From: an uncultured Nitrospiraceae bacterium
Lineage (GTDB): Bacteria; Nitrospirota; UBA9217
Length of the DNA: 64,000 nt
Assembly (NCBI GenBank): GCA_964586075.1
Contig: CAZPGZ010000001.1
Location: 149,099-213,098, forward strand
Direction of reading: 5' to 3'
The notes under the pieces were generated by a model that searched no databases, had not been told where the DNA came from, and saw only the letters and a list, made by a program, of their open reading frames with translations. The translations under genes and the position numbers were made by a program. Positions 1 through 64,000 of this stretch are shown in pieces; positions within the stretch are counted from its first letter, which is position 1, and every line of letters begins with the position of its first letter.

Positions 1-1
1 G

Positions 2-76
2 GTCGTGGATAACGGGAGGCTGGTGGGCATCGTGACTCTTACGGACATTATCAACTATATTGGAGACAAACTCTAA
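2..76 (+). CDS. C-terminal fragment of a CBS-domain protein (5' end lies outside the window)
   Basis: The frame ends ...VVDNGRLVGIVTLTDIINYIGDKL*, a typical CBS-pair C-terminus. Only 25 codons are visible. Confidence 0.4.
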   Translation, partial: VVDNGRLVGIVTLTDIINYIGDKL

Positions 77-127
77 CGATGACCTCAGTTCGCTTGCGTC
101 ATCGGTTCGAATAACCTGCCCGGAGCG

Positions 128-1102
128 CTATGAAACCGGCTTCAGTGTTACATCCCCGGAAGCCACGTGGACCGCGCGTCCGTCATCAAGCGTGATGATA
201 AGCCTGCCTTCGCGATCGATTCCCTGCGCCAATCCTTCGAGAGTATCTTTCAGGCCGCGCACCGTGACCCGATTGCCGATCGTCACATTAAGCTTTTTCC
301 ACTCCGATAAAACGCGTTCTTCATCTTCGAGAAACACCCGGTACCAGTGTTCAAGATCCAGCAGCAATTGGCACAGCAGCGGTGTGCGCCGGAGGTTCTT
401 CCCGGTTTCCGCCGCCAGTGTCGTTATATTTCTGCGGACGTCGGACGGAAGTGCCTCAAGATCCATATTTACATTCAAGCCGATACCCAGCACGATATAT
501 TTGATGCGGTCCTGCTCCGCGCTCATTTCGGTAAGCAGTCCGCTGATTTTCTTTTGTCCGATAAGAACATCATTGGGCCATTTAATGACGGCTTGCTGGG
601 CGAGCATGGTTCGGACTGTGGAAGCAACTGCAACCGCCCCCATGAGAGTAAGAAGAGGGGCCTTCTGCAGCTGAATGTTCGGTTTCAGAACCACGCTGAA
701 ATAGAGATTTCCTTTCGGCGAAATCCATGTTCTGCCGATTCTGCCCTTACCGGCGGTTTGCGTTTCCGCAATGACCACGGTACCTTCAGGCGATGAGAGC
801 GACGCCATCTCCATGGCAAGCGTGTTGGTGGATGCGACCGCGGGATGCAGGTGGAGTGTTCGGCCCATGAATTTGGTCCTGAGCCCCTGGAGTATGTCGC
901 TTTTCCGCAGGGTATCAGGCTCGCTCAAGATTCGGTATCCCTGAGATGGGACGGCCTGGATTCCGAAGCCTTCCTGTTCGAGCGACTTGATATGCTTCCA
1001 GACCATGGTGCGTGAAATCCCTGTTTTCCTGGCTAATTCTTCTCCGGAAAGGAAATCGGCAGGTGATGATCTGAGGAGGCGCAGTATTTTGTCTTTATAC
1101 AT
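128..1102 (-). CDS. birA: Bifunctional biotin--[acetyl-CoA-carboxylase] ligase / biotin operon repressor BirA
   Basis: 324 aa. It has an N-terminal HTH region (ELARKTGISRTMVWKHIKSLEQEG), a BPL catalytic core with a GKGRIGRTW-type motif, and a C-terminal BirA domain. Confidence 0.85.
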   Translation of the reverse strand: MYKDKILRLLRSSPADFLSGEELARKTGISRTMVWKHIKSLEQEGFGIQAVPSQGYRILSEPDTLRKSDILQGLRTKFMGRTLHLHPAVASTNTLAMEMASLSSPEGTVVIAETQTAGKGRIGRTWISPKGNLYFSVVLKPNIQLQKAPLLTLMGAVAVASTVRTMLAQQAVIKWPNDVLIGQKKISGLLTEMSAEQDRIKYIVLGIGLNVNMDLEALPSDVRRNITTLAAETGKNLRRTPLLCQLLLDLEHWYRVFLEDEERVLSEWKKLNVTIGNRVTVRGLKDTLEGLAQGIDREGRLIITLDDGRAVHVASGDVTLKPVS

Positions 1103-1198
1103 TCTTTGAAAACCGGGGCGGCATTACCTCATGTGTGCTTTGCCCGCTGTGGAGTGAGCAAATATGGTGCCGGTGTTGCTCCCGATTGTCCTGCTGTT

Positions 1199-2035
1199 TT
1201 AATTGATGATTTTCATGCTGATATCGGCGGCAGGCGCCGAATGAGTCAGGCTTCCGCAGGATATAAAATCAACGCCTGTTTCCGCGATGGTCCGAATCGT
1301 ATCAAGGGTCACATTGCCTGATGCCTCCACCAGCGCCTGATGGTTGATCAGCGCCACCGCCTCGCGCATCATAGCAACCGTCATGTTGTCAAGCATGATT
1401 ACGTCAGCCTTTGCGGACAGCGCTTCCCGCACATCCTCAAGGGTCCTTGTTTCCACTTCGATTTTAAGCAGATGGTGGGATTTTTTTCTTACCAGGTTTA
1501 CAGCATTTGTAATGCCCCCCGCTGCCGCAATATGATTGTCTTTTATCAGCACGCCGTCGTTCAAACAATAGCGGTGGTTCCTGCCCCCTCCCAGCCGAAC
1601 GGCATATTTCTCAAGCTGGCGCAAACCGGGGTGGGTTTTTCTTGTGTCAAGCACCGCCACCTTCAGCCCCTTAATGCTGTCGAGATACCGGGCCGTCAGG
1701 GTCGCAATGCCGGACAGGTGCTGGAGCAGATTCAAAGCAACGCGTTCTCCCATCAGCAGCGCCCGTGTCTTGCCTGACAGGCGGGCGATCTCTGCACCGG
1801 CGTTCAGACAGTCTCCGTCCCGGGCAAGAGGCTCAAACTCTATTGAAGAGTCAAGGACGTGAAACACTTCCCGGCTTACGGAAATACCGGCGAGAATAAG
1901 AGACTGTTTGGCGGTTATTACCGCAACGGCTTCTGCTTCGGGCGATATCGTTGCCTCCGTGGTAACGTCTCCGGGGCCGATGTCTTCGAGCAGGGTCTGC
2001 TCGATCAGTTTTTTGAGCGCTAAATTGATCATCAA
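1199..2035 (-). CDS. nadC: Nicotinate-nucleotide pyrophosphorylase (quinolinate phosphoribosyltransferase) NadC
   Basis: 278 aa. The QPRTase fold is readable across the full length, with motifs LDTRKTHPGLR and VIMLDNM. Confidence 0.85.
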   Translation of the reverse strand: MMINLALKKLIEQTLLEDIGPGDVTTEATISPEAEAVAVITAKQSLILAGISVSREVFHVLDSSIEFEPLARDGDCLNAGAEIARLSGKTRALLMGERVALNLLQHLSGIATLTARYLDSIKGLKVAVLDTRKTHPGLRQLEKYAVRLGGGRNHRYCLNDGVLIKDNHIAAAGGITNAVNLVRKKSHHLLKIEVETRTLEDVREALSAKADVIMLDNMTVAMMREAVALINHQALVEASGNVTLDTIRTIAETGVDFISCGSLTHSAPAADISMKIIN

Positions 2036-2084
2036 ATCCTAGCTATTCTTGCGGTTCGCTGCAGCATACAGCGCGCGTTTTTAT

Positions 2085-4817
2085 CTAGTTCAGAATCTTC
2101 AGGCTTGTTGCCAGCTTTTCATATTTTGACTTCAGCTCGGCGAGCTTTTCCCGGTTTTTTGCCACGACGTCCTGCGGCGCTTTGTCTACAAAATTTCTGT
2201 TCAGGAGTTTCTTTGACAGGACTTCAATCTCTTGCGATATCTTCGCCATGTCCTTCTGCAAACGCTCGCGCTCCTGGCCCAAGTCAAGAAGACCTTCCAG
2301 CGGGACATACACCTCCGCGCCTTTGATGACGGCCGTAGCGGTTATTTTCGGCTTGCATTCCTCCGTGCCGATGCGAAGATCATTCACGCGCGCAAGCGTT
2401 TTCACATAGGTTGCGCTTTGTTCGAGGTGCTCCCCAAGCTTCGCGTGATCTACCTTTACGATTGCCGTTATCTGCAACGAGGGTGCAATATTCATTTCGC
2501 CGCGAATATTCCTGATCGCCAAAATCAGGTCCATGACCATCTGCATGTCCTGCTCGATCTCGGGATTGATCAGCTTTTCGTCTGCAACAGGATACGGCGA
2601 GACCATGATGGAATCATACTGTTTCCCCGCCTTTGCATGTTCCCCGCAGGACTGGCGGTTTCTGGCCTGTTCGGGCAGGGTCTGCCATATTTCCTCCGTG
2701 ATGAACGGCATAAGGGGATGCAGCAGCCGGAGTGCGGTTTCCAGTACCTGGGCAAGCACCGCCTGGGTCGCCGTGCGGCTGGGAGAATCTTTCTCCTGGT
2801 TCAAGGTCGGTTTTGACAATTCGAGGTACCAGTCGCAGTACTCGTGCCAGATGAACTGGTAGAGCGAAGAAGCAACATCATTAAACCGATATTCAGAGAG
2901 GGCGCATTGTATGTCTTTCGTAACGGAATTCAGCCGCGAAAGAATCCAGCGGTCTGCAAGAGACAGTGGTGCTGTTGCGGACGCAGGAGCCGGAGCAAAA
3001 TCCTGATCCAGATTCATGAGCACGAACCTGCTGGCATTCCAGATCTTGTTTGCAAAGTTTCTATAGCCTTCTATTCGTTCGGGCGAGAGTTTAATATCGC
3101 GCCCCTGCGCCGCAAAAGCGGAAAGAGTGAAGCGGAAAGCATCGGTTCCATACTGGTCTATCATCACCAGCGGATCGATGACATTTCCCCTGGACTTGCT
3201 CATTTTCTGGCCTTCCGCATCGCGTACCAGCGCATGAATATATACATCCCGGAAGGGGACTTCTTTCATGAAGTGAAGGCCCATCATGATCATCCGGGCC
3301 ACCCAGAAGAAGATGATATCAAAGCTTGTGACAAGCACCGAGGTCGGATAGTAAACCTTCAGCTCTCCGGTTTTATCGGGCCATCCCAGCGTCGAGAACG
3401 GCCATAACGCGGAGGAGAACCAGGTGTCGAGGACGTCGGTTTCCTGTCGTATGTTCTTGCTTCCGCATTTTTTGCAGGCAGCGGCGTCCGTCCGCGTTAC
3501 CATAAGTTCACCGCAGTCGTCGCAATACCAAGCAGGAATGCGGTGCCCCCACCAGATCTGGCGCGAGATGCACCAGTCTTTTATATTCCGCATCCAGTCA
3601 AAATAGGTGTTTTCCCAGCCCTTGGGGATGATTCTCACCGCCCCGTCCTCAACAGCTTTGATTGCAGGTTCTGCCAGCGGCGTTGTCTTCACAAACCATT
3701 GCGGTGAGAGGTAAGGCTCAACCACTGCTTTGCAGCGGTAGCATTTGCCGATGGAATGGGCGTGGTCCTCAGTTGTAATAAGAAAACCCCGCTCCTGAAG
3801 AAGCTCCACAACCATGCCGCGCGCTTTCTTGGCTGGTTTGCCGGCAAGGTGCTTCAACACATCAGGCAGCACATCCGGAATATCGGAAAGAATTTCCGCC
3901 TTTTCATTAAGCATCTTTATCCGCAGCAACTCCGGTTTTTGGCGCTGGCCTGCTTCGTAATCGTTGAAATCATGCGCCGGAGTCACCTTGACGGCACCGG
4001 TCCCGAATTCGAGATCAACAAGGATTGAATCGCCGATAATCGGAATTTTGCGCCTCGTGAGCGGAAGATCTACGCTCTTGCCGATGAGACTTTTATACCG
4101 CGGGTCCAGCGGGTGCACGGCAACGGCGGTGTCTCCCAGCATGGTCTCCGGTCTGGTGGTCGCCACCGTCAACCGAATGTTCGGGTCATGGCTCAACGGG
4201 TAGGCAATATGATACAGCTTGCCTTTTTCATCTTCATGCTCAACTTCAATATCGGACAATGCAGTATGGCAGCGCGGGCACCAGTTGATCAGCCGTTCAC
4301 CGCGGTAAATCAGACCTTCTTCATAGAGCGTGACAAAAACTTCCCGCACGGCCCGCGACAGACCTTCATCCATGGTAAACCGTTCGCGTTCCCAGTCGCA
4401 GGAGGCACCCAGGCGCTTCAACTGGCCGATGATCTTGCCGCCATATTCCTTTTTCCACTCCCAGACTTTTTCGATGAATTTTTCTCGGCCAAGACTTTGG
4501 CGGTCAATATGGTCCTTGGCAAGCTGGCGTTCCACTACGTTCTGGGTGGCTATCCCCGCATGGTCCGTACCGGGCAGCCAGAGCGCGTTCCTGCCGCTCA
4601 TGCGCATCCACCGCGTCAAAATATCCTGCAGTGTGGAGTTCAGCGCGTGGCCGATGTGCAGCGACCCGGTCACATTCGGCGGGGGGATTACAATGGAGAA
4701 CGGTGTGCCGGCTGCGTTTTTATCAGCATGAAAATAATTTTTTGATTGCCAATCATGGTACCATTTCTGTTCGACCTGTTGAGGATCATATGTTTTCGGC
4801 AGTTCTTTTCCCGACAT
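2085..4817 (-). CDS. valS: Valine--tRNA ligase
   Basis: 910 aa class I aaRS with a HIGH motif (PNVTGSLHIGHAL), a KMSKS motif and a C-terminal coiled-coil. An AAGGAG RBS precedes the ATG. Confidence 0.95.
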   Translation of the reverse strand: MSGKELPKTYDPQQVEQKWYHDWQSKNYFHADKNAAGTPFSIVIPPPNVTGSLHIGHALNSTLQDILTRWMRMSGRNALWLPGTDHAGIATQNVVERQLAKDHIDRQSLGREKFIEKVWEWKKEYGGKIIGQLKRLGASCDWERERFTMDEGLSRAVREVFVTLYEEGLIYRGERLINWCPRCHTALSDIEVEHEDEKGKLYHIAYPLSHDPNIRLTVATTRPETMLGDTAVAVHPLDPRYKSLIGKSVDLPLTRRKIPIIGDSILVDLEFGTGAVKVTPAHDFNDYEAGQRQKPELLRIKMLNEKAEILSDIPDVLPDVLKHLAGKPAKKARGMVVELLQERGFLITTEDHAHSIGKCYRCKAVVEPYLSPQWFVKTTPLAEPAIKAVEDGAVRIIPKGWENTYFDWMRNIKDWCISRQIWWGHRIPAWYCDDCGELMVTRTDAAACKKCGSKNIRQETDVLDTWFSSALWPFSTLGWPDKTGELKVYYPTSVLVTSFDIIFFWVARMIMMGLHFMKEVPFRDVYIHALVRDAEGQKMSKSRGNVIDPLVMIDQYGTDAFRFTLSAFAAQGRDIKLSPERIEGYRNFANKIWNASRFVLMNLDQDFAPAPASATAPLSLADRWILSRLNSVTKDIQCALSEYRFNDVASSLYQFIWHEYCDWYLELSKPTLNQEKDSPSRTATQAVLAQVLETALRLLHPLMPFITEEIWQTLPEQARNRQSCGEHAKAGKQYDSIMVSPYPVADEKLINPEIEQDMQMVMDLILAIRNIRGEMNIAPSLQITAIVKVDHAKLGEHLEQSATYVKTLARVNDLRIGTEECKPKITATAVIKGAEVYVPLEGLLDLGQERERLQKDMAKISQEIEVLSKKLLNRNFVDKAPQDVVAKNREKLAELKSKYEKLATSLKILN

Positions 4818-4849
4818 GAAATACTATCTCCTTTACTGCACATATCGCC

Positions 4850-4882
4850 TTCAAACTAAAAGAGGGGAACTAGTCCCCTCGT
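4850..4882 (-). terminator. Rho-independent terminator at the end of the chemosensory operon
   Basis: Hairpin GAGGGGA-actag-TCCCCTC (4862..4881), followed on the minus strand by TTTTAGTTT. It lies between the receiver-protein stop codon and the valS promoter region. Confidence 0.5.
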
Positions 4883-4912
4883 CCGGCACTCAGTTATTTT
4901 CGTTATTTGGTT

Positions 4913-6187
4913 CTACGGTGTTTTCTTTAAACGCTCAATCTCTTCTTTGATCAGGTGCTCTGCCAACTGCGGAATTACTTCCCATGCCACCTGCTCAATT
5001 ATGCCCCGCGCAAGCTCCCGGGCCACAGTCATAACCGCTTCCTGGATGCCTCGCTTGATTGTTTCGTCGGATATTTTAGGAATGGGAGGAGGAGGCATAT
5101 CCTTCAATGCATTCATGGTCAACTTTGATGCCGTTTCCGCCACCAGTTTGCGCATATCCTCCATCGGCAATGCCGGTTGCGGAAGCGGCATGCTTTTCAG
5201 GCCATCCGCTACCTGCTTTGATACGGTCTCCGTCACCAGTTTGCGCACGTCGTCCAGCGAGAAAGGCGGCTGTTGCACCGGCGGAGGCACGTTTTTCAGG
5301 GCATCTGCTACCTGTTTTGATACGGTCTCCGCCACCAGTTTGCGCACATCGTCCATCAACAATACCGGCTGCGAAGTCGGCGGCATGGCTGGTTGTAAAA
5401 CGGGTGCGTGTCCCTGCGGCGTGAGAGGCACGGCAGACTGCGCTGTTTCGAACGTTGTATCGAACGATTCGAACGTGACAATCTCCGGCTTGATTTCGTC
5501 AGTTATTTCCGTCAGGCCTAAATTGGCCCGCATCTCTTCCACAGCTTTTGCGCCGGTCGGCAATGCCTGTTCTTCCTGAAGAGATGGCGCTTCGATTTCC
5601 TCGACAACAGGCTCAACCTCGAAAACCGAATCCTCTTCAACGGAGGCGGCAGCCTGTTTGAGATCCGCGCGCGTAGGCGCGCTGCTGATAATGTCGAAAA
5701 TAGATGTCGGCGCCTGCTTTGGTTCACTTGCGGTAACGGAAGGTCGAACGGTACGAGTCTCCTGCTTTGCCGCCTGCTGCTGCGGCTTCGGAGCGACAGG
5801 CGCTTCTCTGCGCGGCGGCGCTGATGCAAGCACTTTTTTCACCTTGCCGATGAGCTCTTGAGATTCGAACGGTTTGACGATTTTATCGGTGATTCCGGCC
5901 TGCTTGCCCTTCGCGGTATCATATACATCGTCTCTGCTCATCATCAGAACAACCGGAATGTGGGAAAGTTTCGGATTATTTTTGAGCTGCGTGGCAACCC
6001 CGTAGCCATCTACCCGCGGCAGATCTATATCAACCAGCACAACGCCCGGAACGGTCCTCTCCACCTCGTGCAGAGCAGCCTCTCCGTCGCTCACACAGAT
6101 GACTTCATACTCTCTTCCGGAAAACAGCATCTCCACGACCTTCTGGATGGTGATGCTTTTATCTGCCAATAGTAATTTAACCGGCAT
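4913..6187 (-). CDS. Response regulator (CheY-like receiver) with a Pro/Gln-rich linker, three 33-aa tandem repeats and a C-terminal amphipathic helix
   Basis: N-terminal REC domain (KLLLADKS...D...K). The C-terminal half contains three copies of D(D/M)VRKLVxETxSKxxxxALK...PPP. The track start at 6202 is a TTG codon, and the first ATG is at 6187. Confidence 0.8.
   Translation of the reverse strand: MPVKLLLADKSITIQKVVEMLFSGREYEVICVSDGEAALHEVERTVPGVVLVDIDLPRVDGYGVATQLKNNPKLSHIPVVLMMSRDDVYDTAKGKQAGITDKIVKPFESQELIGKVKKVLASAPPRREAPVAPKPQQQAAKQETRTVRPSVTASEPKQAPTSIFDIISSAPTRADLKQAAASVEEDSVFEVEPVVEEIEAPSLQEEQALPTGAKAVEEMRANLGLTEITDEIKPEIVTFESFDTTFETAQSAVPLTPQGHAPVLQPAMPPTSQPVLLMDDVRKLVAETVSKQVADALKNVPPPVQQPPFSLDDVRKLVTETVSKQVADGLKSMPLPQPALPMEDMRKLVAETASKLTMNALKDMPPPPIPKISDETIKRGIQEAVMTVARELARGIIEQVAWEVIPQLAEHLIKEEIERLKKTP
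5084..5353. repeat. Three tandem in-frame repeats of about 99 nt (about 90% identical) inside the receiver-protein gene
   Basis: The string tgatacggtctccg(t/c)caccagtttgcgcac recurs. The plus-strand shadow ORF 5107..5424 shows the same periodicity. Confidence 0.8.
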
Positions 6188-6629
6188 GGAACAACCTTTC
6201 AAAATCGAGGATCATGATCGACAGGTCGTTTTCAAAAACGACCCCTTTTACATAGTGTGGATCGACATCAGGCGCCGCTTCTGCCGGGGAGGATGTGCTT
6301 TCTTCCAGCATGGCCATTCGTGCTACACCGTCCACAACAATTCCGAACGGTATCTTTTTTTCTTCAAGCAGAATAATACTTTGTCCGGCACCGGTACTCT
6401 CGTTTGTTTCCGCCGCAAAGCCGATCGGCGCCGATCTGTTCAGGGCCAGCCTTTTTATCAGACTAAAGATCGGGTACACGGTCCCCCGATAATCGATCAG
6501 CCCCTCCACATAAGGATACGACAGCGGCACGGAACGAGACGCGCGCCACGGAAAGATCTCAATAGCACCGTGCAGCTTTGCACCAAAAAGCCTGCCGGCC
6601 AGATGGAACACCAGAAAGCTGCTGATCAT
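6177..6629 (-). CDS. cheW: Chemotaxis coupling protein CheW
   Basis: 150 aa single CheW-like domain. Its stop/start overlaps the adjacent che genes. Confidence 0.8.
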   Translation of the reverse strand: MISSFLVFHLAGRLFGAKLHGAIEIFPWRASRSVPLSYPYVEGLIDYRGTVYPIFSLIKRLALNRSAPIGFAAETNESTGAGQSIILLEEKKIPFGIVVDGVARMAMLEESTSSPAEAAPDVDPHYVKGVVFENDLSIMILDFERLFHAG

Positions 6630-7036
6630 GGCAGCAAACCGTCCTCGTTCAGCAGCAGAACAAGATTGTCTCCGTGCCGCAGAACGCCATTGTAGCAGTG
6701 GAGCCCCGGTGCGACAACTCCTTTCGGCATCGGAATTACGTTTTGGACAGAATCCAGGATATCGGTTACTGCATCGACGAGGATTCCGAAGGTCCGCTTT
6801 TTGTTTTTGACGACCAGAAGCGTCTCCAGCGGGCTGCTGGGAAGTTTGAATAATTTTTTAATGTTCAAAACCGGAATAGGCGACCCGCGATATTCAAACT
6901 TCCCTTCAAAAAAATCATCGAGGCTCGGATCGTTCTGAATATTGCGTGCAACCGTAATCTCCAGAAGCCTCGTGATGGGAATGGCGTACTGTTCGTGTTC
7001 CAAAGACAATATCAAAAACCGTTTGTTTTCAGCCAT
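6626..7036 (-). CDS. cheW: Chemotaxis coupling protein CheW
   Basis: CheW-like domain (FLILSLEHEQYAIPITRLLEI...). The ATG at 7036 sits 4 nt after the CheA stop codon. The track start at 7111 would overlap CheA. Confidence 0.8.
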   Translation of the reverse strand: MAENKRFLILSLEHEQYAIPITRLLEITVARNIQNDPSLDDFFEGKFEYRGSPIPVLNIKKLFKLPSSPLETLLVVKNKKRTFGILVDAVTDILDSVQNVIPMPKGVVAPGLHCYNGVLRHGDNLVLLLNEDGLLP

Positions 7037-7040
7037 AACG

Positions 7041-9725
7041 TTATGTCCGACTGGTAAGTACGGCTCCGCTGAGGAGTTTTTTGAGCGCATCGAGCATTTC
7101 CTGCTCTTCAAACGGTTTTACCAGATAATCCTGCGCTCCCATGTCCTGAGCCTTCTGGCGGTGTTTATCACCGGCCCGGGACGTAAGCACGATGATTGGA
7201 ATATTCGCGAGTTCGGGATTCTTTTTCATCTCGACCATCAGATCATATCCATGCATGACAGGCATTTCCAGGTCGGTAATAACGGCATCAAATTTCACCC
7301 GTCCCATGACGTTCAGGGCCTCCATGCCGTCTGGCGCCACGTGAACTTCATAGCCGGTCCGGTCAAGAAACCGCTGCACATATTTCCGGATGCTTATGGA
7401 GTCGTCAACAACAAGCACTCGCGGCTTTCTTGTAGAAATCTCAGGCGTTGATTCCGGTTTTGCCGATCCTACCGTCGTTCGGGATGCCATCGCAGCCTCA
7501 TCACCGAACAGCGACGCAATATTAAGAATAAGCCGCACGTTGCCGTCGCCGGAAATCGTCGCACCGGAAAACATCCTTATTTCCTTGAGGTAGTCTCCCA
7601 GCGTTTTGACCACGATTTCTTCCCGGCCGATAATGTCTTCCACCATAAGCGCGAGACGTTTTTCCGCCGAGCCGAGAATCAGCGTCGGCTGCCGGAATGT
7701 CTCCTCTTTTTTCGGCAATTTCCCGAGGCCGAGCAGTTCATTCAGTTTCAGAAGTTTTACCAAGGATCCGCGCAGGTTTACCATTTCCTCTCCTGCGGCA
7801 TGCTGAATATCTTTCGAAGAGAACCGTGTGGTTTCTTCGACCAGGTTCATGGGGACGGCTATTTCCTGGTCTTTAAGCTTTACAATAAGCGCTTGTGCAA
7901 TGGCCAGCGTGAGAGGAAGCCTGATCGAGAACTTCGTGCCGATATTTTTTTCCGTTTTTATTTCTATCCGGCCGTGAATGCGGACCAGTTGGTTCGCCAC
8001 CACGTCCATGCCCACGCCTCTTCCGGAAATCTTGCCTATGGTTGCAGCCGTGGAAAACCCGGGCTGAAAAATAAGATTAATGGCTTCCGGGTCTGTGAGA
8101 GCCTGGGCCGCCCCCGGAGTAATGAAACCCTTCTCAACAGCCGTGCTCCGGAGCATGGCCGGATCCATTCCGCGTCCATCATCCTCAATTTCAATAATGA
8201 TGCTGTTTCCCTCATGCCGCGCCTTCAGGACGAGAAGTCCGGTCGGATCCTTTCCGAGTGCCGTGCGCTCCGCAGCCGGTTCGATTCCATGCGATACCGC
8301 ATTTCTGATCATGTGCATAAGCGGATCAGATATGATTTCGAAGACCGTTTTATCGATCTTCGTTTCCCCGCCCGAAAGCACGATGTTTACCTGTTTCCGT
8401 TCTGCCTGCGCAAGATCGCGCACCAGCCTCGGAAACAGCTGATAGAGCTTGTCCATCTCAACCATGCGGGCCAGGGTAATTTCGTCCTGCAGGTTTGTTG
8501 TGATGGTGGAAATTCTCGCCGTATCAACCTCAAACGAGTCAAAGAATCCGGCAAGATCTGTCATGATTTCATTCGTGTCGTTCGTAATTTCCGTGAGTTT
8601 TCGGGAAAGCAGGTTAAAATCATCGTAGCGGTCGAATTCCAGCTCGAGAAAATCGCCGGTCTGTTCCGCCGGTTTTTCACTGGTCCCGGGCGCCTCTATG
8701 CTCAGCGTATATTCGTATTTTTCCTCGAATTTTTTGATCTCGTGCAGCAACCGGTTCTGGCTGAATGCAAGCTCCTCCCGCAGCACTTTTATAAAATCGA
8801 CCTGGTGCGCCAGACGGTTCCGGCTTACAATCATTTCCCCAACCAGATTCATCAGATTGTCGAGGCGATCAATGTTGACCCGAATAAACTGCTTTTCCAG
8901 ATCAGCAACGTCTGTAGCGCGGCGGTTGAAACCTCGCTTTTCAGAAACGCCCGATTTCTTTGCCTCGTCTATTTCCTGCTGAAGCGGCGATTTGTGCGCA
9001 GTCGAAGGCAAATCCGCACGGACTGCTGGAGTCTCCGGCAAGACATCCTGTTCTTCAATTTCCTCAACGGCTGTTTCAATTGCATCGATTTCCTCAAGTT
9101 CTTCCGGCTTTTCAACCTCATTAAGGGCTTGCAGTTCAGCCTCTGCCTCGGATTCCGGCTCCGTCTGAGGCCCTCCGACAGGTTCGAGGGCAGGTTCAGT
9201 AATTGGTTCAGCGACAATCGGCTCTTCCTCGAGACTAAAGGCTTGCTCCCAAGGCAAATTAAGATCTTCGGTCAGGATGGGTGCAACATCGAGATCCGGA
9301 ACGGCCGGGGAGGGAGTAACGGTCTTTTGCAGGCTCTCGGTAACGTCCTTGTATGCTCTGGCGATGCTGTCCACTACCAGCATGTCTTCAGGATCGTTGA
9401 CCGCGACACTGTCGACCATCAGTTTTATTGCGTCTACACTGTCAAAAAGAAAATTGAGGGATTCTTTGCAGATAGGAATGGTTCCTGAACGGAATTGGCC
9501 GAGCATGTCTTCGGCCTTATGCGCCACATCGCTGATGCCCTGGAACCCCATCATGGCAGCCGAGCCCTTCAGCGTATGTGCTGCGCGGAAAAGTTCGTCG
9601 ATCTGGGCAGTGTCAGATGGATCCTTCTCAATAGACAACAGTCCCTTATTCAGGTTCTGGAGGTGATCACCAGCTTCTACGAGAAAAAATTCAATAATGC
9701 CTGCTTTATCTGATGGCCCAGCCAT
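7041..9725 (-). CDS. cheA: Hybrid chemosensory histidine kinase CheA with a C-terminal receiver domain (FrzE-like)
   Basis: 894 aa. Domain order is Hpt (HTLKGSAAMMGF), acidic linker, dimerization domain, HATPase_c (EIEDDGRGMD, GRGVGMD), CheW-like domain, then REC (VLVVDDSISIRK...DLEMP...K). Confidence 0.9.
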   Translation of the reverse strand: MAGPSDKAGIIEFFLVEAGDHLQNLNKGLLSIEKDPSDTAQIDELFRAAHTLKGSAAMMGFQGISDVAHKAEDMLGQFRSGTIPICKESLNFLFDSVDAIKLMVDSVAVNDPEDMLVVDSIARAYKDVTESLQKTVTPSPAVPDLDVAPILTEDLNLPWEQAFSLEEEPIVAEPITEPALEPVGGPQTEPESEAEAELQALNEVEKPEELEEIDAIETAVEEIEEQDVLPETPAVRADLPSTAHKSPLQQEIDEAKKSGVSEKRGFNRRATDVADLEKQFIRVNIDRLDNLMNLVGEMIVSRNRLAHQVDFIKVLREELAFSQNRLLHEIKKFEEKYEYTLSIEAPGTSEKPAEQTGDFLELEFDRYDDFNLLSRKLTEITNDTNEIMTDLAGFFDSFEVDTARISTITTNLQDEITLARMVEMDKLYQLFPRLVRDLAQAERKQVNIVLSGGETKIDKTVFEIISDPLMHMIRNAVSHGIEPAAERTALGKDPTGLLVLKARHEGNSIIIEIEDDGRGMDPAMLRSTAVEKGFITPGAAQALTDPEAINLIFQPGFSTAATIGKISGRGVGMDVVANQLVRIHGRIEIKTEKNIGTKFSIRLPLTLAIAQALIVKLKDQEIAVPMNLVEETTRFSSKDIQHAAGEEMVNLRGSLVKLLKLNELLGLGKLPKKEETFRQPTLILGSAEKRLALMVEDIIGREEIVVKTLGDYLKEIRMFSGATISGDGNVRLILNIASLFGDEAAMASRTTVGSAKPESTPEISTRKPRVLVVDDSISIRKYVQRFLDRTGYEVHVAPDGMEALNVMGRVKFDAVITDLEMPVMHGYDLMVEMKKNPELANIPIIVLTSRAGDKHRQKAQDMGAQDYLVKPFEEQEMLDALKKLLSGAVLTSRT

Positions 9726-9733
9726 ACGGTCGT

Positions 9734-11590
9734 TTATTTAATCAGTCCGAGCTTTATTTCTTCGTCGCTTGTAGTAACATTTTCCGTAGCAGACGGGTAC
9801 CGCTCGAGTTCAGGAAGCGGTGCCTCCTGCTCTTTGCTGGTCTTGAATCTGCCGATTGCTTCTGTCAGGCGCGTGGTCAGGTCTGCCAGCTTGCTGATCG
9901 TCGTCACCGTGTCCTGCACGCCCTGGGTGGTTTCCTGTGTCAGTTTCGAAATACTGTCCATCGTATGCACAACGCCTTCTGTTGATTTCACCTGGTCTCC
10001 GGCGGCCCTGGTGATGTCCGTCATGAGACTTGCGGTCTGCTTCACGATTTGTTCGATTTCACGCAGCGCGGCGCCGGCCTGGTCGGCGAGCTTGGTTCCT
10101 TCCTCCACTTCCCGCGTGCCTTCCTCCATGACCGCCACAGCTTCGCTTGTTTCAACCTGAATGCCTTTAATGAGGCCGGTAATATCTTTCGTTGAGCGGG
10201 CAGCCCGTTCAGCCAGTTTTCGCACTTCGTCCGCAACGACGGCAAAGCCCCTGCCCTGCTCACCGGCGCGGGCGGCTTCGATTGCGGCATTCAATGCAAG
10301 CAGGTTCGTCTGTGTAGCGATTTCGCTGATCACCTCGATAATGGCGCCGATTTCGAGCGATCGCTCGCCCAGTCCCTTGATTTTCTTTCCGGTGGATTGC
10401 ACAGTGGCCCGGATACGCTGCATACCTTTGATCGTTTCCGCCACGGCCGTTCCGCCCTTGACCGCCGCCTGGGTCGCCTTCACTGATGTCTGCGTGGCCG
10501 CTTCGGCGTTCTCGGCCATGTGCTGGGTAGTAAGCGACATGGCGTTGACCGCCTCTGCCGCGTTTCTGATCTGGGCAGTCTGCTGTGAAGCGCCGGACCG
10601 CATGCGTTCGGATGACTGCAAAATTTCCGAGGTAGAGCGCTGCACCTCGACCGCCACGGTACTGGCCTGCGTGATCAGCGACGTAAGACCGGTGATCATG
10701 AGGTTGAACGCGTCGGCAACCGATCCGAGTGCGTCGGCGGTAACTTCTGCTTTCGCGGTAAGGTCGCCTTCCGCGGCCGTACTCACGACTGAAAGAAGTC
10801 CGATGACCTGGCTCTGCATCTTATCGCGGTCGGTCTCTGACTGAACAAGGCCCTGCAGGCGTTCGATGGTCTGGTTCAGGGTGATTGCCAGCTGCCCGAG
10901 TTCATCGCCGGTGTCAACGACGGCCTTGTTTGAAAGATCTCCGCGCCCCACGGCTTCCGCCACCCGGATAAGCTCCTTGGTCGGCGCGACAGTGCGTGAC
11001 GACATGTACAGACTGAGAATGGTCAAAACGATCAGCGATACTGCGCCAAGTCCCATGATATTCAGAAGAATGGACCTGATATGATAATTGATTGCCGTCA
11101 TGTTCAGACCTATATGCACCGTGCCGAGGGTTCCTCCGGATATCGGCGTGGCGATATCGATTACGCTGAGCGGGTTTCCTTTTAGAACAATGTCTGCCGG
11201 CTGCGTTCCATACGCGACGCCGGGCATCAGTTTGTTTATCTGCTGGAGATCTGCGGGGACGGCGTTCCCTTCAAAGGAGGACGAGAGCACCCGCCCTCTG
11301 GCGTCACGAATAAAGGAGTAGGCCACTTCCGGCTGCGACGCAGCTTCGTTTCTGAACATCTGAAGCGCGTTGATGTCCTCAACCTGCATCGCCTCCACAA
11401 CCTTTGAACTCAGACCATCGGCCATGATGATGGTTCTATTGATCACATCATCCCGCTGGGAAGCCTGTATCTGGTTGTATATGTAAAAGAGGATGAAACC
11501 ACCAAAAACGACTGAGAGGAAAACAATATGGGCCACTATTTTGGCTCGGATGCTCCACCCATAAAAAGGATTCAGCGTTTTCTTGTTCAT
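9734..11590 (-). CDS. Methyl-accepting chemotaxis protein with two transmembrane helices, a periplasmic sensor, HAMP and an MCP signalling domain
   Basis: 618 aa. It contains the conserved MCP signalling core (...[40 protein letters not shown]...). Confidence 0.9.
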
Positions 11591-11675
11591 AAAATTACTC
11601 CTTCGTAGCGTTCTGGTTTCGTGAATTCGGTGGCTTTGCGTTAGCCGTGCGATTCGTTGTCGGAATGCTGACGGT

Positions 11676-12170
11676 TCAAGTCAGTTTTATCTCTTCTATA
11701 AGGCGCTCGATATTCAAAACTGCGGCCAAACCGGTCTCTCGCTGTAAAATTCCTCTAAAAAAACGGCTGCGGCTTTTGCTGGCTTTCGCGCCATAATCAG
11801 CCGGAATGGCCAGCACACTGCTTACGGGAACCGAAATAACTTCGGAGACATTATCAACAACAATGCCCAGCGTAATGGTGCCCTGTTTTATAATGGCAAT
11901 CTGGTTCGTGGTCGCGGGATTTTGTGTGAGCGAAAGTGTTTCTCGTATATCAACAATGGGAACAATGTTTCCACGAAGGTTAATAACGCCGAGCACATGA
12001 GGCGGGGTGGTCGGGACAGGAAAAATATTCTGAGGAATGATGATTTCCGTCAGCAATTCGACCGGTATGGCATACGTGTCCTCGCCAATAGTGAAGAGGC
12101 AAACTCGAATTTCCTCTTCCGGTTGTGTACTGTTTACCTCGACGGTGACGTCGCTGTCAGTCTCGGCCAA
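11676..12170 (-). CDS. cheW: Chemotaxis coupling protein CheW
   Basis: 164 aa CheW-like domain. Confidence 0.8.
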
Positions 12171-12192
12171 ACGGGCCCCCTTTTTTAGGGAT

Positions 12193-12552
12193 TTAGATAT
12201 ACTTTTTAACTGCCTTCAGCAGATCCTCGGGCTTGAACGGCTTGGTCAAATACTCATCCGCACCCTGCTTCATTCCCCAGAATTTATCGCTTTCCTGGTC
12301 TTTGGAGGTTACCATGATAACAGGTATTTTTTTGTATTGGTCATTGCTCTTGATGTCTCTGCAGACCTGAAAACCATTTTTTTTAGGCATGATGACATCT
12401 AAAATGATCAAGTCGATTTTTTCCGATTTGATCTTCTCCTCTGCCGCTTCTCCATCGAGAACGGTTATGATCGAATGGCCCGTAGGTTGAAGGGTTTGCT
12501 GGAGGATTTGAAGCTCAGCCACGCTATCATCCGCAATGAGTATTTTGGCCAT
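12193..12552 (-). CDS. cheY: Single-domain response regulator (CheY-like)
   Basis: 119 aa receiver only (KILIADDS...DLIILDVIMP...MVTSK). Confidence 0.85.
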   Translation of the reverse strand: MAKILIADDSVAELQILQQTLQPTGHSIITVLDGEAAEEKIKSEKIDLIILDVIMPKKNGFQVCRDIKSNDQYKKIPVIMVTSKDQESDKFWGMKQGADEYLTKPFKPEDLLKAVKKYI

Positions 12553-12683
12553 GCCAGTCTCCTTTTTCTCCTGATTACAGGTTACTAAAAATTAACACAT
12601 TTCTTTGGTTCTGTCAAGTTTTCGTTTTATTCGGCACGTGATCGGTGAAGAAAAACAGGGGATTATCGTGCCGGCAAAAAAGT

Positions 12684-13983
12684 TCAGCGCCGTTTCCTGA
12701 TAAGATTGACCGAAAGCAGGATAAACAGGCTTTTGGCCACATCAAACTCGCTCAAATCAGCCTGGTCAATAATTTTCTGGACGGTTTTCCGCCCGTCGAC
12801 CAGGGAAAAAACTTTCATATCGATATCGCTCATGCCGCGGGTCGTAAGTTCTTCTGCATCGCCGATTATCGGTTCAAACACAATGTTGAAATCCGGCATT
12901 TTTTGCTGGATCAGGCTCCATTCATCCGCCCGCCGGGCGCCTTCCAGAAGCAAATCGTCCACTTTCAGTTGCACGTGGTTGGTAAACACCGGCGGTGCAA
13001 CTTTTTCAAAGAAAAAAGCGCCTTGCTTCCAGGTCATGACCCGGTAGACTGCGGCCTCGGTATAGCGTTTCAGGGCCTCGCAAAAAGCCGCGGCACCAAG
13101 CAGTTTCTCCTGGATAAGAATGCTGTCAAGAGACTGCTGCGTCATTTTTGCAATACGCAAAACATGCTGCAGGCTGTCCTCTTCAAGCCTGCACGCTTTC
13201 CTGAGAAACCCTTCCATGGCGACACTGTCACTGCCGTTGCTGTTGGGTGACGCAAAAACAACCTGTCCGTCTTTAAAGCAAATCGCGACGCTGCTGCCCG
13301 GTTTGTTGACGACTAATTTTCCGGTCTGGCGCTGCAGCCCGAGCATCTGTATCACTTCCACGATCGGCACGCTTGCAAGATTCCCCTGGATGCCGGTGCT
13401 GCCGCCGCCCGGCCGCACCTTCGCCAGCTCCTGCTGTATTTTCTGCGGAAGCGTGTTCTTTACGAAGTCGTCGAGCAGTTGTTCGACGATATTTTTCACC
13501 ATGGATTCAATAACGCCTTGCGCAGCCTGCACACCCGGACCCGGGGCCGGTGCGGGCCGCCCGCCCGGTTCTCTAACCGGAGGCGGGGCCGCAGGCTGCA
13601 CCGCCGGCTTGCTCTTGTCGATTACTTCCCGAATTTTGGCAAGAAGCTCTTCGGGCTGAAACGGCTTGGTAAAATATTCGGTAATGCCGAGAACATCGAC
13701 GAATTTGCTGCCGACCTTGTCGCCCTTGGACGTTACCAGGATAATAGGCGTGTCTTTGAACTCCGGGTCTTCTTTCAGGATCTTGCAAACCTGGAATCCG
13801 TTCATCTTCGGCATGACAAAGTCAACAAGAATCACGGCGGGACGTTCGGACCGGGCTTTCGCAATGCCTTCATCGCCGTCGGACGCCAGAACGACCTGAT
13901 AGCCTTGCGTCGTCAGAATCATCTCGATCAGTCGTTGGACTGTCGGACTATCATCTATGTCAAGTATTTTTTCCCCTGCCATG
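12684..13983 (-). CDS. Response regulator with an N-terminal receiver, a Pro/Ala-rich linker and a C-terminal DUF4388 (PATAN-like) domain
   Basis: REC domain (KILDIDDSPTV...DFVMP). The signature GNLASVPIVEVIQMLGLQRQTGKLVV...ICFKDGQVVFA matches the DUF4388 consensus (GxL..L.DLLQ.L....TG.L). The ATG at 13983 follows a GGGGG RBS. The track start at 14009 adds 9 aa. Confidence 0.75.
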
Positions 13984-14149
13984 TATGCCCCCGAAGTGCA
14001 GCTTCCCAAATTTTAGAATATTAGCATGATAAAAAAGTCATTGTCAACTGCTTATATATGCATTTGGAAGAAGCCCGCTGCGCTTATTCGTTGCGTCACG
14101 GAACGCAGCAGTATGCGGCAGAGAGATCAGGTGAATACAGCCACCGGAA

Positions 14150-15202
14150 CTATTGTTGCCGGGACGCTTCTATAATGCCGCCACCCAGTACGATATCGTC
14201 TGTATAAAAAACCGCTGCCTGGCCGGGGCAGACTCCCGTCGCCGCGTCCTGCAACTCCACCAGGACATCATTCGGTCCTTGGGGTGCTATCACGGCGGGA
14301 ACGGATCGCGAACGATACCGTATTTTAACGGAAACGTTCATGCCGGTGCGGAGGGTGGTAAACGGAATGAAATGCGCGTTTGACACGACCATTCTCCGGG
14401 TTCGCAGTTCCGACAACGTTCCGAGCACCACCCGCCGTGAGGATGGTTCGATTCTGACTACGTACATTCGTTCTCCGGCAGCGTACCCCAGCTTTCTCCG
14501 CTGTCCGACGGTGAAGAAGGCGATGCCCGTATGACGGCCGATGATTTTTCCATCGCTTAAAACCAAATCGCCCGCCTGAAGCGTTTCGGGTGCATGCTTT
14601 TTTAAAAAACCCCGGTAGTCATTTCCCGGCACAAAGCATATTTCCTGGCTTTCCGGACGTTCTGCAGCCGGAAGGCCGAGCTCGTGCGCGATTGAACGCA
14701 CATCCTCTTTCCGCATCCCGCCGAGAGGAAAGAGAATGTTCGGCAGCTGCGCCTGGGAAAGACGATACAAAAAATAGCTTTGGTCCTTCCCGGAATCAAC
14801 ACCTTTCTTAAGCTGAAACAACGGCTCCTGCGGCACCGGTTCTATTTGCGCATAATGCCCCGTAGCGAGAAAGTCGAACGACTGCGATCGCGCATATTCC
14901 AGGAGCAGGTGAAATTTTATCATTTCGTTGCACCGGATGCAGGGGTTCGGTGTGCGGCCCTGCTGATATTCCAAAATAAAATTTCGTATGATACCGTCTG
15001 TAAATTCCGCCTGTGCATCAAGCATGCCGTGGGGAATTCCCAGGTGCTCGCAAACAGCCTGGGCCGAGCCGATATCGCAGCATTGCCCCGGGGTCAATTT
15101 CAGGGTCACGCCTTTGACCTCAAAACCCTGCCTGAGCAGCACTGCGGCGGCAACCGAACTGTCGACGCCGCCGCTCATCGCAATCAGTACGCGTTTGTTC
15201 AT
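14150..15202 (-). CDS. mnmA: tRNA-specific 2-thiouridylase MnmA
   Basis: 350 aa with a PP-loop (SGGVDSSV) and conserved catalytic cysteines. Confidence 0.9.
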   Translation of the reverse strand: MNKRVLIAMSGGVDSSVAAAVLLRQGFEVKGVTLKLTPGQCCDIGSAQAVCEHLGIPHGMLDAQAEFTDGIIRNFILEYQQGRTPNPCIRCNEMIKFHLLLEYARSQSFDFLATGHYAQIEPVPQEPLFQLKKGVDSGKDQSYFLYRLSQAQLPNILFPLGGMRKEDVRSIAHELGLPAAERPESQEICFVPGNDYRGFLKKHAPETLQAGDLVLSDGKIIGRHTGIAFFTVGQRRKLGYAAGERMYVVRIEPSSRRVVLGTLSELRTRRMVVSNAHFIPFTTLRTGMNVSVKIRYRSRSVPAVIAPQGPNDVLVELQDAATGVCPGQAAVFYTDDIVLGGGIIEASRQQ

Positions 15203-15255
15203 AGGAAACCCTTTTTCTCGGTAGTTATACCATGCTCAAAAACATTTTGCACATT

Positions 15256-15300
15256 TTCTTTTCAAAAAAGAAAAGGCATCCCGATGCGCGGGATGCCTTT
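15256..15300 (-). terminator. Rho-independent terminator downstream of the HU gene
   Basis: Hairpin AAGGCATCCCG-atgcg-CGGGATGCCTT (15272..15299), followed on the minus strand by TTTTCTTTTTT. Confidence 0.55.
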
Positions 15301-15333
15301 CTTATAACGCCGTTACTACTAAGGGGGAAAAAA

Positions 15334-15621
15334 TTATTTTTTGCCGAGAATTGCTTCTTTCGCTGCCTTGGCAACACGAAATTTTACGACTTTCTTGGCC
15401 GGGATCTTGATAGCTTCGCCGGTCTGGGGGTTCCTGCCCATGCGGGCCTTGCGCTGCACGAGTACCAGCTTGCCAAGCCCGGGGAGCGTAAATGCATTCT
15501 TGGCTTCCTTGTATGCAAGTGCTGCAATGTCTTCCAGAATCTGTACTGCTACCTTCTTTTTAATGTCAGCCTTTTTCGCGATGTGATCCGCAATCTGCGA
15601 CTTCGTCATGGCCTTTGCCAT
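15334..15621 (-). CDS. hup: HU family nucleoid-associated DNA-binding protein
   Basis: 95 aa with the canonical HU fold sequence (MTKSQIADHIA...GLGKLVLVQRKARMGRNPQTGEAIKIPAKKVVKF). Confidence 0.9.
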   Translation of the reverse strand: MAKAMTKSQIADHIAKKADIKKKVAVQILEDIAALAYKEAKNAFTLPGLGKLVLVQRKARMGRNPQTGEAIKIPAKKVVKFRVAKAAKEAILGKK

Positions 15622-16037
15622 AAATCTACCTCCTTTAGGATAATTAAAATAAAAATTCTGAAAACATCCGCTGTGGACTATGTAATTCGTCGAAAAGTAT
15701 ATACAGGAAAGAGTAAAATAGCAAGTGAAATTTTATTTCTTTTATTTTTTTCAAAATCCTGTTGCTTAAAAAACCTTGAAAATGGCGCCGAAAACATGCC
15801 TTGTTTCGCAACTCTTGCACGCAAAGCCGGTCCTGGTTTTCAGTGTTGACTTGCACGCTCGATTTATGATACTTTATTTCTGCTTGACCAAGGAATGACT
15901 TCTGCATTATATCAGTATGACGGTGCGCTCTCACGAACATAAAATACTATTTTATGTTCTTTTTCATTTGAGCATTTTTTTTCAAACCAGGTATTTAGTA
16001 TGTCCACAATTCTGCTATATTTAGAGTATGGCCACGT

Positions 16038-16316
16038 ATGAAAGTTACGCTTCCTGATCTCGAAAAGATCGCACTCGCGCTGTCCGTCAAAATATCGTAC
16101 GACGATCTTAAAACGTCAAAGGGCGGATCGTGCAGAGTCGTCACCACCAGACGGATTATTATCAACAAGCACCTTCAAAACAGTGAGAAGATCAATCTTT
16201 TAGCGAAGGAACTCGGCAACTTTGACCTTACCGGTTTGGACATTCCGGAAAAAGTCAGAAAGAAAATAGAACACGAATCGGAGCGGCACCAGCCGACGAA
16301 CATCGATGCGCGGTAA
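16038..16316 (+). CDS. Hypothetical small protein (92 aa)
   Basis: An ORF in an otherwise non-coding stretch. It has no recognisable domain and only a weak RBS. Confidence 0.3.
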   Translation: MKVTLPDLEKIALALSVKISYDDLKTSKGGSCRVVTTRRIIINKHLQNSEKINLLAKELGNFDLTGLDIPEKVRKKIEHESERHQPTNIDAR

Positions 16317-16357
16317 TGTTCCGGCAATGAGTATAACCCTTTGGTGAGAGGTGTTCC

Positions 16358-16861
16358 TTGGCACATCCTGTCGGACTTCTGTTCATAGCCGTCCTGCTGC
16401 TCAGCGGGTGCACATCCGTGCTTTCTTCAGCCGTGGTTGACAAGGCGGACAAAAGCATAACCTTCGAAATGCTGCGTTCGGATCCCAATCTCTATACGGG
16501 AAAAATCCTCATCCTGGGCGGCACCATAGAACAGGTTGCCGATGCGAAGCAGGGTTCCTTATTGACCGTCGTGCAGAAACCCCTCGACTACTGGGACAAG
16601 CCTGTCCGTACGACCAGCTCGGGCGGATATTACCTCGTGTTTTCCTACCGTCACCTGGATTCGTTGGCCTATGCTCTCGGACGCGATATCACGGTAGCAG
16701 CCGAAGTGGCTGGCACCCGGCTGAAAGCCCTTGGTGACAATGAATTTGATTATCCTCTCCTCATTTTAAAAGAGTTGAAACTCTGGCAGAAAGACCAAAC
16801 ACGGCCCGGCGCTCAGACGCAGTGGGGCGATCCCCTGTACGATCCGCAGCGGCAACCCTGA
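16358..16861 (+). CDS. Outer-membrane lipoprotein, Slp/YeaY-like
   Basis: Signal peptide with a lipobox (LLLSGC). Size and sequence pattern resemble the Slp family. Confidence 0.5.
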   Translation: MAHPVGLLFIAVLLLSGCTSVLSSAVVDKADKSITFEMLRSDPNLYTGKILILGGTIEQVADAKQGSLLTVVQKPLDYWDKPVRTTSSGGYYLVFSYRHLDSLAYALGRDITVAAEVAGTRLKALGDNEFDYPLLILKELKLWQKDQTRPGAQTQWGDPLYDPQRQP

Positions 16862-16980
16862 CAGCCCGGCCATTGTGAATATGTCCCTAATAGGTTGTAT
16901 TTTTTGAAACGTCGTTCTTCCAGCAGTCACTCACAGGAAAACCTGCCTAACCTTACTACGTCTGCACGGACGAGGGCAGC

Positions 16981-18807
16981 ATGAAAAGAAACTACCTTCT
17001 TTTTTTCTATATTGCGCTGTTCCTGGTGACAATCACGCTGTTTCGCATGTATGCCGAACCATCGGCAACGGACATCCCTTACAGTACGTTTAAAACGCTC
17101 CTCGCGGAAAAGCAGGTCAAAAACCTCGTGCTTACCCGCGATTCCATTAAAGGGGTCCTCCTCCCGCAGAAATCCGGCGAAAAGGAAAAACCGTTTACCG
17201 TTGTCCGCATCGAAGACAGCGACCTGGTAAAATTGCTCGACAGCACCGGCATTTCCTACCGCGGCGAACTCTCGGACAACTTTTTAAAGGATTTTTTCCT
17301 CGCCTGGATTCTTCCTCTTATTATTCTCGTAGTCATCTGGAGTTTTGTTTTTCGGAAAATGAGCGGCGCAGGCGGGGCGGGTGAACGTTTTATGAGCTTC
17401 GGGAAGTCTCACGCAAAGATATACGAGGAGAGCGACATAAAAGTCACGTTCGCCGATGTCGCGGGCGTCGATGAGGCAAAGGACGAACTTGTCGAAATCA
17501 TCGATTTTCTGCAGCATCCGGAAAAGTTCACCCGGCTGGGAGGCCGCATACCGAAAGGCGTGCTGCTGGTGGGGCCGCCGGGCACGGGAAAAACGCTGCT
17601 TTCGAAGGCTGTGGCAGGAGAAGCAAAAGTTCCTTTTTTCTCCATGAGCGGCTCCGAATTCGTCGAGATGTTCGTCGGCGTCGGCGCGTCGCGCGTGCGC
17701 GACCTGTTCCAGCAGGCCGAACAAAAGGCGCCGTGCATCATTTTCATCGATGAACTGGACGCACTCGGACGTGCGCGCGGCGTGGGCATAGCGGGGGCCC
17801 ATGAAGAGCGGGAGCAGACCCTTAACCAGCTCCTGGCGGAGATGGACGGTTTCGATGCGCGAAAAGGCGTGATCATCATGGCGGCGACCAACCGGCCGGA
17901 GATCCTCGATCCCGCGCTGCTGCGACCCGGCCGCTTCGACCGCCACGTGCTGGTTGACCGTCCGAATATCAAGGACCGGGAAGACATTCTCAAAATCCAC
18001 ATACGCGGCGTGAAGCTCTCGAAGGAAGTGGATATTTCCGTCCTTGCGGCCCGGACCCCGGGTTTTGTCGGTGCGGACCTGGCCAACATCGTGAATGAAG
18101 CCGCGCTTCTGGCCGCGCGCAAAAACAAATCGGAAGTGGACATGACGGACTTCGAAGCCGCCATCGACCGCATCGTTGCGGGTCTTGAAAAAAAGCGGCG
18201 CGTCATGAATAAAAAGGAAAAGGAAATAGTGGCATACCACGAATGCGGCCATACGATCGTTGCCGAGCTTCTGCCGACCACCGATCCGGTACACCGGGTT
18301 TCGATCGTGCAACGCGGCATTGCGGCCCTCGGCTATACGCTTCAGTTGCCGACCGAGGACCGGTATTTGATGACAAAATCCGAACTCCAGGACAAACTGT
18401 GCGTCATGCTCGGCGGCCGCGTCGCGGAGGAACTCATGTTCAGGGAAGTTTCGACCGGCGCGCAGAATGACCTGCAGCGGGCGGCTGTTATTGCTCGCAG
18501 CATGGTGACGGAATACGGCATGACCGACGCATTCGGACCGCTTACCTTTGAACGGGAACGCCGTCCGCTCTTTCTGGACCTTGGAATGCCGCAAGGATCG
18601 AGGGAATACAGCGAGGAAACGGCGAGAGAGATCGATCAGGAGGTAAAACGGATTGTAGACGCCGCGTATAAAAAAGTGCAGAAACTGCTGAAGTCCAACC
18701 AGAGCAACCTGAAGACGCTTGCCGCGGCACTGCTCGAAAAGGAAACCATAGAAGGGGAGGAAATCCGGAAGATTCTGCGGCTGCCTGACAAAAAAGAGCC
18801 GCGCTGA
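16981..18807 (+). CDS. ftsH: ATP-dependent zinc metalloprotease FtsH
   Basis: 608 aa. It has an N-terminal TM region, an AAA+ domain ([16 protein letters not shown]) and an M41 peptidase domain with an HEXXH motif (HECGH). Confidence 0.95.
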
Positions 18808-18810
18808 TTC

Positions 18811-19503
18811 CTATTCTTTTTTCTTCGACTTCAGAAATATCACAAACGCGCCGCTGCCGCCCCGGTTCTGCGGCGCGGGAAAAAATTCGGATACCAGCGC
18901 TTTTCCCTGCCCCCGCAGCCACGCGGCAACCGCCCCCTGCAGCACCGGCCCTTCCGGCGAATTGATCCCCTTCCCCGTGATTACCAAGACCGCCTTCTGG
19001 CCCCGGCTGAAAGCATCGCCGATAAAATGTCCAAGCCGGACGATTGCCTCCTCCTTCAAATACCCGTGCAGGTCGAGTTCCTGGCTGATCCGGATTGTTC
19101 CGCGTTTTAATTGGCGCATGCGGTTCGATGATGACCGGAATTCCGTGTCTTCGTTGTCGGTTTTCTGAAATGAATCCCGGAAGGTCGTTCCCATCTTCTG
19201 CATCGCCTGCAGAAAGAGTTTTCCGTCCTCCTCTGCAGCGGCCGCAGGGGTTGACGATGTTTTTTGCCTGGGGGAAGCCGTCACGGTTTTGTGCGATTCG
19301 TGCATCGGCCTGGCGCCTTCCATGGCGCGCAGAAAAAGCGCCTCGTCGTTTGCTCCGTGTTCACCGCTCTTGCCCGTGCTTTTCTTGTGGACAGCCTTTG
19401 TTTTCTCCGGCGCGCCAGTTGTTGGTTTGAATTGCTTGAGCATCCCGAACGGTTTGTTCTTGAAATCACCGGAAAGGGAATCAGGGGTTTTGTTTTTTTT
19501 CAT
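18811..19503 (-). CDS. Smr-domain protein
   Basis: C-terminal Smr domain (LDLHGY...VLVITGKG...LQGAVAAWL) with a basic low-complexity N-terminus. Confidence 0.75.
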   Translation of the reverse strand: MKKNKTPDSLSGDFKNKPFGMLKQFKPTTGAPEKTKAVHKKSTGKSGEHGANDEALFLRAMEGARPMHESHKTVTASPRQKTSSTPAAAAEEDGKLFLQAMQKMGTTFRDSFQKTDNEDTEFRSSSNRMRQLKRGTIRISQELDLHGYLKEEAIVRLGHFIGDAFSRGQKAVLVITGKGINSPEGPVLQGAVAAWLRGQGKALVSEFFPAPQNRGGSGAFVIFLKSKKKE

Positions 19504-19556
19504 GAGAGTATGGAAGTCAGGCCGCTATCGCCTTTGCGCTGGATTTTGTTCGGGTT

Positions 19557-20786
19557 TTAATCAGGATACCGCTCGGTAATGTTGTGGATGGTGTCTATGC
19601 AGGTGAAAAACATTTCAACGACTTCCGGATCGAACTGCGTTCCGCTGTGGGTTTTTACCTCATCAAGAATGCGCGTCTCGTCCCATTCTTCCTTGTAAAC
19701 CCTGTGCGACTTGAGCGCATCGTACACATCGGCCAGCGCGACAAGCCTCGCGAAAAGCGGGATTTCCTCCCCTTTCTTCGGCCTCGGCGATCCGTCATGG
19801 TTTTCATACCCGCAGATAACGGATCCATCACACGGGTTCACGTGCCCCGGATAGCCGGTCCCGTCCCATTTTTCGTGATGGTTCAGGGCGACGACTGCCG
19901 CTGCTTCATCGAACTCTGAATACCGCTCCTGAAAGAGCTTCGCGCCCGCGCACGCGTGCTGCATCATGATTTTGCGCTCTTCATCGCTCAGACGGGCAGG
20001 CTTTTTGAGGATGGTGTCTGAAATTGCGACCTTGCCCACATCGTGCAGCATTGCCGCCATGCGCAGTATGTCGCGGTTTTTTTCGACCTCCGCCAGCGGC
20101 ACCTTCCGCTTCATCGCCCACGCCTCGTAAATGGCCACCGCATAGGCGGCAACGCGGTTTACATGCGCGCCGGTTTCCTTGGGGTCCCGCAGCTCCGCCA
20201 TCTTGATGGTGCGCAGAATCATCGTGCGCGTCATGAGCGCCCGCTCGATGGCGACAGCCGCCATATTGGCAAAATAGAGAAGGGTGAGCTGGTCTTTTTT
20301 CTTGAACGAGACGATCCTTCCTCTTTCGCTTTTCCCGTTGATCAGCTGAAGCACGCCGACGGTAACGCCCTGATTGGTCCTGAGCGGAAACGTCAGCATC
20401 GATTGCGTGCGGTAGCCCGAAATGCCGTCATAGGACTTGTTGAACGTGAACGGAAGCCCGGGTTCCAGTTTGTACACGTCCGCAATATTTAAAACTTCCC
20501 CGGTGTTTGCCACATATCCGGCAATTGACTGGTTGTTGATCGGTATCGAAAACGTGGAATAGATCAGTTTTTTACCCGGCGGGAGCTTCTTCTGCAGCGT
20601 GTCATTCTGGGTATAGCTGAACTTCAGGGAATTATCTTCCTTTATATAAATGGAGCCCGCGTCGGCGTTCACCAGCTGCCGCGCCTCCCGAAGAATGCGC
20701 TCCATAAGGACATCGACATCCTTGATCTCCGTGATTTCAGCGCCTAACTTTATGATTTTCGCGAGTTTTTGCTTTTCATTTTTCAT
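19557..20786 (-). CDS. GAF-domain HD-GYP phosphodiesterase (c-di-GMP)
   Basis: N-terminal GAF domain. The HD domain has H..HD.GK and the motif HHEKWDGTGYP. Confidence 0.85.
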   Translation of the reverse strand: MKNEKQKLAKIIKLGAEITEIKDVDVLMERILREARQLVNADAGSIYIKEDNSLKFSYTQNDTLQKKLPPGKKLIYSTFSIPINNQSIAGYVANTGEVLNIADVYKLEPGLPFTFNKSYDGISGYRTQSMLTFPLRTNQGVTVGVLQLINGKSERGRIVSFKKKDQLTLLYFANMAAVAIERALMTRTMILRTIKMAELRDPKETGAHVNRVAAYAVAIYEAWAMKRKVPLAEVEKNRDILRMAAMLHDVGKVAISDTILKKPARLSDEERKIMMQHACAGAKLFQERYSEFDEAAAVVALNHHEKWDGTGYPGHVNPCDGSVICGYENHDGSPRPKKGEEIPLFARLVALADVYDALKSHRVYKEEWDETRILDEVKTHSGTQFDPEVVEMFFTCIDTIHNITERYPD

Positions 20787-20870
20787 ACGTTATTTTTATG
20801 ATATCGGGAACAGGGTTCTTTGTCAAATTGTAACAGCAAACCACGATGTTCACTCGGTTGTTTTTAGCAA

Positions 20871-20899
20871 TTGACTCGTCCGCTTTTTTTTGGTATAGT
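20871..20899 (+). promoter_or_regulatory. Sigma-70-type promoter for the DksA-family gene
   Basis: TTGACT (20871-76), a 17-bp spacer, then TATAGT (20894-99). The ATG lies about 35 nt downstream and is preceded by an AAAGGGG RBS. Confidence 0.5.
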
Positions 20900-20933
20900 A
20901 GCACTTTGTATTTTACCTGTAAAGGGGTTGCAC

Positions 20934-21302
20934 ATGGTAACGGATGCAAAACTGCAAATAATAAAAAAGAAACTCCTGAAACAGCGGCAGGACCTTCTGG
21001 CTGAAGCAGGCCAGACCCTCAATACGAAAATCAGCACCGAAAAAGAGAGTTTTCCCGATCCAACGGACCAGGCAGTGGCGGAACTCGACAACAATTTCCT
21101 GCTGCGGCTGCGCGGCCGGGAACAGAAGCTGCTCAAAAAAATCGATGAGGCCATAGCGCGCATCGACGACGGAACGTACGGCGTCTGCGAATCCTGCGGC
21201 GGTGAAATCGGCGTCAAGCGGCTCGAAGCGCGTCCCGTGACCACGCTCTGCATTGAATGCAAGACCCGCCAGGAAGAGGAAGAAAAAATCCAGGCAGGGT
21301 AA
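20934..21302 (+). CDS. dksA: DksA/TraR-family C4 zinc-finger protein
   Basis: Coiled-coil region followed by CESCGGEI...CIEC. The ATG at 20934 has a good RBS. The track start at 20871 adds 21 aa. Confidence 0.8.
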   Translation: MVTDAKLQIIKKKLLKQRQDLLAEAGQTLNTKISTEKESFPDPTDQAVAELDNNFLLRLRGREQKLLKKIDEAIARIDDGTYGVCESCGGEIGVKRLEARPVTTLCIECKTRQEEEEKIQAG

Positions 21303-21333
21303 GTAACTGCTGCTTCATCATATCTTTCTAAGC

Positions 21334-21370
21334 AAAGGGCTGTCCGAATCCGGGCGGCCCTTTTGTTGTT
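21334..21370. terminator. Probable bidirectional terminator between the convergent dksA and radical-SAM genes
   Basis: Hairpin AAAGGGC-(16 nt)-GCCCTTT, followed by TTTTGTTGTT. Confidence 0.4.
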
Positions 21371-21393
21371 CAGGGACAGACCGGGAGCTCCGG

Positions 21394-22149
21394 TCAGAGT
21401 ATCCGGCAGGGAATGCCCGCCTGTTCAAACTGTATTTTCAACTCCTCGCTTTTCAGGCGGTAGAATTCCCTCTGCATCGCCTTCTGCAGCCCCTGCTTTT
21501 TATACACCCAATCCGCGTAATGATAATTCATCCTGTCAACAAGCACGGACGTCACGTGTCCCTTCAGCAATTCAGGCAGGCCTTCAACACCGGGCAGCAT
21601 CGGTGCGATCATCACAAACGTAGTGATCCCTTCCCGGCGAAGCGCAACCAATGCCTCCACTCTTTTCCGTATCAGCGGAGCCCGGGGTTCAAAAACCTTT
21701 CGTATTGCTTCGTCCGCCGTGGCAATGGAAAACCCGACTTCGCAATCGCCGGATTTCTTCAGGATATCGATGTCCCTGCACACCAGAGGGGATTTGGTCT
21801 GCACGACAATGGGCCAGTGGTTTTCAACGAGGATTTCAAGACACTTTCTGGTAAGTTGATATTTCTCTTCCAGGGGCTGGTAGGCATCGCAGACGCCGCT
21901 TATCCAGACGGTTCCCGGTTTCTTGGTTTTTACCTCTTTTGCCAGCAGGTCCGGGGCATTTATTTTTGCGTCTACAAAATCTCCCCAGGCTTCCGGGTGC
22001 CCTGTGTACCGCTTCATAAACCGCGCGTAGCAGTACGTGCACGCGTGCTCACAGCCGATATAGGCATTCAAGGCGTAGTCATTGATCTTTGATTTTGACA
22101 GGATGCCCTTTGCCTTGACTTCTTTGACGATCATTTTTCCAAGGTCCAC
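21394..22149 (-). CDS. Radical SAM protein (SplB / COG1533-like)
   Basis: CEHACTYC (CxxxCxxC) cluster motif near the N-terminus. Confidence 0.75.
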   Translation of the reverse strand: MDLGKMIVKEVKAKGILSKSKINDYALNAYIGCEHACTYCYARFMKRYTGHPEAWGDFVDAKINAPDLLAKEVKTKKPGTVWISGVCDAYQPLEEKYQLTRKCLEILVENHWPIVVQTKSPLVCRDIDILKKSGDCEVGFSIATADEAIRKVFEPRAPLIRKRVEALVALRREGITTFVMIAPMLPGVEGLPELLKGHVTSVLVDRMNYHYADWVYKKQGLQKAMQREFYRLKSEELKIQFEQAGIPCRIL

Positions 22150-22185
22150 TTGTTCCGCCGCGAAGACTGGACGCGCCGCACGCGG

Positions 22186-23328
22186 CTATCGAGCGGCCTG
22201 CCCGCCGGCATGAACGGTTTGAAGAACAAAACGGCCTTCGTTGTCCACCCGGTATAAACCGTGCAGGTCATTCATCACGTCGCCTTTATAATTGAAGTAC
22301 TGCTTGCCCGTGAGCGCGCCGGTATTGAAATAACTGCGGTGCAGATAATCCGAAACCAGGTCCGGGTCTGTTGACTGCACTTTCGCGATGCCTTCCATAA
22401 CGGCGATCATGGCATCGCCGGCAAAGAGGGCGAAAATCGAGGACAGCTTTGTGCCGTAGGTTTTTTGGTAACGGTCGAGAAATGTTTTTGTTCTCGGAGA
22501 AGAAAGGTCTTCAGGCGCCGGATGGCTGATAAAATAAAAACCTGCCGCGGCTTTTTTCCCGGCGATTTCGACAAGGTCGCTGTTATTGGCCCCGTCCCCG
22601 CCCATGAAAGGCACTGTCCAATTCAGCCGGCTGCGGGCCGAAAGAAGTTTCGCGGCTTCGGGATAATAGCCGGCAAAAAAGACCAGTTCCGGACCTGCTG
22701 CCTTCACGTGCTCCACGAGCGAAAGATAATCCGGCGGACCGACTTTCAGCTGCCCGTCATACACGACATCGATCATCCAGTTGAACAGCTCTTTGCGCAC
22801 CGCATCGGCCAGATCCTGTCCATAGAGGCTGCCGTCATGAATCAGGGCCGCCTTTTTAATATTCATCTTCCGGATGCTCTTTATCACTGCCTTTGCCTGG
22901 TCGTTGTTCTGGGGGCAGGTGCGGAAAAAATATTTATACCCCTTTTCCGTCAGCGGCATCGCCGTGGCGGCGTGTGATATATGGATGATTTTGCGGTCGT
23001 TGAAGACGGGTTGCAGGGCTTCCGTAATGGTCGAGGTCTGGGTACCGATGACGGCAACGGGGTTCCGGAGAAGCATTTTTTTCGCCGCTGTCAGCGCAGC
23101 CTTCGGGCTGCCGCCGTCGTCTTCGAAGAATAATTCAATGTTCCGTCCAAGCAGCCCGCCCTGGTCGTTAATGTCCGCGGCAAGCAGCGTCAGTACCTGC
23201 GTTGCTTCCTTGCTTGCGTCCGCAAAGCTGCCGGTCATGGGGCCGATAAAGCCTATTCGCAGCGGTTCCGCGGCCCAGCCGGTATGCACACCCAGAAGCA
23301 GCACCAGAACGCAGAATATTTTTTTCAT
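22186..23328 (-). CDS. ABC transporter substrate-binding protein, branched-chain amino acid (LivK) family
   Basis: Signal peptide plus a type I periplasmic binding fold (LRIGFIGPMTGSFA...). No cognate permease or ATPase genes are adjacent. Confidence 0.8.
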   Translation of the reverse strand: MKKIFCVLVLLLGVHTGWAAEPLRIGFIGPMTGSFADASKEATQVLTLLAADINDQGGLLGRNIELFFEDDGGSPKAALTAAKKMLLRNPVAVIGTQTSTITEALQPVFNDRKIIHISHAATAMPLTEKGYKYFFRTCPQNNDQAKAVIKSIRKMNIKKAALIHDGSLYGQDLADAVRKELFNWMIDVVYDGQLKVGPPDYLSLVEHVKAAGPELVFFAGYYPEAAKLLSARSRLNWTVPFMGGDGANNSDLVEIAGKKAAAGFYFISHPAPEDLSSPRTKTFLDRYQKTYGTKLSSIFALFAGDAMIAVMEGIAKVQSTDPDLVSDYLHRSYFNTGALTGKQYFNYKGDVMNDLHGLYRVDNEGRFVLQTVHAGGQAAR

Positions 23329-23359
23329 TTTCCACTCCTCACTCGCTGTCCCTGTTTTG

Positions 23360-24688
23360 TCACGGCTGGACCGTCTCCAAAAGCCGGTAAAACTCCCGCC
23401 TCACTGCTTCGTCATTCAGAATCCCGACGTGGGTCGTATCGAATCCGTATGTCTTGATGGCTTTCATGTGAATCCGCGAATCGAGCTGGCTCTTCAGGGC
23501 AATCACCCCGTCGCCGCTGGCCCCGGACCGGTTCCGATAGCTGAAAAACATGTAAAAGGGTAGGTTCTGCGGAGTTTCCTGCTGGTACAGCCGTGTCAGA
23601 AATACGCTCTCTGTCGCGACATCGCGCCAGGAAGGGACCACAACAGGCGCCGATTTGAGGCCGCTGTTCGCGTCCTCCACGCCGCCGTATGGCGACGACA
23701 TCGAAATATACATCTTCAGATAAGCCGGCTTGTCACGCTTGCTCAGCGTGTCGATGGCCGACCGCGCCACGAGGCCGCCCATGCTGTGCGCGACAATAAC
23801 CAGCCGGTTAATAGTATGTCTGCTGTTCCTTTCGATAATGGAATTGGCCAGATGCGATTCGAGCTGCGCCAAGGGCAGGCCGGAGGGGTAGTAGTAAAAC
23901 CAGGGCTGAAAGCGGCTGCGGTCCAGACCGTCCACTATATACTTCCAGTCCTGCGGCGTTCCTTCCATGCCGTGCACAAACAGAACAACTGTTTTCTTGG
24001 CATCATACTCTTCCAATGAGAATATCGACCCCTGGGTATGGGTCAGCAGCTGTGTGGGACGGTAGACTCCCATGGTGCCGTACCGGGAATCAAAGAAATC
24101 ATCATCGAGGGAAGTATATTTATAGCTGTTCACCGTCACTTTCGTATTAACCGGAATCTCCGCTTTTTTGGTGACGTTGAAATCGAGCTTGACTTCCGGG
24201 CCGAGCACCGTGATACCGTCGATGGTCAAGGAACGATTGACAGCAGCCCGCTTCCCCACCGGTGTCCACCCGATCATTTCCTGAGATTCGAAGTAATTGT
24301 TGTTGTTCAGATCGACAAAGGCCAGAAGATCGTACTCTCCTTCCGGCAGGAAGAGCGAGTAAAACGTGGCAGGGCTTCGAAGGATGCGGGTAGCGACAAT
24401 TTCGCGCTGCGCATACCGGTCAGACACCGCGACAATCAGCACCGGGCCGTTGTAGGGACGGTTCATCAAAATTCTGCCGCTCAGATAGAAGCAGTCTTCC
24501 GGATACAGTTCCCGTCTTGCTTCCAGACTGGGATGAGATTGAAATGAGGATTCCAGGGATTTATGCCTTCCCATGAAGGCGAGGTAATCGGTCGCGGCGC
24601 CGCATCCGGATAGCACTATCACCAGCAGTATTAAGAGCGCCGAAACCGTCAGCAATTTATGTTTGGTGTTCAGCCAAATATAACCCAA
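23360..24688 (-). CDS. Alpha/beta-hydrolase lipoprotein (lipase/esterase-like)
   Basis: Lipobox LSGC, plus VVLFVHGMEG and the nucleophile-elbow motif AHSMGG. Confidence 0.7.
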   Translation of the reverse strand: MGYIWLNTKHKLLTVSALLILLVIVLSGCGAATDYLAFMGRHKSLESSFQSHPSLEARRELYPEDCFYLSGRILMNRPYNGPVLIVAVSDRYAQREIVATRILRSPATFYSLFLPEGEYDLLAFVDLNNNNYFESQEMIGWTPVGKRAAVNRSLTIDGITVLGPEVKLDFNVTKKAEIPVNTKVTVNSYKYTSLDDDFFDSRYGTMGVYRPTQLLTHTQGSIFSLEEYDAKKTVVLFVHGMEGTPQDWKYIVDGLDRSRFQPWFYYYPSGLPLAQLESHLANSIIERNSRHTINRLVIVAHSMGGLVARSAIDTLSKRDKPAYLKMYISMSSPYGGVEDANSGLKSAPVVVPSWRDVATESVFLTRLYQQETPQNLPFYMFFSYRNRSGASGDGVIALKSQLDSRIHMKAIKTYGFDTTHVGILNDEAVRREFYRLLETVQP

Positions 24689-24962
24689 AATAGGCCCTCC
24701 CTGTAAACGCTGAAGACTTGCAGCACGGTGTTAAACTGACGGAAGATTATACCCTTGTTTTCATATTGCAATCAAGTTCTTGTTTTGTACAAGTGCTGTT
24801 TTGTTCTTTGAAAACAGTCTGAATCCGAAGAAAAAATTCTTGCCCCCTTCGCGAAAGTATAGTAACCTCACTCCATTGGGAGGAACTTCAGCTCAGAGGT
24901 TTTCCCATCTCACCTTGCATCCTCCTGACGATTAAATAGAACAACAGTTGAGGAAAAATATT

Positions 24963-25790
24963 ATGATTACGAACATGCCAAGGACTCTTTCGGCTGGTTT
25001 GTTATTCGCGGCACTCGCCATGGTTCTTTGCATACCCGTGGCCGGGGCGCAGGCGGGAGGGGCAAAAGCAATGACCATTTATCAGATGACCTGGGAAGGC
25101 GATAACGTCGAAGGGGAGCTTTATATCAATGATTTTTTCATCAACAACTTCAGCGGCGCGCAAGCCTTCGGCGGCCTGCCCCTGAACCCCTATCTCGTGG
25201 GAGAAAACGAAGTGCGGGCCGAAGTGCGCAAAAAAAACACTACAAAGCCGGCGCAGCTGACGATCAATGTGTCCGCGATGACCCAGGGAGAGATCGCTGC
25301 GAGCAACCAGCCCGGAAGCGTGACCTCGCTTGAAATTAAAGACGCTGAATTAAAACCCGCCACTACGGTCAAGGCCGTCAAAAAATTCAGCGCTCCCCTG
25401 GATTTCAGCAGCCATCTGCGCCCGACCGGAACTGCCAGCGGGAAAGAAGCGACTGAATACACCAAAATGATTTACGAGCTTTTCAGGGCGAAGAAGATCG
25501 AGGCTCTCATGAAGGAATTAGAGGTCAAGATCAGCGACTACGCAGCCGCCTACCCGGGGCATGATTTTGCAACGGAATTCCGGTCCGTTCTCACCGATAT
25601 GCTTCGGGGAAAACTCGCGCCGATCGATCTCAATCAACTGAGGGCCAGAAAAGCCGGCCCCGGCGGCAAAGTGTGGCAGATCCTCGAAGGGAAAAAAGAA
25701 TTGATCCGCATAATCGCCCCCGACGGTTCCGAAAGCGACATGGCCGTCTACGTTGGTGTGATCGATAGGAAACTGAAGGTCGTACGGTAG
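24963..25790 (+). CDS. Secreted hypothetical protein
   Basis: Signal peptide (LLFAALAMVLCIPVAGAQA) with a GAGG RBS before the ATG at 24963. Confidence 0.5.
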   Translation: MITNMPRTLSAGLLFAALAMVLCIPVAGAQAGGAKAMTIYQMTWEGDNVEGELYINDFFINNFSGAQAFGGLPLNPYLVGENEVRAEVRKKNTTKPAQLTINVSAMTQGEIAASNQPGSVTSLEIKDAELKPATTVKAVKKFSAPLDFSSHLRPTGTASGKEATEYTKMIYELFRAKKIEALMKELEVKISDYAAAYPGHDFATEFRSVLTDMLRGKLAPIDLNQLRARKAGPGGKVWQILEGKKELIRIIAPDGSESDMAVYVGVIDRKLKVVR

Positions 25791-25850
25791 CCAAGGACAA
25801 TTTTCTGCATGCACGAGGACTTAAAAGGACACTTAGGACACAACGTCCCC

Positions 25851-27788
25851 AAAGATTCCCCTCGGCTGAAATAACGTTCTCTGTGTTTACTCTACTTTTT
25901 ATTTATAGACGTAAAATAAGGGCTGAGAGGATTATCCCTACCAAATAATAGATGTTTATAGGTATTACTAGAACACTCTATGCTGCCACAATTCAAATTT
26001 TCTAAATAGGCCTTTTCATGTAACTGCAGCATTCTTAATGATGTTTCAATGCTTAACCGCACGCTAATCTTATCACTTAATCTAATCAAAGCATTCATAA
26101 GAATATCGAAATATGTATGGAGGTTTTCAACAAGTGTATTTAAATACGGCAAAGCTGAAGCGGAGTGAACTATTTGGTTTCTAGTCGTATAAATTCTTTG
26201 AATATGCCACGCTACCCGTTGACGGTGAGAGGAAATAGTTTCCTTGATTATTTCTGGTTTGTGAAATTTTTCATGACACCAATAGCATCGATTCTTCAAA
26301 AGTGGGTGTTTTTCTAATAAACCGTAAATGTGCAATCTGCAATCTTTCAAATCTGATGAAATGAGAAGACAAATGGATTTATCGAAAAAATTACCTTCCA
26401 CTGGAAGCTCTTCTATATAATTGCGTACAGAATAACCACCATGAAATAGATTTTCGCTTGTATCCTTAAATATTTTTTCAACATACGTTAGTGTAAGTGA
26501 AGGCAATAAATAGTTAAGGTATTGAGTAATTCTTGCCTGTCCATCATCTTCTCTTGGAGGTGGCAAAAAGCCTTCGAGTGCTGCCCATAAACTTACAAGT
26601 TGGTTTTCCGGAGCTACCCCCTCGATTGCTGTCCGGTGATAATCCATTGCCTTTACAAATAAATTTATAGAAGACTCGTCGAATTTACCTTTACCAAGCG
26701 TTTCTATAGTTTCATCAAAGTTTCCAACAAACTTGGCCCTTGTTACTGTGCCACGCTCCATAGGTGCGGGTGGTGATTTAACAACAAAATATTCCTCCTC
26801 ACCATCCCTTTTTACAACACAATTTTGCAACCACGTTGGCTTTCGGTGATGATCATAAAAGCGGTAGATATCGGCAAGCAATTCAATAGATGAGTTTGCT
26901 AATTGACGTGCTATAAACCTGTCTTTTGTTTTGATTTTATCAAATATGATATATTGCGTGTATTGTTCATTTATTCCTAGCAAACCATGCAGGTGTTTCC
27001 TAGATTCTATTTCACTCGGTAACGTATCCAATATTTTAACATCAAGGTTTTCCGCGACCTTTTTAAGTTGACTAAATTCCGCTGATCCTCTAAATATAAT
27101 TTTCCAGGAAATATCCTTTCCTTCAAAAATATCTAAAAATGCTTTTATCTGAGAATGCGAATTTATTTTCCTGGGTAGTGCGGTCCAATTAAAAAAATAA
27201 TTAAGCGTCATAAAGTACAGAAATTGTTTGCTATAACCTCGTAGTTCAATTTCAGCGGTTAAAGCTACTGCCAGTTCTGTGAGCTTTTTTTTCTCATTCG
27301 GATACGCTACGGTCTGCTCAATCTTTCTTCTTAACAAGTACCAATACTTATCTGCAATTTCCGTAAGGAGTGCTCTAGTCGTTGCTCTCAAATCCTCCGG
27401 ATTTTTTGTAAGTTCTTTGAGGTTTTTCAAATATTGCGTACTCAGTTCGGGCATATCTTCTTTAATGATAGGATCGTTCTTAAATCGATTTTCAAGTTCC
27501 TCTACAACTGGATTAAGAGCAGCGGGCTTGACTCGCCCTTTAATTAATTCTGATGCCAGCAAATTTAGCTCTAGAATATTTGTGTGCGTATTCAATGCGG
27601 GAGCCTTGAAAGAGTCAATCGTGTGATGAAATAATAATTCCTCTAATATCTGCGCAAAAAATAGCAAACCCATAGAAGCATCACTCAAATCCCATTTATA
27701 AAGACGCGGCTTAATCATATATGATTTCTCCTTTTTTCAGACCTACTTGGAGATACTGAGGCATTTAAGAAGCGCTTTGGGGACGTTG
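25851..27788. mobile_element. AT-rich cassette of about 1.94 kb bounded by 14-bp perfect inverted repeats (CTTTGGGGACGTTG). No transposase is present.
   Basis: Left copy CAACGTCCCCAAAG at 25851-64. Right copy CTTTGGGGACGTTG at 27775-88, plus an imperfect tandem copy at 27799-813. GC content is visibly much lower than the flanks. Confidence 0.35.
25892..27718 (-). CDS. Large hypothetical protein with a C-terminal HEPN-type Rx4H motif (RNQIVH), proposed here as a candidate abortive-infection or defence RNase
   Basis: 608 aa filling the AT-rich cassette. The motif ...IYTTRNQIVHSASALPYLNTLVENL is HEPN-like (R-x4-H). A CYWCHEKFH Cys/His cluster sits just upstream of it. Confidence 0.55.
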   Translation of the reverse strand: MIKPRLYKWDLSDASMGLLFFAQILEELLFHHTIDSFKAPALNTHTNILELNLLASELIKGRVKPAALNPVVEELENRFKNDPIIKEDMPELSTQYLKNLKELTKNPEDLRATTRALLTEIADKYWYLLRRKIEQTVAYPNEKKKLTELAVALTAEIELRGYSKQFLYFMTLNYFFNWTALPRKINSHSQIKAFLDIFEGKDISWKIIFRGSAEFSQLKKVAENLDVKILDTLPSEIESRKHLHGLLGINEQYTQYIIFDKIKTKDRFIARQLANSSIELLADIYRFYDHHRKPTWLQNCVVKRDGEEEYFVVKSPPAPMERGTVTRAKFVGNFDETIETLGKGKFDESSINLFVKAMDYHRTAIEGVAPENQLVSLWAALEGFLPPPREDDGQARITQYLNYLLPSLTLTYVEKIFKDTSENLFHGGYSVRNYIEELPVEGNFFDKSICLLISSDLKDCRLHIYGLLEKHPLLKNRCYWCHEKFHKPEIIKETISSHRQRVAWHIQRIYTTRNQIVHSASALPYLNTLVENLHTYFDILMNALIRLSDKISVRLSIETSLRMLQLHEKAYLENLNCGSIECSSNTYKHLLFGRDNPLSPYFTSINKK

Positions 27789-27878
27789 ATGCAGGGTGCT
27801 TTAGGGACGTTGTTACTTACGTTACTTCCCTTTTTTCTATGACCAGCTTCAGGGCGTTGATGCGTCTGATGTTTTTAG

Positions 27879-28142
27879 GTGCCCAGGTATATTTTCTCTC
27901 GAACGGTTTTAGATATGCAGGCGTCACGCGTTCGGCTCTGGGTGGTGCGAAACGATGCGATTTCGAAGGCTATCGTGGAAGGATGGCTTGATTATATGTA
28001 TATGCGGACATCTTGTCAAGGGAGGTGCTGCAAGATGTCCTTTGGGGTCACCCATTTGAAAGCACTCTACCAAGTGAAAAAGCTCCACCTTGAGACGAGA
28101 AAAGAGCCCTCGGGGCGTTTAGGGTCGGACTTGAATCTGTAG
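27879..28142 (+). CDS. Hypothetical 87-aa ORF
   Basis: ORF spanning the junction of the X and Y repeats. It has no recognisable domain. Confidence 0.15.
   Translation: MPRYIFSRTVLDMQASRVRLWVVRNDAISKAIVEGWLDYMYMRTSCQGRCCKMSFGVTHLKALYQVKKLHLETRKEPSGRLGSDLNL
27969..28025. repeat. Repeat X1 (about 57 bp, about 75% identical to X2 at 30390..30446)
   Basis: GCTATCGTGGAAGG...TTGA.TATA...CTGTCAAG.AGG is shared with 30390..30446. Confidence 0.45.
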
Positions 28143-28180
28143 TTATTGACAATCCTGAAGCAACCTACGCTGTGTCCCAC
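28124..28180. repeat. Repeat Y1 (57 bp, one mismatch to Y2)
   Basis: GTCGGACTTGAATCTGTAGTTATTGACAATCCTGAAGCAACCTACGCTGTGTCCCAC. Confidence 0.8.
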
Positions 28181-28255
28181 GAGGCCTCTGGGGTCAAAAT
28201 CTTTATTGCCAGCATCACTGCCATCGGAAAAGCATTGGCCCTCATTACTCCGCTG

Positions 28256-28732
28256 TCAGATACTTTTGAAAACGGTTGTAATGTACGGATTAAACCCCAT
28301 CTTCCGCCAGAATGCCGTGGAAGTCTCATTGGCCACGACGACGCGAAGTTCTATCCGGTGAACGCCATGGCCCACAAACCATGTCTGTACCGCGCGGAAT
28401 AGGCTCTCGCCGATGCCGTTTCTCCGGCACCTCTCGGTCACGGCAAGATCGCACACCATTCCATACTCCTGGTTCTCGAACACCGGCGGATGCTTGGCCA
28501 ATGCCGCCAAGCAGTAACCAACGGCTTCTCCATCCTGCTCGGCGACCAGAACACACGAGGTCTCTGACATCATGTGACCGGAGATAAACTCCTTGAACCG
28601 CTCATGGCCGTCGGCTGCGCGGGTAAAATGGGGATCGCGCTTCTTATGGAAATCAACGAACTCTTTCCAGAGCTCCTCGATAGCCGGTAGATCGGCACTC
28701 ATTGCTTTCCTTATTAATGTATGACTTTTCAT
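28256..28732 (-). CDS. GNAT-family N-acetyltransferase
   Basis: 158 aa acetyl-CoA-binding fold (...RRNGIGESLFRAV...). Confidence 0.85.
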   Translation of the reverse strand: MKSHTLIRKAMSADLPAIEELWKEFVDFHKKRDPHFTRAADGHERFKEFISGHMMSETSCVLVAEQDGEAVGYCLAALAKHPPVFENQEYGMVCDLAVTERCRRNGIGESLFRAVQTWFVGHGVHRIELRVVVANETSTAFWRKMGFNPYITTVFKSI

Positions 28733-28756
28733 TCATCGTCCTTGAGGGTGTATAAA

Positions 28757-28813
28757 GTCAGACTTGAATCTGTAGTTATTGACAATCCTGAAGCAACCTA
28801 CGCTGTGTCCCAC
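28757..28813. repeat. Repeat Y2 (57 bp direct repeat of Y1)
   Basis: Identical to Y1 except for one base. It also causes the duplicated MTILKQPTLCPT shadow ORFs. Confidence 0.8.
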
Positions 28814-28850
28814 ATGCCTTATTCATTTTGCAGCGCTCGCTCCGTCACCA

Positions 28851-29276
28851 CTAATAAGGCTCAATCTTATACTTCTCCTTTTTCACCGTCTCATCCTCAA
28901 CCTTAAGTTCGTAATAAGTCCCTCCAATACCTCCGACACGTTCATGCCTGACAACATAGGTTTTTCCAGCCTCGACAATGAAATCCAGCTTCCGCTCAAA
29001 ACTCTGATACCCCCGAAGCCAGACATACACAACGATTGAGTGCTTGCCCGGCAAAAATTCTATTTGCCCGCTGCCGTCCCAGAGGCTGCCGTAAAAATTC
29101 CCCCGCCTTACGCCGTCGACCTCCTTGATGCGAACTGTTTCTGAGGTATCAATGCCACCGGGAATCTTCAAGAGGCCGATTTTTTCCGGAGGCAGGGCAT
29201 CGCCCTGATATATCCGATACGTCGCGCCACAGGAGGTGAGCGATACGAAAAGCAGGACAAGAACTGCTGTGTGCAT
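28851..29276 (-). CDS. Hypothetical lipoprotein
   Basis: Signal peptide with a lipobox (VLVLLFVSLTSCG) from the ATG at 29276. The track start adds 27 aa. Confidence 0.5.
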   Translation of the reverse strand: MHTAVLVLLFVSLTSCGATYRIYQGDALPPEKIGLLKIPGGIDTSETVRIKEVDGVRRGNFYGSLWDGSGQIEFLPGKHSIVVYVWLRGYQSFERKLDFIVEAGKTYVVRHERVGGIGGTYYELKVEDETVKKEKYKIEPY

Positions 29277-29379
29277 GTTGTGTGCGAGAAATCTGTTGCC
29301 TATTTTTATTATCCGAGTCAGTCTGATTTCCATACCATGACCCCTTTGCAGGAACAAACAGCATTATGAAAGGATTTAT

Positions 29380-30339
29380 CTATTTGCTGTTCTTCACAGC
29401 GCGAACAGCTGCCTGCTTCAGATCATCACTGGAGCTCGTGCGGATGATTTCGTTCGCGCCGGCCACAGAGAGGGCTGAGTTCACCAGAACATTGTACAGT
29501 ATCTCTGACGGATTCAGCTCGACCCGCTTGATTGTTCCTTTTTGCTGGCCCTCGTTTGCTTTTATCTTTGCGATGACATCGCTCCCACCCAGAGGATATC
29601 CGACGGCAAATACCGTCATCTGGCCGGAAGCCATCGGTGTTCTCGTTTTCAAGGTCGAATGCTCTTCTCCTTTGGCAAGCACTTTTTCCCCGGCCTTGAT
29701 GGCAATGGTCACAAAATAGCCTTCTGATAATGCTTCGTTAAACCTGTTATACCTTGTCTCACTTTCCACGGACATGTCCGGTTCGCGGGTCAGCTGTTTT
29801 TGAACAACGGGGTCCAGCAGTCCGAGACGGACGCGCGCAATCCTGCCGACTACGTCCTGCGTTCGGGAAATCTGACCAAGCAGCTCAGGATTGCTCAGCC
29901 GTGCGGCAGCGATGCAGCGCACTTCTATTAACGCGTCATTCCGGACAGCCTGCTGAATGGTTTGTTGATCTCTGATCTCGCGGAAGGCAACGAGGCGGAT
30001 GAGAGGATTTTCACTTTTGAACAATTCCGACAGCTGTTGTTCCGCGGCTGTCCTGACGCGGGCGTCCTTGTCTTGCCGGCTTAACCGGCCCAGGTCTCCA
30101 CCTGATGTATTCAGTCTTTTGACGATGTCATTTTTGTCCCAGAAACTCAGAGACCGTATCCAATAGCGCTCACCCAGAGAGCGGATACTTTCGGCCTCTT
30201 TCCTGATTCCCTTCAGCCGATCATCAGGATCATCGCTTTGCATAAGCGGCACCGAGGAGCAGGCTTGAGCCATTACCAGAAGCATGATAATAAACAGCGG
30301 GAAAAATGTTCGGAATCGCGCGGTCAGGTCTTGTGTCAT
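29380..30339 (-). CDS. Hypothetical lipoprotein, helical-repeat (HEAT-like) region
   Basis: Lipobox (MAQACSS) and repetitive alpha-helical content. Confidence 0.55.
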   Translation of the reverse strand: MTQDLTARFRTFFPLFIIMLLVMAQACSSVPLMQSDDPDDRLKGIRKEAESIRSLGERYWIRSLSFWDKNDIVKRLNTSGGDLGRLSRQDKDARVRTAAEQQLSELFKSENPLIRLVAFREIRDQQTIQQAVRNDALIEVRCIAAARLSNPELLGQISRTQDVVGRIARVRLGLLDPVVQKQLTREPDMSVESETRYNRFNEALSEGYFVTIAIKAGEKVLAKGEEHSTLKTRTPMASGQMTVFAVGYPLGGSDVIAKIKANEGQQKGTIKRVELNPSEILYNVLVNSALSVAGANEIIRTSSSDDLKQAAVRAVKNSK

Positions 30340-30389
30340 GGCAATATCCTCTTTTGGCGCTGGGGTAAATATTTTTTTTGAGAATGGGA

Positions 30390-30446
30390 GCTATCGTGGA
30401 AGGCTGATTTGAGTATAGGGATAAGTCGACACCCTGTCAAGAAGGA
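30390..30446. repeat. Repeat X2 (partner of X1)
   Basis: See X1. Confidence 0.45.
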
Positions 30447-30793
30447 AGGATTTTCGGCAAAGTGTCATGAATCTTCAGATCCGCTTATTTTCCTCGAGCA
30501 CATAAAAGTTCCTTAGCCGAAGGCCAAGGGTGCGAGAGACCTAGAATAAAACCCATGCGAAAATATAGGCGGACGACCGAGGACGAGGGTTAAACATTTC
30601 GGACTGTTTGAGCCCAAAGGGGGAGTTTCCGAAATGTACCGAGGACGACCGAGTCAGCCGTAAAGGATTTTCGCCGGGCGCCCTTCTGAGGAGGACCTTC
30701 AATCTGAGCCGAAGGCTCCTGATAAAGCGACCTCCCCGCGACTAACCCGGCCCCGGCCAAATCCGGAATCATATGTCGCAGGGGATTGGCTTA

Positions 30794-30903
30794 CCTTTCT
30801 TGGAGCGAGCAAGAAAGGTGACAAAAAGAAATCATTATGTTATTACTGTTGATTATGCAACCGCCACGCATCATTCAGAATTTATTTGTGATCAAAAGCT
30901 GTC
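30794..30903. repeat. Repeat Z1: a degenerate copy of the 3' end of the NUDIX gene, including the CCTTTCTTG...CAAGAAAGG hairpin
   Basis: It aligns to 32374..32463. The coding fragment is decayed (FDHK*ILNDAWRLHNQQ*). Confidence 0.65.
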
Positions 30904-30918
30904 ATAGAAGCGATTTGC

Positions 30919-32103
30919 TCAGAAGAGATCGAGGACTGTCTGGGCCGCCTGTGATGAGAGGCTGAGCGAGGTGGTGCCGAGCGATTCCCGGGTCTGGAGC
31001 ATCAACATGTTGGCCCCTTCCTGGTTCATGTCGGCAAGGGTAAGCTCGTCAACCCCGACCTGCAGGCTGTTGACCATGCTGGTCGTGAAATCCTCGCGCG
31101 TCGTAACAATGCTCAGATTGGAAGAGAGGCTTGCAGAGTAGTTCTGGAGGGTGGTCACGGCGGAATTCAGCTCGTTTATCGAGGCCTGTATGCCGCCGGA
31201 AGCGAGCCAGGAGTTGCTGCCGGGCGTGGTTACGGTTATGGAGTTCGGCGCGCCGGTTGTGTGGTTGAAACCGCTCGCGTCGTACTGAATCGAGACCGCG
31301 TCGCCGATGTTGAACGTGCCGGACACCACCAGGGCCCAATAGTCTCCACCAATGGAAGGCGGCTGATAACCACTGGCATCCACGGAATCGCCGGTTGCTA
31401 TTGCTCCTGTCACGGAATCGACAATTCTGTAATTGAACGGATTCGCGTTCATGAGATTTCCCAGCGCGGCCGTTACCGTGCCGGCGCCGAGCTTGACAAT
31501 GTGATAGGTAGAGTCATAACTTGACACTGTCGCCGTCTGGAGAGTTGTGACCGTGCTCGTGACGATCTGCGTGCTGCTTGCCGTGTTCGCCGCGTGCAGG
31601 CCGAGCCCGGTGCTCGAGCCGTCGAACCCGTTGATCTGAAGCGAATTCCCGCTCGTGCTGTCGAAGATGACGGTCAGATTCTGGGACGCGAGAAAGTCGG
31701 TGCCGGAATAGCCAGAGTCGCGGGACATCTGCGTGATCTGGCCCAAAATTGTGTCAAACTGCGCGGCGTAAGAGTTGATCGCAGTCGTGTCGGACGTGGC
31801 AAGCGCGGACTGGGCCAGGCCTTTTGCGGCATCGATCAGCCTGGTAATGCCGGAGATGCCGTCGTTCGCGGCCTGAATGGTGCTGACCGCGTTCGACATA
31901 GAGTCTTTCAGACCCGTCAGATTGGAGGCACGCATATTGAGCGTCTGGGCCGCGAAAAAGCTGGTGGGATTATCAAGGGCGGTGTTCACTTTTTTCCCGG
32001 TGGCAAGACGCTCCTGTGTCCTGTTCAGGAGACTTGACGTCTTCTGCAGGCTGATGAGATTCGACCTCATTCCCGTTGTCAGCGATATGTCATTGATGCC
32101 CAT
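30919..32103 (-). CDS. fliC: Flagellin (divergent FliC-like)
   Basis: Conserved flagellin N-terminal domain (...LATGKKVNTALDNPTSFFAAQ...ANDGIS) and C-terminal domain (...ANMLMLQTRESLGTTSLSLSSQAAQTVLDLF). The ATG at 32103 follows a GAGG. Confidence 0.85.
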   Translation of the reverse strand: MGINDISLTTGMRSNLISLQKTSSLLNRTQERLATGKKVNTALDNPTSFFAAQTLNMRASNLTGLKDSMSNAVSTIQAANDGISGITRLIDAAKGLAQSALATSDTTAINSYAAQFDTILGQITQMSRDSGYSGTDFLASQNLTVIFDSTSGNSLQINGFDGSSTGLGLHAANTASSTQIVTSTVTTLQTATVSSYDSTYHIVKLGAGTVTAALGNLMNANPFNYRIVDSVTGAIATGDSVDASGYQPPSIGGDYWALVVSGTFNIGDAVSIQYDASGFNHTTGAPNSITVTTPGSNSWLASGGIQASINELNSAVTTLQNYSASLSSNLSIVTTREDFTTSMVNSLQVGVDELTLADMNQEGANMLMLQTRESLGTTSLSLSSQAAQTVLDLF

Positions 32104-32223
32104 TTCCCTGGCCTCGACCTCTTGGCAGAACAATCACGCCCGATTTCTAATATCGTTGCGACCTTTCGCGTAACTAATTTAAAAAAAGCACACGAATCCC
32201 GTGTTTTGCTCTTGCTGCTATGC

Positions 32224-32250
32224 TTATCGGCAGATTGGTTGATTACTTTA
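32224..32250 (-). promoter_or_regulatory. Sigma-28 (FliA) consensus promoter upstream of the flagellin gene
   Basis: On the minus strand the sequence reads TAAA, 15 nt, GCCGATAA. This is an exact match to the sigma-28 consensus. Confidence 0.55.
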
Positions 32251-32373
32251 GGGTGATTGAGGGCGGATGGCGACGATGAGAAGTCTGAAGGGTCAACTTA
32301 AAGAGGGTGTTTTATTTTGTGTTTTTTGCCGCTATCATCGTGTTTCGTTTATTTTTTACTGCACCTTTCTTGT

Positions 32374-32463
32374 TTGCCCGAAGAAAGGTGACAAAATCCT
32401 GTTACCGTTGATTATGCAACCGCCACGCGTCATTCAGAATTTTCTTATGATCAAACGCTATCT
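32374..32463. repeat. Repeat Z2: the native 3' end of the NUDIX gene plus its downstream hairpin
   Basis: Partner of Z1. Confidence 0.65.
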
Positions 32464-32824
32464 CGGCATGCTGCCAGTCAACAACCAGCTCCGCTGCGCT
32501 CGCGTCATCGCCCGCCTTGAGAGAGGAGATGTCAGCTTCGCCGAGAAAGGCCACGGAGACAGTGTGCCTGCGGGGGTCTCTCGCAGGGTCGGAATAGACG
32601 CCAATAAGCCGCAGGTCTTTGACGATGAGGCCGGTTTCCTCGCGCGTCTCGCGACGGCACGCATCCTCAACGGTCTCCCCAACTTCCACAAAACCGCCGG
32701 GCAGCGCGTACCACCCCTTGAACGGATCGTACGCCCGCCGAATAAGAACAACTGCACCGTTGTGAAACACGACGCAGTCAACTGTCAGAAAAGGTCGTTC
32801 GTTCATAGATAGCCATGGACACAA
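32402..32824 (-). CDS. NUDIX hydrolase
   Basis: Nudix box GGFVEVGETVEDACRRETREETG. Confidence 0.85.
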   Translation of the reverse strand: MCPWLSMNERPFLTVDCVVFHNGAVVLIRRAYDPFKGWYALPGGFVEVGETVEDACRRETREETGLIVKDLRLIGVYSDPARDPRRHTVSVAFLGEADISSLKAGDDASAAELVVDWQHAEIAFDHKKILNDAWRLHNQR

Positions 32825-32842
32825 AACGCTGTCATGTTCCTG

Positions 32843-33193
32843 CTACATCTCGCGCGTCAACTGCACTACGACCTCATTCACTTTCATACCTTCATCATGG
32901 AGTGTCCAGGTCTGCGTGATGCTGTACTTGCCTTCAATGGTTATGCCATGAGCGGGCATGTGCACTTTTTTCAACGAAACGAGGTTCGGCGCTTTTTTCG
33001 ACAAGGCAAACTGCATGGTGTTGTCTCCGGATTTCGCGAGCTCCATATGAGGCTGGTTCCCGACGGAACAAGAATGGGTCATGGCAAGCTTTCCATTATT
33101 GTCATGTATACGGTTGGCCCGTCGCAAACTTTTCGACAATCGCGTTCCCTGCAGACGCGAGTTCATAAGTGACCTTTGTGCAAAAGCCTTCAT
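32843..33193 (-). CDS. Hypothetical 116-aa protein translationally coupled to the caspase gene
   Basis: Its start overlaps the caspase stop codon (ATGA-type overlap at 33193). It has no recognisable domain. Confidence 0.4.
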   Translation of the reverse strand: MKAFAQRSLMNSRLQGTRLSKSLRRANRIHDNNGKLAMTHSCSVGNQPHMELAKSGDNTMQFALSKKAPNLVSLKKVHMPAHGITIEGKYSITQTWTLHDEGMKVNEVVVQLTREM

Positions 33194-34560
33194 TATCTAT
33201 TCGGCCCGATCAATTGCGGTATTTGTTCATTGTTATACTGTTTTCTGGCTATCCGCTCCACTTGGGGTTTCATGTAGCTAAACAGATCCTGTATCGCGAG
33301 CGAGCCGTCCTGTTTTACAACATTCTCATTCTTGATTCCCTTGAGTAAAAAATAGGTAAAGAGACCGTGGCCCTTCTCGTCATAGGTCGAGCTGCTCTGT
33401 TCGCCCGAGGAAGCTGCAAGAACAGTTATGTTTTTTGCCATTACTGCGTCATGCTTGAGATTCATGACAAGAGGACGGGCGCCTTTCGCAAGGACCGATC
33501 TGCCGCCCGCGCCCGAGAAGCATGAATCAAGCACAACAATGATTTCCTTTGCCGGTAGCTTTCCCAGGGCGTCGTACATTCTCTTCAGCGAATAACCCGT
33601 CTCCGCGATAAACGTCGGGTCGCCGTCATAGGGAACAAGATAAGCATCCCCCGTCTTGGTGTTGGGAGCCCCGTGTCCCGAATAGTAGATGAAAACAGTA
33701 CTCCCGTGTTCTATATTATTCGGGAGCCATCGCTCGATGTATTTTACAAAATCCCCCAACGCCGCCCGGTCATTTGTGAGGGTAATGATGTTTTCCGCCG
33801 GATACCCCATGGCTTTCGTCAGGTAGTCGGTCACGGTCTGCGCGTCGCTCACGGCAAAATCTGCCGCGGGTAGTTTCTGGCGGTACTGCTCGATTCCGAT
33901 GACAACGGCGTACGCGTTGGGATTCGTCTTCGATTTTGTGATCTGGATGTCGTCGACATCGGATCTGATGAGCGGTTTTGCAGCCTGAGGAAGAGCATCC
34001 TGCCGGCCAAGCTTTGCCAGGATCAACGGACGGCTCTCTTCGATCCTCAGACAGAGATTTTCAATTGCCTGCACCATGGCGCTGTTCATCGGCTCGACGT
34101 CAGCGCTCGCGGAAAACCTCGTCATGCCGCCTTGTACTGTGCTTTGTCCTGAAAACGAACCGAGATCACGCCCGTCCTTCGAAATCAACGCCGCCTTCAA
34201 ATTCGCGGCGTATTGAAAAGAATTGCCTTGCCGCAAGTGGTAGGTGACGTCAATGTTCAGCACGCTGTCCGCAAGGCCGTCCAAAACACGGTCGAATGTC
34301 GAGCGGGCCGCGAGATACCGTACGATCATCCTCTTCAACGATTCCTTGTCTACAGCGATCGGGGTCACTGGATTTGGATCTTCCTCCTTGACCCCCCGAA
34401 TTTCCACATGCACCGAAAACGGCACGGGAACCAGGCTCCTTGACGGAGAATCGACGGGCGCGATCATGACCGTGCGGGACGTGGCGCACCCGCTGAGCAC
34501 AACGGCCGCAAGTAGCATCAGGATCACACTGATTGAGGATATCTTACGCGTTCTGTTCAT
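33193..34560 (-). CDS. Lipoprotein with a C-terminal caspase (peptidase C14) domain
   Basis: Lipobox (LSGC). The caspase His-Cys dyad sits in YYSGHG ... VLDSCFSGAG. An N-terminal domain of about 200 aa is unassigned. The ATG at 34560 follows a GGGGG. Confidence 0.8.
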   Translation of the reverse strand: MNRTRKISSISVILMLLAAVVLSGCATSRTVMIAPVDSPSRSLVPVPFSVHVEIRGVKEEDPNPVTPIAVDKESLKRMIVRYLAARSTFDRVLDGLADSVLNIDVTYHLRQGNSFQYAANLKAALISKDGRDLGSFSGQSTVQGGMTRFSASADVEPMNSAMVQAIENLCLRIEESRPLILAKLGRQDALPQAAKPLIRSDVDDIQITKSKTNPNAYAVVIGIEQYRQKLPAADFAVSDAQTVTDYLTKAMGYPAENIITLTNDRAALGDFVKYIERWLPNNIEHGSTVFIYYSGHGAPNTKTGDAYLVPYDGDPTFIAETGYSLKRMYDALGKLPAKEIIVVLDSCFSGAGGRSVLAKGARPLVMNLKHDAVMAKNITVLAASSGEQSSSTYDEKGHGLFTYFLLKGIKNENVVKQDGSLAIQDLFSYMKPQVERIARKQYNNEQIPQLIGPNR

Positions 34561-34814
34561 AACCTGCCCCCTGGCGGATCGTTGTGTTTGACGGACAACC
34601 AACACGCATTGTCTCTCTAAAAACCAAGCACGCAATAGCAACCCACACTTTTTATGAAATATTATATTTTTCTTTCCCGGCTTTGTAAAGTTATTTACGC
34701 CGATGTTATATGTATCCTACATTGCTGCTTACTGTGTACCTCTATCTTTTTAAAAACTTCGTCTCGCAGGGATTGACTTTTCCCTCTCTTCAATCGTATA
34801 CTTCTTCACGCGCC

Positions 34815-35411
34815 ATGAACTACCTCGCCCACATGCTCTGCAGCAACGATACTCCTGCTTCGATGCTGGGGAACCTTCTTGCCGATTTCGTAAAAGGCGA
34901 TGTGGAAGGACGTTTTCCCAGCGAAGTGGCGGAAGGCATCCGCAATCACCGCAGGGTGGACTTTTTCACCGACTCGCACGAAGTCTTTGCCGCCAGCCGC
35001 CGGCTTGTGAGCGATTCCCGGCGTCGCTACGCGGGCATCATCGTCGACGTGGTCTATGACCACTTTCTGGCAACAAACTGGGACCGATACAACTCCTTAA
35101 CGCTTGATGAGTTCGTCGACCGTGTTTATGAAAATCTGGGCCGGCATCATGTGGCTGTCCCCCACCCCGTGCCGCTGGTGATCAAGAAGATGGTCAGTGA
35201 GGACTGGCTGCGAAGCTACCGGTCCGTGGACAGCATCGACCGGACGTTCAGAAGAATCTCCCGAAGGCTGCGGCACGAAAACCCTCTGGCCACGGCCATT
35301 GAAGAACTGGAGCAAAACTACGATTCCCTGCAGGGCCATTTCCACTCCTTCTTTCCCCAGGTCGTGGGGCGGTTCTGTTCCTGCGAGGCGGCAAAAGAGT
35401 ATTATACCTGA
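34815..35411 (+). CDS. acpH: Acyl carrier protein phosphodiesterase AcpH
   Basis: MNYLAHML...GNLLADFVKG...HRRVD...DHFL matches the AcpH N-terminus and conserved blocks. Confidence 0.7.
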   Translation: MNYLAHMLCSNDTPASMLGNLLADFVKGDVEGRFPSEVAEGIRNHRRVDFFTDSHEVFAASRRLVSDSRRRYAGIIVDVVYDHFLATNWDRYNSLTLDEFVDRVYENLGRHHVAVPHPVPLVIKKMVSEDWLRSYRSVDSIDRTFRRISRRLRHENPLATAIEELEQNYDSLQGHFHSFFPQVVGRFCSCEAAKEYYT

Positions 35412-35447
35412 TCCGTCCTGCATCCCCTCCCATGCAAAGGAGCCCTT

Positions 35448-36311
35448 ATGATCGCCATTACTGGAGCAACCGGCAGGCTCGGCAGATTGGTCATCTCAGA
35501 GCTTCTTAAAAAGATGCCGCCATCCGAAATCATCGCCACAGTACGGAACGCAGATAAAGCCAGGGATCTTGCGGCCAAGGGTGTAGTGGTGCGTATCGCT
35601 GACTACAATACCCCTTCGGCCTGGGACGCCACGCTCAAGGGTGTTGATAAATTGCTTCTGATCTCTTCGAGCGAAGTGGGGCACCGGCTGAGACATCACA
35701 GCTCCGTGATCGACGCGGCAAAGCGCGCGGGTGTCACGCTCCTTGCGTACACGAGCATTCTGCGACCGGAAACCTCGGCGCTCGGTCTTGCTGGTGAAGA
35801 CAAGGATACGGAATCGTATATCCGCACATCCAACGTGCCGTATGCAATGCTTCGGTACGGCTGGTTCACTGAGAACTATACCCTGAATATTCCCGCGATC
35901 CTGAAGGCCGGGATACTGTATGGCTGCGCGGGCAATGGCCGTGTTTCCTCTGCTGCGCGGATTGACTGTGCAGAAGCGGCCACTGCTGTCCTGACCCGGC
36001 CGGACCAGGCTGGAACGGTGTATGAACTCGCTGGCGACAACGCGCACACACACGCGGAATTCGTTGAAGAAATTTCACGCCAGACAGGCAGAGCGATCAG
36101 CTATGTCGATCTGACCGAGGCGGAGTACCAGGATACTCTCAAGAAGGCGGGAATGCCGGACAAGATTGCTGCACTAATCGCTGATTTCGACACGGCAGCT
36201 TCCAAAGGCGCACTGTACGACGCAGGCCGGGCAATGAGCATGCTGATCAACAGGCCGACAACGCCGATGTCAGCCTCTATCGCAGCGGCGCTGGGGGGGC
36301 AGGATTTTTAA
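35448..36311 (+). CDS. NmrA-like / SDR-family NAD(P)H-dependent oxidoreductase
   Basis: Rossmann motif IAITGATGRLG. Confidence 0.8.
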   Translation: MIAITGATGRLGRLVISELLKKMPPSEIIATVRNADKARDLAAKGVVVRIADYNTPSAWDATLKGVDKLLLISSSEVGHRLRHHSSVIDAAKRAGVTLLAYTSILRPETSALGLAGEDKDTESYIRTSNVPYAMLRYGWFTENYTLNIPAILKAGILYGCAGNGRVSSAARIDCAEAATAVLTRPDQAGTVYELAGDNAHTHAEFVEEISRQTGRAISYVDLTEAEYQDTLKKAGMPDKIAALIADFDTAASKGALYDAGRAMSMLINRPTTPMSASIAAALGGQDF

Positions 36312-36388
36312 ACATTACTGGCGCCAACTCAACAGACGGCAGCGTTTTATGAAACCATTAGGTTGTATTTCGCCCGCGTGATGCTGTA

Positions 36389-37033
36389 TTACTTTTTTGC
36401 CGTGACAACAAATAAGGCGCTTTTCCTTCCGACTTCAGGGTGAATATTTTGAAGTGCAGTGCTTTCCCCTATTTTCATTCCACGCAGCTCGCTTTCTAAT
36501 TCATCGGACGAAAAAAAATGAAAGAGTTTGCCTGTTCCGTCATCATACGTATTCGTTTCTATTTCCTTCCATTCGTGTCTCGGATATGATTCGTCCTCCA
36601 GTGACAGCACGCTCATAAACAAGCAGCCATCTTGCTTCAGCACCCGTTTTGCCTGCGTGAGCACCGCTCCTCGTTCTTTTTCGGTCAAACAGTGGAGTGA
36701 ATTCAGCATGACCACCAGGTCAAATGAATCATTCGGCATGCTCTTCGGAATGGAATCGTGCCTGATAAAGCTGCATTTCCCTCCGGGATTTTCATTTTTA
36801 TACGACTTTGCCTTTTCGATTGCTTTGACGGAAATGTCGATTCCGGTGACGTCAAAACCTTCTTTGGTCATAAGAACGGAATAGGCGCCGTCACCGCAAC
36901 CGAAATCCAGTATTGTTTTAACCGGAACTCTATGGAGAAATTGTTGAAGCATGCTCCAGAGGGGTTCATAAATCGGCGTGGACTTGCTTTCTTCGTAGTC
37001 TTTGTCCCATGGATTTACACTATTCGCTGCCAT
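36389..37033 (-). CDS. Class I SAM-dependent methyltransferase
   Basis: Motif I ILDFGCGDG. Confidence 0.8.
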   Translation of the reverse strand: MAANSVNPWDKDYEESKSTPIYEPLWSMLQQFLHRVPVKTILDFGCGDGAYSVLMTKEGFDVTGIDISVKAIEKAKSYKNENPGGKCSFIRHDSIPKSMPNDSFDLVVMLNSLHCLTEKERGAVLTQAKRVLKQDGCLFMSVLSLEDESYPRHEWKEIETNTYDDGTGKLFHFFSSDELESELRGMKIGESTALQNIHPEVGRKSALFVVTAKK

Positions 37034-37136
37034 ATTTCTGCCTTCTTTATCCGGCTGTCAATACTTTTTCAAGAAAAAAAGTACCACCATTGCTATCTGC
37101 CTGCGGTATTGACGAGGTCCTGGCACAGTCTTCCCG

Positions 37137-37715
37137 CTATTTCAGCTTGTTTAAATAATCGGCAAGCCCCACGCGGTCATCGCGCTTATCGCGCATTTCA
37201 TTGACGATTTTTTTTACCCATACATCACCGGTTCCTGCATTCAGAACAATCTTTCTCCCCTGCTTTCCGCCCGTGTCCTCTGCTACCAGTTTCAATTTGT
37301 ATTTATCGATGAGTATGTGCGCCATTTCGATATTTTGCTTCCCTATGGACTTTGTGGGATAGGCCACCTTGAGCACATCAGCGCCGCCGAAAATTTTCAC
37401 ATCCAGCTCGTGCGGCGCGACGCCCAGAGATTGGATTGTATCGATCAGCGTTTCGGTGGAACCGGCCACATACTTGAGAGGGTTGTCTTCAGTCGCGGCA
37501 TTGCACTTTACCGGGCAGTTGTCAACACAGCAGTGATGTGTTTTTTCCATGGGAAGCTGCGCGTGAGACAACGCGGCAAGACGGCGTCGTTTGCTGTATA
37601 AAACAAAAGACAGGCACGAACCCAGAATCGTGGTTATGATAAGCGGTTTGTCGGTAATGTACGCTTCTCCGGGCATGAGCGTTACATCAGCCTTGTTTTC
37701 CAGGTCATGTCTCAT
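37137..37715 (-). CDS. cheD: Chemoreceptor glutamine deamidase CheD (orphan, far from the che operon)
   Basis: ILGSC...KIFGGA...EDTGGKQGRKI are CheD hallmarks. There is a Cys-rich insertion (HCCVDNCPVKC). Confidence 0.8.
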   Translation of the reverse strand: MRHDLENKADVTLMPGEAYITDKPLIITTILGSCLSFVLYSKRRRLAALSHAQLPMEKTHHCCVDNCPVKCNAATEDNPLKYVAGSTETLIDTIQSLGVAPHELDVKIFGGADVLKVAYPTKSIGKQNIEMAHILIDKYKLKLVAEDTGGKQGRKIVLNAGTGDVWVKKIVNEMRDKRDDRVGLADYLNKLK

Positions 37716-37735
37716 ACGCGTATCCCGCGAAGCGT

Positions 37736-38350
37736 TTATGCTTCGCCAAGCGGCGGCACAGGGAAGCTATCGCGAACAGAAACAATCGCTTTGCCGAGCC
37801 ACGCGATTGTCTGTCCAAGATGATTCATGTTGCGCATTGCTTCATCATCGCGAAGGACTTCTTCCTTGCCGAGCCCCACCCCCATGTTCCAGTAGATGGA
37901 GCCGGGCACGATCATGGAAGACATGAGGAACATGTGGTTGATGCTGTCGAACACATGCGTGGCACCGCCGCGCCGGACGGCCACGACCGCGGCGCCGATC
38001 TTTCCCTTGAGCAGGGCGCCATTGGCCAGCGACACCAATCCCGCCCGGTCAAGCAGGGCCTTCATTTCGGCAGTCACGTCTGTGAAATAGGTTGGTGAAC
38101 CGAGAATGATCGCGTCGGCGTCATACATTTTTTCCAGGTATCCGTTCATGGAATCCTGCTGTATTACGCACCGCTTGTCCTTCTTTTCAAAACATTTGAA
38201 GCAGGCCATGCACCCGCGCACGGGCTGGCCGCCGATTTTCAGGTACTCCGTGCTCCAACCCGCAGCGTTCAGCGGCTCCAGCACTTTTTTGAGCAAAATT
38301 TCCGTGTTGCCGCCTGTTCTCGGGCTGCCGTTTATTGCGATAGCTTTCAT
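37736..38350 (-). CDS. NADPH-dependent FMN reductase / iron-sulfur flavoprotein (Isf-like)
   Basis: Flavodoxin-like fold with the compact Cys motif C-x2-C-x2-C-x7-C (CMACFKCFEKKDKRC). Confidence 0.75.
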   Translation of the reverse strand: MKAIAINGSPRTGGNTEILLKKVLEPLNAAGWSTEYLKIGGQPVRGCMACFKCFEKKDKRCVIQQDSMNGYLEKMYDADAIILGSPTYFTDVTAEMKALLDRAGLVSLANGALLKGKIGAAVVAVRRGGATHVFDSINHMFLMSSMIVPGSIYWNMGVGLGKEEVLRDDEAMRNMNHLGQTIAWLGKAIVSVRDSFPVPPLGEA

Positions 38351-38443
38351 TCAAGCCTCCTTTTGTCAGGGTGCATACTGACTTCGGGACCCGCCATTGC
38401 CGGGTCCCGGCGGTCCCATGATGATCCGCTTGTTTGCTCCCGT

Positions 38444-38676
38444 CTATTGTAATGGATTATATCCGGGCTTCTTATAAAGCTTCTCCTGGTTATTCAGGAT
38501 ATCCGGTTTATACACTTTTTCCACCCAGTCTTCCGGTTTGATTTCTTCAACAGCCACGGAAACGGATTTCTCTTCACACTTGGCTATTGCCACAACATCT
38601 TTCACGATTGTTTCGACAAGCTGAGTCTTCTGCTGCTCCGATCTTCCGGGATACAGCTTACAATAATGTGGGGCAT
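38444..38676 (-). pseudogene. Tautomerase (4-oxalocrotonate tautomerase family) gene with a 1-nt frameshift
   Basis: AAGGAGG, 5 nt, then ATG CCC CAC ATT ATT GTA encodes MPHIIV. The tautomerase frame continues +1 as KLYPGRSEQQK...EDWVEKVYKPDI. One missing A in ATTGTAA(A)GCTG would restore a 77-aa intact protein. Confidence 0.55.
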
Positions 38677-38699
38677 CGCTACCTCCTTTGTTTTTCTCT

Positions 38700-39746
38700 T
38701 TAAATGCCGAGCTTCCTGCGGGCCCAGTCCGCCATGCTTTTGATTTTTGGATCCCGGTCCTGACACGCCTGCCTGATATAGGGATGGTACCTGGAATCAT
38801 TGCTGTTTGCCATTGCGCGTATCGCGTTGGACTTCCAGAGCCAGATGCTTTCTTTGCCGATGTACCAAAATCTTGGTTGAATTGTCTCAAGGTACCTTTG
38901 TTCATCCATTTCTGCAATCTTGTCCGGAGTTAACAGTCCCGTGAGGGAATTCAACCTTGGAAACTCCTGTTCTTCTTTCCATAACCCTCTGTTTTTGGGA
39001 CACACATCCTGGCACACATCACAACCGTATAGCCAGGTCCCCATTTGCTCCCGCACCTGTTCTTCAGGAAGATCAGTGGAAAAAAAGGACTGCTGCGCTA
39101 TGCATAATCCCCTGTCCATTGCGTAGGGACCTGCCATTGCTCGCGTGGGACAGGCATCAATGCACGTGGTGCAGTTCGGCGGGCACGCGGAGCTGACTTC
39201 CTGCGGACCGTCATAGTCCAGCTCGGCGCTCACTGTCCAGGTATCGACAGTGACCCATGACCCGTACCGTGTATAGAGAAAATTATTCTTCCCAAAATGT
39301 CCCAGGCCTGCTTTCACCGCCGCCAATCTGGCTGCGGTCGAGTCCTTAAAACACTGCATTCCTTTGCCTTGAATATATTCTTCGAATAAGGCGGCGCTTT
39401 TGTAGCCTTCTGTGTATGGCAATCTGCGGTCAAACAAATACAATTTTCCAAAGTACCTGTCCGCGTCAGCCGGGATTTTGTATTTATTATAGCGTCGTAC
39501 ACAGACAACGATTGACTTCGCCCATGCTTCTTTTTTCTCGGGTGATCCCAGCGCGTAGAGTTGTTCGTATAAATGGCGCGATTGCGGAAACCGTTCCACC
39601 CGTTTATCGAGAAACGCTGTGTACTCGCTCAAGGAATCTGCCGGAATAATCCCGCATAAATCATAGCCAAGCGCATATGCCTTTTCTTTTATATCGGTAG
39701 TGGTATCAGATTTTTTCAAGGGCATCTCCTTGGAGGATACAGGCAA
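38700..39746 (-). CDS. queG: Epoxyqueuosine reductase QueG
   Basis: Two 4Fe-4S ferredoxin motifs (CPPNCTTCIDACP, CDVCQDVCP) with QueG-specific flanks. Confidence 0.85.
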   Translation of the reverse strand: MPVSSKEMPLKKSDTTTDIKEKAYALGYDLCGIIPADSLSEYTAFLDKRVERFPQSRHLYEQLYALGSPEKKEAWAKSIVVCVRRYNKYKIPADADRYFGKLYLFDRRLPYTEGYKSAALFEEYIQGKGMQCFKDSTAARLAAVKAGLGHFGKNNFLYTRYGSWVTVDTWTVSAELDYDGPQEVSSACPPNCTTCIDACPTRAMAGPYAMDRGLCIAQQSFFSTDLPEEQVREQMGTWLYGCDVCQDVCPKNRGLWKEEQEFPRLNSLTGLLTPDKIAEMDEQRYLETIQPRFWYIGKESIWLWKSNAIRAMANSNDSRYHPYIRQACQDRDPKIKSMADWARRKLGI

Positions 39747-39860
39747 TTCAAATGCAATATTCTAAATGTTCTTCAGTATTGCCTGAATTCAAAACAATTA
39801 TTTTGCTCACCAGATCCTGTTGTGTACAAACTGCAGGATAGCCAGGTACGACTTTTAAAA

Positions 39861-40418
39861 TCATTCAAATCTCTTTCCGTCTTTCCATGCTTCACCGATT
39901 TTTTTTCCAAAACTCCAGTAGGTATTGTCCATCATGGTCAGCAGGAACGCTCCCGCTTTTTCGTAGCTGAAATTATGATCAATCATGTATTTTGAGTCAG
40001 CATAGGCACCGACGATTTCGCCCACAAAAAGTGTATGCGTGGGAAAGTCCATTTTCTGAACCAGTTTGCATTCCAGAGATAAGGGACATTCCTCGATAAG
40101 CGGCGCTTTTTTAAGACTTTCATACCGCGCGGTATAAAGATGCGACTTGTCTTTTACGGCTCCTGACACAATGCCGACGTAGTCCGTTTTCTTTAGGTCG
40201 CTTGAAGACGGGAAGTTAACACTGAACTCACCACTCTCGGTTATCCCTTTCCACGTGTGGTGTTTATTGCCTATTCCGATTCCGATCATTGGAGGATTGC
40301 CATTCACTCTCGTGATCCAGCCTACTGCCATGTAGTTTTCTTTCCCATCGCATAGAGTACCCACAATACATACCGGCATGGGAATAAATATATTATTCCC
40401 GATTTTTTCTTTTGTCAT
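39861..40418 (-). CDS. Flavin reductase-like (FMN-binding split-barrel) protein
   Basis: 185 aa with a flavin reductase domain pattern. Confidence 0.7.
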   Translation of the reverse strand: MTKEKIGNNIFIPMPVCIVGTLCDGKENYMAVGWITRVNGNPPMIGIGIGNKHHTWKGITESGEFSVNFPSSSDLKKTDYVGIVSGAVKDKSHLYTARYESLKKAPLIEECPLSLECKLVQKMDFPTHTLFVGEIVGAYADSKYMIDHNFSYEKAGAFLLTMMDNTYWSFGKKIGEAWKDGKRFE

Positions 40419-40663
40419 ATCGGCCTCCTTCCGTTCCTGCGGTTTGGACTGAGTTTTTCTTTGCTGTTGAGTGACCGTATCATCTCATAATACATTTTGT
40501 CAAGTAGTTACAAAATAGTTAGACAGTTTCAGGAAGGTTACTATAACAAGACCATTTGCAGAATTAGCATCTAGAGTTTTATTTTGTTTTGTCAGTTCAA
40601 ATATTATTCCTCAGCTCCAAATACCCCGGACAACATGCTACTTCCAGCAATCTCTTGTAGATA

Positions 40664-40879
40664 TTAAGCCTGAACCTGAAAAATATCGTAATCCTTGGCA
40701 AAGTGTTTTGCAAGCGGCTGGTAGTGATAAAGACCGGTCGATCCGGACACCACGATGAGCACCCGCCCTTTTCCGCTCTCGGGCAAATATTCTTTCTGCT
40801 CAGGCAGAGGCGTTTCTGCATAAGCATTGTTCAACAATACAAAAATCAGGACAACGATTAGCCGGCACATTGTTTTCAT
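40664..40879 (-). CDS. Small secreted hypothetical protein (71 aa)
   Basis: Signal peptide. It lies in an AT-rich stretch and may be a gene remnant. Confidence 0.25.
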   Translation of the reverse strand: MKTMCRLIVVLIFVLLNNAYAETPLPEQKEYLPESGKGRVLIVVSGSTGLYHYQPLAKHFAKDYDIFQVQA

Positions 40880-40999
40880 GTATACTTTCTCCTTCCTGTG
40901 ATCTGAATTTTTATTGTTTAATCATTGCCTTAATGGTAAGTCAAGCGAAGAATCAATGTCGATAAAGGCAGGACGCTGACTACGCATACCTGCTGTTTC

Positions 41000-41186
41000 G
41001 GTTTGGAGAATGGCTTCTCTAAAAGTGCGAATAGATTTTATAAAGTCTCGATGCAATCGAAAGAACAGAAAAATACCCCCACTGCACTCACCAACTGCAT
41101 AAAACTATCCAAAAATAAAAAAGAGCCAGCAGAATCTGCCGGCTCTTTGATTTCAATGGTGGGCGCTACTGGGATTGAAGCAGTGG
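41000..41186. repeat. Direct repeat R1, a copy of the tRNA-Val 3' end (last 30 nt, one mismatch) plus its terminator hairpin and about 120 bp of degenerate flank. It is att-like.
   Basis: 41117..41186 is nearly identical to 44353..44422. The upstream roughly 120 bp are recognisably homologous (ggtttggagaatgg...aaagtgcgaa). Confidence 0.75.
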
Positions 41187-41220
41187 ACTTTGAAAATTAC
41201 ATTTCCAATGACAAATAGGC

Positions 41221-41278
41221 TTGACATCGAATTTAAAGAACAGTATTCTATAACGCGTTAAGCATTATTAACGCGTTA
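41221..41278 (+). promoter_or_regulatory. tetR promoter with a twin palindromic operator
   Basis: TTGACA, 17 bp, TATTCT (41221-49). It is followed by TAACGCGTTA, 8 bp, TAACGCGTTA (41251-78). Each 10-mer is itself palindromic, and the second ends 3 nt before the tetR ATG. Confidence 0.5.
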
Positions 41279-41281
41279 GAT

Positions 41282-41893
41282 ATGAATATCAAAGAACGTC
41301 GCCTTCTACATAAGAAGCTCTTCCGAGAAGAAATACTTGCTGCAGCGAGGGAATTATTTGCGCAGGAAGGATACCGTGGCTTCTCTATGCGTAAACTGGC
41401 TACTATGATTGAGCATTCCCCCACGGCCATTTATCTCTACTTTCATGATAAAGATGACCTGCTATACAATATTTGCGAAGATCTCTATTTGTCGTTTCTC
41501 AACAAGATCATTGAAATTCGCGAATCCGAACCAAATCCACGAGAAGCACTTCGATTAGTTCTCCACGAATATATTGTTTCCGGTTTGTCTAAACCAGATC
41601 ATTACAAAGTGGTTTTTTTTAGCAACCCGACAGTATATGGTACGCCGGATGATTTTATGAAAAAAGACACAATGGGCCGGCGCGTATATCTTTGTTTTCG
41701 AGAATTAGTAGCCGAATGCATGCAGCGAGGCATTCTGATCGGGAGTGATCCAGAGGTGCTTACCCAGGTATTCTGGTCTGCTGTACATGGTCTGGTTACG
41801 GCTATTATTTTTACCAAAGACTTTCCCCTCTCGAACACCAATATCCTAGCAGAGACAATGGTAGATGGCCTCTTAACAGGTCATGGAGCATAA
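41282..41893 (+). CDS. TetR/AcrR-family transcriptional regulator
   Basis: N-terminal HTH (ILAAARELFAQEGYRGFSMRKLATMIEHSPTAIYLYF). Confidence 0.85.
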   Translation: MNIKERRLLHKKLFREEILAAARELFAQEGYRGFSMRKLATMIEHSPTAIYLYFHDKDDLLYNICEDLYLSFLNKIIEIRESEPNPREALRLVLHEYIVSGLSKPDHYKVVFFSNPTVYGTPDDFMKKDTMGRRVYLCFRELVAECMQRGILIGSDPEVLTQVFWSAVHGLVTAIIFTKDFPLSNTNILAETMVDGLLTGHGA

Positions 41894-41944
41894 CATGGCG
41901 GCACCAAATAAAATCACAGTAAAGCAATATTTGAGGTTTGGTTT

Positions 41945-44086
41945 ATGGGTAAGAAAAAGAGACATTTATATGTCATTGCTGGCGGAAAATCAGGCAGTCA
42001 AATCAGCAGCGAAAAGTTCAACTTTATTCCCTGCGCCGCGGTGCTTGAGGAAGCATCCACTCTATTGTCCTCACTCCAGAAAGAAGACGGTCACTGGGTA
42101 TTCGAACTAGAAGCAGATGTAACAATTCCTGCAGAATATGTCATGCTGCAACGTTTTCTCGGGCGTCCGATAAATGATGATATACGGGAGCGGTTGACAT
42201 TATATTTACTTGATAGACAGTTACCGGACGGAGGTTGGCCGCTCTATGCCGTTGATGGTAATGCCGACCTGAGCGCATCGGTAAAAGCATACTTTGCTCT
42301 CAAAATTCTTGGTCATAATAAAAACGAGTCTTGCATGATTAAAGCTCGGCAGGTGATTTTGGCTCTTGGAGGGGCTGAATGTAGCAATGTTTTTACCAGA
42401 ATCGCGTTGGCAATTTTTGGACAAGTTCCGTGGCACACACCACCAGTCATGCCGGTGGAAATAATTCTGCTTCCCCGTTGGTTTTTTTTTCATCTCGGCA
42501 AAGTCGCCTACTGGTCGCGTACTGTAATAGCTCCTCTTTTAATCCTCTATGCACAAAAACCAATTTGCAGCCTACGCCCAGAAGAATGCATAACTGAACT
42601 CTTTATAGCTCGCCCGGAAACTCTTTTTAATATAGACAGATTTCGACCGCGAGCATGGCGAAAAAATTTTTTCATAGCTTTCGACCGGATACTAAAAGAC
42701 TCCGTTCACCTTATCCCTGCATTTATAAATAGAAGAGCGCAGAAAAAAGCCGAGCTCTGGACGCGCGAACGCATGCAGGGCGAGGGCGGTATCGGGGCAA
42801 TATTTCCCGCGATGGCTTATGCTGTCATGGCACTGAAAGTTCTAGGATGCAAAAATGACGATGCGGACTTTATGCGCGGAATAACGGCAATCGATGATTT
42901 GCTAATGCATCGAATACCGAATAAAAACGGCCCTTCTGACAACGGAATCCTAGGATATTGTTTAAGTCGATCATCCGCAGCACCAGAAATATTTCCCCGC
43001 AATAACGCTGCAACTTCGCGCAGTGAAGCAGTAACACTTTGCCAACCCTGCTCCTCGCCTGTTTGGGATACCTGTATGAGTCTTACCGCCTTGATGGAGT
43101 CTGGTTTCGCCCAAAAGTCATTTTCAGAAGATAAAACCATGCGATGGCTTTTCGACCGGCAGATTACTGCTCCCGGTGACTGGGCGACATATTCTCCCAG
43201 ACTTGAAGGTGGTGGTTGGGCCTTTCAATATGAAAATACCCGTTATCCTGATCTGGATGATACCTCAAAAGTATTGATGAGCCTTTTTCGAGCCAATGCC
43301 CTAAAGCATGAACAATATCAAGACAAGATCAATCGTGCAGTTATGTGGGTGATCGGCATGCAAAACTCTGATGGAGGTTGGGGCGCCTTTGATAAAGACA
43401 ACAACCGTCTGTATTTAAACGACATCCCATTTGCCGACCATGGGGCGCTTCTTGATCCGAGCACCTCAGATGTGACTGGCAGGTGTATCGAGATGCTGGG
43501 GATGTTAGGATACGGTAAAGCTTTTTCTCCCATTGCACGCGGAATCAACTTTCTGCGCAACAACCAGGAAAAATTCGGTGGTTGGTTTGGTCGCTGGGGA
43601 GTGAATTATATATACGGAACGTGGTCTGTACTATCGGGGCTTAAGCAGGCCGGTGAGGATATGCGGCAATCTTACGTTAAAAAGGCAGTTACATGGCTCA
43701 TGCATCATCAGAATCAGGATGGCGGATGGGGAGAAAGCTGTGCAAGTTACGACAATCCATCGTTGGCAGGCATGGGTGCAAGCACGGCGTCTCAAACCGC
43801 ATGGGCATTATTGGCACTTATGGCAGCGGGTGAGGTTGATAGTTCTTCTGTGCAACGAGGTGTAGAATATCTCGTAAAACATTTCACTCCTCATGTCGGT
43901 TGGGAAGAACCATATTTTACAGGCACAGGATTTCCACGAGTGTTTTATCTGCGCTACCACGGCTACAGTCTTTATTTTCCTATTTGGGCTTTAGGGGTAT
44001 ATCATCGCAAAAAAAATGGTTTAGATACCGTGCAGGAAAGTGTCCAAGGCAAGGGAAGCAGCGTAAAAATGAGCATCGGTTGTTGA
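41945..44086 (+). CDS. shc: Squalene-hopene cyclase
   Basis: 713 aa with multiple QW motifs and a catalytic DxDDT motif (DLDDTS). There is long collinear similarity to characterised SHC (WLFDRQITAPGDWA...). Confidence 0.9.
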   Translation: MGKKKRHLYVIAGGKSGSQISSEKFNFIPCAAVLEEASTLLSSLQKEDGHWVFELEADVTIPAEYVMLQRFLGRPINDDIRERLTLYLLDRQLPDGGWPLYAVDGNADLSASVKAYFALKILGHNKNESCMIKARQVILALGGAECSNVFTRIALAIFGQVPWHTPPVMPVEIILLPRWFFFHLGKVAYWSRTVIAPLLILYAQKPICSLRPEECITELFIARPETLFNIDRFRPRAWRKNFFIAFDRILKDSVHLIPAFINRRAQKKAELWTRERMQGEGGIGAIFPAMAYAVMALKVLGCKNDDADFMRGITAIDDLLMHRIPNKNGPSDNGILGYCLSRSSAAPEIFPRNNAATSRSEAVTLCQPCSSPVWDTCMSLTALMESGFAQKSFSEDKTMRWLFDRQITAPGDWATYSPRLEGGGWAFQYENTRYPDLDDTSKVLMSLFRANALKHEQYQDKINRAVMWVIGMQNSDGGWGAFDKDNNRLYLNDIPFADHGALLDPSTSDVTGRCIEMLGMLGYGKAFSPIARGINFLRNNQEKFGGWFGRWGVNYIYGTWSVLSGLKQAGEDMRQSYVKKAVTWLMHHQNQDGGWGESCASYDNPSLAGMGASTASQTAWALLALMAAGEVDSSSVQRGVEYLVKHFTPHVGWEEPYFTGTGFPRVFYLRYHGYSLYFPIWALGVYHRKKNGLDTVQESVQGKGSSVKMSIGC

Positions 44087-44217
44087 GTCAAGAGATAAGA
44101 ATTAAAAAACTGAAATTTCCTTTTAGACTTTATCTTCATTTATATCACAACTTGAAATCACATCCGCTTCAACTATCGCTTGATCAACATATACATGCTG
44201 TTTATCGCGGTTCGGCT

Positions 44218-44422
44218 TGAAGATTGGAGAACGGTATTTCCGAAAGTGCGAACAGCTTGTGCAAATTCTCGGTGCTATGCACAAACGATAAAACCGAAAA
44301 ACAGGAAGGTTGCTCTTTCTTATTAACTGTACAAAAACTGACACACGAAATAAAAAAAGAGCCAGCAGAATCTGCCGGCTCTTTGATTTCAATGGTGGGC
44401 GCTACTGGGATTGAACCAGTGG
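44218..44422. repeat. Direct repeat R2, comprising the native tRNA-Val 3' end, its terminator and a degenerate flank
   Basis: Partner of R1. Confidence 0.75.
44356..44392 (-). terminator. Rho-independent terminator of tRNA-Val
   Basis: On the minus strand it reads AGAGCCGGCAG-att-CTGCTGGCTCT followed by TTTTTT. Confidence 0.6.
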
Positions 44423-44467
44423 CCCCTGCCGTGTGAAGGCAGTGCTCTCCCGCTGAGCTAAGCGCCC
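44393..44467 (-). tRNA. tRNA-Val (anticodon CAC)
   Basis: 75 nt: GGGCGCTTAGCTCAGCGGGAGAGCACTGCCTTCACACGGCAGGGGCCACTGGTTCAATCCCAGTAGCGCCCACCA. It folds as a cloverleaf by manual inspection, with CAC at positions 34-36 of the anticodon loop TTCACAC. Confidence 0.85.
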
Positions 44468-44534
44468 TGAAACGGTTAACATCTTACCCAGAGGATGGGT
44501 GTTAGTCAAGCTAAAAAAGTATTTTTCCACAGCA

Positions 44535-45698
44535 TCAGTCAACAACCAGAATCGCGCATTTCAGATACTCGGTTTCCCGCGCCGCAAGAAGAATCGGATG
44601 GTCCCGGGACTGCGCGCGCATTTCCAGGAGCCTCGCCTGTCTGCCGGCGGAATATGCCGCATCGAGCAGCATTTCCCTGAACAACGCCTGGTCTATATGG
44701 TGCGAACACGAGCAGGACACGAGAATGCCGTGCGGTTCGAGCAGCTGCATCGCGCGCCGGTTGATTTCCTTATAGCCCTTCAGCGCTTCGCGCACTTTCG
44801 CCCTGTTTTTCACGAACGCAGGAGGATCAAGAATGATGCAGCCGAAGTGTTCCCGATTCTTTTCGAGCAACCGCAGTTCCTCGAAAACATCGGCTTTTTT
44901 GAATTGCACGGACAATCCGTTCAGTTCCGCGTTGAAGGAAGCGCTCGCGATGGCACGCTCTGATGAATCGAGGCCGATGACTTCGGAAGCACCGAAGCGC
45001 GCAGCAGCAAGCGACCAGGCGCCGACATAGCAGAAACAGTCGAGCACCCGTTCCCCGCTCACGTAATCCTTGATTGCCAGCCGGTTTTCCCGCTGGTCGA
45101 AAAAAAACCCTGTTTTCTGGCCCTGGAGCAGATCGACTTCGTACCGGATGCCTGACTCCTGAATAAGGACGGGCCCTCCGAGTTCTCCATGCAGGACGCG
45201 CGTTTCAAGGGCCAGTCCTTCCAGCTCGCGGGAGGCCATGTCGTTCCGGAGAACAATTGCGTTCGGGGAAAACTCCTGCTGCAGCGCGGGAATGAATTCC
45301 GGGAGAAGATTGTCCATGCCGGCCGTGGATGACTGCACGACCAGCGTGTCGGCGTATTTGTCCACGATCAATCCCGGCAGATTGTCCCCTTCGCTGAACA
45401 CGGCCCGGAATGAATCAGCAAGCCCGAGCGCGGTTCGCAGGGCGTGCGCCGTGGCCAGCCTCGTGTGAAAAAATGCCTGATTAATTGCTTCCTGTTTCCG
45501 CGTTAAAATGCGGACCGCTATCAGGGTATGGGGATTGACATATCCTCTGCCGACAAACCGGCCGGACGCGTCAAGCACGTCCACCAGCTCGCCGGCAAGA
45601 AACGTCTCTTTGGTGTGCTGGAGTTCGTTGCTGAACACCCAGGGGTGTCCGCGCAAAACGCGCCGCTCTTCTTTTTGCTTTAGCTTTATTGTTTTCAT
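44535..45698 (-). CDS. rlmI: 23S rRNA m5C1962 methyltransferase RlmI
   Basis: N-terminal PUA-like region followed by a SAM-methyltransferase domain. Confidence 0.8.
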   Translation of the reverse strand: MKTIKLKQKEERRVLRGHPWVFSNELQHTKETFLAGELVDVLDASGRFVGRGYVNPHTLIAVRILTRKQEAINQAFFHTRLATAHALRTALGLADSFRAVFSEGDNLPGLIVDKYADTLVVQSSTAGMDNLLPEFIPALQQEFSPNAIVLRNDMASRELEGLALETRVLHGELGGPVLIQESGIRYEVDLLQGQKTGFFFDQRENRLAIKDYVSGERVLDCFCYVGAWSLAAARFGASEVIGLDSSERAIASASFNAELNGLSVQFKKADVFEELRLLEKNREHFGCIILDPPAFVKNRAKVREALKGYKEINRRAMQLLEPHGILVSCSCSHHIDQALFREMLLDAAYSAGRQARLLEMRAQSRDHPILLAARETEYLKCAILVVD

Positions 45699-45792
45699 GC
45701 AGATTGATGAAAGAAAAATAAAGATAGAGAACGCTTGTTCGTAAAGGGTTTTTACCCCGCGTTTCTATTCAGAAAACCCGGATGCCCTGCTG

Positions 45793-46737
45793 CTACAGTT
45801 TGTTTTCTATATGCGAATCGCTTCTGAGTGTCTGGAGCCAGTTCCGGTAGGAATTATCCAGCTTCTGCTGATAGAGAATATTCAGAATCTCTTCCTTGAC
45901 GCTCTCGAACGGTTTGATCGGCGAGCGCGTCTCTTCAAGCAGGATAACATTATAGCCGCCGGCGCCGAGGAACGGTTTTGCAACCTCGCCGGGCTGAAGA
46001 TTCTGAATAGCCGCTGCAATCTCGGGAATCACCTGGTCTCTTTGCATGAAGCCCAGATCGCCGTCGTGCTGGGCAGTCACGCCTTCCGATGCCTCGCGGA
46101 CAAGGCCGGTAAAATCTTCTCCCTTTTTCGCACGTTCATACAATGCCTGTGCTTTTTCCTTTGCCGCGGCAATCTTGTCCGCTTTCGCTTTTTCCGGCAC
46201 CGGAATGAATATCTGCCGCACGCGGATTTCTTCAGGAAGAGAATATAATTTCAGGTTTTTCTGGTAAAATGCGCGTGCTTCCGCTTCGTCCACGGTAATG
46301 CTGGCGCGCACGAATTTGTTGAAAACGCGTGAAAGCGTCATCTGCTCCTTCAAGTCCGACTTGTATTGCTCAAGGGTCAGCCCTTCCTTGGCCAAGGCCG
46401 CCTCGAACTGTCTGCTGTCCATATTATTTCGTTTTTCTATGTCCGAAACGGCTTCGCTCAATTCCTTGTCCGTAACGTCCATACCGGCACGTTTTGCTGC
46501 CGTCATCTGCAGTTTTCTGTCAATCATGTCATCAAGAATATGGCGCGTGTCCAGTTTTGGTTCTTTTTTCTTATTGAGGGTCTCCTCTCGCTGCAGATCG
46601 GAAAGCGTGATAATCTCGCCGTTCACAACGGCAACCACCCGATCCACAACAAGGGAGCCGGTTGCGGCGCCCTGCAGGCCTGAGAAAAGAAAAAGGCCTG
46701 TTAACATTACAGTCGATAAGAGGATTTTTTTAGCCAT
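45793..46737 (-). CDS. SurA-like periplasmic chaperone / peptidyl-prolyl isomerase (parvulin type)
   Basis: Signal peptide, a SurA N-terminal-like region and a PpiC domain (GDLGFM...). Confidence 0.75.
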   Translation of the reverse strand: MAKKILLSTVMLTGLFLFSGLQGAATGSLVVDRVVAVVNGEIITLSDLQREETLNKKKEPKLDTRHILDDMIDRKLQMTAAKRAGMDVTDKELSEAVSDIEKRNNMDSRQFEAALAKEGLTLEQYKSDLKEQMTLSRVFNKFVRASITVDEAEARAFYQKNLKLYSLPEEIRVRQIFIPVPEKAKADKIAAAKEKAQALYERAKKGEDFTGLVREASEGVTAQHDGDLGFMQRDQVIPEIAAAIQNLQPGEVAKPFLGAGGYNVILLEETRSPIKPFESVKEEILNILYQQKLDNSYRNWLQTLRSDSHIENKL

Positions 46738-46835
46738 GTTTTAGTTTCCTGCTCGCTATAAATTTGGATTGGAAGAGCTGATTTTCTTTTTTATTGCCTT
46801 TTGAAACCAAGTTGATTATTATCCAGGAGTATATT

Positions 46836-47915
46836 ATGAAAAAAACCGTTGCTTCATTTCTTACTGCTATTACTGCGCTTGCTCTTGCATCATTCGCCCT
46901 TGCCGCGGAACCAACGGCGGCACAGCCGGAGGAAATCACGATTGCCGCAGTCGGCGACATCATGCTCGGGCATCGGACCGAACCGGTTTTAAAGAAGCTC
47001 GGTCCGCAGTATCCGTTTGTAGAGGTGCAACCGTTTCTCGACAAGGCTGATATTGTTGTAGGCAATCTTGAATCGCCGATTTCCACACGCGGTACTGCCG
47101 TGGCAAACAAGAAGTTCACGCTTCGCGCCGGGCCGGTCGCCGTAGAAGCTCTCACGGCCGCCGGCGTCCACGTGGTTACGCTTGCCAACAATCATTCCAT
47201 GGACTTCGGCCCGCTGGCGCTGCAGGACACGCTTGAAATTCTCGACGAAAACGAGATTCTCTATTCAGGGGCGGGGATGGACATTGAGGATGCCCGCGCA
47301 CCCGCGATCCTGAAAATCAAGGGAAAAACGATTGCCTTTCTTTCATATTCCCTTACCTTTCCGCTCGAATTCTACGCTTCTGCGAAGCGTCCGGGCACCG
47401 CGCCGGGGTATCAGGAATTTGTAAAAGCTGACGTGGAAAAAATCCGCCCTTTGGCTGATCTCGTGGTGGTCTCGTTTCACTGGGGTGCCGAACTGATGAC
47501 AGCGGCCAAAGAGTATCAGGTGGAACTGGGGCATCAGGCCATAGACTGGGGCGCAGACCTTGTGCTGGGCCACCATCCTCATGTACTGCAGGAAATCGAA
47601 ATTTACAAAGGCCGTCTCATAGCATACAGCCTCGGAAATTTCGTCTTCGGTTCCGAAAGCAACAATACAAACTGCAGTATCATACTCCTTTTGACCTTTC
47701 AGGGCAAGAGCCTTGTCAGGGCGGAGGCGGTTCCTCTGGATGTAAACAATTACCGGGTAAAGTACCAGCCGCGGGTGCTGAAAGGCAAGGCTGCTGCTGA
47801 GGTGCTGGAAGCGCTGCAAGACGCTTCGGAGCGTTTTGACACGGAGTTTGAAATCGAGTCGGACATCGGAAAAATTCAGCTCGCATCCGGGGAAACGACC
47901 ACGGCCGCTGAATGA
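46836..47915 (+). CDS. CapA-family (PGA_cap) metallophosphoesterase-like protein
   Basis: Signal peptide. The ATG at 46836 follows an AGGAG RBS. It carries the CapA signature regions. Confidence 0.75.
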   Translation: MKKTVASFLTAITALALASFALAAEPTAAQPEEITIAAVGDIMLGHRTEPVLKKLGPQYPFVEVQPFLDKADIVVGNLESPISTRGTAVANKKFTLRAGPVAVEALTAAGVHVVTLANNHSMDFGPLALQDTLEILDENEILYSGAGMDIEDARAPAILKIKGKTIAFLSYSLTFPLEFYASAKRPGTAPGYQEFVKADVEKIRPLADLVVVSFHWGAELMTAAKEYQVELGHQAIDWGADLVLGHHPHVLQEIEIYKGRLIAYSLGNFVFGSESNNTNCSIILLLTFQGKSLVRAEAVPLDVNNYRVKYQPRVLKGKAAAEVLEALQDASERFDTEFEIESDIGKIQLASGETTTAAE

Positions 47916-47967
47916 TAAAGGACAGCTTGCAACCGTTTGAAACGCTGCTGCATTCCGGATGTGAACG

Positions 47968-48912
47968 TTACTCCAAGACTTTGTAGTTTACTGCAAATTT
48001 CGTTTTTGCCCGCAGGTCTGTCAACCATTGTTTGTACCGTGCGTCTTCCTTTTCATGCCGCAGCTTTTCTTCGATTTCCTTCCGGGCTTCCTCGAAGGTG
48101 ATTTTCCCTGCATGTCGTTTGTCCACGAGTTTGAAGATATGGTACCCGTAGGGGCTCTTGATAATCCCGCTCACGCCGCCTTTGGGCAGCCCGAACACCA
48201 CGTTGAATTCCTTCGGCATATCTCCCATGGCAAAATAACCAAGATCGCCGCCCTTTGCGGCTTCCGGCGCCGTAGACTTGTCGTGCGCAATGGTGGCAAA
48301 ATCCCCGCCCGCATGCAGAAGCTCCAGTACTTTTTTCGCATCGTCCTCGGTAGGAACCACGATCTGGCGCACGCGCACCTGCTCTGGCTTTTCAAACTCC
48401 TGGGGATTGGCCTGGTAGTACCGGCGCACGTCAGCAGATGACAGGGAAACGCGCCGGTAGACCTCGCTTTCGAGCAAATGCTGAATCATGAGCTCTTCCC
48501 AGAGGTCGGATTTCCATTTTTCAAAATCGACACCGAGCCCCGCCAGTTCCGTTGCGATGTCTTTTCCGTGTTCGCTGCGGAACGCTTCAACCCGCTTGTC
48601 TATTTCCGGCGTGCCGACTTTGATTCTTTTCCGCTGGGCTTCGCGCAGCAACATCGTGCGCTCGATCAGCCGGTTTAAAAATTCTTCTTTCACGGCACGG
48701 CTCGCGTCTCGCTCGGCCTTAAGCCCGGCGCGGGCAAATCGCTCCTGAAACTCGGAAAGCGTTATCGGGTCTCCATTTACGGTTGCCACCACTTTTGCAT
48801 CAGCCGTGGCCGCGCGCCCCTGATCGCCTTCTTCCTTTTTTTTGCAGGAAAAAAACAATAACCCCAGCAGCAGCACTGGGGTTATATATTTTGTCATCGG
48901 CAGCATGTTCAT
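47968..48912 (-). CDS. Parvulin-type peptidyl-prolyl isomerase (SurA/PpiD-like)
   Basis: PpiC domain (GGDLGYFAMGDM...). The internal ATG chosen avoids overlap with the upstream gene. Confidence 0.75.
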   Translation of the reverse strand: MNMLPMTKYITPVLLLGLLFFSCKKKEEGDQGRAATADAKVVATVNGDPITLSEFQERFARAGLKAERDASRAVKEEFLNRLIERTMLLREAQRKRIKVGTPEIDKRVEAFRSEHGKDIATELAGLGVDFEKWKSDLWEELMIQHLLESEVYRRVSLSSADVRRYYQANPQEFEKPEQVRVRQIVVPTEDDAKKVLELLHAGGDFATIAHDKSTAPEAAKGGDLGYFAMGDMPKEFNVVFGLPKGGVSGIIKSPYGYHIFKLVDKRHAGKITFEEARKEIEEKLRHEKEDARYKQWLTDLRAKTKFAVNYKVLE

Positions 48913-48922
48913 GGTGGATGTG

Positions 48923-49630
48923 TTATTTAGCTCCTTCTTTGGACGGTGCCGTCGTTTGCGACCAGTTTGCAACGGCTGCGTCCAGCGCCTTGTCGTCCAC
49001 GGACACGTTTGCTTTGGCTCTCAGATTCTTGGTGTATTCAATATAGATCGGACGTTGTTTCTCCTGGATAAGCCGCATTTTTATCTGCGGCGCTACGTCC
49101 TTAAAACTGATCTGCTTGCCGTCCGGCGTGCGGATTTTATCCTTGTTCTTGTTGTAGAAATCCAGTGCCTCCTTGTCGGTCGGCGCCGGCAGGCTGTTCA
49201 GTTTTTCGCTCAGATCTTTTTTCAACATGCTGTTAAAGAGCTCGTCCCGGGTTGCGGTTTGCAGCTGTTCATCGAGCTGCTTTTTCTGCTGGTCAAGCTG
49301 TTTTTTGAATTCCTCGATTTTTTTCTTCCGTGCATCCATGTTCTTTATGAATTCCGCGTCTTTGTCGAGTCCCTGCTTTTTTGCTTCCTGGATCACCAGC
49401 TCAATGCCGATAAGGTCTTCGATATAGTCCTTGCGCATTTTGGGATCGGCGGCCACGGCCTCCTGCAGCTGCGGGGCCAAATCATCATATTGTTTTTTTA
49501 AATCGGCAACAGTGATTTTCTCCCTGTTTATTTTCGCCAGTACGGTATTGTCGGATCCTTTATTGCAGCCCGGCAGCAGAACGGCCAGTGCGATGACGAA
49601 AACACTCAATGCTCTATAAATGGTTGTCAT
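48923..49630 (-). CDS. SurA N-terminal-domain lipoprotein (chaperone-like)
   Basis: Lipobox LLPGC and a Lys/Glu-rich helical body. Confidence 0.6.
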   Translation of the reverse strand: MTTIYRALSVFVIALAVLLPGCNKGSDNTVLAKINREKITVADLKKQYDDLAPQLQEAVAADPKMRKDYIEDLIGIELVIQEAKKQGLDKDAEFIKNMDARKKKIEEFKKQLDQQKKQLDEQLQTATRDELFNSMLKKDLSEKLNSLPAPTDKEALDFYNKNKDKIRTPDGKQISFKDVAPQIKMRLIQEKQRPIYIEYTKNLRAKANVSVDDKALDAAVANWSQTTAPSKEGAK

Positions 49631-49709
49631 GTAGCGATATCCTCCACTCTTTTTATAGTCACGGTTTTGTTTCCTGACTGTATCGTGCAGTGTGGTTCTT
49701 ATAACACAC

Positions 49710-52700
49710 TTATAACAGCTCCTGCAAGCACTTTTTCACGGCGTTGGATGCCGTTGCAAGCGATTGATCGGGCAGTGCAAGCTGGAGCGTGTATTCCGGA
49801 ATTAGTTTGATCCGTCCTTTGTTCTTTTTAAGCAGAGACATGACCTTCTCCGGCGCAACGGCAGCATGCTCCGCAAAGGTTATATTGACGAACTCTTTCG
49901 CAGCGTCGATTCTTGCCACGGAAGCGCGGCGGGCGATGCACTTGACGCTCATGATCTCGATCAGGTTCTCCACCGGTTCAGGCAGTCTGCCGTACCGGTC
50001 CTGCAGCTCTTCTCTGATGGCGGCGAGGCCTGACTCGTCCGTTTCTCCCGCGATTTCCTTATAGGCGGCAAGCCGCAGGCTGACATCGTTGATGTAATCC
50101 TCAGGAATAAACGCCGATGCGCGCAGGTTGATGAGCGTGTCCGGTTTCGTTTCGAACGTTTCGCCGCGCTGTTCTGCGATGGCCTCTTCCATCATCTGGG
50201 TGTAAAGGTCGATCCCTACCGCAGCAATGTGGCCCGACTGCTGCTTACCGAGCAAATTCCCGGCTCCGCGCGTTTCCAGATCCTGTGCCGCGATGCGGAA
50301 TCCTGCTCCGAGCTCGGAAAGCTCCTGAATTGCCCTGAGCCGTTTGCGCGCCGTGTCCGAAAGCAATTCGTCGGACGGCGTGAGCAGGTATGCGTAGGCC
50401 TTTTCCCGGCTTCTGCCGACCCTGCCTTTGATCTGGTACAGGTCGGCGAGGCCGAAGCGGTCAGCACGGTTTATGATTATGGAATTCGCGGTCGGAATAT
50501 CGATGCCGGATTCGATGATGGTTGTGGTCACCAGCACGTTCAGCGCGCCGTGAATAAACCGCGACATCACGTCTTCGATTTCCTCATCCCCCATTTGTCC
50601 ATGGGCGATTCCGACTTTTGCCTCCGGTACAAGGTTCTGGACAAATGACGCCATTCGCTCGATGCCCTGTACGCGGTTATGCACGAAGAAAACCTGGCCG
50701 TTCCGTTCGAGCTCGCGCAGAATGGCCTCCCGGATCACCCGTTTTCCGAAACGCGCCAGCACGACCTGGATCGCCTGCCGGTCCAGCGGCGGGGTTTGAA
50801 TGATGGAGAGATCCCGCAAACCCGCAAGCGACATGTGCAGCGTCCGGGGGATCGGCGTGGCGGTAAGCGTCAGCACATCCACCAGCTTTTTGAATTCCTT
50901 GATGCGTTCCTTGTGGCGCACTCCGAATTTGTGCTCTTCGTCCACGACCAGAAGGCCGAGATTTTTGAACGAAACATCCTTTTGAAGCAGACGATGCGTC
51001 CCTATCACGATGTCCACGCTGCCGCGCTTGAGACCTGCGATGGTCTCCTTAATTTCTGCTTTTGTGCGGAACCGTGAAAGCATCTCCACCCGGGCTGAAA
51101 ACGGCGCGAGCCGTTCGGAGAACGTCCTGCAGTGCTGATCCGCAAGCAGCGTTGTCGGCACGAGCACCGCGGCCTGAAAACCGTCCTCCACTGCCTTGAA
51201 TGCGGCCCGGAGCGCCACTTCCGTCTTACCGTATCCCACATCACCGCAAACGACCCGGTCCATCGGCCGCGGACGCTGCATGTCAGCAAGGACCTCTTCA
51301 ATGGCCTTCTGCTGATCCGGCGTTTCCTCGAAAGGAAATGCTCCTTCAAACTCGCGATACAGGTTGTCGGGAGGCGAGAAGGCCGTCCGCTGCATTGCCT
51401 CGCGTGCCGCGTAAATGGCCACAAGCTCCTGGGCCATCTCGAGGATGTCTTTTTTAACCTTTTCCTTGGTTTTTGCCCATGCGGGCGCCCCGAGCCGGTT
51501 GAGCCTGGGCTGCATCCCTTCAACGCCGATGTACTTCTGGACCTTGTCGAGACTGTACAGCGGGACATAGAGCTTGGCATCCGGTTCATAGCGCAGCACG
51601 AGAAAGTCGGTCTCAAAACCATCCACGTTTATGTGCGTAAGGCCCTGGTATTCACCGACGCCGTAATCCGTGTGGACGACAAAATCCCCGGGCTTGAGCT
51701 CTTTAAACGTCGAGAGAAACGGCGTTATGCGCGATTTTCTGGGCGCAATACGGTGTACTTTTTTGCCGAATATTTCCTCTTCGGTGATAATCGAGATTCC
51801 GAGGTCAGGCCACGAAAACCCTTCGGAAAGCCTGCCGCTTGTCGCAATAACGGTCCAGGGCCCTTCCTCCCGGTTGTCGCTTGCCGGGCCGAGCAGGATG
51901 CCGAGATCATAATCCTGAAACAGTTTTTTGATCCGGGCAGCTGCTTCATCCGTGCCGCAGACGATCCAGACTCGGTTCGTCCGGCGCAGCTGTTTCAGCT
52001 TTTCAACCAGAGCAGTCATCGTGCCGTCGCGGGGTCCTGCCGCATCACGGTCCGTATCCAGCGGTTTGGTAAGCTTCATGCCGAGCCATGCGGCGGATTT
52101 TGTATCCATGCGATGTCCGGCATTGCTGCCGAGCAGTAACAAATCTACCCCTGAAAACCGTTCCATGTCGGACTCGACGCCGTCCGGGTCAAGGTACATC
52201 TCCTGCGCATCGGGAAGCTGCCGCCCCTCGTTGACTTCTTCCTGCCGGCCTTCGGTTATTTTCAGCATTCTTTCCGTCAGCGCCTGTTTGATGTCGTCAG
52301 GTTCGATGCGCACAAAGAGACTTTCCTGCGGCAGGTAGTCGAACAGGGTCCCCATGTCATAGAAAAAGGGTGCGAGAAACTCCGCGCCCTGCGGGAGGTT
52401 TCCATCCCGGACCTGATTGATGAGCGCTTCGTTGTTAACCCGGTTTGCAAAGCGTTCGATCTGTTCCTGTCCGAGCAGGAGCTCCCGCACGGGCAGTATG
52501 ATGGCGCTGCGGATTTCCGCAAGAGAACGCTGCGTATCGTTGTCAAACTCACGTATTGATTCCACGACATCACCCGCGAATTCCAGCCGTACCGGATTTT
52601 CGTGCAGCGGCGAAAAAAAATCCAGAATTCCTCCCCGCCTGCTGAACTCTCCTGTCCGCGTCACGAGCGACGCGGATTCATAACCGGCAGACACGAGCGT

Positions 52701-53213
52701 CTGCACAATGCTGTCCGGATCGCTTTCGGTCCCCGGCGTAATGGTCTTTACAGCGTCGGCAAAGAGTTCCCAGGGCGGAAGCTTCTGCATGAGCGCGGGG
52801 GCGGGAACCACGTGGATACCCGGAGCGCGGGTGATAAGGTTATACAGAAACCGCATGCGCTCGCCCACGGTTCTGCTGTCAGGCGAATCAGTTTCGAAGG
52901 GAAGAATGCTCCAGGAAGGGAACAGAAAAATTCCGGCGTCTACGCGGGATTCGGTTTCTTTTTCTTCTTTGTTTTGAAACTGTTCATCGAAGGAAAGGAT
53001 TGGACGCTGTTTAAAAAAAGCGAGATCTTCTGCCACGGTCACGGCTTCTTCCTCGTGAGCCGTTACGATGACGATGGGACGGCCTGTCAGGCGCTGAAGA
53101 CTGAACAAAAAAAGGGCTTTTGCCGCCCCCCAAAGCTCGCTCACCTCTGTTTTTTTTCGTTCTGCCCGAATATCATTGACAACAGGCAAAATTATGTCTG
53201 CTAACTTTTTCAT
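49710..53213 (-). CDS. mfd: Transcription-repair coupling factor Mfd
   Basis: About 1170 aa. It has a UvrB-homology region, an RNAP-interaction region, an SF2 helicase core (GDVGYGKTEVA, DEEH) and a TRCF C-terminus. Confidence 0.95.
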   Translation of the reverse strand: MKKLADIILPVVNDIRAERKKTEVSELWGAAKALFLFSLQRLTGRPIVIVTAHEEEAVTVAEDLAFFKQRPILSFDEQFQNKEEKETESRVDAGIFLFPSWSILPFETDSPDSRTVGERMRFLYNLITRAPGIHVVPAPALMQKLPPWELFADAVKTITPGTESDPDSIVQTLVSAGYESASLVTRTGEFSRRGGILDFFSPLHENPVRLEFAGDVVESIREFDNDTQRSLAEIRSAIILPVRELLLGQEQIERFANRVNNEALINQVRDGNLPQGAEFLAPFFYDMGTLFDYLPQESLFVRIEPDDIKQALTERMLKITEGRQEEVNEGRQLPDAQEMYLDPDGVESDMERFSGVDLLLLGSNAGHRMDTKSAAWLGMKLTKPLDTDRDAAGPRDGTMTALVEKLKQLRRTNRVWIVCGTDEAAARIKKLFQDYDLGILLGPASDNREEGPWTVIATSGRLSEGFSWPDLGISIITEEEIFGKKVHRIAPRKSRITPFLSTFKELKPGDFVVHTDYGVGEYQGLTHINVDGFETDFLVLRYEPDAKLYVPLYSLDKVQKYIGVEGMQPRLNRLGAPAWAKTKEKVKKDILEMAQELVAIYAAREAMQRTAFSPPDNLYREFEGAFPFEETPDQQKAIEEVLADMQRPRPMDRVVCGDVGYGKTEVALRAAFKAVEDGFQAAVLVPTTLLADQHCRTFSERLAPFSARVEMLSRFRTKAEIKETIAGLKRGSVDIVIGTHRLLQKDVSFKNLGLLVVDEEHKFGVRHKERIKEFKKLVDVLTLTATPIPRTLHMSLAGLRDLSIIQTPPLDRQAIQVVLARFGKRVIREAILRELERNGQVFFVHNRVQGIERMASFVQNLVPEAKVGIAHGQMGDEEIEDVMSRFIHGALNVLVTTTIIESGIDIPTANSIIINRADRFGLADLYQIKGRVGRSREKAYAYLLTPSDELLSDTARKRLRAIQELSELGAGFRIAAQDLETRGAGNLLGKQQSGHIAAVGIDLYTQMMEEAIAEQRGETFETKPDTLINLRASAFIPEDYINDVSLRLAAYKEIAGETDESGLAAIREELQDRYGRLPEPVENLIEIMSVKCIARRASVARIDAAKEFVNITFAEHAAVAPEKVMSLLKKNKGRIKLIPEYTLQLALPDQSLATASNAVKKCLQELL

Positions 53214-53331
53214 GCGAAAACAATATAACATAGCGCCAAAACCAATTCAACTAATGCGGGTTTCTTCTGCGTGCTCTGAGATTCTTCTTGATATACCCTT
53301 TTCAATTCTATAAAATTCACAACAGGCTGCG

Positions 53332-53598
53332 ATGAACAAGAAAACCTCAAAACAATGGTTTCTCTATATCCTAAAATGTTGTGATGGCTCGCTATATACC
53401 GGCATTACAAACGACCTTGCGCGGCGGATGAAGCAACATTCAGAAGGAACAGCTTCACGCTACACGCGGAGCCGTTTGCCGGTGCGCTTTCTTTTTCAGG
53501 AGCCATGCCGCGGAAAATCTGAAGCGTTAAGGAAGGAATATGCGATGAAAGCCTTAACACGCAAACAAAAGGAGCTGTATATCAAAAATCATGAATGA
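53332..53598 (+). CDS. GIY-YIG nuclease-family protein (UPF0213)
   Basis: 88 aa (WFLYILKCCDGSLYTGITNDLARRMKQH). Confidence 0.8.
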   Translation: MNKKTSKQWFLYILKCCDGSLYTGITNDLARRMKQHSEGTASRYTRSRLPVRFLFQEPCRGKSEALRKEYAMKALTRKQKELYIKNHE

Positions 53599-54748
53599 AC
53601 GATACTTCACCTCCTATCGACAGGAATTCCCGATTACGAAAAAATACCTCTACTTCGATCATGCGGGGGTGTCGCCTGTCCCTCTCAGGGTAAAAGCAGC
53701 TGTCCAATCTTTTTTAGCGGAATCATCGAAAAACGGCGCCTTCTTCTACCCGCAATGGTCACAGCGAATAACTGAAGTCAGAAAAGCATGCGCGGCGCTG
53801 GTCAATGCAGAGGAGCAGGAGATTGCCTTCGTAAAAAATACTTCTCACGGTTTGTCAATCGTGGCGGAAGGTCTCGACTGGAAGCCTGGAGACAACCTTC
53901 TCGTTTATGAGCAGGAGTTCCCCGCAAATCTGTATCCCTGGATGCATGTTCAGCGAAAAGGCGTGGACGTCAAGATCATTCCCTCGCGCAACGGGTACAT
54001 ATGTCTTGAGGACTTGGAGAGCCGGATGGACGCGGGAACGCGTCTCGTGTCCCTGAGTTCGGTACAGTTTACTAACGGATACCGCGCTGATCTGAAAAAA
54101 ATCGGCGAGCTTTGCAGAAGCAGAGGGGTTCTTTTCTGTGTCGATGCGATCCAAAGCCTGGGCATAATCCCGATGGATGTAAAAAACTATTACATCGATT
54201 TTCTCTCTGCGGATTCACATAAATGGCTCCTTGGCCCTGAAGGCATCGGGATTTTTTTCTGCAGAGCCGCTCTCGCTCAAAAGTTGATGCCGCCGCTTAT
54301 TGGTTGGAAATCGGTGAGAACGGAATTCGATTTTGAACACCCGGTTTTTTCTCTCAAGCCCGACGCTTTGCGTTTTGAAGAGGGATCTCTCAACCTTATG
54401 GGTATTTTCGGTCTTGGAGCCGCTCTGGACCTTCTTTTCGAAGTGGGAATAGAAAATATCGAGGAACGCGTGCTGGAACTTGGTGATGAGATTTTCAAGG
54501 AAGCGGAGAAAAGAAACTACCGGATGCTGACTCCTCAAACCCGCACAGAGCGGGGTGGCAGTATTACATTTTCCGGCAATTTCGACCCTGTACAGATGAA
54601 AGATGCGCTGCTGGAAGCGGGGGTCATGGTCAATGTGCGCGGCGGTGGTCTTCGCGTATCACCGCATTTTTACAATACCAAGGTAGAAATCAGGCAATTA
54701 TTTCGAACCATGGACCGATTGGCTCGGAAGAAGCATCTTGCGCCGTAA
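53591..54748 (+). CDS. Class V aminotransferase-fold PLP-dependent enzyme (cysteine desulfurase/selenocysteine lyase-like)
   Basis: 385 aa with a conserved Lys region (SADSHKWLLGPEG). Confidence 0.8.
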   Translation: MNERYFTSYRQEFPITKKYLYFDHAGVSPVPLRVKAAVQSFLAESSKNGAFFYPQWSQRITEVRKACAALVNAEEQEIAFVKNTSHGLSIVAEGLDWKPGDNLLVYEQEFPANLYPWMHVQRKGVDVKIIPSRNGYICLEDLESRMDAGTRLVSLSSVQFTNGYRADLKKIGELCRSRGVLFCVDAIQSLGIIPMDVKNYYIDFLSADSHKWLLGPEGIGIFFCRAALAQKLMPPLIGWKSVRTEFDFEHPVFSLKPDALRFEEGSLNLMGIFGLGAALDLLFEVGIENIEERVLELGDEIFKEAEKRNYRMLTPQTRTERGGSITFSGNFDPVQMKDALLEAGVMVNVRGGGLRVSPHFYNTKVEIRQLFRTMDRLARKKHLAP

Positions 54749-54861
54749 CATAGGAATCAGCCGGAGCAAAGCGGTCGATTGTATTGCCTGGTTGGTCAAT
54801 GCTTAAATAGCATCGTCCCCTTTATTTTGTTTCCTCGAAATATACAAGATCGAGTTTATTT

Positions 54862-56934
54862 TTATGGCGTTGTCAGATTAAGCGTTATTTCCGTTCCCGC
54901 TGTGCCGCATAAAAGCAGGTATTTGGAGCCGGCTCCGGAAAAAGAAGCCGTACCGCTTCCAATTCCGGACGACAGCTCATTAAAGTCGGCATCATAGACA
55001 AACCAGTAGGGGGCCTGGCTGACGGAAAGTGAACCTGTGGACGGCAGGCGGCGCCATTCGGAGAATCCGTCGCTGTCTATCACCACGGTGCCGGCACCCG
55101 ATGTAAGAAGCGGCAGGCCGGACAGGGGACGATAGAGATAACTGCCAACTCGAAGCCAGTTTTCACTGTTCCAGGTTTCAATTCCCGCATCCATCAAGTC
55201 TGTTGCGCTGTCCGGCAGTGTCAGATACATTCCATCAAGCCGGTTGTCAGAAGTCGGGGTCATGTCGCGCAGAACCTTGTTGCCGAACAAATAACCGATC
55301 AGGTCAGTGATCGTTCTTAGCCCGAAGACAGCATTGCCTTTCAAGATCAAAAAATACCAAGGGTCGGCGTTGACCGGAAGCCATGCCTCACCTATCCGTG
55401 CCTGCCAGGCAGCGGAGATTGCCGCTCTGTTCTCTAAGCGTTGTGCGAAGAGAAAGGCAACGCTGTAATGTCCCATTCCCCGTTTCAGACGGAGGGCTAA
55501 ATATTGATATCCTCCCCGTGTGAGCAGGCGCAGTGCGGTAAACGGATCGTCATCAGCAGCGTACCAGCCGTCGCTGCGCAGTTTGAAGTTTACATATTTC
55601 GGCGTCCAGTCGCTTCGATATTCGGATACCGAGAGGGAGTCATCCGCTCCAAAACTCAGGCGATATGCGCCGCTTCCAGCAGCATAAAATCCCGTGTAAG
55701 TGCTTTTCTCCTCCGCCGTGACGGTTTGCACTGGAAGCGAGGCGCCAGCCAGCTGCGCCGGCATTGCGGAAAGCCGGCCGCTTTCAACCAGCGCGCGAAG
55801 CAGAATGCGCTCCGAAATTTTCACGGCGTGTCTGGAGGCAAACTGATTGGATGCGCCCATGACCACGACGCCCAGTTTCTCATTGGGCAGTACGGCGATA
55901 TTGGCTCCATACAATCCGCTCATATCGCCTGTTTTTTGCCATGCCGTAAAGCCCGCTGCCGAGAGACCCGGCTGCGCAACCGTATCCCACCCCAGACCGA
56001 ACCGGTTTTCTTCAAACGAAACTGGGTTAAAAGATCCCAGCCGCTGATCTTGCGCCATGGCGGCGATGGATCTTGCGGTAAGAATCCGGGAAGTACCGTA
56101 AACACCATTATTAATAAACAGGGTGGCCAGACGGGATAATTCTTCGGGGGTGGTAAACAGACCTCCCGAGCTGTATACGTTGACGTAATATTGCGTAAGT
56201 TTGGTATCCCCGGAGTAGGCCCGGGCGTATGAGCCGTCGGGCAGAGGTTCAATATGGTACCGGCTGGAATTCATACCCAGCGGGGTCAGGATGTTTTCTC
56301 GGACAAAATTCTGGTAATTCTGTCCGGTTACTGCTTTGACCAGGTTGGCAACCATCGTGAAGCCATCGTTGTTATACGCGCTGAATAATCCGGGATTGTG
56401 CTTCAATCTCTGATACTGCAATCCGTCCATCATCTGCTCGGCATAGCCGGGAAAGGGATTTACCGTGAGGGTGCCTCTCGAGTCGTTTCCAGGAAGTCCG
56501 GAAGAGTGGTTTAAAAGCATTCTGACCGTGATGTCACGGTAACGCCCGTCAAGTGGCATCATGAAACCGGGAATGTACGTCGTGACCGGATCTTCCAGTG
56601 ATACATCTCCCCGATCCACAAGAATCATGACAGAGACCGTAGCTAGCATCTTGCTGACCGAGCAGGCGGCATACAGGGTCGCGGGGGTTGCACTCCGGCC
56701 GGCCTCCCGGTCTGCACTACCGAAAGCTTCCGACCAGATGACTCCGTTGTTATCCACCAAAGCGACGGAAACCGACGTGGCGCCGGTTTCGGCCATAACC
56801 TCCTGCACTGCGGCGCGCCCTTCGACGATTGTCGCGTCGTATCGCGCATTAGAATTACTGCTGCTGCATCCGGAGAGCAGAAGGAATAAAAAGAAAAGTA
56901 AAAGCACTGCCGCATGTCGGAATATGAATTTCAT
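54862..56934 (-). CDS. Serine hydrolase of the beta-lactamase/PBP family, lipoprotein
   Basis: Lipobox LSGC. The SxxK active-site motif is CSVSK. The protein is 690 aa with a C-terminal extension. Confidence 0.8.
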   Translation of the reverse strand: MKFIFRHAAVLLLFFLFLLLSGCSSSNSNARYDATIVEGRAAVQEVMAETGATSVSVALVDNNGVIWSEAFGSADREAGRSATPATLYAACSVSKMLATVSVMILVDRGDVSLEDPVTTYIPGFMMPLDGRYRDITVRMLLNHSSGLPGNDSRGTLTVNPFPGYAEQMMDGLQYQRLKHNPGLFSAYNNDGFTMVANLVKAVTGQNYQNFVRENILTPLGMNSSRYHIEPLPDGSYARAYSGDTKLTQYYVNVYSSGGLFTTPEELSRLATLFINNGVYGTSRILTARSIAAMAQDQRLGSFNPVSFEENRFGLGWDTVAQPGLSAAGFTAWQKTGDMSGLYGANIAVLPNEKLGVVVMGASNQFASRHAVKISERILLRALVESGRLSAMPAQLAGASLPVQTVTAEEKSTYTGFYAAGSGAYRLSFGADDSLSVSEYRSDWTPKYVNFKLRSDGWYAADDDPFTALRLLTRGGYQYLALRLKRGMGHYSVAFLFAQRLENRAAISAAWQARIGEAWLPVNADPWYFLILKGNAVFGLRTITDLIGYLFGNKVLRDMTPTSDNRLDGMYLTLPDSATDLMDAGIETWNSENWLRVGSYLYRPLSGLPLLTSGAGTVVIDSDGFSEWRRLPSTGSLSVSQAPYWFVYDADFNELSSGIGSGTASFSGAGSKYLLLCGTAGTEITLNLTTP

Positions 56935-57012
56935 TAAAAACCCTCTTCCCTTCCTTTGTCAACACGCTTGCCAAAGACACGAAACTGCAACGTATAGACT
57001 TTCCACTCCTCT

Positions 57013-57384
57013 TCACCAAGTTTGAGTAGCTGAATCGATGGTTACCGCCAACGTGGCTCGCAGCCAATTGAACTTTGCTTTCATGAAATCAAAATCAGGT
57101 CCGGATGTTATGAAGGTTGCCTTTCCCTTGATCAAGAAACCGGCACCTGGTCCATGCAAGCCTTTAACTTTGCTGCTTCCCAGCGTAATCAGCACATTCG
57201 GGTTGTGAGCAATGTTAGCTTCTGTCTTATGCATGTAACCTGCAGGAATAAACAATCGTCCGTCTGATGATATTCTGAGGTAGCTATTCCAGGTGTTGAC
57301 CATATGCGGTCCATCTTTTCCCAATGTCGCAATGGCAATAACCCCATCCTGTTTCATAATTTCCAGCAGTTTTTCTGGGATCAT
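57013..57384 (-). CDS. Pyridoxamine 5'-phosphate oxidase-family (FMN-binding split-barrel) protein
   Basis: 123 aa with a PNPOx-like pattern. Confidence 0.65.
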   Translation of the reverse strand: MIPEKLLEIMKQDGVIAIATLGKDGPHMVNTWNSYLRISSDGRLFIPAGYMHKTEANIAHNPNVLITLGSSKVKGLHGPGAGFLIKGKATFITSGPDFDFMKAKFNWLRATLAVTIDSATQTW

Positions 57385-57524
57385 CGCATACCTCCCGTTG
57401 TTTAGTTTTTGTTCTGTCTAACAAAAAAATCAGCCGGAACATAGCGATCGGCTGGATTGCCGGGTTGGGCAAGTGGTTCTGCTATCGAGAGTACAAGAAA
57501 AATAGCACTCCTGGCTGCCTCTCA

Positions 57525-58106
57525 TTAATTACCTTTCATTACTGCCACAAAATCCCGATGCGTAACAATCTTGTTCACAAATTCATAAAAAGCAGGATTG
57601 GCAACCATAGATATTCCTCCTGGTGCAAATAATGGAAATACAAGCAGTCTATCGGCAGCAACAGGATAAATGATAACTTTCGACTCCCGTCCGGCGCTGT
57701 AAACCTCAACAGTAGCCTGCATATCTGCAATTTTATGAAAGGCTGATCCTCCGACTTCCTTAGTGCCGGCCCAAAATTGAGTAATTTTTATTTTGAGGAG
57801 GACCTGACCATTTTGACTGCCCGCGCCAACGACTCGGTGCCCGTTATTTTCGAGTTCCTTCTTTAAAGCAGAACCTAGGCTTATTGAGGAATATTGCGCT
57901 ATCGATGAATTCCTTTCAACAACATCTTTTTCAGCGGAGGGGCGCTGATCGATGACCTCAAGAGATACATTGACAGGTTTTAATGAACGCAGCACGTCGT
58001 TAACTGTGGGATCGTAATCCAAATTGACATTTCGGTGAATTCTCCCCGTAGCACAGCCAACGAGCAGAATGCTTGCAGAAATGATAATAAAGAAACCTCT
58101 AATCAT
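57525..58106 (-). CDS. Hypothetical lipoprotein (YajG-like size and features)
   Basis: Lipobox LLVGC from the internal ATG. The track start at 58241 adds an implausible 45-aa leader. Confidence 0.5.
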   Translation of the reverse strand: MIRGFFIIISASILLVGCATGRIHRNVNLDYDPTVNDVLRSLKPVNVSLEVIDQRPSAEKDVVERNSSIAQYSSISLGSALKKELENNGHRVVGAGSQNGQVLLKIKITQFWAGTKEVGGSAFHKIADMQATVEVYSAGRESKVIIYPVAADRLLVFPLFAPGGISMVANPAFYEFVNKIVTHRDFVAVMKGN

Positions 58107-58382
58107 TTTAACATGTTTAAGAATATATCCAGACGATAGCTTCATGAGATAGTAAAATTTCATTGTTTTTCTTTCGTCAAATAAAATAAGCCCAATTAAG
58201 AAGAACGATGATCTATACACACAGCGTGCTGAGCAAAACAATCACAGAAATAAAACTCCGCTTGGTTTTTAATCTCTTTTATATCAAGTTGCAAAACATT
58301 TGCATTGCTTTGTTCTTGATGCGGTATTGACACATCCATTGATAATGAAGCAAGATGAGATCTTATTTAAACCGACATGAAC

Positions 58383-59975
58383 TTATGAAAAGACCCGAAA
58401 CTTCGAATCAAACACCTTATTGCCCGCTGTCTTGCCCACCGAATGATCGGCATTCGCGCTCACATGCTCAAGAATCTTAAAAATAGATTCTACACTGTCT
58501 TGCGCATTGATACCCTGTGCGATCTCTTCGGCAGTAAATGACGCTCCGTTGTTCTTTCTTAAGTAAGCAATAATGTCACACTGCAGCGTGATCATGGCGT
58601 CGGCCATTTTCTTTCCAGCCTCCACCCCAGGCTGATGGTACGCGTTGATGTTCACCAGCGAGGCGTAAAATCCAACAGCCCGCTCATACAGGGCGATGAG
58701 CGCTCCGATGGACTGCGCGTCCAGTTTTTCGATTGATATCATAACGGACTCCCGCCCGTTTTCATACAGGGCATTTCGTGTCCCCTGCAGATATGCGTTT
58801 AAATAATCACCTGTGGTGACACCGGGCTCAATTTCAATCGATGTGCTGTCGTGGTCATGCAGAACCTGTATAAACGTGGCAAAAAAATTATTCACCCCAT
58901 CCCGAAGCTGCTGAACATAGGCATGCTGGTCTGTGGTTCCTTTGTTACCGTAAACTGTGATTCCCTGGTTCACGACGTTACCCGCAAGATCCTTTTCCTT
59001 GCCAAGCGACTCCATGACCAGCTGCTGGAGGTATTTCGAGAAGAGCTGCAGCCTGTCTTTATAGGGTAGTATCACCATATCTTTCTGACCGTTGCCTTTT
59101 GTGGCATGATACCAGGCAAGGGCCAAAAGGGCCGCGGGGTTTGAGAACGTCTTTTTGCTCCGCGTTGCCTCATCGCAGATGGCGGCACCGGTCAAAAGGC
59201 TATTTATATCCAGCCCCTGGAGAGATGCCGGAAGAAGGCCGACTGTTGATAATACTGATGTCCTCCCACCCACCCAGTCCCACATAGGGAAGGTAGCGAG
59301 CCAACCGCCTTTTTTTGCTATTTCATAAAGCTTACTTCCCACTCCAGTAATTGCGACCGCATGCCGTTCAAAAGATAGGTTCGCTTTTCGATAGGTTGCG
59401 GCCACTTCAAGCATCCCATTTCTGGTCTCTACTGTGCCGCCGCTTTTGGATATTACCAGTACAAGCGTGTCGCCCAGCTGATCCCCGAGCTGGGACAGCA
59501 CCCGGTCTATTCCGTCGGGGTCGGTATTATCCAGAAAATACGGCTTCATTTTGTCGGTTTGTGACCCGAGGGCATCTGCGATAAACTGCGGGCCGAGAGC
59601 TGAACCGCCGATGCCGATGCATAAGAAACGCGTAAACCGGGCACGTTTTCTCGGCATTATTTTTCCCGCGTGAACTGAGAACGTAAAATCTTTGACTGCC
59701 TGCAGCGTGGTTTCGATTTCTTTGCTGATTTCAACTGAGGGCGCCAACTGGGGCTTTCGAAGCCAGTAGTGTCCTACCATGCGGTTTTCGTCAGGATTCG
59801 CTATGGCTCCTGATTCCAGCGCATCCATTGCTTCATACGCTTTCTGTATTTTGGGCTCCATGCGGTCAAAAAAATCGTCACTGAACTTGATTCTGCTGAT
59901 GTCAAGGGTCATTCCGATTGACTGGCTTGTGCAGAGATATTTTTTATAGCGCTCCCAGAGAGCATGATCATCCAT
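58383..59975 (-). CDS. pgi: Glucose-6-phosphate isomerase
   Basis: About 530 aa with PGI family signatures (e.g. GGRTSVLS..., ...[25 protein letters not shown]). Confidence 0.9.
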
Positions 59976-60222
59976 TGTCTTTTTCCTTTCCATACACAGC
60001 GCGTATTTTTCTGCCCAGCTCCCGGAGTGCGTCCGAGAATGTCAATCCGCTGTCCATCATCTCGCGAACAACGCCTGCCTTGCTGAGTGCTTCGATAACG
60101 GCATCTGTCTTATCTATCACATTGCATTCATTTTCTCCTTTGGCAAGCTGCTGCTGAATGCAGGCGTCGATTTGTTCATAGGAAAAGTGTTCCACCAGTT
60201 TTCTTAACTCGGGTGTCTTCAT
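59968..60222 (-). CDS. Hypothetical 84-aa protein
   Basis: Compact ORF immediately upstream of pgi with no recognisable domain. Confidence 0.35.
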
Positions 60223-60378
60223 AGGCCACCATTTTGAAAGTTATTGTATCATAAAAAGGCGCTTCCAAGTAAAAAACTCCAAAAAAGCATACGGATACGT
60301 CTGGTTTTTTTGTACCACCCTGTCAGAACCGTTAAAAATGGCTTTTTCGTGCTTCTTCATTGTGGTAATATATGGTTT

Positions 60379-61755
60379 ATGCTTGAGCAGGACACAATTT
60401 GTGCGGTTTCTACTCCTCCGGGAGAGGGCGGCATCGGAATTATCCGCATCAGCGGCAGAACGTCTGTTGCAATTGCTGATAAAATTTTCAGGCTGCGCAG
60501 TGCAGAGGCGGGAAGCCTTGAAACCGCACCAACACATTCTCTCCACTACGGTTATATTATCGATCCGACTACCCAGGAACAGGTTGACGAAGTCCTGGCA
60601 AGTGTAATGCGCTCCCCAGCCACCTACACGCGCGAAGATGTCGTCGAAATAAACTGCCACGGCGGCATGATGCCGCTTTGGCGCACCCTGTCGTTGCTCA
60701 TCGCGGCCGGCGCCCGGCAGGCAGAGCCGGGGGAGTTTACAAAACGTGCTTTTTTAAACGGACGAATTGATTTGACCCAGGCTGAAGCGGTTATGGATAT
60801 CATCAAATCTAAGACGGCCCTGGCGCATCGTGCGGCGAACGATCAGTTGCTCGGCGGATTATCCTCCGAGGTTGCCTCGCTCCGCAATCAATTGCTTTCG
60901 TTCACTGCGGCGGTGGAGGCCTGGATAGATTTTCCGGAAGAGGACATTGAGTTTGGTACAGGCTCCCGGCCGGCTGACACTGTTGTGCAGCTGATTGGGG
61001 GAGTGGAATCCCTGCTTTCTACTTACAACTACGGCAGAATTCTTCGGGATGGATTCGCGACGGCCATTGTCGGCCGGCCTAATGTGGGCAAGTCTTCCCT
61101 GTTGAACACCCTTCTTAAGCAGAATCGCGCGATTGTTACGGACGTACCGGGCACAACAAGGGATCTGCTCGAGGAATATCTCAATGTTGCAGGAATTCCC
61201 TTAAAAATCATCGATACGGCCGGAATCAGGCATTCACACGATATCGTGGAAAAAGAAGGTATCCGCAGAACCCTTGCCGCAATTGAATCTGCGGATATTG
61301 TTTTGGTGGTGCTCGATGGCTCCCGAAAGCTTACGCCGGAGGATCGGCTGGTGCTGGAGTATGTAGCCGGAAAAAATGCCGTCGCGGTAATTAATAAGTC
61401 CGATTTGCCCAGGGAAATGGAAGCCCTGAATCAACCTGTAGTACAGGTGTCGATTTCCTGCATTACCGGGGAGGGTCTCGAAGAGCTGAAGGGTGCCATC
61501 CTAAATATGCAAAAACAGGGGGTTGCACTGGCGCGTGACCATGCCTGGACCGTAAATCTGCGCCATAAAACCGCACTGGAACAAACTCGTGAAAGCCTGC
61601 TCAAAGCGCACGCCTCGATTAAGGACAATGCTTCACCGGAATTTATCGCTCTTGATCTTCGCTGCGCCCTGGACAGTCTCGGCATTATTACCGGCGCAAC
61701 ATACACGGAAGATATTCTCGAAAGAATTTTTGAAAATTTCTGCATCGGAAAATAA
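60379..61755 (+). CDS. mnmE: tRNA modification GTPase MnmE
   Basis: The ATG at 60379 gives MLEQDTICAVSTPPGEGGIGIIRISG. There is a G-domain (GRPNVGKSSL, DTAG, NKSD) and a C-terminal CIGK. Confidence 0.9.
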   Translation: MLEQDTICAVSTPPGEGGIGIIRISGRTSVAIADKIFRLRSAEAGSLETAPTHSLHYGYIIDPTTQEQVDEVLASVMRSPATYTREDVVEINCHGGMMPLWRTLSLLIAAGARQAEPGEFTKRAFLNGRIDLTQAEAVMDIIKSKTALAHRAANDQLLGGLSSEVASLRNQLLSFTAAVEAWIDFPEEDIEFGTGSRPADTVVQLIGGVESLLSTYNYGRILRDGFATAIVGRPNVGKSSLLNTLLKQNRAIVTDVPGTTRDLLEEYLNVAGIPLKIIDTAGIRHSHDIVEKEGIRRTLAAIESADIVLVVLDGSRKLTPEDRLVLEYVAGKNAVAVINKSDLPREMEALNQPVVQVSISCITGEGLEELKGAILNMQKQGVALARDHAWTVNLRHKTALEQTRESLLKAHASIKDNASPEFIALDLRCALDSLGIITGATYTEDILERIFENFCIGK

Positions 61756-61829
61756 TAATACGAATAGTTTATACAGAAACAAACCGTATTACCACACTAT
61801 TGCTTCGTTTTCTCGCTTTGGGATGGTTC

Positions 61830-63725
61830 ATGGCTTATTCAAAAAAATATGATGTGATTGTCGTCGGCGCCGGCCATGCAGGATGTGAGGCGGCCCTGGC
61901 CTCCGCTCGCATGGGCTGTTCCACGCTTTTGCTCACGATGAATTTGGACACCATCGCGCATATGTCGTGTAATCCGGCAATCGGTGGCCTGGCCAAAGGA
62001 CATCTCGTGAAAGAAATAGATGCACTCGGCGGAGAAATGGCCAACATTATTGACCTGACCGGGATTCAGTTCAGAATCTTGAATGGAAGCAAAGGGCCCG
62101 CAGTACGGGGAACACGCGCTCAGGCCGATAAACAACGCTATCGGCTTGCGATGAAAGAAAAAATAGAAAATCAAAAACTCCTCGATGTGCACCAGGCTGA
62201 AGCAAGCAGGCTTATTGTAGAAAATGGTCGGGTGGCTGGCATTGAGACGAGCATCGGTGTCCAGTATCAATCCTCTGCTGTCATAATAACCACCGGCACT
62301 TTTTTGCAGGGATTAATACATATTGGATTGGTTCATTATCCGTCCGGCAGAGCAGGGGAGTTTCCTTCGGTCGGCCTCTCTGACAACCTGCGCAGTCTTG
62401 GCTTCGAAATTGGCCGGCTCAAAACAGGAACTCCGGCGCGGCTGGATGGCAAAACAATCGACTTCTCTAAAATGAAACTCCAGTATGGTGATGATCCGGC
62501 CCCATTTTTTTCTTTTGCCAGAAAGAAGCATCCGCTCCCACAACGACCCTGCTATTTAACGTATACAAATGCAAGTACGCATGAAATTATTCGCAATAAC
62601 CTTAGTCATTCCCCACTTTATGCCGGAGTTATAAAGGGGACCGGACCTCGGTATTGCCCATCCATTGAAGATAAGGTTGTCCGCTTTTCAAAAAGAGAAC
62701 GCCATCAGGTTTTTCTCGAGCCGGAAGGTTTGGATACAAAAGAATTTTATGCAAACGGCGTATCTACCAGTTTGCCCTTTGAGGTTCAGATGCAACTGTA
62801 TAGGTCGATAACAGGTCTCGAGGAAGTAGAAATTATGCGTCCGGCCTATGCAATAGAATATGACTTTGCACCGCCAACACAAATAAAGCATACATTGGAA
62901 ACGAAACATATTGAGGGACTCTATTTCGCCGGTCAGATCAACGGCACCTCTGGATATGAGGAAGCTGCTGCTCAGGGATTAGTCGCAGGTATAAACGCTG
63001 CACTTAAAATACAACAAAAACAGCCATTCATCCTTAAGCGTTCGGAAGCATACATTGCTGTTTTAATTGACGACCTGGTTACCCGTGGAACAAGCGAACC
63101 TTACAGAATGTTCACCTCACGGGCAGAATATCGGCTTATCCTGAGAGAGGACAATGCTGATATTCGACTGCGCACAAAAGGGCATGAACTTGGCCTCGTA
63201 TCTGATGATGTCTACCTACAATTTCTTGATAAGAAAAACCAGATTGAGCTCGAAGCAGCACGAATGAAAAAAACATGGATAAAACCCGGTCCGGATATCA
63301 ATTTAACTCTCTCGAGGCGTGGTTCCGCAGAGCTGATCCAGGAAGCTTCACTTGAGCAGCTCTTAAAACGGCCGGAACTGAATTATTCGGATATCGCTTC
63401 TATGTCTCCAGCTGAGAAGCCGATTATGGACGATGCAGCCGAGCAGGTTGAAATTCAGGTCAAATATGAAGGGTATATCAACCGCCAAATTCTGCAGGTT
63501 GCACGCTTTTCCACCTTGGAGCAGAAAAGAATTCCTCCTGATATTAACTTCGATGAAATTATCGGCCTCGGATCGGAAGTCCGCCAAAAACTCAAGCAGG
63601 TGCAGCCTGTTTCAATAGGCCAGGCATCAAGAATATCTGGTGTAACTCCCGCAGCCATTTCGCTTATTATGGTTGCTCTCGAAAAAAGAAAACGCTCACC
63701 AAAGCCGAAAAATGCAGACGAATAA
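61830..63725 (+). CDS. mnmG: tRNA uridine-5-carboxymethylaminomethyl modification enzyme MnmG (GidA)
   Basis: FAD motif DVIVVGAGHAGCEAA and full-length MnmG similarity. Confidence 0.95.
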   Translation: MAYSKKYDVIVVGAGHAGCEAALASARMGCSTLLLTMNLDTIAHMSCNPAIGGLAKGHLVKEIDALGGEMANIIDLTGIQFRILNGSKGPAVRGTRAQADKQRYRLAMKEKIENQKLLDVHQAEASRLIVENGRVAGIETSIGVQYQSSAVIITTGTFLQGLIHIGLVHYPSGRAGEFPSVGLSDNLRSLGFEIGRLKTGTPARLDGKTIDFSKMKLQYGDDPAPFFSFARKKHPLPQRPCYLTYTNASTHEIIRNNLSHSPLYAGVIKGTGPRYCPSIEDKVVRFSKRERHQVFLEPEGLDTKEFYANGVSTSLPFEVQMQLYRSITGLEEVEIMRPAYAIEYDFAPPTQIKHTLETKHIEGLYFAGQINGTSGYEEAAAQGLVAGINAALKIQQKQPFILKRSEAYIAVLIDDLVTRGTSEPYRMFTSRAEYRLILREDNADIRLRTKGHELGLVSDDVYLQFLDKKNQIELEAARMKKTWIKPGPDINLTLSRRGSAELIQEASLEQLLKRPELNYSDIASMSPAEKPIMDDAAEQVEIQVKYEGYINRQILQVARFSTLEQKRIPPDINFDEIIGLGSEVRQKLKQVQPVSIGQASRISGVTPAAISLIMVALEKRKRSPKPKNADE

Positions 63726-63756
63726 AAACCCTCAGGATTTGTTGAAATCAGGTTCA

Positions 63757-64000
63757 ATGGAGCTCGGAACTGCCCTTTCTCCCGCGCATCTTGATTCTTT
63801 TTTTATGTATTTTGCTGAACTCATTAAATGGAATAGTAAAATAAATCTGACAACTATTACTGATACGCATGAAATCATTATAAAACACGCTCTTGATTCT
63901 CTTTCCTATATAAAAGGTTTTGCTCCATCACCTGGGCTACGGTTGCTCGATTTGGGTTCAGGCGCAGGTTTTCCAGCATTGCCGATTAAAATTGTTCATC
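63757..64000 (+). CDS. rsmG: 16S rRNA m7G527 methyltransferase RsmG (GidB), 5' part (truncated by the window end)
   Basis: ...NLTTITDTHEIIIKHALDS...LLDLGSGAGFPALPIKI. Confidence 0.8.
   Translation, partial: MELGTALSPAHLDSFFMYFAELIKWNSKINLTTITDTHEIIIKHALDSLSYIKGFAPSPGLRLLDLGSGAGFPALPIKIVH

Follow-up and report, generated by a model that had tools for sequence, protein, structure and literature searches.

Bacterial metacaspase-like proteins, or orthocaspases (MEROPS family C14, clan CD; PF00656), carry a catalytic dyad located in SGHG and DSCxSG motifs, are often built by modular fusion to protein-interaction domains, and frequently contain signal or transmembrane segments. The prokaryotic caspase homologues have been catalogued in a survey, which described a variety of accessory domains, the frequent presence of signal or transmembrane segments at the N-terminus, and a high density of metacaspases in Nitrospirae (Asplund-Samuelsson et al. 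2012; PMC3501461). In the literature on lipoprotein caspases or orthocaspases we found only this general survey, and an architecture consisting of a lipobox, an LptE-like domain and a C14 domain was not described. The fold of the protease domain is also shared by MALT1 paracaspase and caspase-7. A second group of proteins relevant to this study are the outer-membrane lipoproteins LptE, PqiC (DUF330, ABC_trans_aux), PelC, CsgG and Cj1090c, of which the LptE/PqiC/PelC family consists of stand-alone proteins.

Here we analysed a caspase gene and the reading frame overlapping its stop codon in a 64,000-nt stretch of DNA from an uncultured Nitrospiraceae bacterium (the whole stretch is called the window below). 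The caspase encoded in the window shares with the described orthocaspases the C14 dyad, and its clade shares with them the modular design and the frequent export signals. It differs from the surveyed metacaspases in that it is a lipobox lipoprotein with a predicted LptE/PqiC-like N-terminal module, an architecture for which our search returned no Pfam family. In contrast to MALT1 and caspase-7, to which its protease domain is 14–18% identical, it is bacterial and exported, and lacks death and Ig domains. Its N-terminal module is only 10–23% identical to the LptE, PqiC, PelC, CsgG and Cj1090c lipoproteins, has no Pfam membership and, unlike the stand-alone LptE/PqiC/PelC proteins, is fused to a protease. 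The locus is best explained as a stand-alone, functional caspase lipoprotein gene lying side by side with an unrelated, dead remnant of a secreted-protein gene, a reading to which we assign a probability of about 85%. The features of the locus are collected in Table 1.

Table 1. Positions of the caspase gene, its parts and the neighboring gene remnant in the window
Feature	Position	Strand	Evidence
Intact lipoprotein caspase homologue (Peptidase C14), 455 aa, stop codon included	33193..34560	minus	ORF, Pfam, orthologue alignment
Signal peptide and lipobox, aa 1-25 (L-S-G-C; Cys25 at 34488..34486; +2 residue Ala)	34486..34560	minus	sequence reading
N-terminal domain, aa 26-185, predicted alpha/beta fold like LptE / PqiC (DUF330) / PelC / CsgG lipoproteins	34006..34485	minus	
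Linker between N-terminal domain and protease, aa 186-215, low confidence, poorly conserved	33916..34005	minus	pLDDT 44-50 (blocks 181-200), alignment
Caspase (C14) protease domain, aa 216-455 (His296 at 33675..33673; Cys347 at 33522..33520)	33196..33915	minus	Pfam, invariant dyad
116-aa ORF, pseudogene remnant of a 176-179-aa secreted-protein gene	32843..33193	minus	homologue search, tblastn, sister genome
Remnant piece A, encodes KVTYELASAGNAIVEKFATGQPY, homologue aa 61-83, frame -3 (different from the 116-aa ORF)	33108..33176	minus	tblastn, 78-83% identity
Remnant piece B, homologue aa 90-176, frame -1 (the ORF's frame)	32846..33106	minus	tblastn, 56-73% identity
Candidate promoter-like site 5' of the caspase gene, TTTACA-17-TATAAT, 11/12 matches	34661..34689	minus	consensus scan only

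An intact caspase lipoprotein gene

To define the caspase gene, the start codon, the export signal and the pattern of nucleotide substitutions were considered. The mechanically derived ORF extends over 482 aa from a TTG at position 34641 to 33193 on the minus strand, and it was described in this form, with a lipobox, in the preliminary description of this DNA. While the end of the ORF and the lipobox were confirmed, the start is the ATG at 34560, which gives a protein of 455 aa; this ATG is preceded six bases upstream by AGGGGG, the orthologues begin at the equivalent position, and it is the start used by gene callers on three independent metagenome contigs, whose called genes encode a protein 100% identical to that of the window. 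The C-terminus is co-linear with those of 14 homologues in the alignment. The N-terminus, MNRTRKISSISVILMLLAAVVLSGC, consists of a signal peptide and a lipobox (LSGC). When examined for a positively charged n-region, a hydrophobic h-region and a lipobox of the form [LVI][ASTVI][GAS]C, it agreed with the pattern of signal peptidase II substrates (MNRTRK-ISSISVILMLLAAVV-LSGC), and G24 and C25 were invariant in 15 homologues. The comparison with the caspase gene of the closest relative, the Nitrospirota chromosome OY760142.1, showed 63 differences in 1368 nt, which were distributed over the three codon positions as 14, 11 and 37. This distribution indicates purifying selection on the intact caspase gene. 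No further caspase paralogues were detected in the window by tblastn.

The protease domain was assigned using sequence profiles and a structure model. The Pfam profile PF00656 (Peptidase_C14) matched residues 217–450 with an E value of 1.1e-16 and a score of 61.7 bits against a cut-off of 21.4. The dyad motifs, YYSGHG with His296 and LDSCFSGAGGR with Cys347, were invariant in all 15 close homologues, and SGHG together with DSCxSG was present in 118 of the 120 best database matches. The best NCBIfam match was NF047832, “caspase, EACC1-associated type” (E 5.1e-26), yet the score of 91.5 bits is below the curated cut-off of 140, and hence the protein is not a member of that family. The nearest solved structures by sequence were those of fungal metacaspase-1 (7qp0 and 4f6o). 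An AlphaFold2 model built on an 11-sequence alignment had a pLDDT of 73.6 for the whole protein, with loops below 50 and a moderately confident protease domain. In a Foldseek search with this full-length model the C-terminal part matched the MALT1 paracaspase domain (E about 1e-7, TM-score normalised to the target at most 0.64), while the modeled protease domain matched procaspase-7 with an E value of 1.4e-4. The moderately confident model thus places the protease domain in the caspase–haemoglobinase fold, and the profile, the dyad motifs and the fold agree in assigning the gene to Peptidase C14.

The approximately 190 residues preceding the caspase domain had no match in Pfam or NCBIfam. Specifically, the caspase gave no Pfam match to PF04390 (LptE) or PF03886 (ABC_trans_aux) at E ≤ 0.1, and one remote stand-alone relative of the N-terminal domain matched LptE at an E value of 0.088, which is below the Pfam threshold. 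Hence, the two features ascribed to the protein in the preliminary description, an unassigned N-terminal region of about 200 aa and a caspase domain with the His (YYSGHG) and Cys dyad, both held on the level of domain profiles. When residues 26–190 were modeled alone with AlphaFold2, the pLDDT was 90.7 and the pTM 0.86, and the predicted fold matched the structural lipoproteins LptE, PelC and CsgG. When the full-length model was compared by Foldseek, its N-terminal part independently matched 2iqi and LptE. These models confidently predict an LptE/PqiC/PelC-like lipoprotein fold, and the assignment of this fold to a previously unassigned domain of an exported bacterial caspase homologue is one of the gains of the analysis. 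The segment joining this domain to the protease varied in length and sequence across the homologue alignment.

To collect relatives of the isolated N-terminal domain, 1.84 billion representative proteins were searched exhaustively, which yielded 21 relatives at E ≤ 1e-3. In some of them the domain is joined to a caspase or to HEAT repeats, and many are stand-alone proteins of 175–200 aa. The exhaustive search was used instead of a word-index search, which returned no match at E ≤ 0.01 even though an identical protein (P0001) and 50–69% identical proteins are present in the database; the failure to recover a protein residing in the database was treated as an artefact rather than as absence of relatives.

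The likeness of the N-terminal domain to structural lipoproteins could suggest that the caspase homologue is a non-catalytic pseudo-protease, in which the LptE-like domain carries the function as a structural lipoprotein of outer-membrane assembly. This idea could draw further support from the 2012 survey (PMC3501461), according to which only 57% of the metacaspases of Nitrospirae retain the Cys–His dyad. We regard it as highly doubtful for this protein, given that the dyad with its flanking motifs is invariant among the close homologues and present in nearly all of the best matches, as described above, and that no part of the protein is better conserved than the protease domain, with 75–79% identity across different architectures. 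A catalytically competent protease is the better reading of these data.

A decayed gene remnant behind the caspase stop codon

The first base of the ATG of a 116-aa ORF is the last base of the caspase stop codon TAA (33195..33193), and the ORF had no match in Pfam or NCBIfam. The preliminary description was accurate in reporting this overlap with a domain-less ORF; it had further proposed that the product is a co-translated partner of the caspase, such as an inhibitor, substrate or regulator. To learn what the ORF encodes, its translation was used in a database search, which returned 16 proteins. One of these is a 79-aa product identical to residues 38–116, and this piece, starting from Met38, is the only one predicted by gene callers at the locus. 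The other 15 (P0122–P0136) are 176–179 aa long, begin with a signal peptide and have a mature part of about 150 residues; they were 56–71% identical to the 116-aa ORF over only about 75% of the query, with the alignments starting from about residue 34. The C-terminal halves of these secreted proteins are 56–73% identical to residues ~34–116 of the ORF, while the window copy differs from them in lacking the signal peptide and the N-terminal ~60 residues, in being frameshifted and in having substitutions at invariant sites. The family itself has no Pfam assignment, as the search of Pfam at E ≤ 1 gave sub-threshold noise only, and its profile found nothing better than an E value of about 1 among PDB sequences.

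To map the remains of the ancestral gene, four full-length members of the family were used as tblastn queries against the window. The data showed two pieces in different frames (pieces A and B in Table 1), while nothing in the window matched homologue residues 1–60, and residues 84–89, which correspond to about six codons, were deleted between the pieces. As a result, about 24 codons of the ancestral gene are read out of frame in residues 8–30 of the ORF. The 15 full-length proteins have 63 invariant positions in common, of which 31 were missing or scrambled in the window copy. Of the 32 that it retained, 4, all in piece B, carried substitutions unique to the window (Y to S, E to K, H to P, Y to H). 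The window copy is thus not a single-frame, full-length coding sequence with a signal peptide, and by inspection of the sequence no Shine–Dalgarno sequence precedes either of the two possible starts. Between the caspase gene and the remnant, a consensus scan gave no convincing intrinsic terminator and nothing above the shuffled expectation.

These data explain how the ORF arose. The 5′ end of the secreted-protein gene, comprising the signal peptide and about 35 mature residues, was lost where the gene now abuts the caspase stop codon. In the window the remnant also underwent a 1-nt deletion followed by a deletion of ~17 nt, which scrambled about 24 codons and restored the frame by accident, so that a long ORF overlapping the caspase stop survived. 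The TAATG overlap is a scar left where the truncated gene meets the caspase gene, and it is not evidence of coupling. The truncation is fairly recent, because the retained C-terminal half is still 56–73% identical to the homologues. The locus also illustrates that two frameshifts which compensate each other in a pseudogene can produce an open, overlapping ORF. Because the frame is open and its ATG overlaps the caspase stop, some translation of the 116 codons is possible.

Two antisense ORFs were also noted. An ORF of 112 aa (32834..33172, plus strand) lies antisense to the remnant, and in L002 a 178-aa antisense ORF was called in place of the NUDIX gene. Both are almost certainly shadow ORFs rather than genes.

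To follow the fate of the remnant in another lineage, genomes were scanned for close relatives of the locus, and one was recovered, the Nitrospirota MAG chromosome OY760142.1, in which the caspase is 95% identical and has the same AcpH–caspase–NUDIX–flagellin neighborhood. The base-by-base alignment showed that the junction directly after the caspase stop codon is the same as in the window. The sister sequence does not have the 1-nt deletion of the window, and its ATG reads in frame into VTYELTSAGSAIVEKFAADQSHEM. On the other hand, ~265 nt are deleted from it, which corresponds to the whole conserved C-terminal half of the remnant; the alignment places the breakpoints apparently at GAGATG, a sequence that occurs at “HEM” and again at the terminal “REM*”. 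What is left is a 31-codon ORF ending in ...HEM*, which runs straight into the shared 3′ flank and is followed directly by the same NUDIX gene. The two sister lineages thus share the truncation and then decayed independently, which is the signature of a pseudogene.

The upstream side of the locus also differs between the two genomes. In the window an NmrA-like gene (35448..36311) and a SAM-methyltransferase gene (36389..37033) lie between AcpH and CheD, while in OY760142.1 (L014 3066..3116) CheD and AcpH are adjacent and both genes are missing. Their absence from the sister chromosome shows that the caspase gene lies beside a strain-variable insertion/deletion region.

The co-occurrence of the two genes was surveyed from both sides. 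Downstream of six caspase orthologues that are 48–69% identical and share the N-terminal domain (P0002–P0007), the small gene was present in none of the six contexts, the position being occupied instead by unrelated small ORFs, caspase paralogues, an Lcl_C protein or a 586-aa protein. In five orthologue contexts of 48–64% identity the absence was determined by tblastn in three and by gene calls in the other two, and tblastn showed no trace of the small-protein family in the loci L010–L013. Conversely, no caspase gene was located near three full-length homologues of the small protein (P0122, P0123 and P0126), whose neighbors were SnoaL-like, DsrE, ferritin, YHS, hydrolase or acyl-CoA-ligase genes. 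Hence, a conserved, translationally coupled pair was not found, and a two-gene caspase system is absent here.

Several observations at this locus could speak for a genuine gene that is translationally coupled to the caspase and encodes its dedicated inhibitor, regulator or substrate. The TAATG overlap is joined to an open frame of 116 codons, the locus is identical in three independent metagenome assemblies, and the C-terminal 85 aa of the ORF are recognisably conserved. These features are outweighed by the out-of-frame origin of residues 8–30, the missing Shine–Dalgarno sequence, the loss of half of the invariant residues of the family, the lack of the small gene or the caspase in all nine other contexts examined, and the loss of the conserved half altogether from the 95% identical relative. 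Additionally, because the signal peptide is gone, the product could not enter the periplasm, the predicted site of action of the caspase. A dedicated partner is therefore extremely improbable, and the proposal of a co-translated partner, which had been made dependent on conservation of the small ORF next to caspase homologues, can be dropped as a false lead.

It could also be considered that the remnant was co-opted as a short cytoplasmic protein, either of 79 aa from Met38 or in the 116-aa form, with a new function unrelated to the caspase. The prediction of the 79-aa ORF by gene callers would agree with such a role, and the second deletion, by restoring the frame, could point to selection for keeping it open. 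However, frame restoration by a deletion of 1 nt and then ~17 nt is within chance, and the product would be half of a single compact domain, which is unlikely to fold. The substitution of four invariant positions only in the window copy, the lack of a ribosome-binding site and the deletion of exactly this part from the sister genome also argue against co-option, which we consider highly improbable. The 116-aa ORF is a dead, 5′-truncated and twice-frameshifted gene remnant, and not a partner of the caspase.

A family of exported caspases and a putative envelope role

To place the caspase among its relatives, a database search was carried out, which gave nearly 4000 matches at E ≤ 0.001 among 8000 candidates scored. 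Hundreds of metagenomic proteins, whose sources included Nitrospirota, Syntrophales/Desulfobacterota and the like, were 75–79% identical in the protease domain, which was the most conserved part of the protein across architectures. The N-terminal parts of the family members varied, and contained ankyrin repeats, DUF2846, PDZ or no Pfam domain, while the N-terminal domain of the window caspase was shared by only 11 of the best 120 matches. The majority of these best 120 have a lipobox or a signal peptide. The caspase of the window is thus an ordinary member of a very large family of exported bacterial caspase homologues. Tandem arrays of paralogues were observed in L012 (six genes, 1–8590), in L015 (two genes, 571–4964) and on the contig of P0004 (two genes), and the paralogues within arrays differ in their N-terminal domains, which are ankyrin, DUF2846 or LptE-like. 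The swapping of N-terminal modules on a nearly constant protease domain is a further gain of this analysis, and this modular, array-forming family might merit a study of its own.

The arrays in two independent contigs (L012 and L015) are closed by a DUF3617 protein of ~138 aa, which is preceded by an 89-aa ORF in L012 and by a DUF4384 protein in L015. Because of this position, kinship of DUF3617 with the remnant family would have revived the partner idea; such a relationship was rejected, as the hhalign probabilities were 1.6% and 0.7%. The DUF3617 protein is a possible conserved accessory gene of caspase arrays, unrelated to the remnant in the window.

The combination of a lipobox, an LptE-like domain and a C14 domain suggests a testable docking-and-cleavage model for extracytoplasmic bacterial caspases. 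From the sequence we infer that the protein would be exported by the Sec pathway and lipidated on Cys25. With Ala instead of Asp as the +2 residue, it would probably be sorted to the outer membrane and reside in its inner leaflet, according to a rule derived from E. coli that may not hold in Nitrospirota. The LptE-like module would dock or oligomerise on an envelope partner, as the LptE/PqiC/PelC lipoproteins do, and position the tethered protease in the periplasm. The exchange of the N-terminal module on a near-constant protease domain among paralogues fits a targeting role of this module. The tethered protease would then cleave proteins of the envelope or periplasm. Its probable preference for cleavage after Arg or Lys is suggested by the metacaspase-type D-S-C motif, which has Asp two residues before Cys. 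Neither a cognate beta-barrel gene nor Mce/Pqi genes were seen next to the caspase gene.

In a broader and speculative extension, the lipoprotein caspases of Nitrospirota and Desulfobacterota could form a modular periplasmic proteolytic system, in which a near-invariant protease is combined with interchangeable N-terminal modules (ankyrin, DUF2846, PDZ, HEAT or LptE-like), often in tandem arrays of up to six genes. Each module would bring the common protease to an envelope target of its own, and the LptE/PelC-like module would dock on an outer-membrane beta-barrel or a secretion pore, for envelope quality control or defence. As a complete picture this is unlikely, and we put it forward tentatively.

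Further genes of the region could be related to these subjects. The presence of additional lipoprotein genes nearby, also noted in the preliminary description, was borne out at least in part, as a lipobox was identified in the products of 29380..30339 (AQAC) and 28851..29357 (LTSC). The latter gene, located on the minus strand two genes beyond the flagellin gene, encodes a 160-aa lipoprotein with a sub-threshold match to DUF2846 (E 0.073), which is the N-terminal module of some caspase paralogues (P0088 and the second gene of L012). Judging from this similarity, its product may represent a caspase targeting module that occurs on its own. Further along, a 608-aa ORF (25892..27718, minus strand) with no Pfam match contains near its C-terminus an R-x4-H motif (RNQIVH) reminiscent of HEPN nucleases, and could be an accessory or defence gene in a mosaic region.

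Follow-up and report, generated by a model that had tools for sequence, protein, structure and literature searches.

How a regulator gene and a squalene-hopene cyclase gene came to lie by themselves between two copies of the 3' end of a tRNA gene is the question raised by this locus, which belongs to an uncultured Nitrospirota bacterium and was analysed within a 64-kb stretch of DNA (64,000 nt, hereafter the window). The earlier note on this DNA had proposed site-specific integration at the tRNA 3' end, leaving a decayed or minimal islet, and that proposal is supported, with refinements: A hotspot at this tRNA, integrases in relatives and pairs of filled and empty sites speak for the integration, and attL/attR-type repeats with cores whole in sequence are retained with only tetR and shc between them. 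In our view the 3.24 kb enclosed by the repeats are likely to be a decayed genomic islet without an integrase, similar to a cis-mobilizable element (CIME), that arrived by site-specific integration. The islet is real but fairly ordinary; its features are collected in Table 1.

Table 1. Features of the tetR-shc islet and its borders (positions in the window)
Feature	Position	Strand	Basis or remarks
Truncated dienelactone-hydrolase-like gene, 5' end, 71 codons	40664-40879	minus	Comparison with sister strain L002
Repeat copy 1	41003-41186		Partial tRNA 41157-41186, hairpin 41120-41148, arm motif 41076-41103, degenerate distal flank 41003-41075
Terminator-like hairpin of copy 1	41120-41148	minus	Identical to the 44356-44384 hairpin
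tetR-shc cassette common to L085	41201-44109	plus	blastn of L085 against the window, 81% nt identity
Promoter-like site of tetR-shc, TTGACA-17-TATTCT	41221-41249	plus	Consensus scan; kept in L085
Candidate TetR operator, two 10-bp palindromes TAACGCGTTA	41251-41260 and 41269-41278		Directly after the -10 element, ahead of the tetR start
tetR, 203-aa TetR-family regulator (TetR_N + TetR_C_33)	41282-41893	plus	Pfam
shc, 713-aa squalene-hopene cyclase	41945-44086	plus	Pfam, TIGR01507, alignment to PDB 1GSZ
Repeat copy 2 (attL-type)	44224-44422		tRNA nt 46-75, 7-nt spacer, hairpin, arm motif, degenerate distal flank
Arm motif TGTGTCAGTTTTTGTACAGTT	44322-44352	minus	Resembles TGTGCAGT-N3-TGTGCAGTT repeats by integrase genes in relatives
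Terminator-like hairpin 3' of the intact tRNA	44356-44384	minus	13 pairs, then a T run
tRNA-Val(CAC), intact, encoded CCA	44393-44467	minus	ARAGORN; Rfam tRNA, 66 bits
Promoter-like site of the tRNA-Val gene, TTGACT-17-TAAGAT	44481-44509	minus	Consensus scan alone

The sole tRNA gene in the window, tRNA-Val(CAC) (found by ARAGORN, with Rfam in agreement), forms the attL-side boundary of the islet. Its 3' end, terminator and adjoining flank had been described as repeated on the far side of the two genes, and they are: A repeat search paired 41112-41186 with 44348-44422 at 96% identity and 41003-41072 with 44224-44293 at 70%, and local alignment merged both pairs into one continuous repeat (41003-41186 versus 44224-44422). 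The proposed core (41117-41186 versus 44353-44422) is identical at 69 of 70 positions. The flank shared beyond the hairpin extends for about 115-130 nt at roughly 70% identity; aligned by itself it scored 28, against 10.0 +/- 1.4 and a maximum of 18 in 300 shuffles. The duplicated part of the tRNA is nt 46-75, i.e., the T arm, the 3' strand of the acceptor stem and the encoded CCA, with 29 of 30 positions identical; the lone mismatch (G at 41180, C at 44416) disrupts T-stem pairing in copy 1. The resemblance to the tRNA ends sharply at 41186/41187, the 5' two-thirds of the gene have left no trace in copy 1, and copy 1 is not the remnant of a separate tRNA gene. The two shadow ORFs beginning MENG(F/I)S (41003-41218 and 44224-44436), which the earlier note had ascribed to the duplication, are both present, as by-products of the repeat.

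The distal flanks (41003-41075 and 44224-44321, 70% identical to each other) found no match in relatives: When they were traced by blastn, only the hairpin and about 25 nt matched, and an Rfam search of the flanks returned nothing below E 0.1 except the tRNA. In a metagenome-assembled genome (MAG) that is 86% identical (L006), a homologous hairpin with changes at paired positions follows tRNA-Val, and in a third strain the two hairpins differ from each other at two positions. That the hairpins in the window are identical beside arms only about 70% alike would require closely related elements or gene conversion.

The open reading frames and their Pfam domains bear out that nothing but tetR and the 713-aa shc lies between the repeats, tetR being upstream and ending 51 nt before the shc start. 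The regulator has an N-terminal helix-turn-helix of the TetR_N type (PF00440, E 7e-13; PF13305, E 2e-7), and the nearest of the named NCBIfam models all fall below their cut-offs. The cyclase carries both cyclase domains (PF13249 and PF13243), matches TIGR01507 over its full length (716.6 bits, cut-off 431.1), and aligns over both domains with the enzyme of Alicyclobacillus acidocaldarius (PDB 1GSZ, 2SQC, 3SQC; E 2e-144). The DxDD motif, protonation by which starts cyclisation, is DLDD here and DVDD in that enzyme (YPDLDDTS aligning with YPDVDDTA of 1GSZ). The islet protein further differs from the A. acidocaldarius enzyme in an insertion of about 36 residues between the domains (query residues 313-366), which the Trichlorobacter homologue also has, in the pairing of its gene with tetR and not with hpn genes, and in that its product is a predicted one. 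As had been claimed for hpn partners, no hpn or squalene-synthase families occur among the ORFs scanned in the 64-kb window. Third-position GC content is 0.40 in tetR and 0.42 in shc versus 0.56-0.70 in most housekeeping genes of the window (MnmG, at 0.44, is the exception), and it is likewise low in the second copy of the cassette, on contig L085. This composition is atypical and supports a foreign origin for tetR-shc; together with a 95%-identical genome that lacks the two genes, it agrees with the horizontal acquisition postulated at the outset.

If the repeats are attachment sites, the integrase that used them has to be accounted for. None is present in the 64-kb window, as the earlier note had observed and as tblastn with the clade's own integrases confirmed; nor did tblastn at relaxed thresholds detect any coding remnant of one in the flanks, where only a trivial overlap with tRNA and hairpin appeared. 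Because the flanks hold neither integrase nor coding remnant, in-situ decay of an integrase is assumed rather than seen. A likeness of the peptide 'SANSL' to the integrase tail of L023 proved to be translated hairpin and was dismissed as an integrase remnant.

Both flanks nevertheless resemble the integrase-proximal arm of elements in relatives. A profile of tRNA end, hairpin and arm, built from 16 element ends in relatives, most of them beside an integrase gene or fragment, matches 44421-44322 (E 1e-26) and 41185-41076 (E 1e-18). A profile of the arm by itself is weak (E 0.097 and 1.8 over 128 kb for the whole window), and its two best matches are the arm of copy 2 and that of copy 1, in the expected places and orientation. 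Since both flanks have this character, copy 1 is probably not virgin chromosomal flank but the place where an older, decayed element ends (tandem accretion), and the structure as a whole is probably a tandem array, not one insertion into a virgin attB. The DNA left of copy 1 varies among strains: Relative to L002, this strain has a 3.7-kb deletion whose junction lies at about 40692-40696. A third tRNA fragment at the far end of the older element was sought in the window and in L002, allowing up to 5 mismatches, and none was found.

That integration at this tRNA is habitual is evident from related genomes. Among 44 Nitrospirota loci reaching beyond the 3' end of an rlmI-like gene, 43 have tRNA-Val after that gene, and in eight loci (L020, L021, L023, L027, L030, L033, L036, L056) the tRNA 3' end recurs in additional, directly oriented copies. 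These copies span 27-47 nt, except in L033, where the copy is nearly the whole tRNA and two full tRNA-Val(CAC) genes stand in tandem; nearly all have a hairpin of their own. Full tyrosine recombinase genes adjoin tRNA-Val in L023 and L011, and integrase fragments adjoin a tRNA copy in eight others (L010, L018, L020, L025, L029, L036, L045, L055). Two clean filled/empty pairs record insertions with no integrase inside: 5.4 kb with a 67-nt duplication in L030 relative to L032, and 1.0 kb with a 46-nt duplication in L027 relative to L028. Judged by these comparisons, tRNA-Val is demonstrably a recurrent integration site in related Nitrospirota MAGs.

The history of the islet itself can be followed in its closest relatives. 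In L005, whose flanks are 95% identical, tetR-shc is absent, about 6 kb is missing at the site, and the tRNA is followed by the remnant of a different type of element. We rejected L005 as an empty attB site, in that 41 of the 50 nt after the tRNA match the element end of L036 and L045 and the terminator is missing; the simple empty site that had been predicted, in which the 40.6-kb flank would follow tRNA-Val immediately, was not found. In the L006 MAG, tRNA-Val and its hairpin are followed by a katG fragment with no islet at the site, and tetR-shc lies on another contig (L085) beside an IS5-like element; neither L005 nor L006 thus offers a clean empty site. The IS lies where the edge of copy 1 would fall, no tRNA fragment was found to its left, and the homology of the cassette starts only about 5-15 nt from that edge. 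Universal, syntenic conservation in the clade, which the earlier note would have counted against its own reading, is not seen.

Excision junctions, which the earlier note had suggested looking for, were not found. A Logan contig (L003, 3255 nt) with the exact span of the islet and a 19-nt terminal overlap was considered as a circle and rejected: At both ends, a base that differs between the copies (41180, 44374) lies 30 nt away, and it is therefore an assembly break at the repeat with k = 31. An exact scan of public metagenomes with the 57-nt core gave zero matches, the source contig included, so the collection scanned is one without this organism. A tract of about 10 kb is 99.5-99.9% identical in two strains whose adjacent DNA differs by 3-4%. 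The near-identity of SHC between these strains was rejected as a sign of recent transfer, since the tract (35676 to about 45500) disregards the islet boundaries.

We infer the following order of events at tRNA-Val. The islet would have inserted itself at the 3' end of tRNA-Val(CAC) through site-specific recombination of the tyrosine-integrase type, with the crossover at or close to the T loop. Along with the element would have come a replacement tRNA 3' end, the terminator hairpin and an integrase-proximal arm (now copy 2), and the displaced tRNA 3' end with its downstream sequence would have become copy 1. Because a similar arm follows copy 1, the islet probably integrated beside an older, related, decayed element, which would sit on the side where the hydrolase and M6-protease genes are found. 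Since then the integrase genes may have been lost, or the islet may always have been moved by an integrase acting in trans.

The length of the duplication (184-199 nt, reaching far beyond the tRNA), its mosaic of near-identical core and 70% flank, the lack of an integrase in the window, and the strain-level homologous recombination evident in the 10-kb tract would also suit a Campbell-type insertion by RecA, in which circular or linear DNA of a related strain, carrying the tRNA-Val 3' end, terminator, flank and tetR-shc, recombined through the 61-70-nt core and so duplicated the whole homologous stretch without an integrase. We think this most unlikely: 60-70 nt of identity is short for RecA, the duplication has its 5' end at the T arm (nt 46), in the same range where the copies of eight relatives start (that of L033 being longer), integrase genes or fragments adjoin the tRNA in several relatives with extra copies, and an earlier event would still be needed to put a tRNA fragment beside the cassette. 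Hardly to be credited is a local tandem duplication, or a decayed second tRNA-Val, into which tetR-shc was inserted later, e.g., by an IS, so that the repeats are not attachment sites. Such an origin could draw on the tandem tRNA genes of L033, on the IS5-like element next to the cassette in L085, on the transposases to either side of it on a Trichlorobacter lovleyi plasmid, and on the closeness of cassette homology to the edge of copy 1; but neither an IS, inverted repeats nor a target-site duplication flanks the cassette in the window, copy 1 lacks the 5' two-thirds of the tRNA, a tandem duplication would not yield a 99% core beside a 70% flank, and each flank resembles the element arms of relatives.

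A further alternative bears on when the cassette arrived and would also fit an origin through an integrase: tetR-shc may have been at or near tRNA-Val in the ancestor of the species group and inherited vertically since, with deletion in L005 and relocation by an IS-mediated rearrangement in the L006/L085 MAG. In keeping with this, SHC is 85% identical between the two MAGs (TetR, 80%), within the housekeeping protein range of 83-97%, the IS in L085 sits where copy 1 would end, and the two hairpins of the third strain have diverged; moreover, because the L005 site shows a later element and a deletion, L005 does not represent ancestral absence. Yet in the window the two repeat cores are alike but for 1 base in 70, the cassette has kept a GC3 well removed from that of host genes, and no tRNA fragment persists left of the IS in L085. 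We regard vertical inheritance from such an ancestor as possible but doubtful, and note that the acquisition may be old rather than recent because the 81% identity to L085 nears the genome-wide divergence.

Site-specific integration, our preferred reading, also places the islet among known systems. Williams (Nucleic Acids Res 2002) reportedly classified the T-loop and anticodon-loop sublocations of integration in tRNA and tmRNA genes. Like islands and prophages inserted by tyrosine integrases at such genes, the islet has an intact tRNA at one end and a 3' fragment from the T arm onward at the other, the two strands of the T stem are inverted repeats that enclose a 7-nt loop, the tRNA is completed again by the incoming element, one site serves several times so that arrays arise, and the cargo is a metabolic operon. 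It differs from them in that the integrase is missing and the duplicated block adds a terminator hairpin and an arm of more than 100 nt. Integration at a tRNA/tmRNA 3' end is also exemplified by the ssrA islands that stand in tandem in Dehalococcoides (PMC3146451). CIMEs, e.g., those related to ICESt1 in Streptococcus thermophilus (defined in PMC5704250, citing Pavlovic et al. 2004 and Bellanger et al. 2011), share with the islet a border of attL/attR-type direct repeats into which the target gene's 3' end is incorporated, the lack of integrase and transfer genes, and the tandem accretion with other decayed elements, probable in the case of the islet. However, their target is fda in streptococci rather than tRNA-Val in Nitrospirota, they derive from ICEs or IMEs and are mobilised in cis, whereas the islet is called CIME-like from its sequence, and at 3.2 kb and two genes the islet is very small. 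The mobile-element side of this locus is textbook behaviour, and its main use is to document an integration hotspot in a poorly studied phylum.

The cargo is a pre-formed, self-contained and widely conserved two-gene unit and not a local pairing. In 11 of 11 other chromosomal contexts, mostly in Desulfuromonadia, a TetR gene lies upstream of the SHC gene, and the TetR and SHC identities run parallel (80/85, 61-63/67-68, 50/64 and 43/60%). In the layout of the unit, a predicted sigma-70-type promoter precedes the two TAACGCGTTA palindromes, after which come tetR and shc and, at the end, a weak terminator; both palindromes are kept in L085, and the related TTAACGGTGTTAA precedes tetR in L088, L089, L090 and L092. 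TetR most likely binds the palindromes and shuts down its own operon, ligand binding would release it, and the cyclase would then turn squalene into hopene or hopanol. Local repressors of the TetR/AcrR type resemble this regulator in their N-terminal helix-turn-helix (PF00440), in the position of the gene directly upstream of its presumed target, and in palindromic sites overlapping the promoter (here the candidate operator). Their target, in contrast, is an efflux pump rather than a lipid cyclase, and they are divergent from it, whereas the islet tetR is co-directional with shc and probably co-transcribed.

Hopanoids are geological biomarkers and markers of membrane adaptation, and it therefore matters which lineages produce them and by what route that capacity is passed on. 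In this uncultured and probably anaerobic member of the Nitrospirota, a very small mobile islet holds a lone cyclase gene with its own repressor, so shc in a given lineage may be strain-specific and recently acquired, which would weaken taxonomic readings of shc surveys. The conserved unit with its operator, for which no paper was found in the literature searched, offers a simple, testable case of regulated hopanoid synthesis. It is conceivable, but unlikely, that TetR-SHC is a portable, ligand-gated 'hopanoid switch' passing as one unit between phyla and that tRNA-Val cassettes without an integrase are actively inserted and taken out in trans by integrases of resident elements; if so, small cassettes ending in a tRNA-Val 3' end plus hairpin would make the tRNA-Val site a cassette array and not a graveyard of decayed islands. 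On the T. lovleyi plasmid, where tetR was looked for, the cyclase gene stands without it; the occurrences as a whole extend over Desulfuromonadia chromosomes, this plasmid and Nitrospirota.

The copies bracketing the tetR-shc islet form a real direct repeat of the tRNA-Val 3' end, its terminator and a degenerate flank, as the earlier note had proposed. A repeat search detected an inner and an outer part, local alignment joined them into a single repeat, and the flanks by themselves aligned with a score of 28, against 10.0 +/- 1.4 in 300 shuffles, so that even the degenerate part is not due to chance. The duplicated tRNA portion comprises nucleotides 46-75, i.e., the T arm, the 3' acceptor strand and the encoded CCA; in copy 1 a single change (41180 G) breaks the T stem, and similarity to the tRNA stops entirely at 41186/41187. 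Two shadow ORFs, which the same note had ascribed to the duplication, are indeed by-products of the repeat. In the tRNA-Val repeat the T stem ACTGG/CCAGT surrounds a 7-nt T loop, reportedly described by Williams in 2002 as the usual core-site arrangement of tRNA-targeting integrases, and the one mismatch in copy 1 falls 5' of the loop, a position at which sequence contributed by attP is free to differ from the tRNA.

Features in and around the tetR-shc islet (window coordinates)
Feature	Position	Description
tRNA-Val(CAC)	44393-44467	minus strand; sole tRNA gene in the window (Rfam agrees)
Repeat, inner part	41112-41186; 44348-44422	96% identity (repeat search)
Repeat, outer part	41003-41072; 44224-44293	70% identity (repeat search)
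Single repeat	41003-41186; 44224-44422	local alignment
Terminator-like hairpin	41120-41148; 44356-44384	same in both copies
Promoter-like site	41221-41249	TTGACA-17-TATTCT, before tetR start
Two palindromes	41251-41260; 41269-41278	TAACGCGTTA, directly after promoter-like site, before tetR start
TetR-family gene	41282-41893	domains TetR_N and TetR_C_33
Squalene-hopene cyclase gene	41945-44086	713 aa
Predicted attP junction	flank 2 + core + 41187 onward	...CACGAAATAAAAAAAGAGCC...GATTGAA(G/C)CAGTGGACTTTGAAAATTAC
Predicted attB junction	flank 1 + core + tRNA 5' part	...CTATCCAAAAATAAAAAAGAGCC...CAGTGGCCCCTGCCG
Peptidase_C14 (second caspase) gene	33193-34641	retained in the window strain
Tautomerase-family gene	38444-38700	minus strand; 4-oxalocrotonate-tautomerase family, 77 codons
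Hydrolase stub	40664-40879	71-codon truncated start of the hydrolase gene
Deletion junction	about 40692-40696	3.7 kb absent relative to sister strain

In related genomes this tRNA-Val is a hotspot of integration. Among 48 Nitrospirota loci fetched via the rlmI-like gene, 44 reach past its 3' end, and tRNA-Val(CAC) follows in 43 of the 44. In eight loci (L020, L021, L023, L027, L030, L033, L036 and L056) the tRNA 3' end recurs once or twice, in direct orientation, at a distance of 1-8 kb downstream. The recurring part of the tRNA is 27-47 nt long, except in L033, where it spans almost the entire tRNA, and nearly every copy comes with a terminator-like hairpin of its own. Full-length tyrosine recombinases directly adjoin the tRNA in L023 (395 aa) and L011, and integrase fragments, either of this type or of a second one, adjoin the tRNA or an internal copy in L010, L018, L020, L025, L029, L036, L045 and L055. 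There are also two clean pairs of filled and empty sites. Compared with L032, L030 carries 5.4 kb of inserted DNA and a duplication of 67 nt; compared with L028, L027 carries an insert of 1.0 kb, which codes for a PIN-domain protein, and a duplication of 46 nt. Both inserts are without an integrase gene. The clade thus provides examples of integration at this tRNA, of integrase decay and of islets without an integrase. L033 (11320-13081, including two complete tRNA-Val(CAC) genes) and L020 (11295-19134) contain arrays in which the tRNA-Val 3' end is present three times, with small cargo between the copies, which in L020 includes a PIN protein and an HTH regulator, and toxin-antitoxin-like islets of about 1 kb are found in L021 and L027.

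At the loci with integrases or their remnants, repeats of the form TGTGCAGT-AAT-TGTGCAGTTGG...GTGCAGT come after the hairpin. This arm motif is absent from the distal copies in L020, L021, L023, L027 and L030, which are presumably the original ones; in L027 and L030 the distal copies instead agree with the native flank at the paired empty sites (L028 and L032, respectively). Versions of the motif are present in both copy 2 (GTGTGTCAGTTTTTGTACAGTT) and copy 1 (TTTATGCAGTTGGTGAGTGCAGT) of the window. A profile of tRNA end, hairpin and arm, made from 16 element ends in the relatives, most of which adjoin an integrase gene or its remnant, matches at 44421-44322 (E 1e-26) and 41185-41076 (E 1e-18), and the two best window matches of an arm-only profile, which are weak (E 0.097 and 1.8 over 128 kb), fall at the same two places in the right orientation. 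Because motif and profile recur in both copies, we infer with moderate strength that the flanks are the integrase-proximal arms of two related elements. The structure would then be a tandem array, reading from the tRNA through islet A (tetR-shc) and the core to remnant B on the hydrolase/protease side, and the islet is probably one unit of such an array at the hotspot. In their outermost 70-100 nt (41003-41075 and 44224-44321) the flanks are 70% alike, match nothing in the relatives and contain no integrase coding signal.

If the islet were universally conserved and syntenic, an ancient fixed duplication might account for it; it is neither, since the complete Nitrospirota chromosome L005 is without tetR-shc and the MAG comprising L006 and L085 has the pair on another contig. 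L005 (95% identical in the right flank, 90-92% in the left) has the order rlmI-tRNA-Val, 164 nt of its own sequence, a caspase gene and a flavin-reductase gene; it has no hydrolase, protease, tetR or shc, and no terminator follows its tRNA. The empty site that the earlier note had predicted was not borne out: L005 was rejected as a virgin site because 41 of the 50 nt that directly follow its tRNA agree with the end of the second-type integrase-bearing element of L036 and L045. In L006 (86.5% identical), tRNA-Val is followed by a homologous hairpin that has changed at paired positions, and then by a katG fragment. The tetR-shc of this MAG lies on the separate contig L085, whose cassette has 81% nucleotide identity to window 41201-44109 (SHC 85%, TetR 80%) and is situated between an IS5-like element and a PrmA-like gene, with no tRNA or tRNA fragment on the contig. 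The occurrence of tetR-shc at different sites in related genomes marks the cassette as a discrete unit. The IS5-like element (L085 2252-3106, about 850 nt, DDE_Tnp_1 and DUF4096, with 23-nt inverted repeats) is directly upstream of the tetR promoter, at the equivalent of the copy 1 edge, and may be the reason for the different locus.

The window belongs to a JGI metagenome contig (L001), with two mismatches across their 22,142-nt overlap. Closer strains carry the islet: the sister strain L002 has it complete with its two repeats, and from a third strain there is a 3255-nt Logan contig with the exact span of the islet. That contig was rejected as a circle because both ends are 30 nt from a copy-specific base, as results from a k = 31 assembly break. 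Left of copy 1, L002 has 3.7 kb of extra DNA (5024-8747) encoding a caspase-ankyrin protein, an M6-like metalloprotease and a dienelactone-hydrolase-like protein; in the window strain a deletion has taken out the first two genes and most of the third. The 3' part of the retained caspase gene (33197-33753) has 73-74% DNA identity to L002 5887-6444 and L005 11472-12030, so that it and the deleted caspase-ankyrin gene are paralogues, about 6 kb apart. Identity to L002 is 99.5-99.9% from 35676 to about 45500 (0-5 mismatches per 300 nt) and 96-97% to the right (6-58 per 300 nt, 45500-54135), with the boundary inside the rlmI-like gene and the peak of 58 differences at 45492-45791. This sharp change indicates a recent homologous-recombination tract between the strains, and since the tract ignores the islet borders, it is uninformative on islet mobility. 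The tautomerase-family gene differs from that of L002 by a 1-nt deletion in an A-run after codon 6 (GTAAAG to GTAAG), which means either that the gene has only recently become a pseudogene or that the homopolymer was misread in sequencing.

The cargo is as the earlier note had it: only a TetR-family gene and a 713-aa cyclase lie between the copies. Among the ORFs scanned in the 64-kb window there is no hpn or squalene-synthase gene; the window's content is housekeeping, chemotaxis and flagellar genes. The cyclase exceeds the TIGR01507 equivalog cut-off and aligns with the A. acidocaldarius enzyme, its DxDD motif being DLDD. TetR is directly upstream of and co-directional with SHC in L085-L089, in three further metagenome loci (L095-L097), in Geotalea uraniireducens (L090) and Oryzomonas japonica (L092), and in a Syntrophotalea-type locus (L094), with gaps of 24-69 nt in the seven contexts measured. 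The TetR-linked set consists of all examined SHCs with at least about 60% identity to that of the window; SHCs no more than 48% identical have no such TetR. Two further sequences, P0003 and P0004, are 70% identical and unplaced. TetR identity declines in step with SHC identity, which means that the two are inherited as a pair. A same-clade SHC (64% identical) occurs without tetR between transposases on plasmid pIAE1 of Trichlorobacter lovleyi. Third-position GC of the cassette is 0.40-0.42 in the window and 0.36 in L085, against 0.56-0.70 for most host housekeeping genes and 0.54-0.80 for Desulfuromonadia-type cassettes; this gives the unit a foreign appearance in Nitrospirota, and no sampled homologue looks like its direct donor. 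The tetR-shc pairing is an old, conserved, mobile unit and not a local curiosity.

Both palindromes are kept in L085 around a different spacer, and distant homologues have TTAACGGTGTTAA at the corresponding position. The simplest mechanism would be autorepression of the operon, relieved by some ligand.

The earlier interpretation of the islet was, overall, essentially right. The islet fits the published definition of a cis-mobilizable element (PMC5704250), with descent from an ICE or IME and mobilisation as putative features, and the general picture of tRNA- and tmRNA-targeted islands forming arrays, as in the tandem ssrA islands of Dehalococcoides (PMC3146451); lacking an integrase, it misses one defining feature of an autonomous island. 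A search of the available literature library turned up neither a TetR-SHC unit nor an shc gene inside a tRNA islet, which is weak evidence of novelty only. The main value lies in a portable hopanoid-cyclase unit with its own regulation, and in what it implies for the interpretation of shc surveys.

The SHC region of pIAE1 (L093, NZ_CP058410.1 239135-255249), a 290-kb plasmid, is flanked by two qacEdelta1-sul1 class 1 integron remnants. Compared with the enzyme of A. acidocaldarius, the window SHC has an insertion of roughly 36 residues between its two domains (residues about 313-366), which contains an SSAAPE motif common to the Trichlorobacter homologue and may be a marker of the TetR-linked SHC clade.
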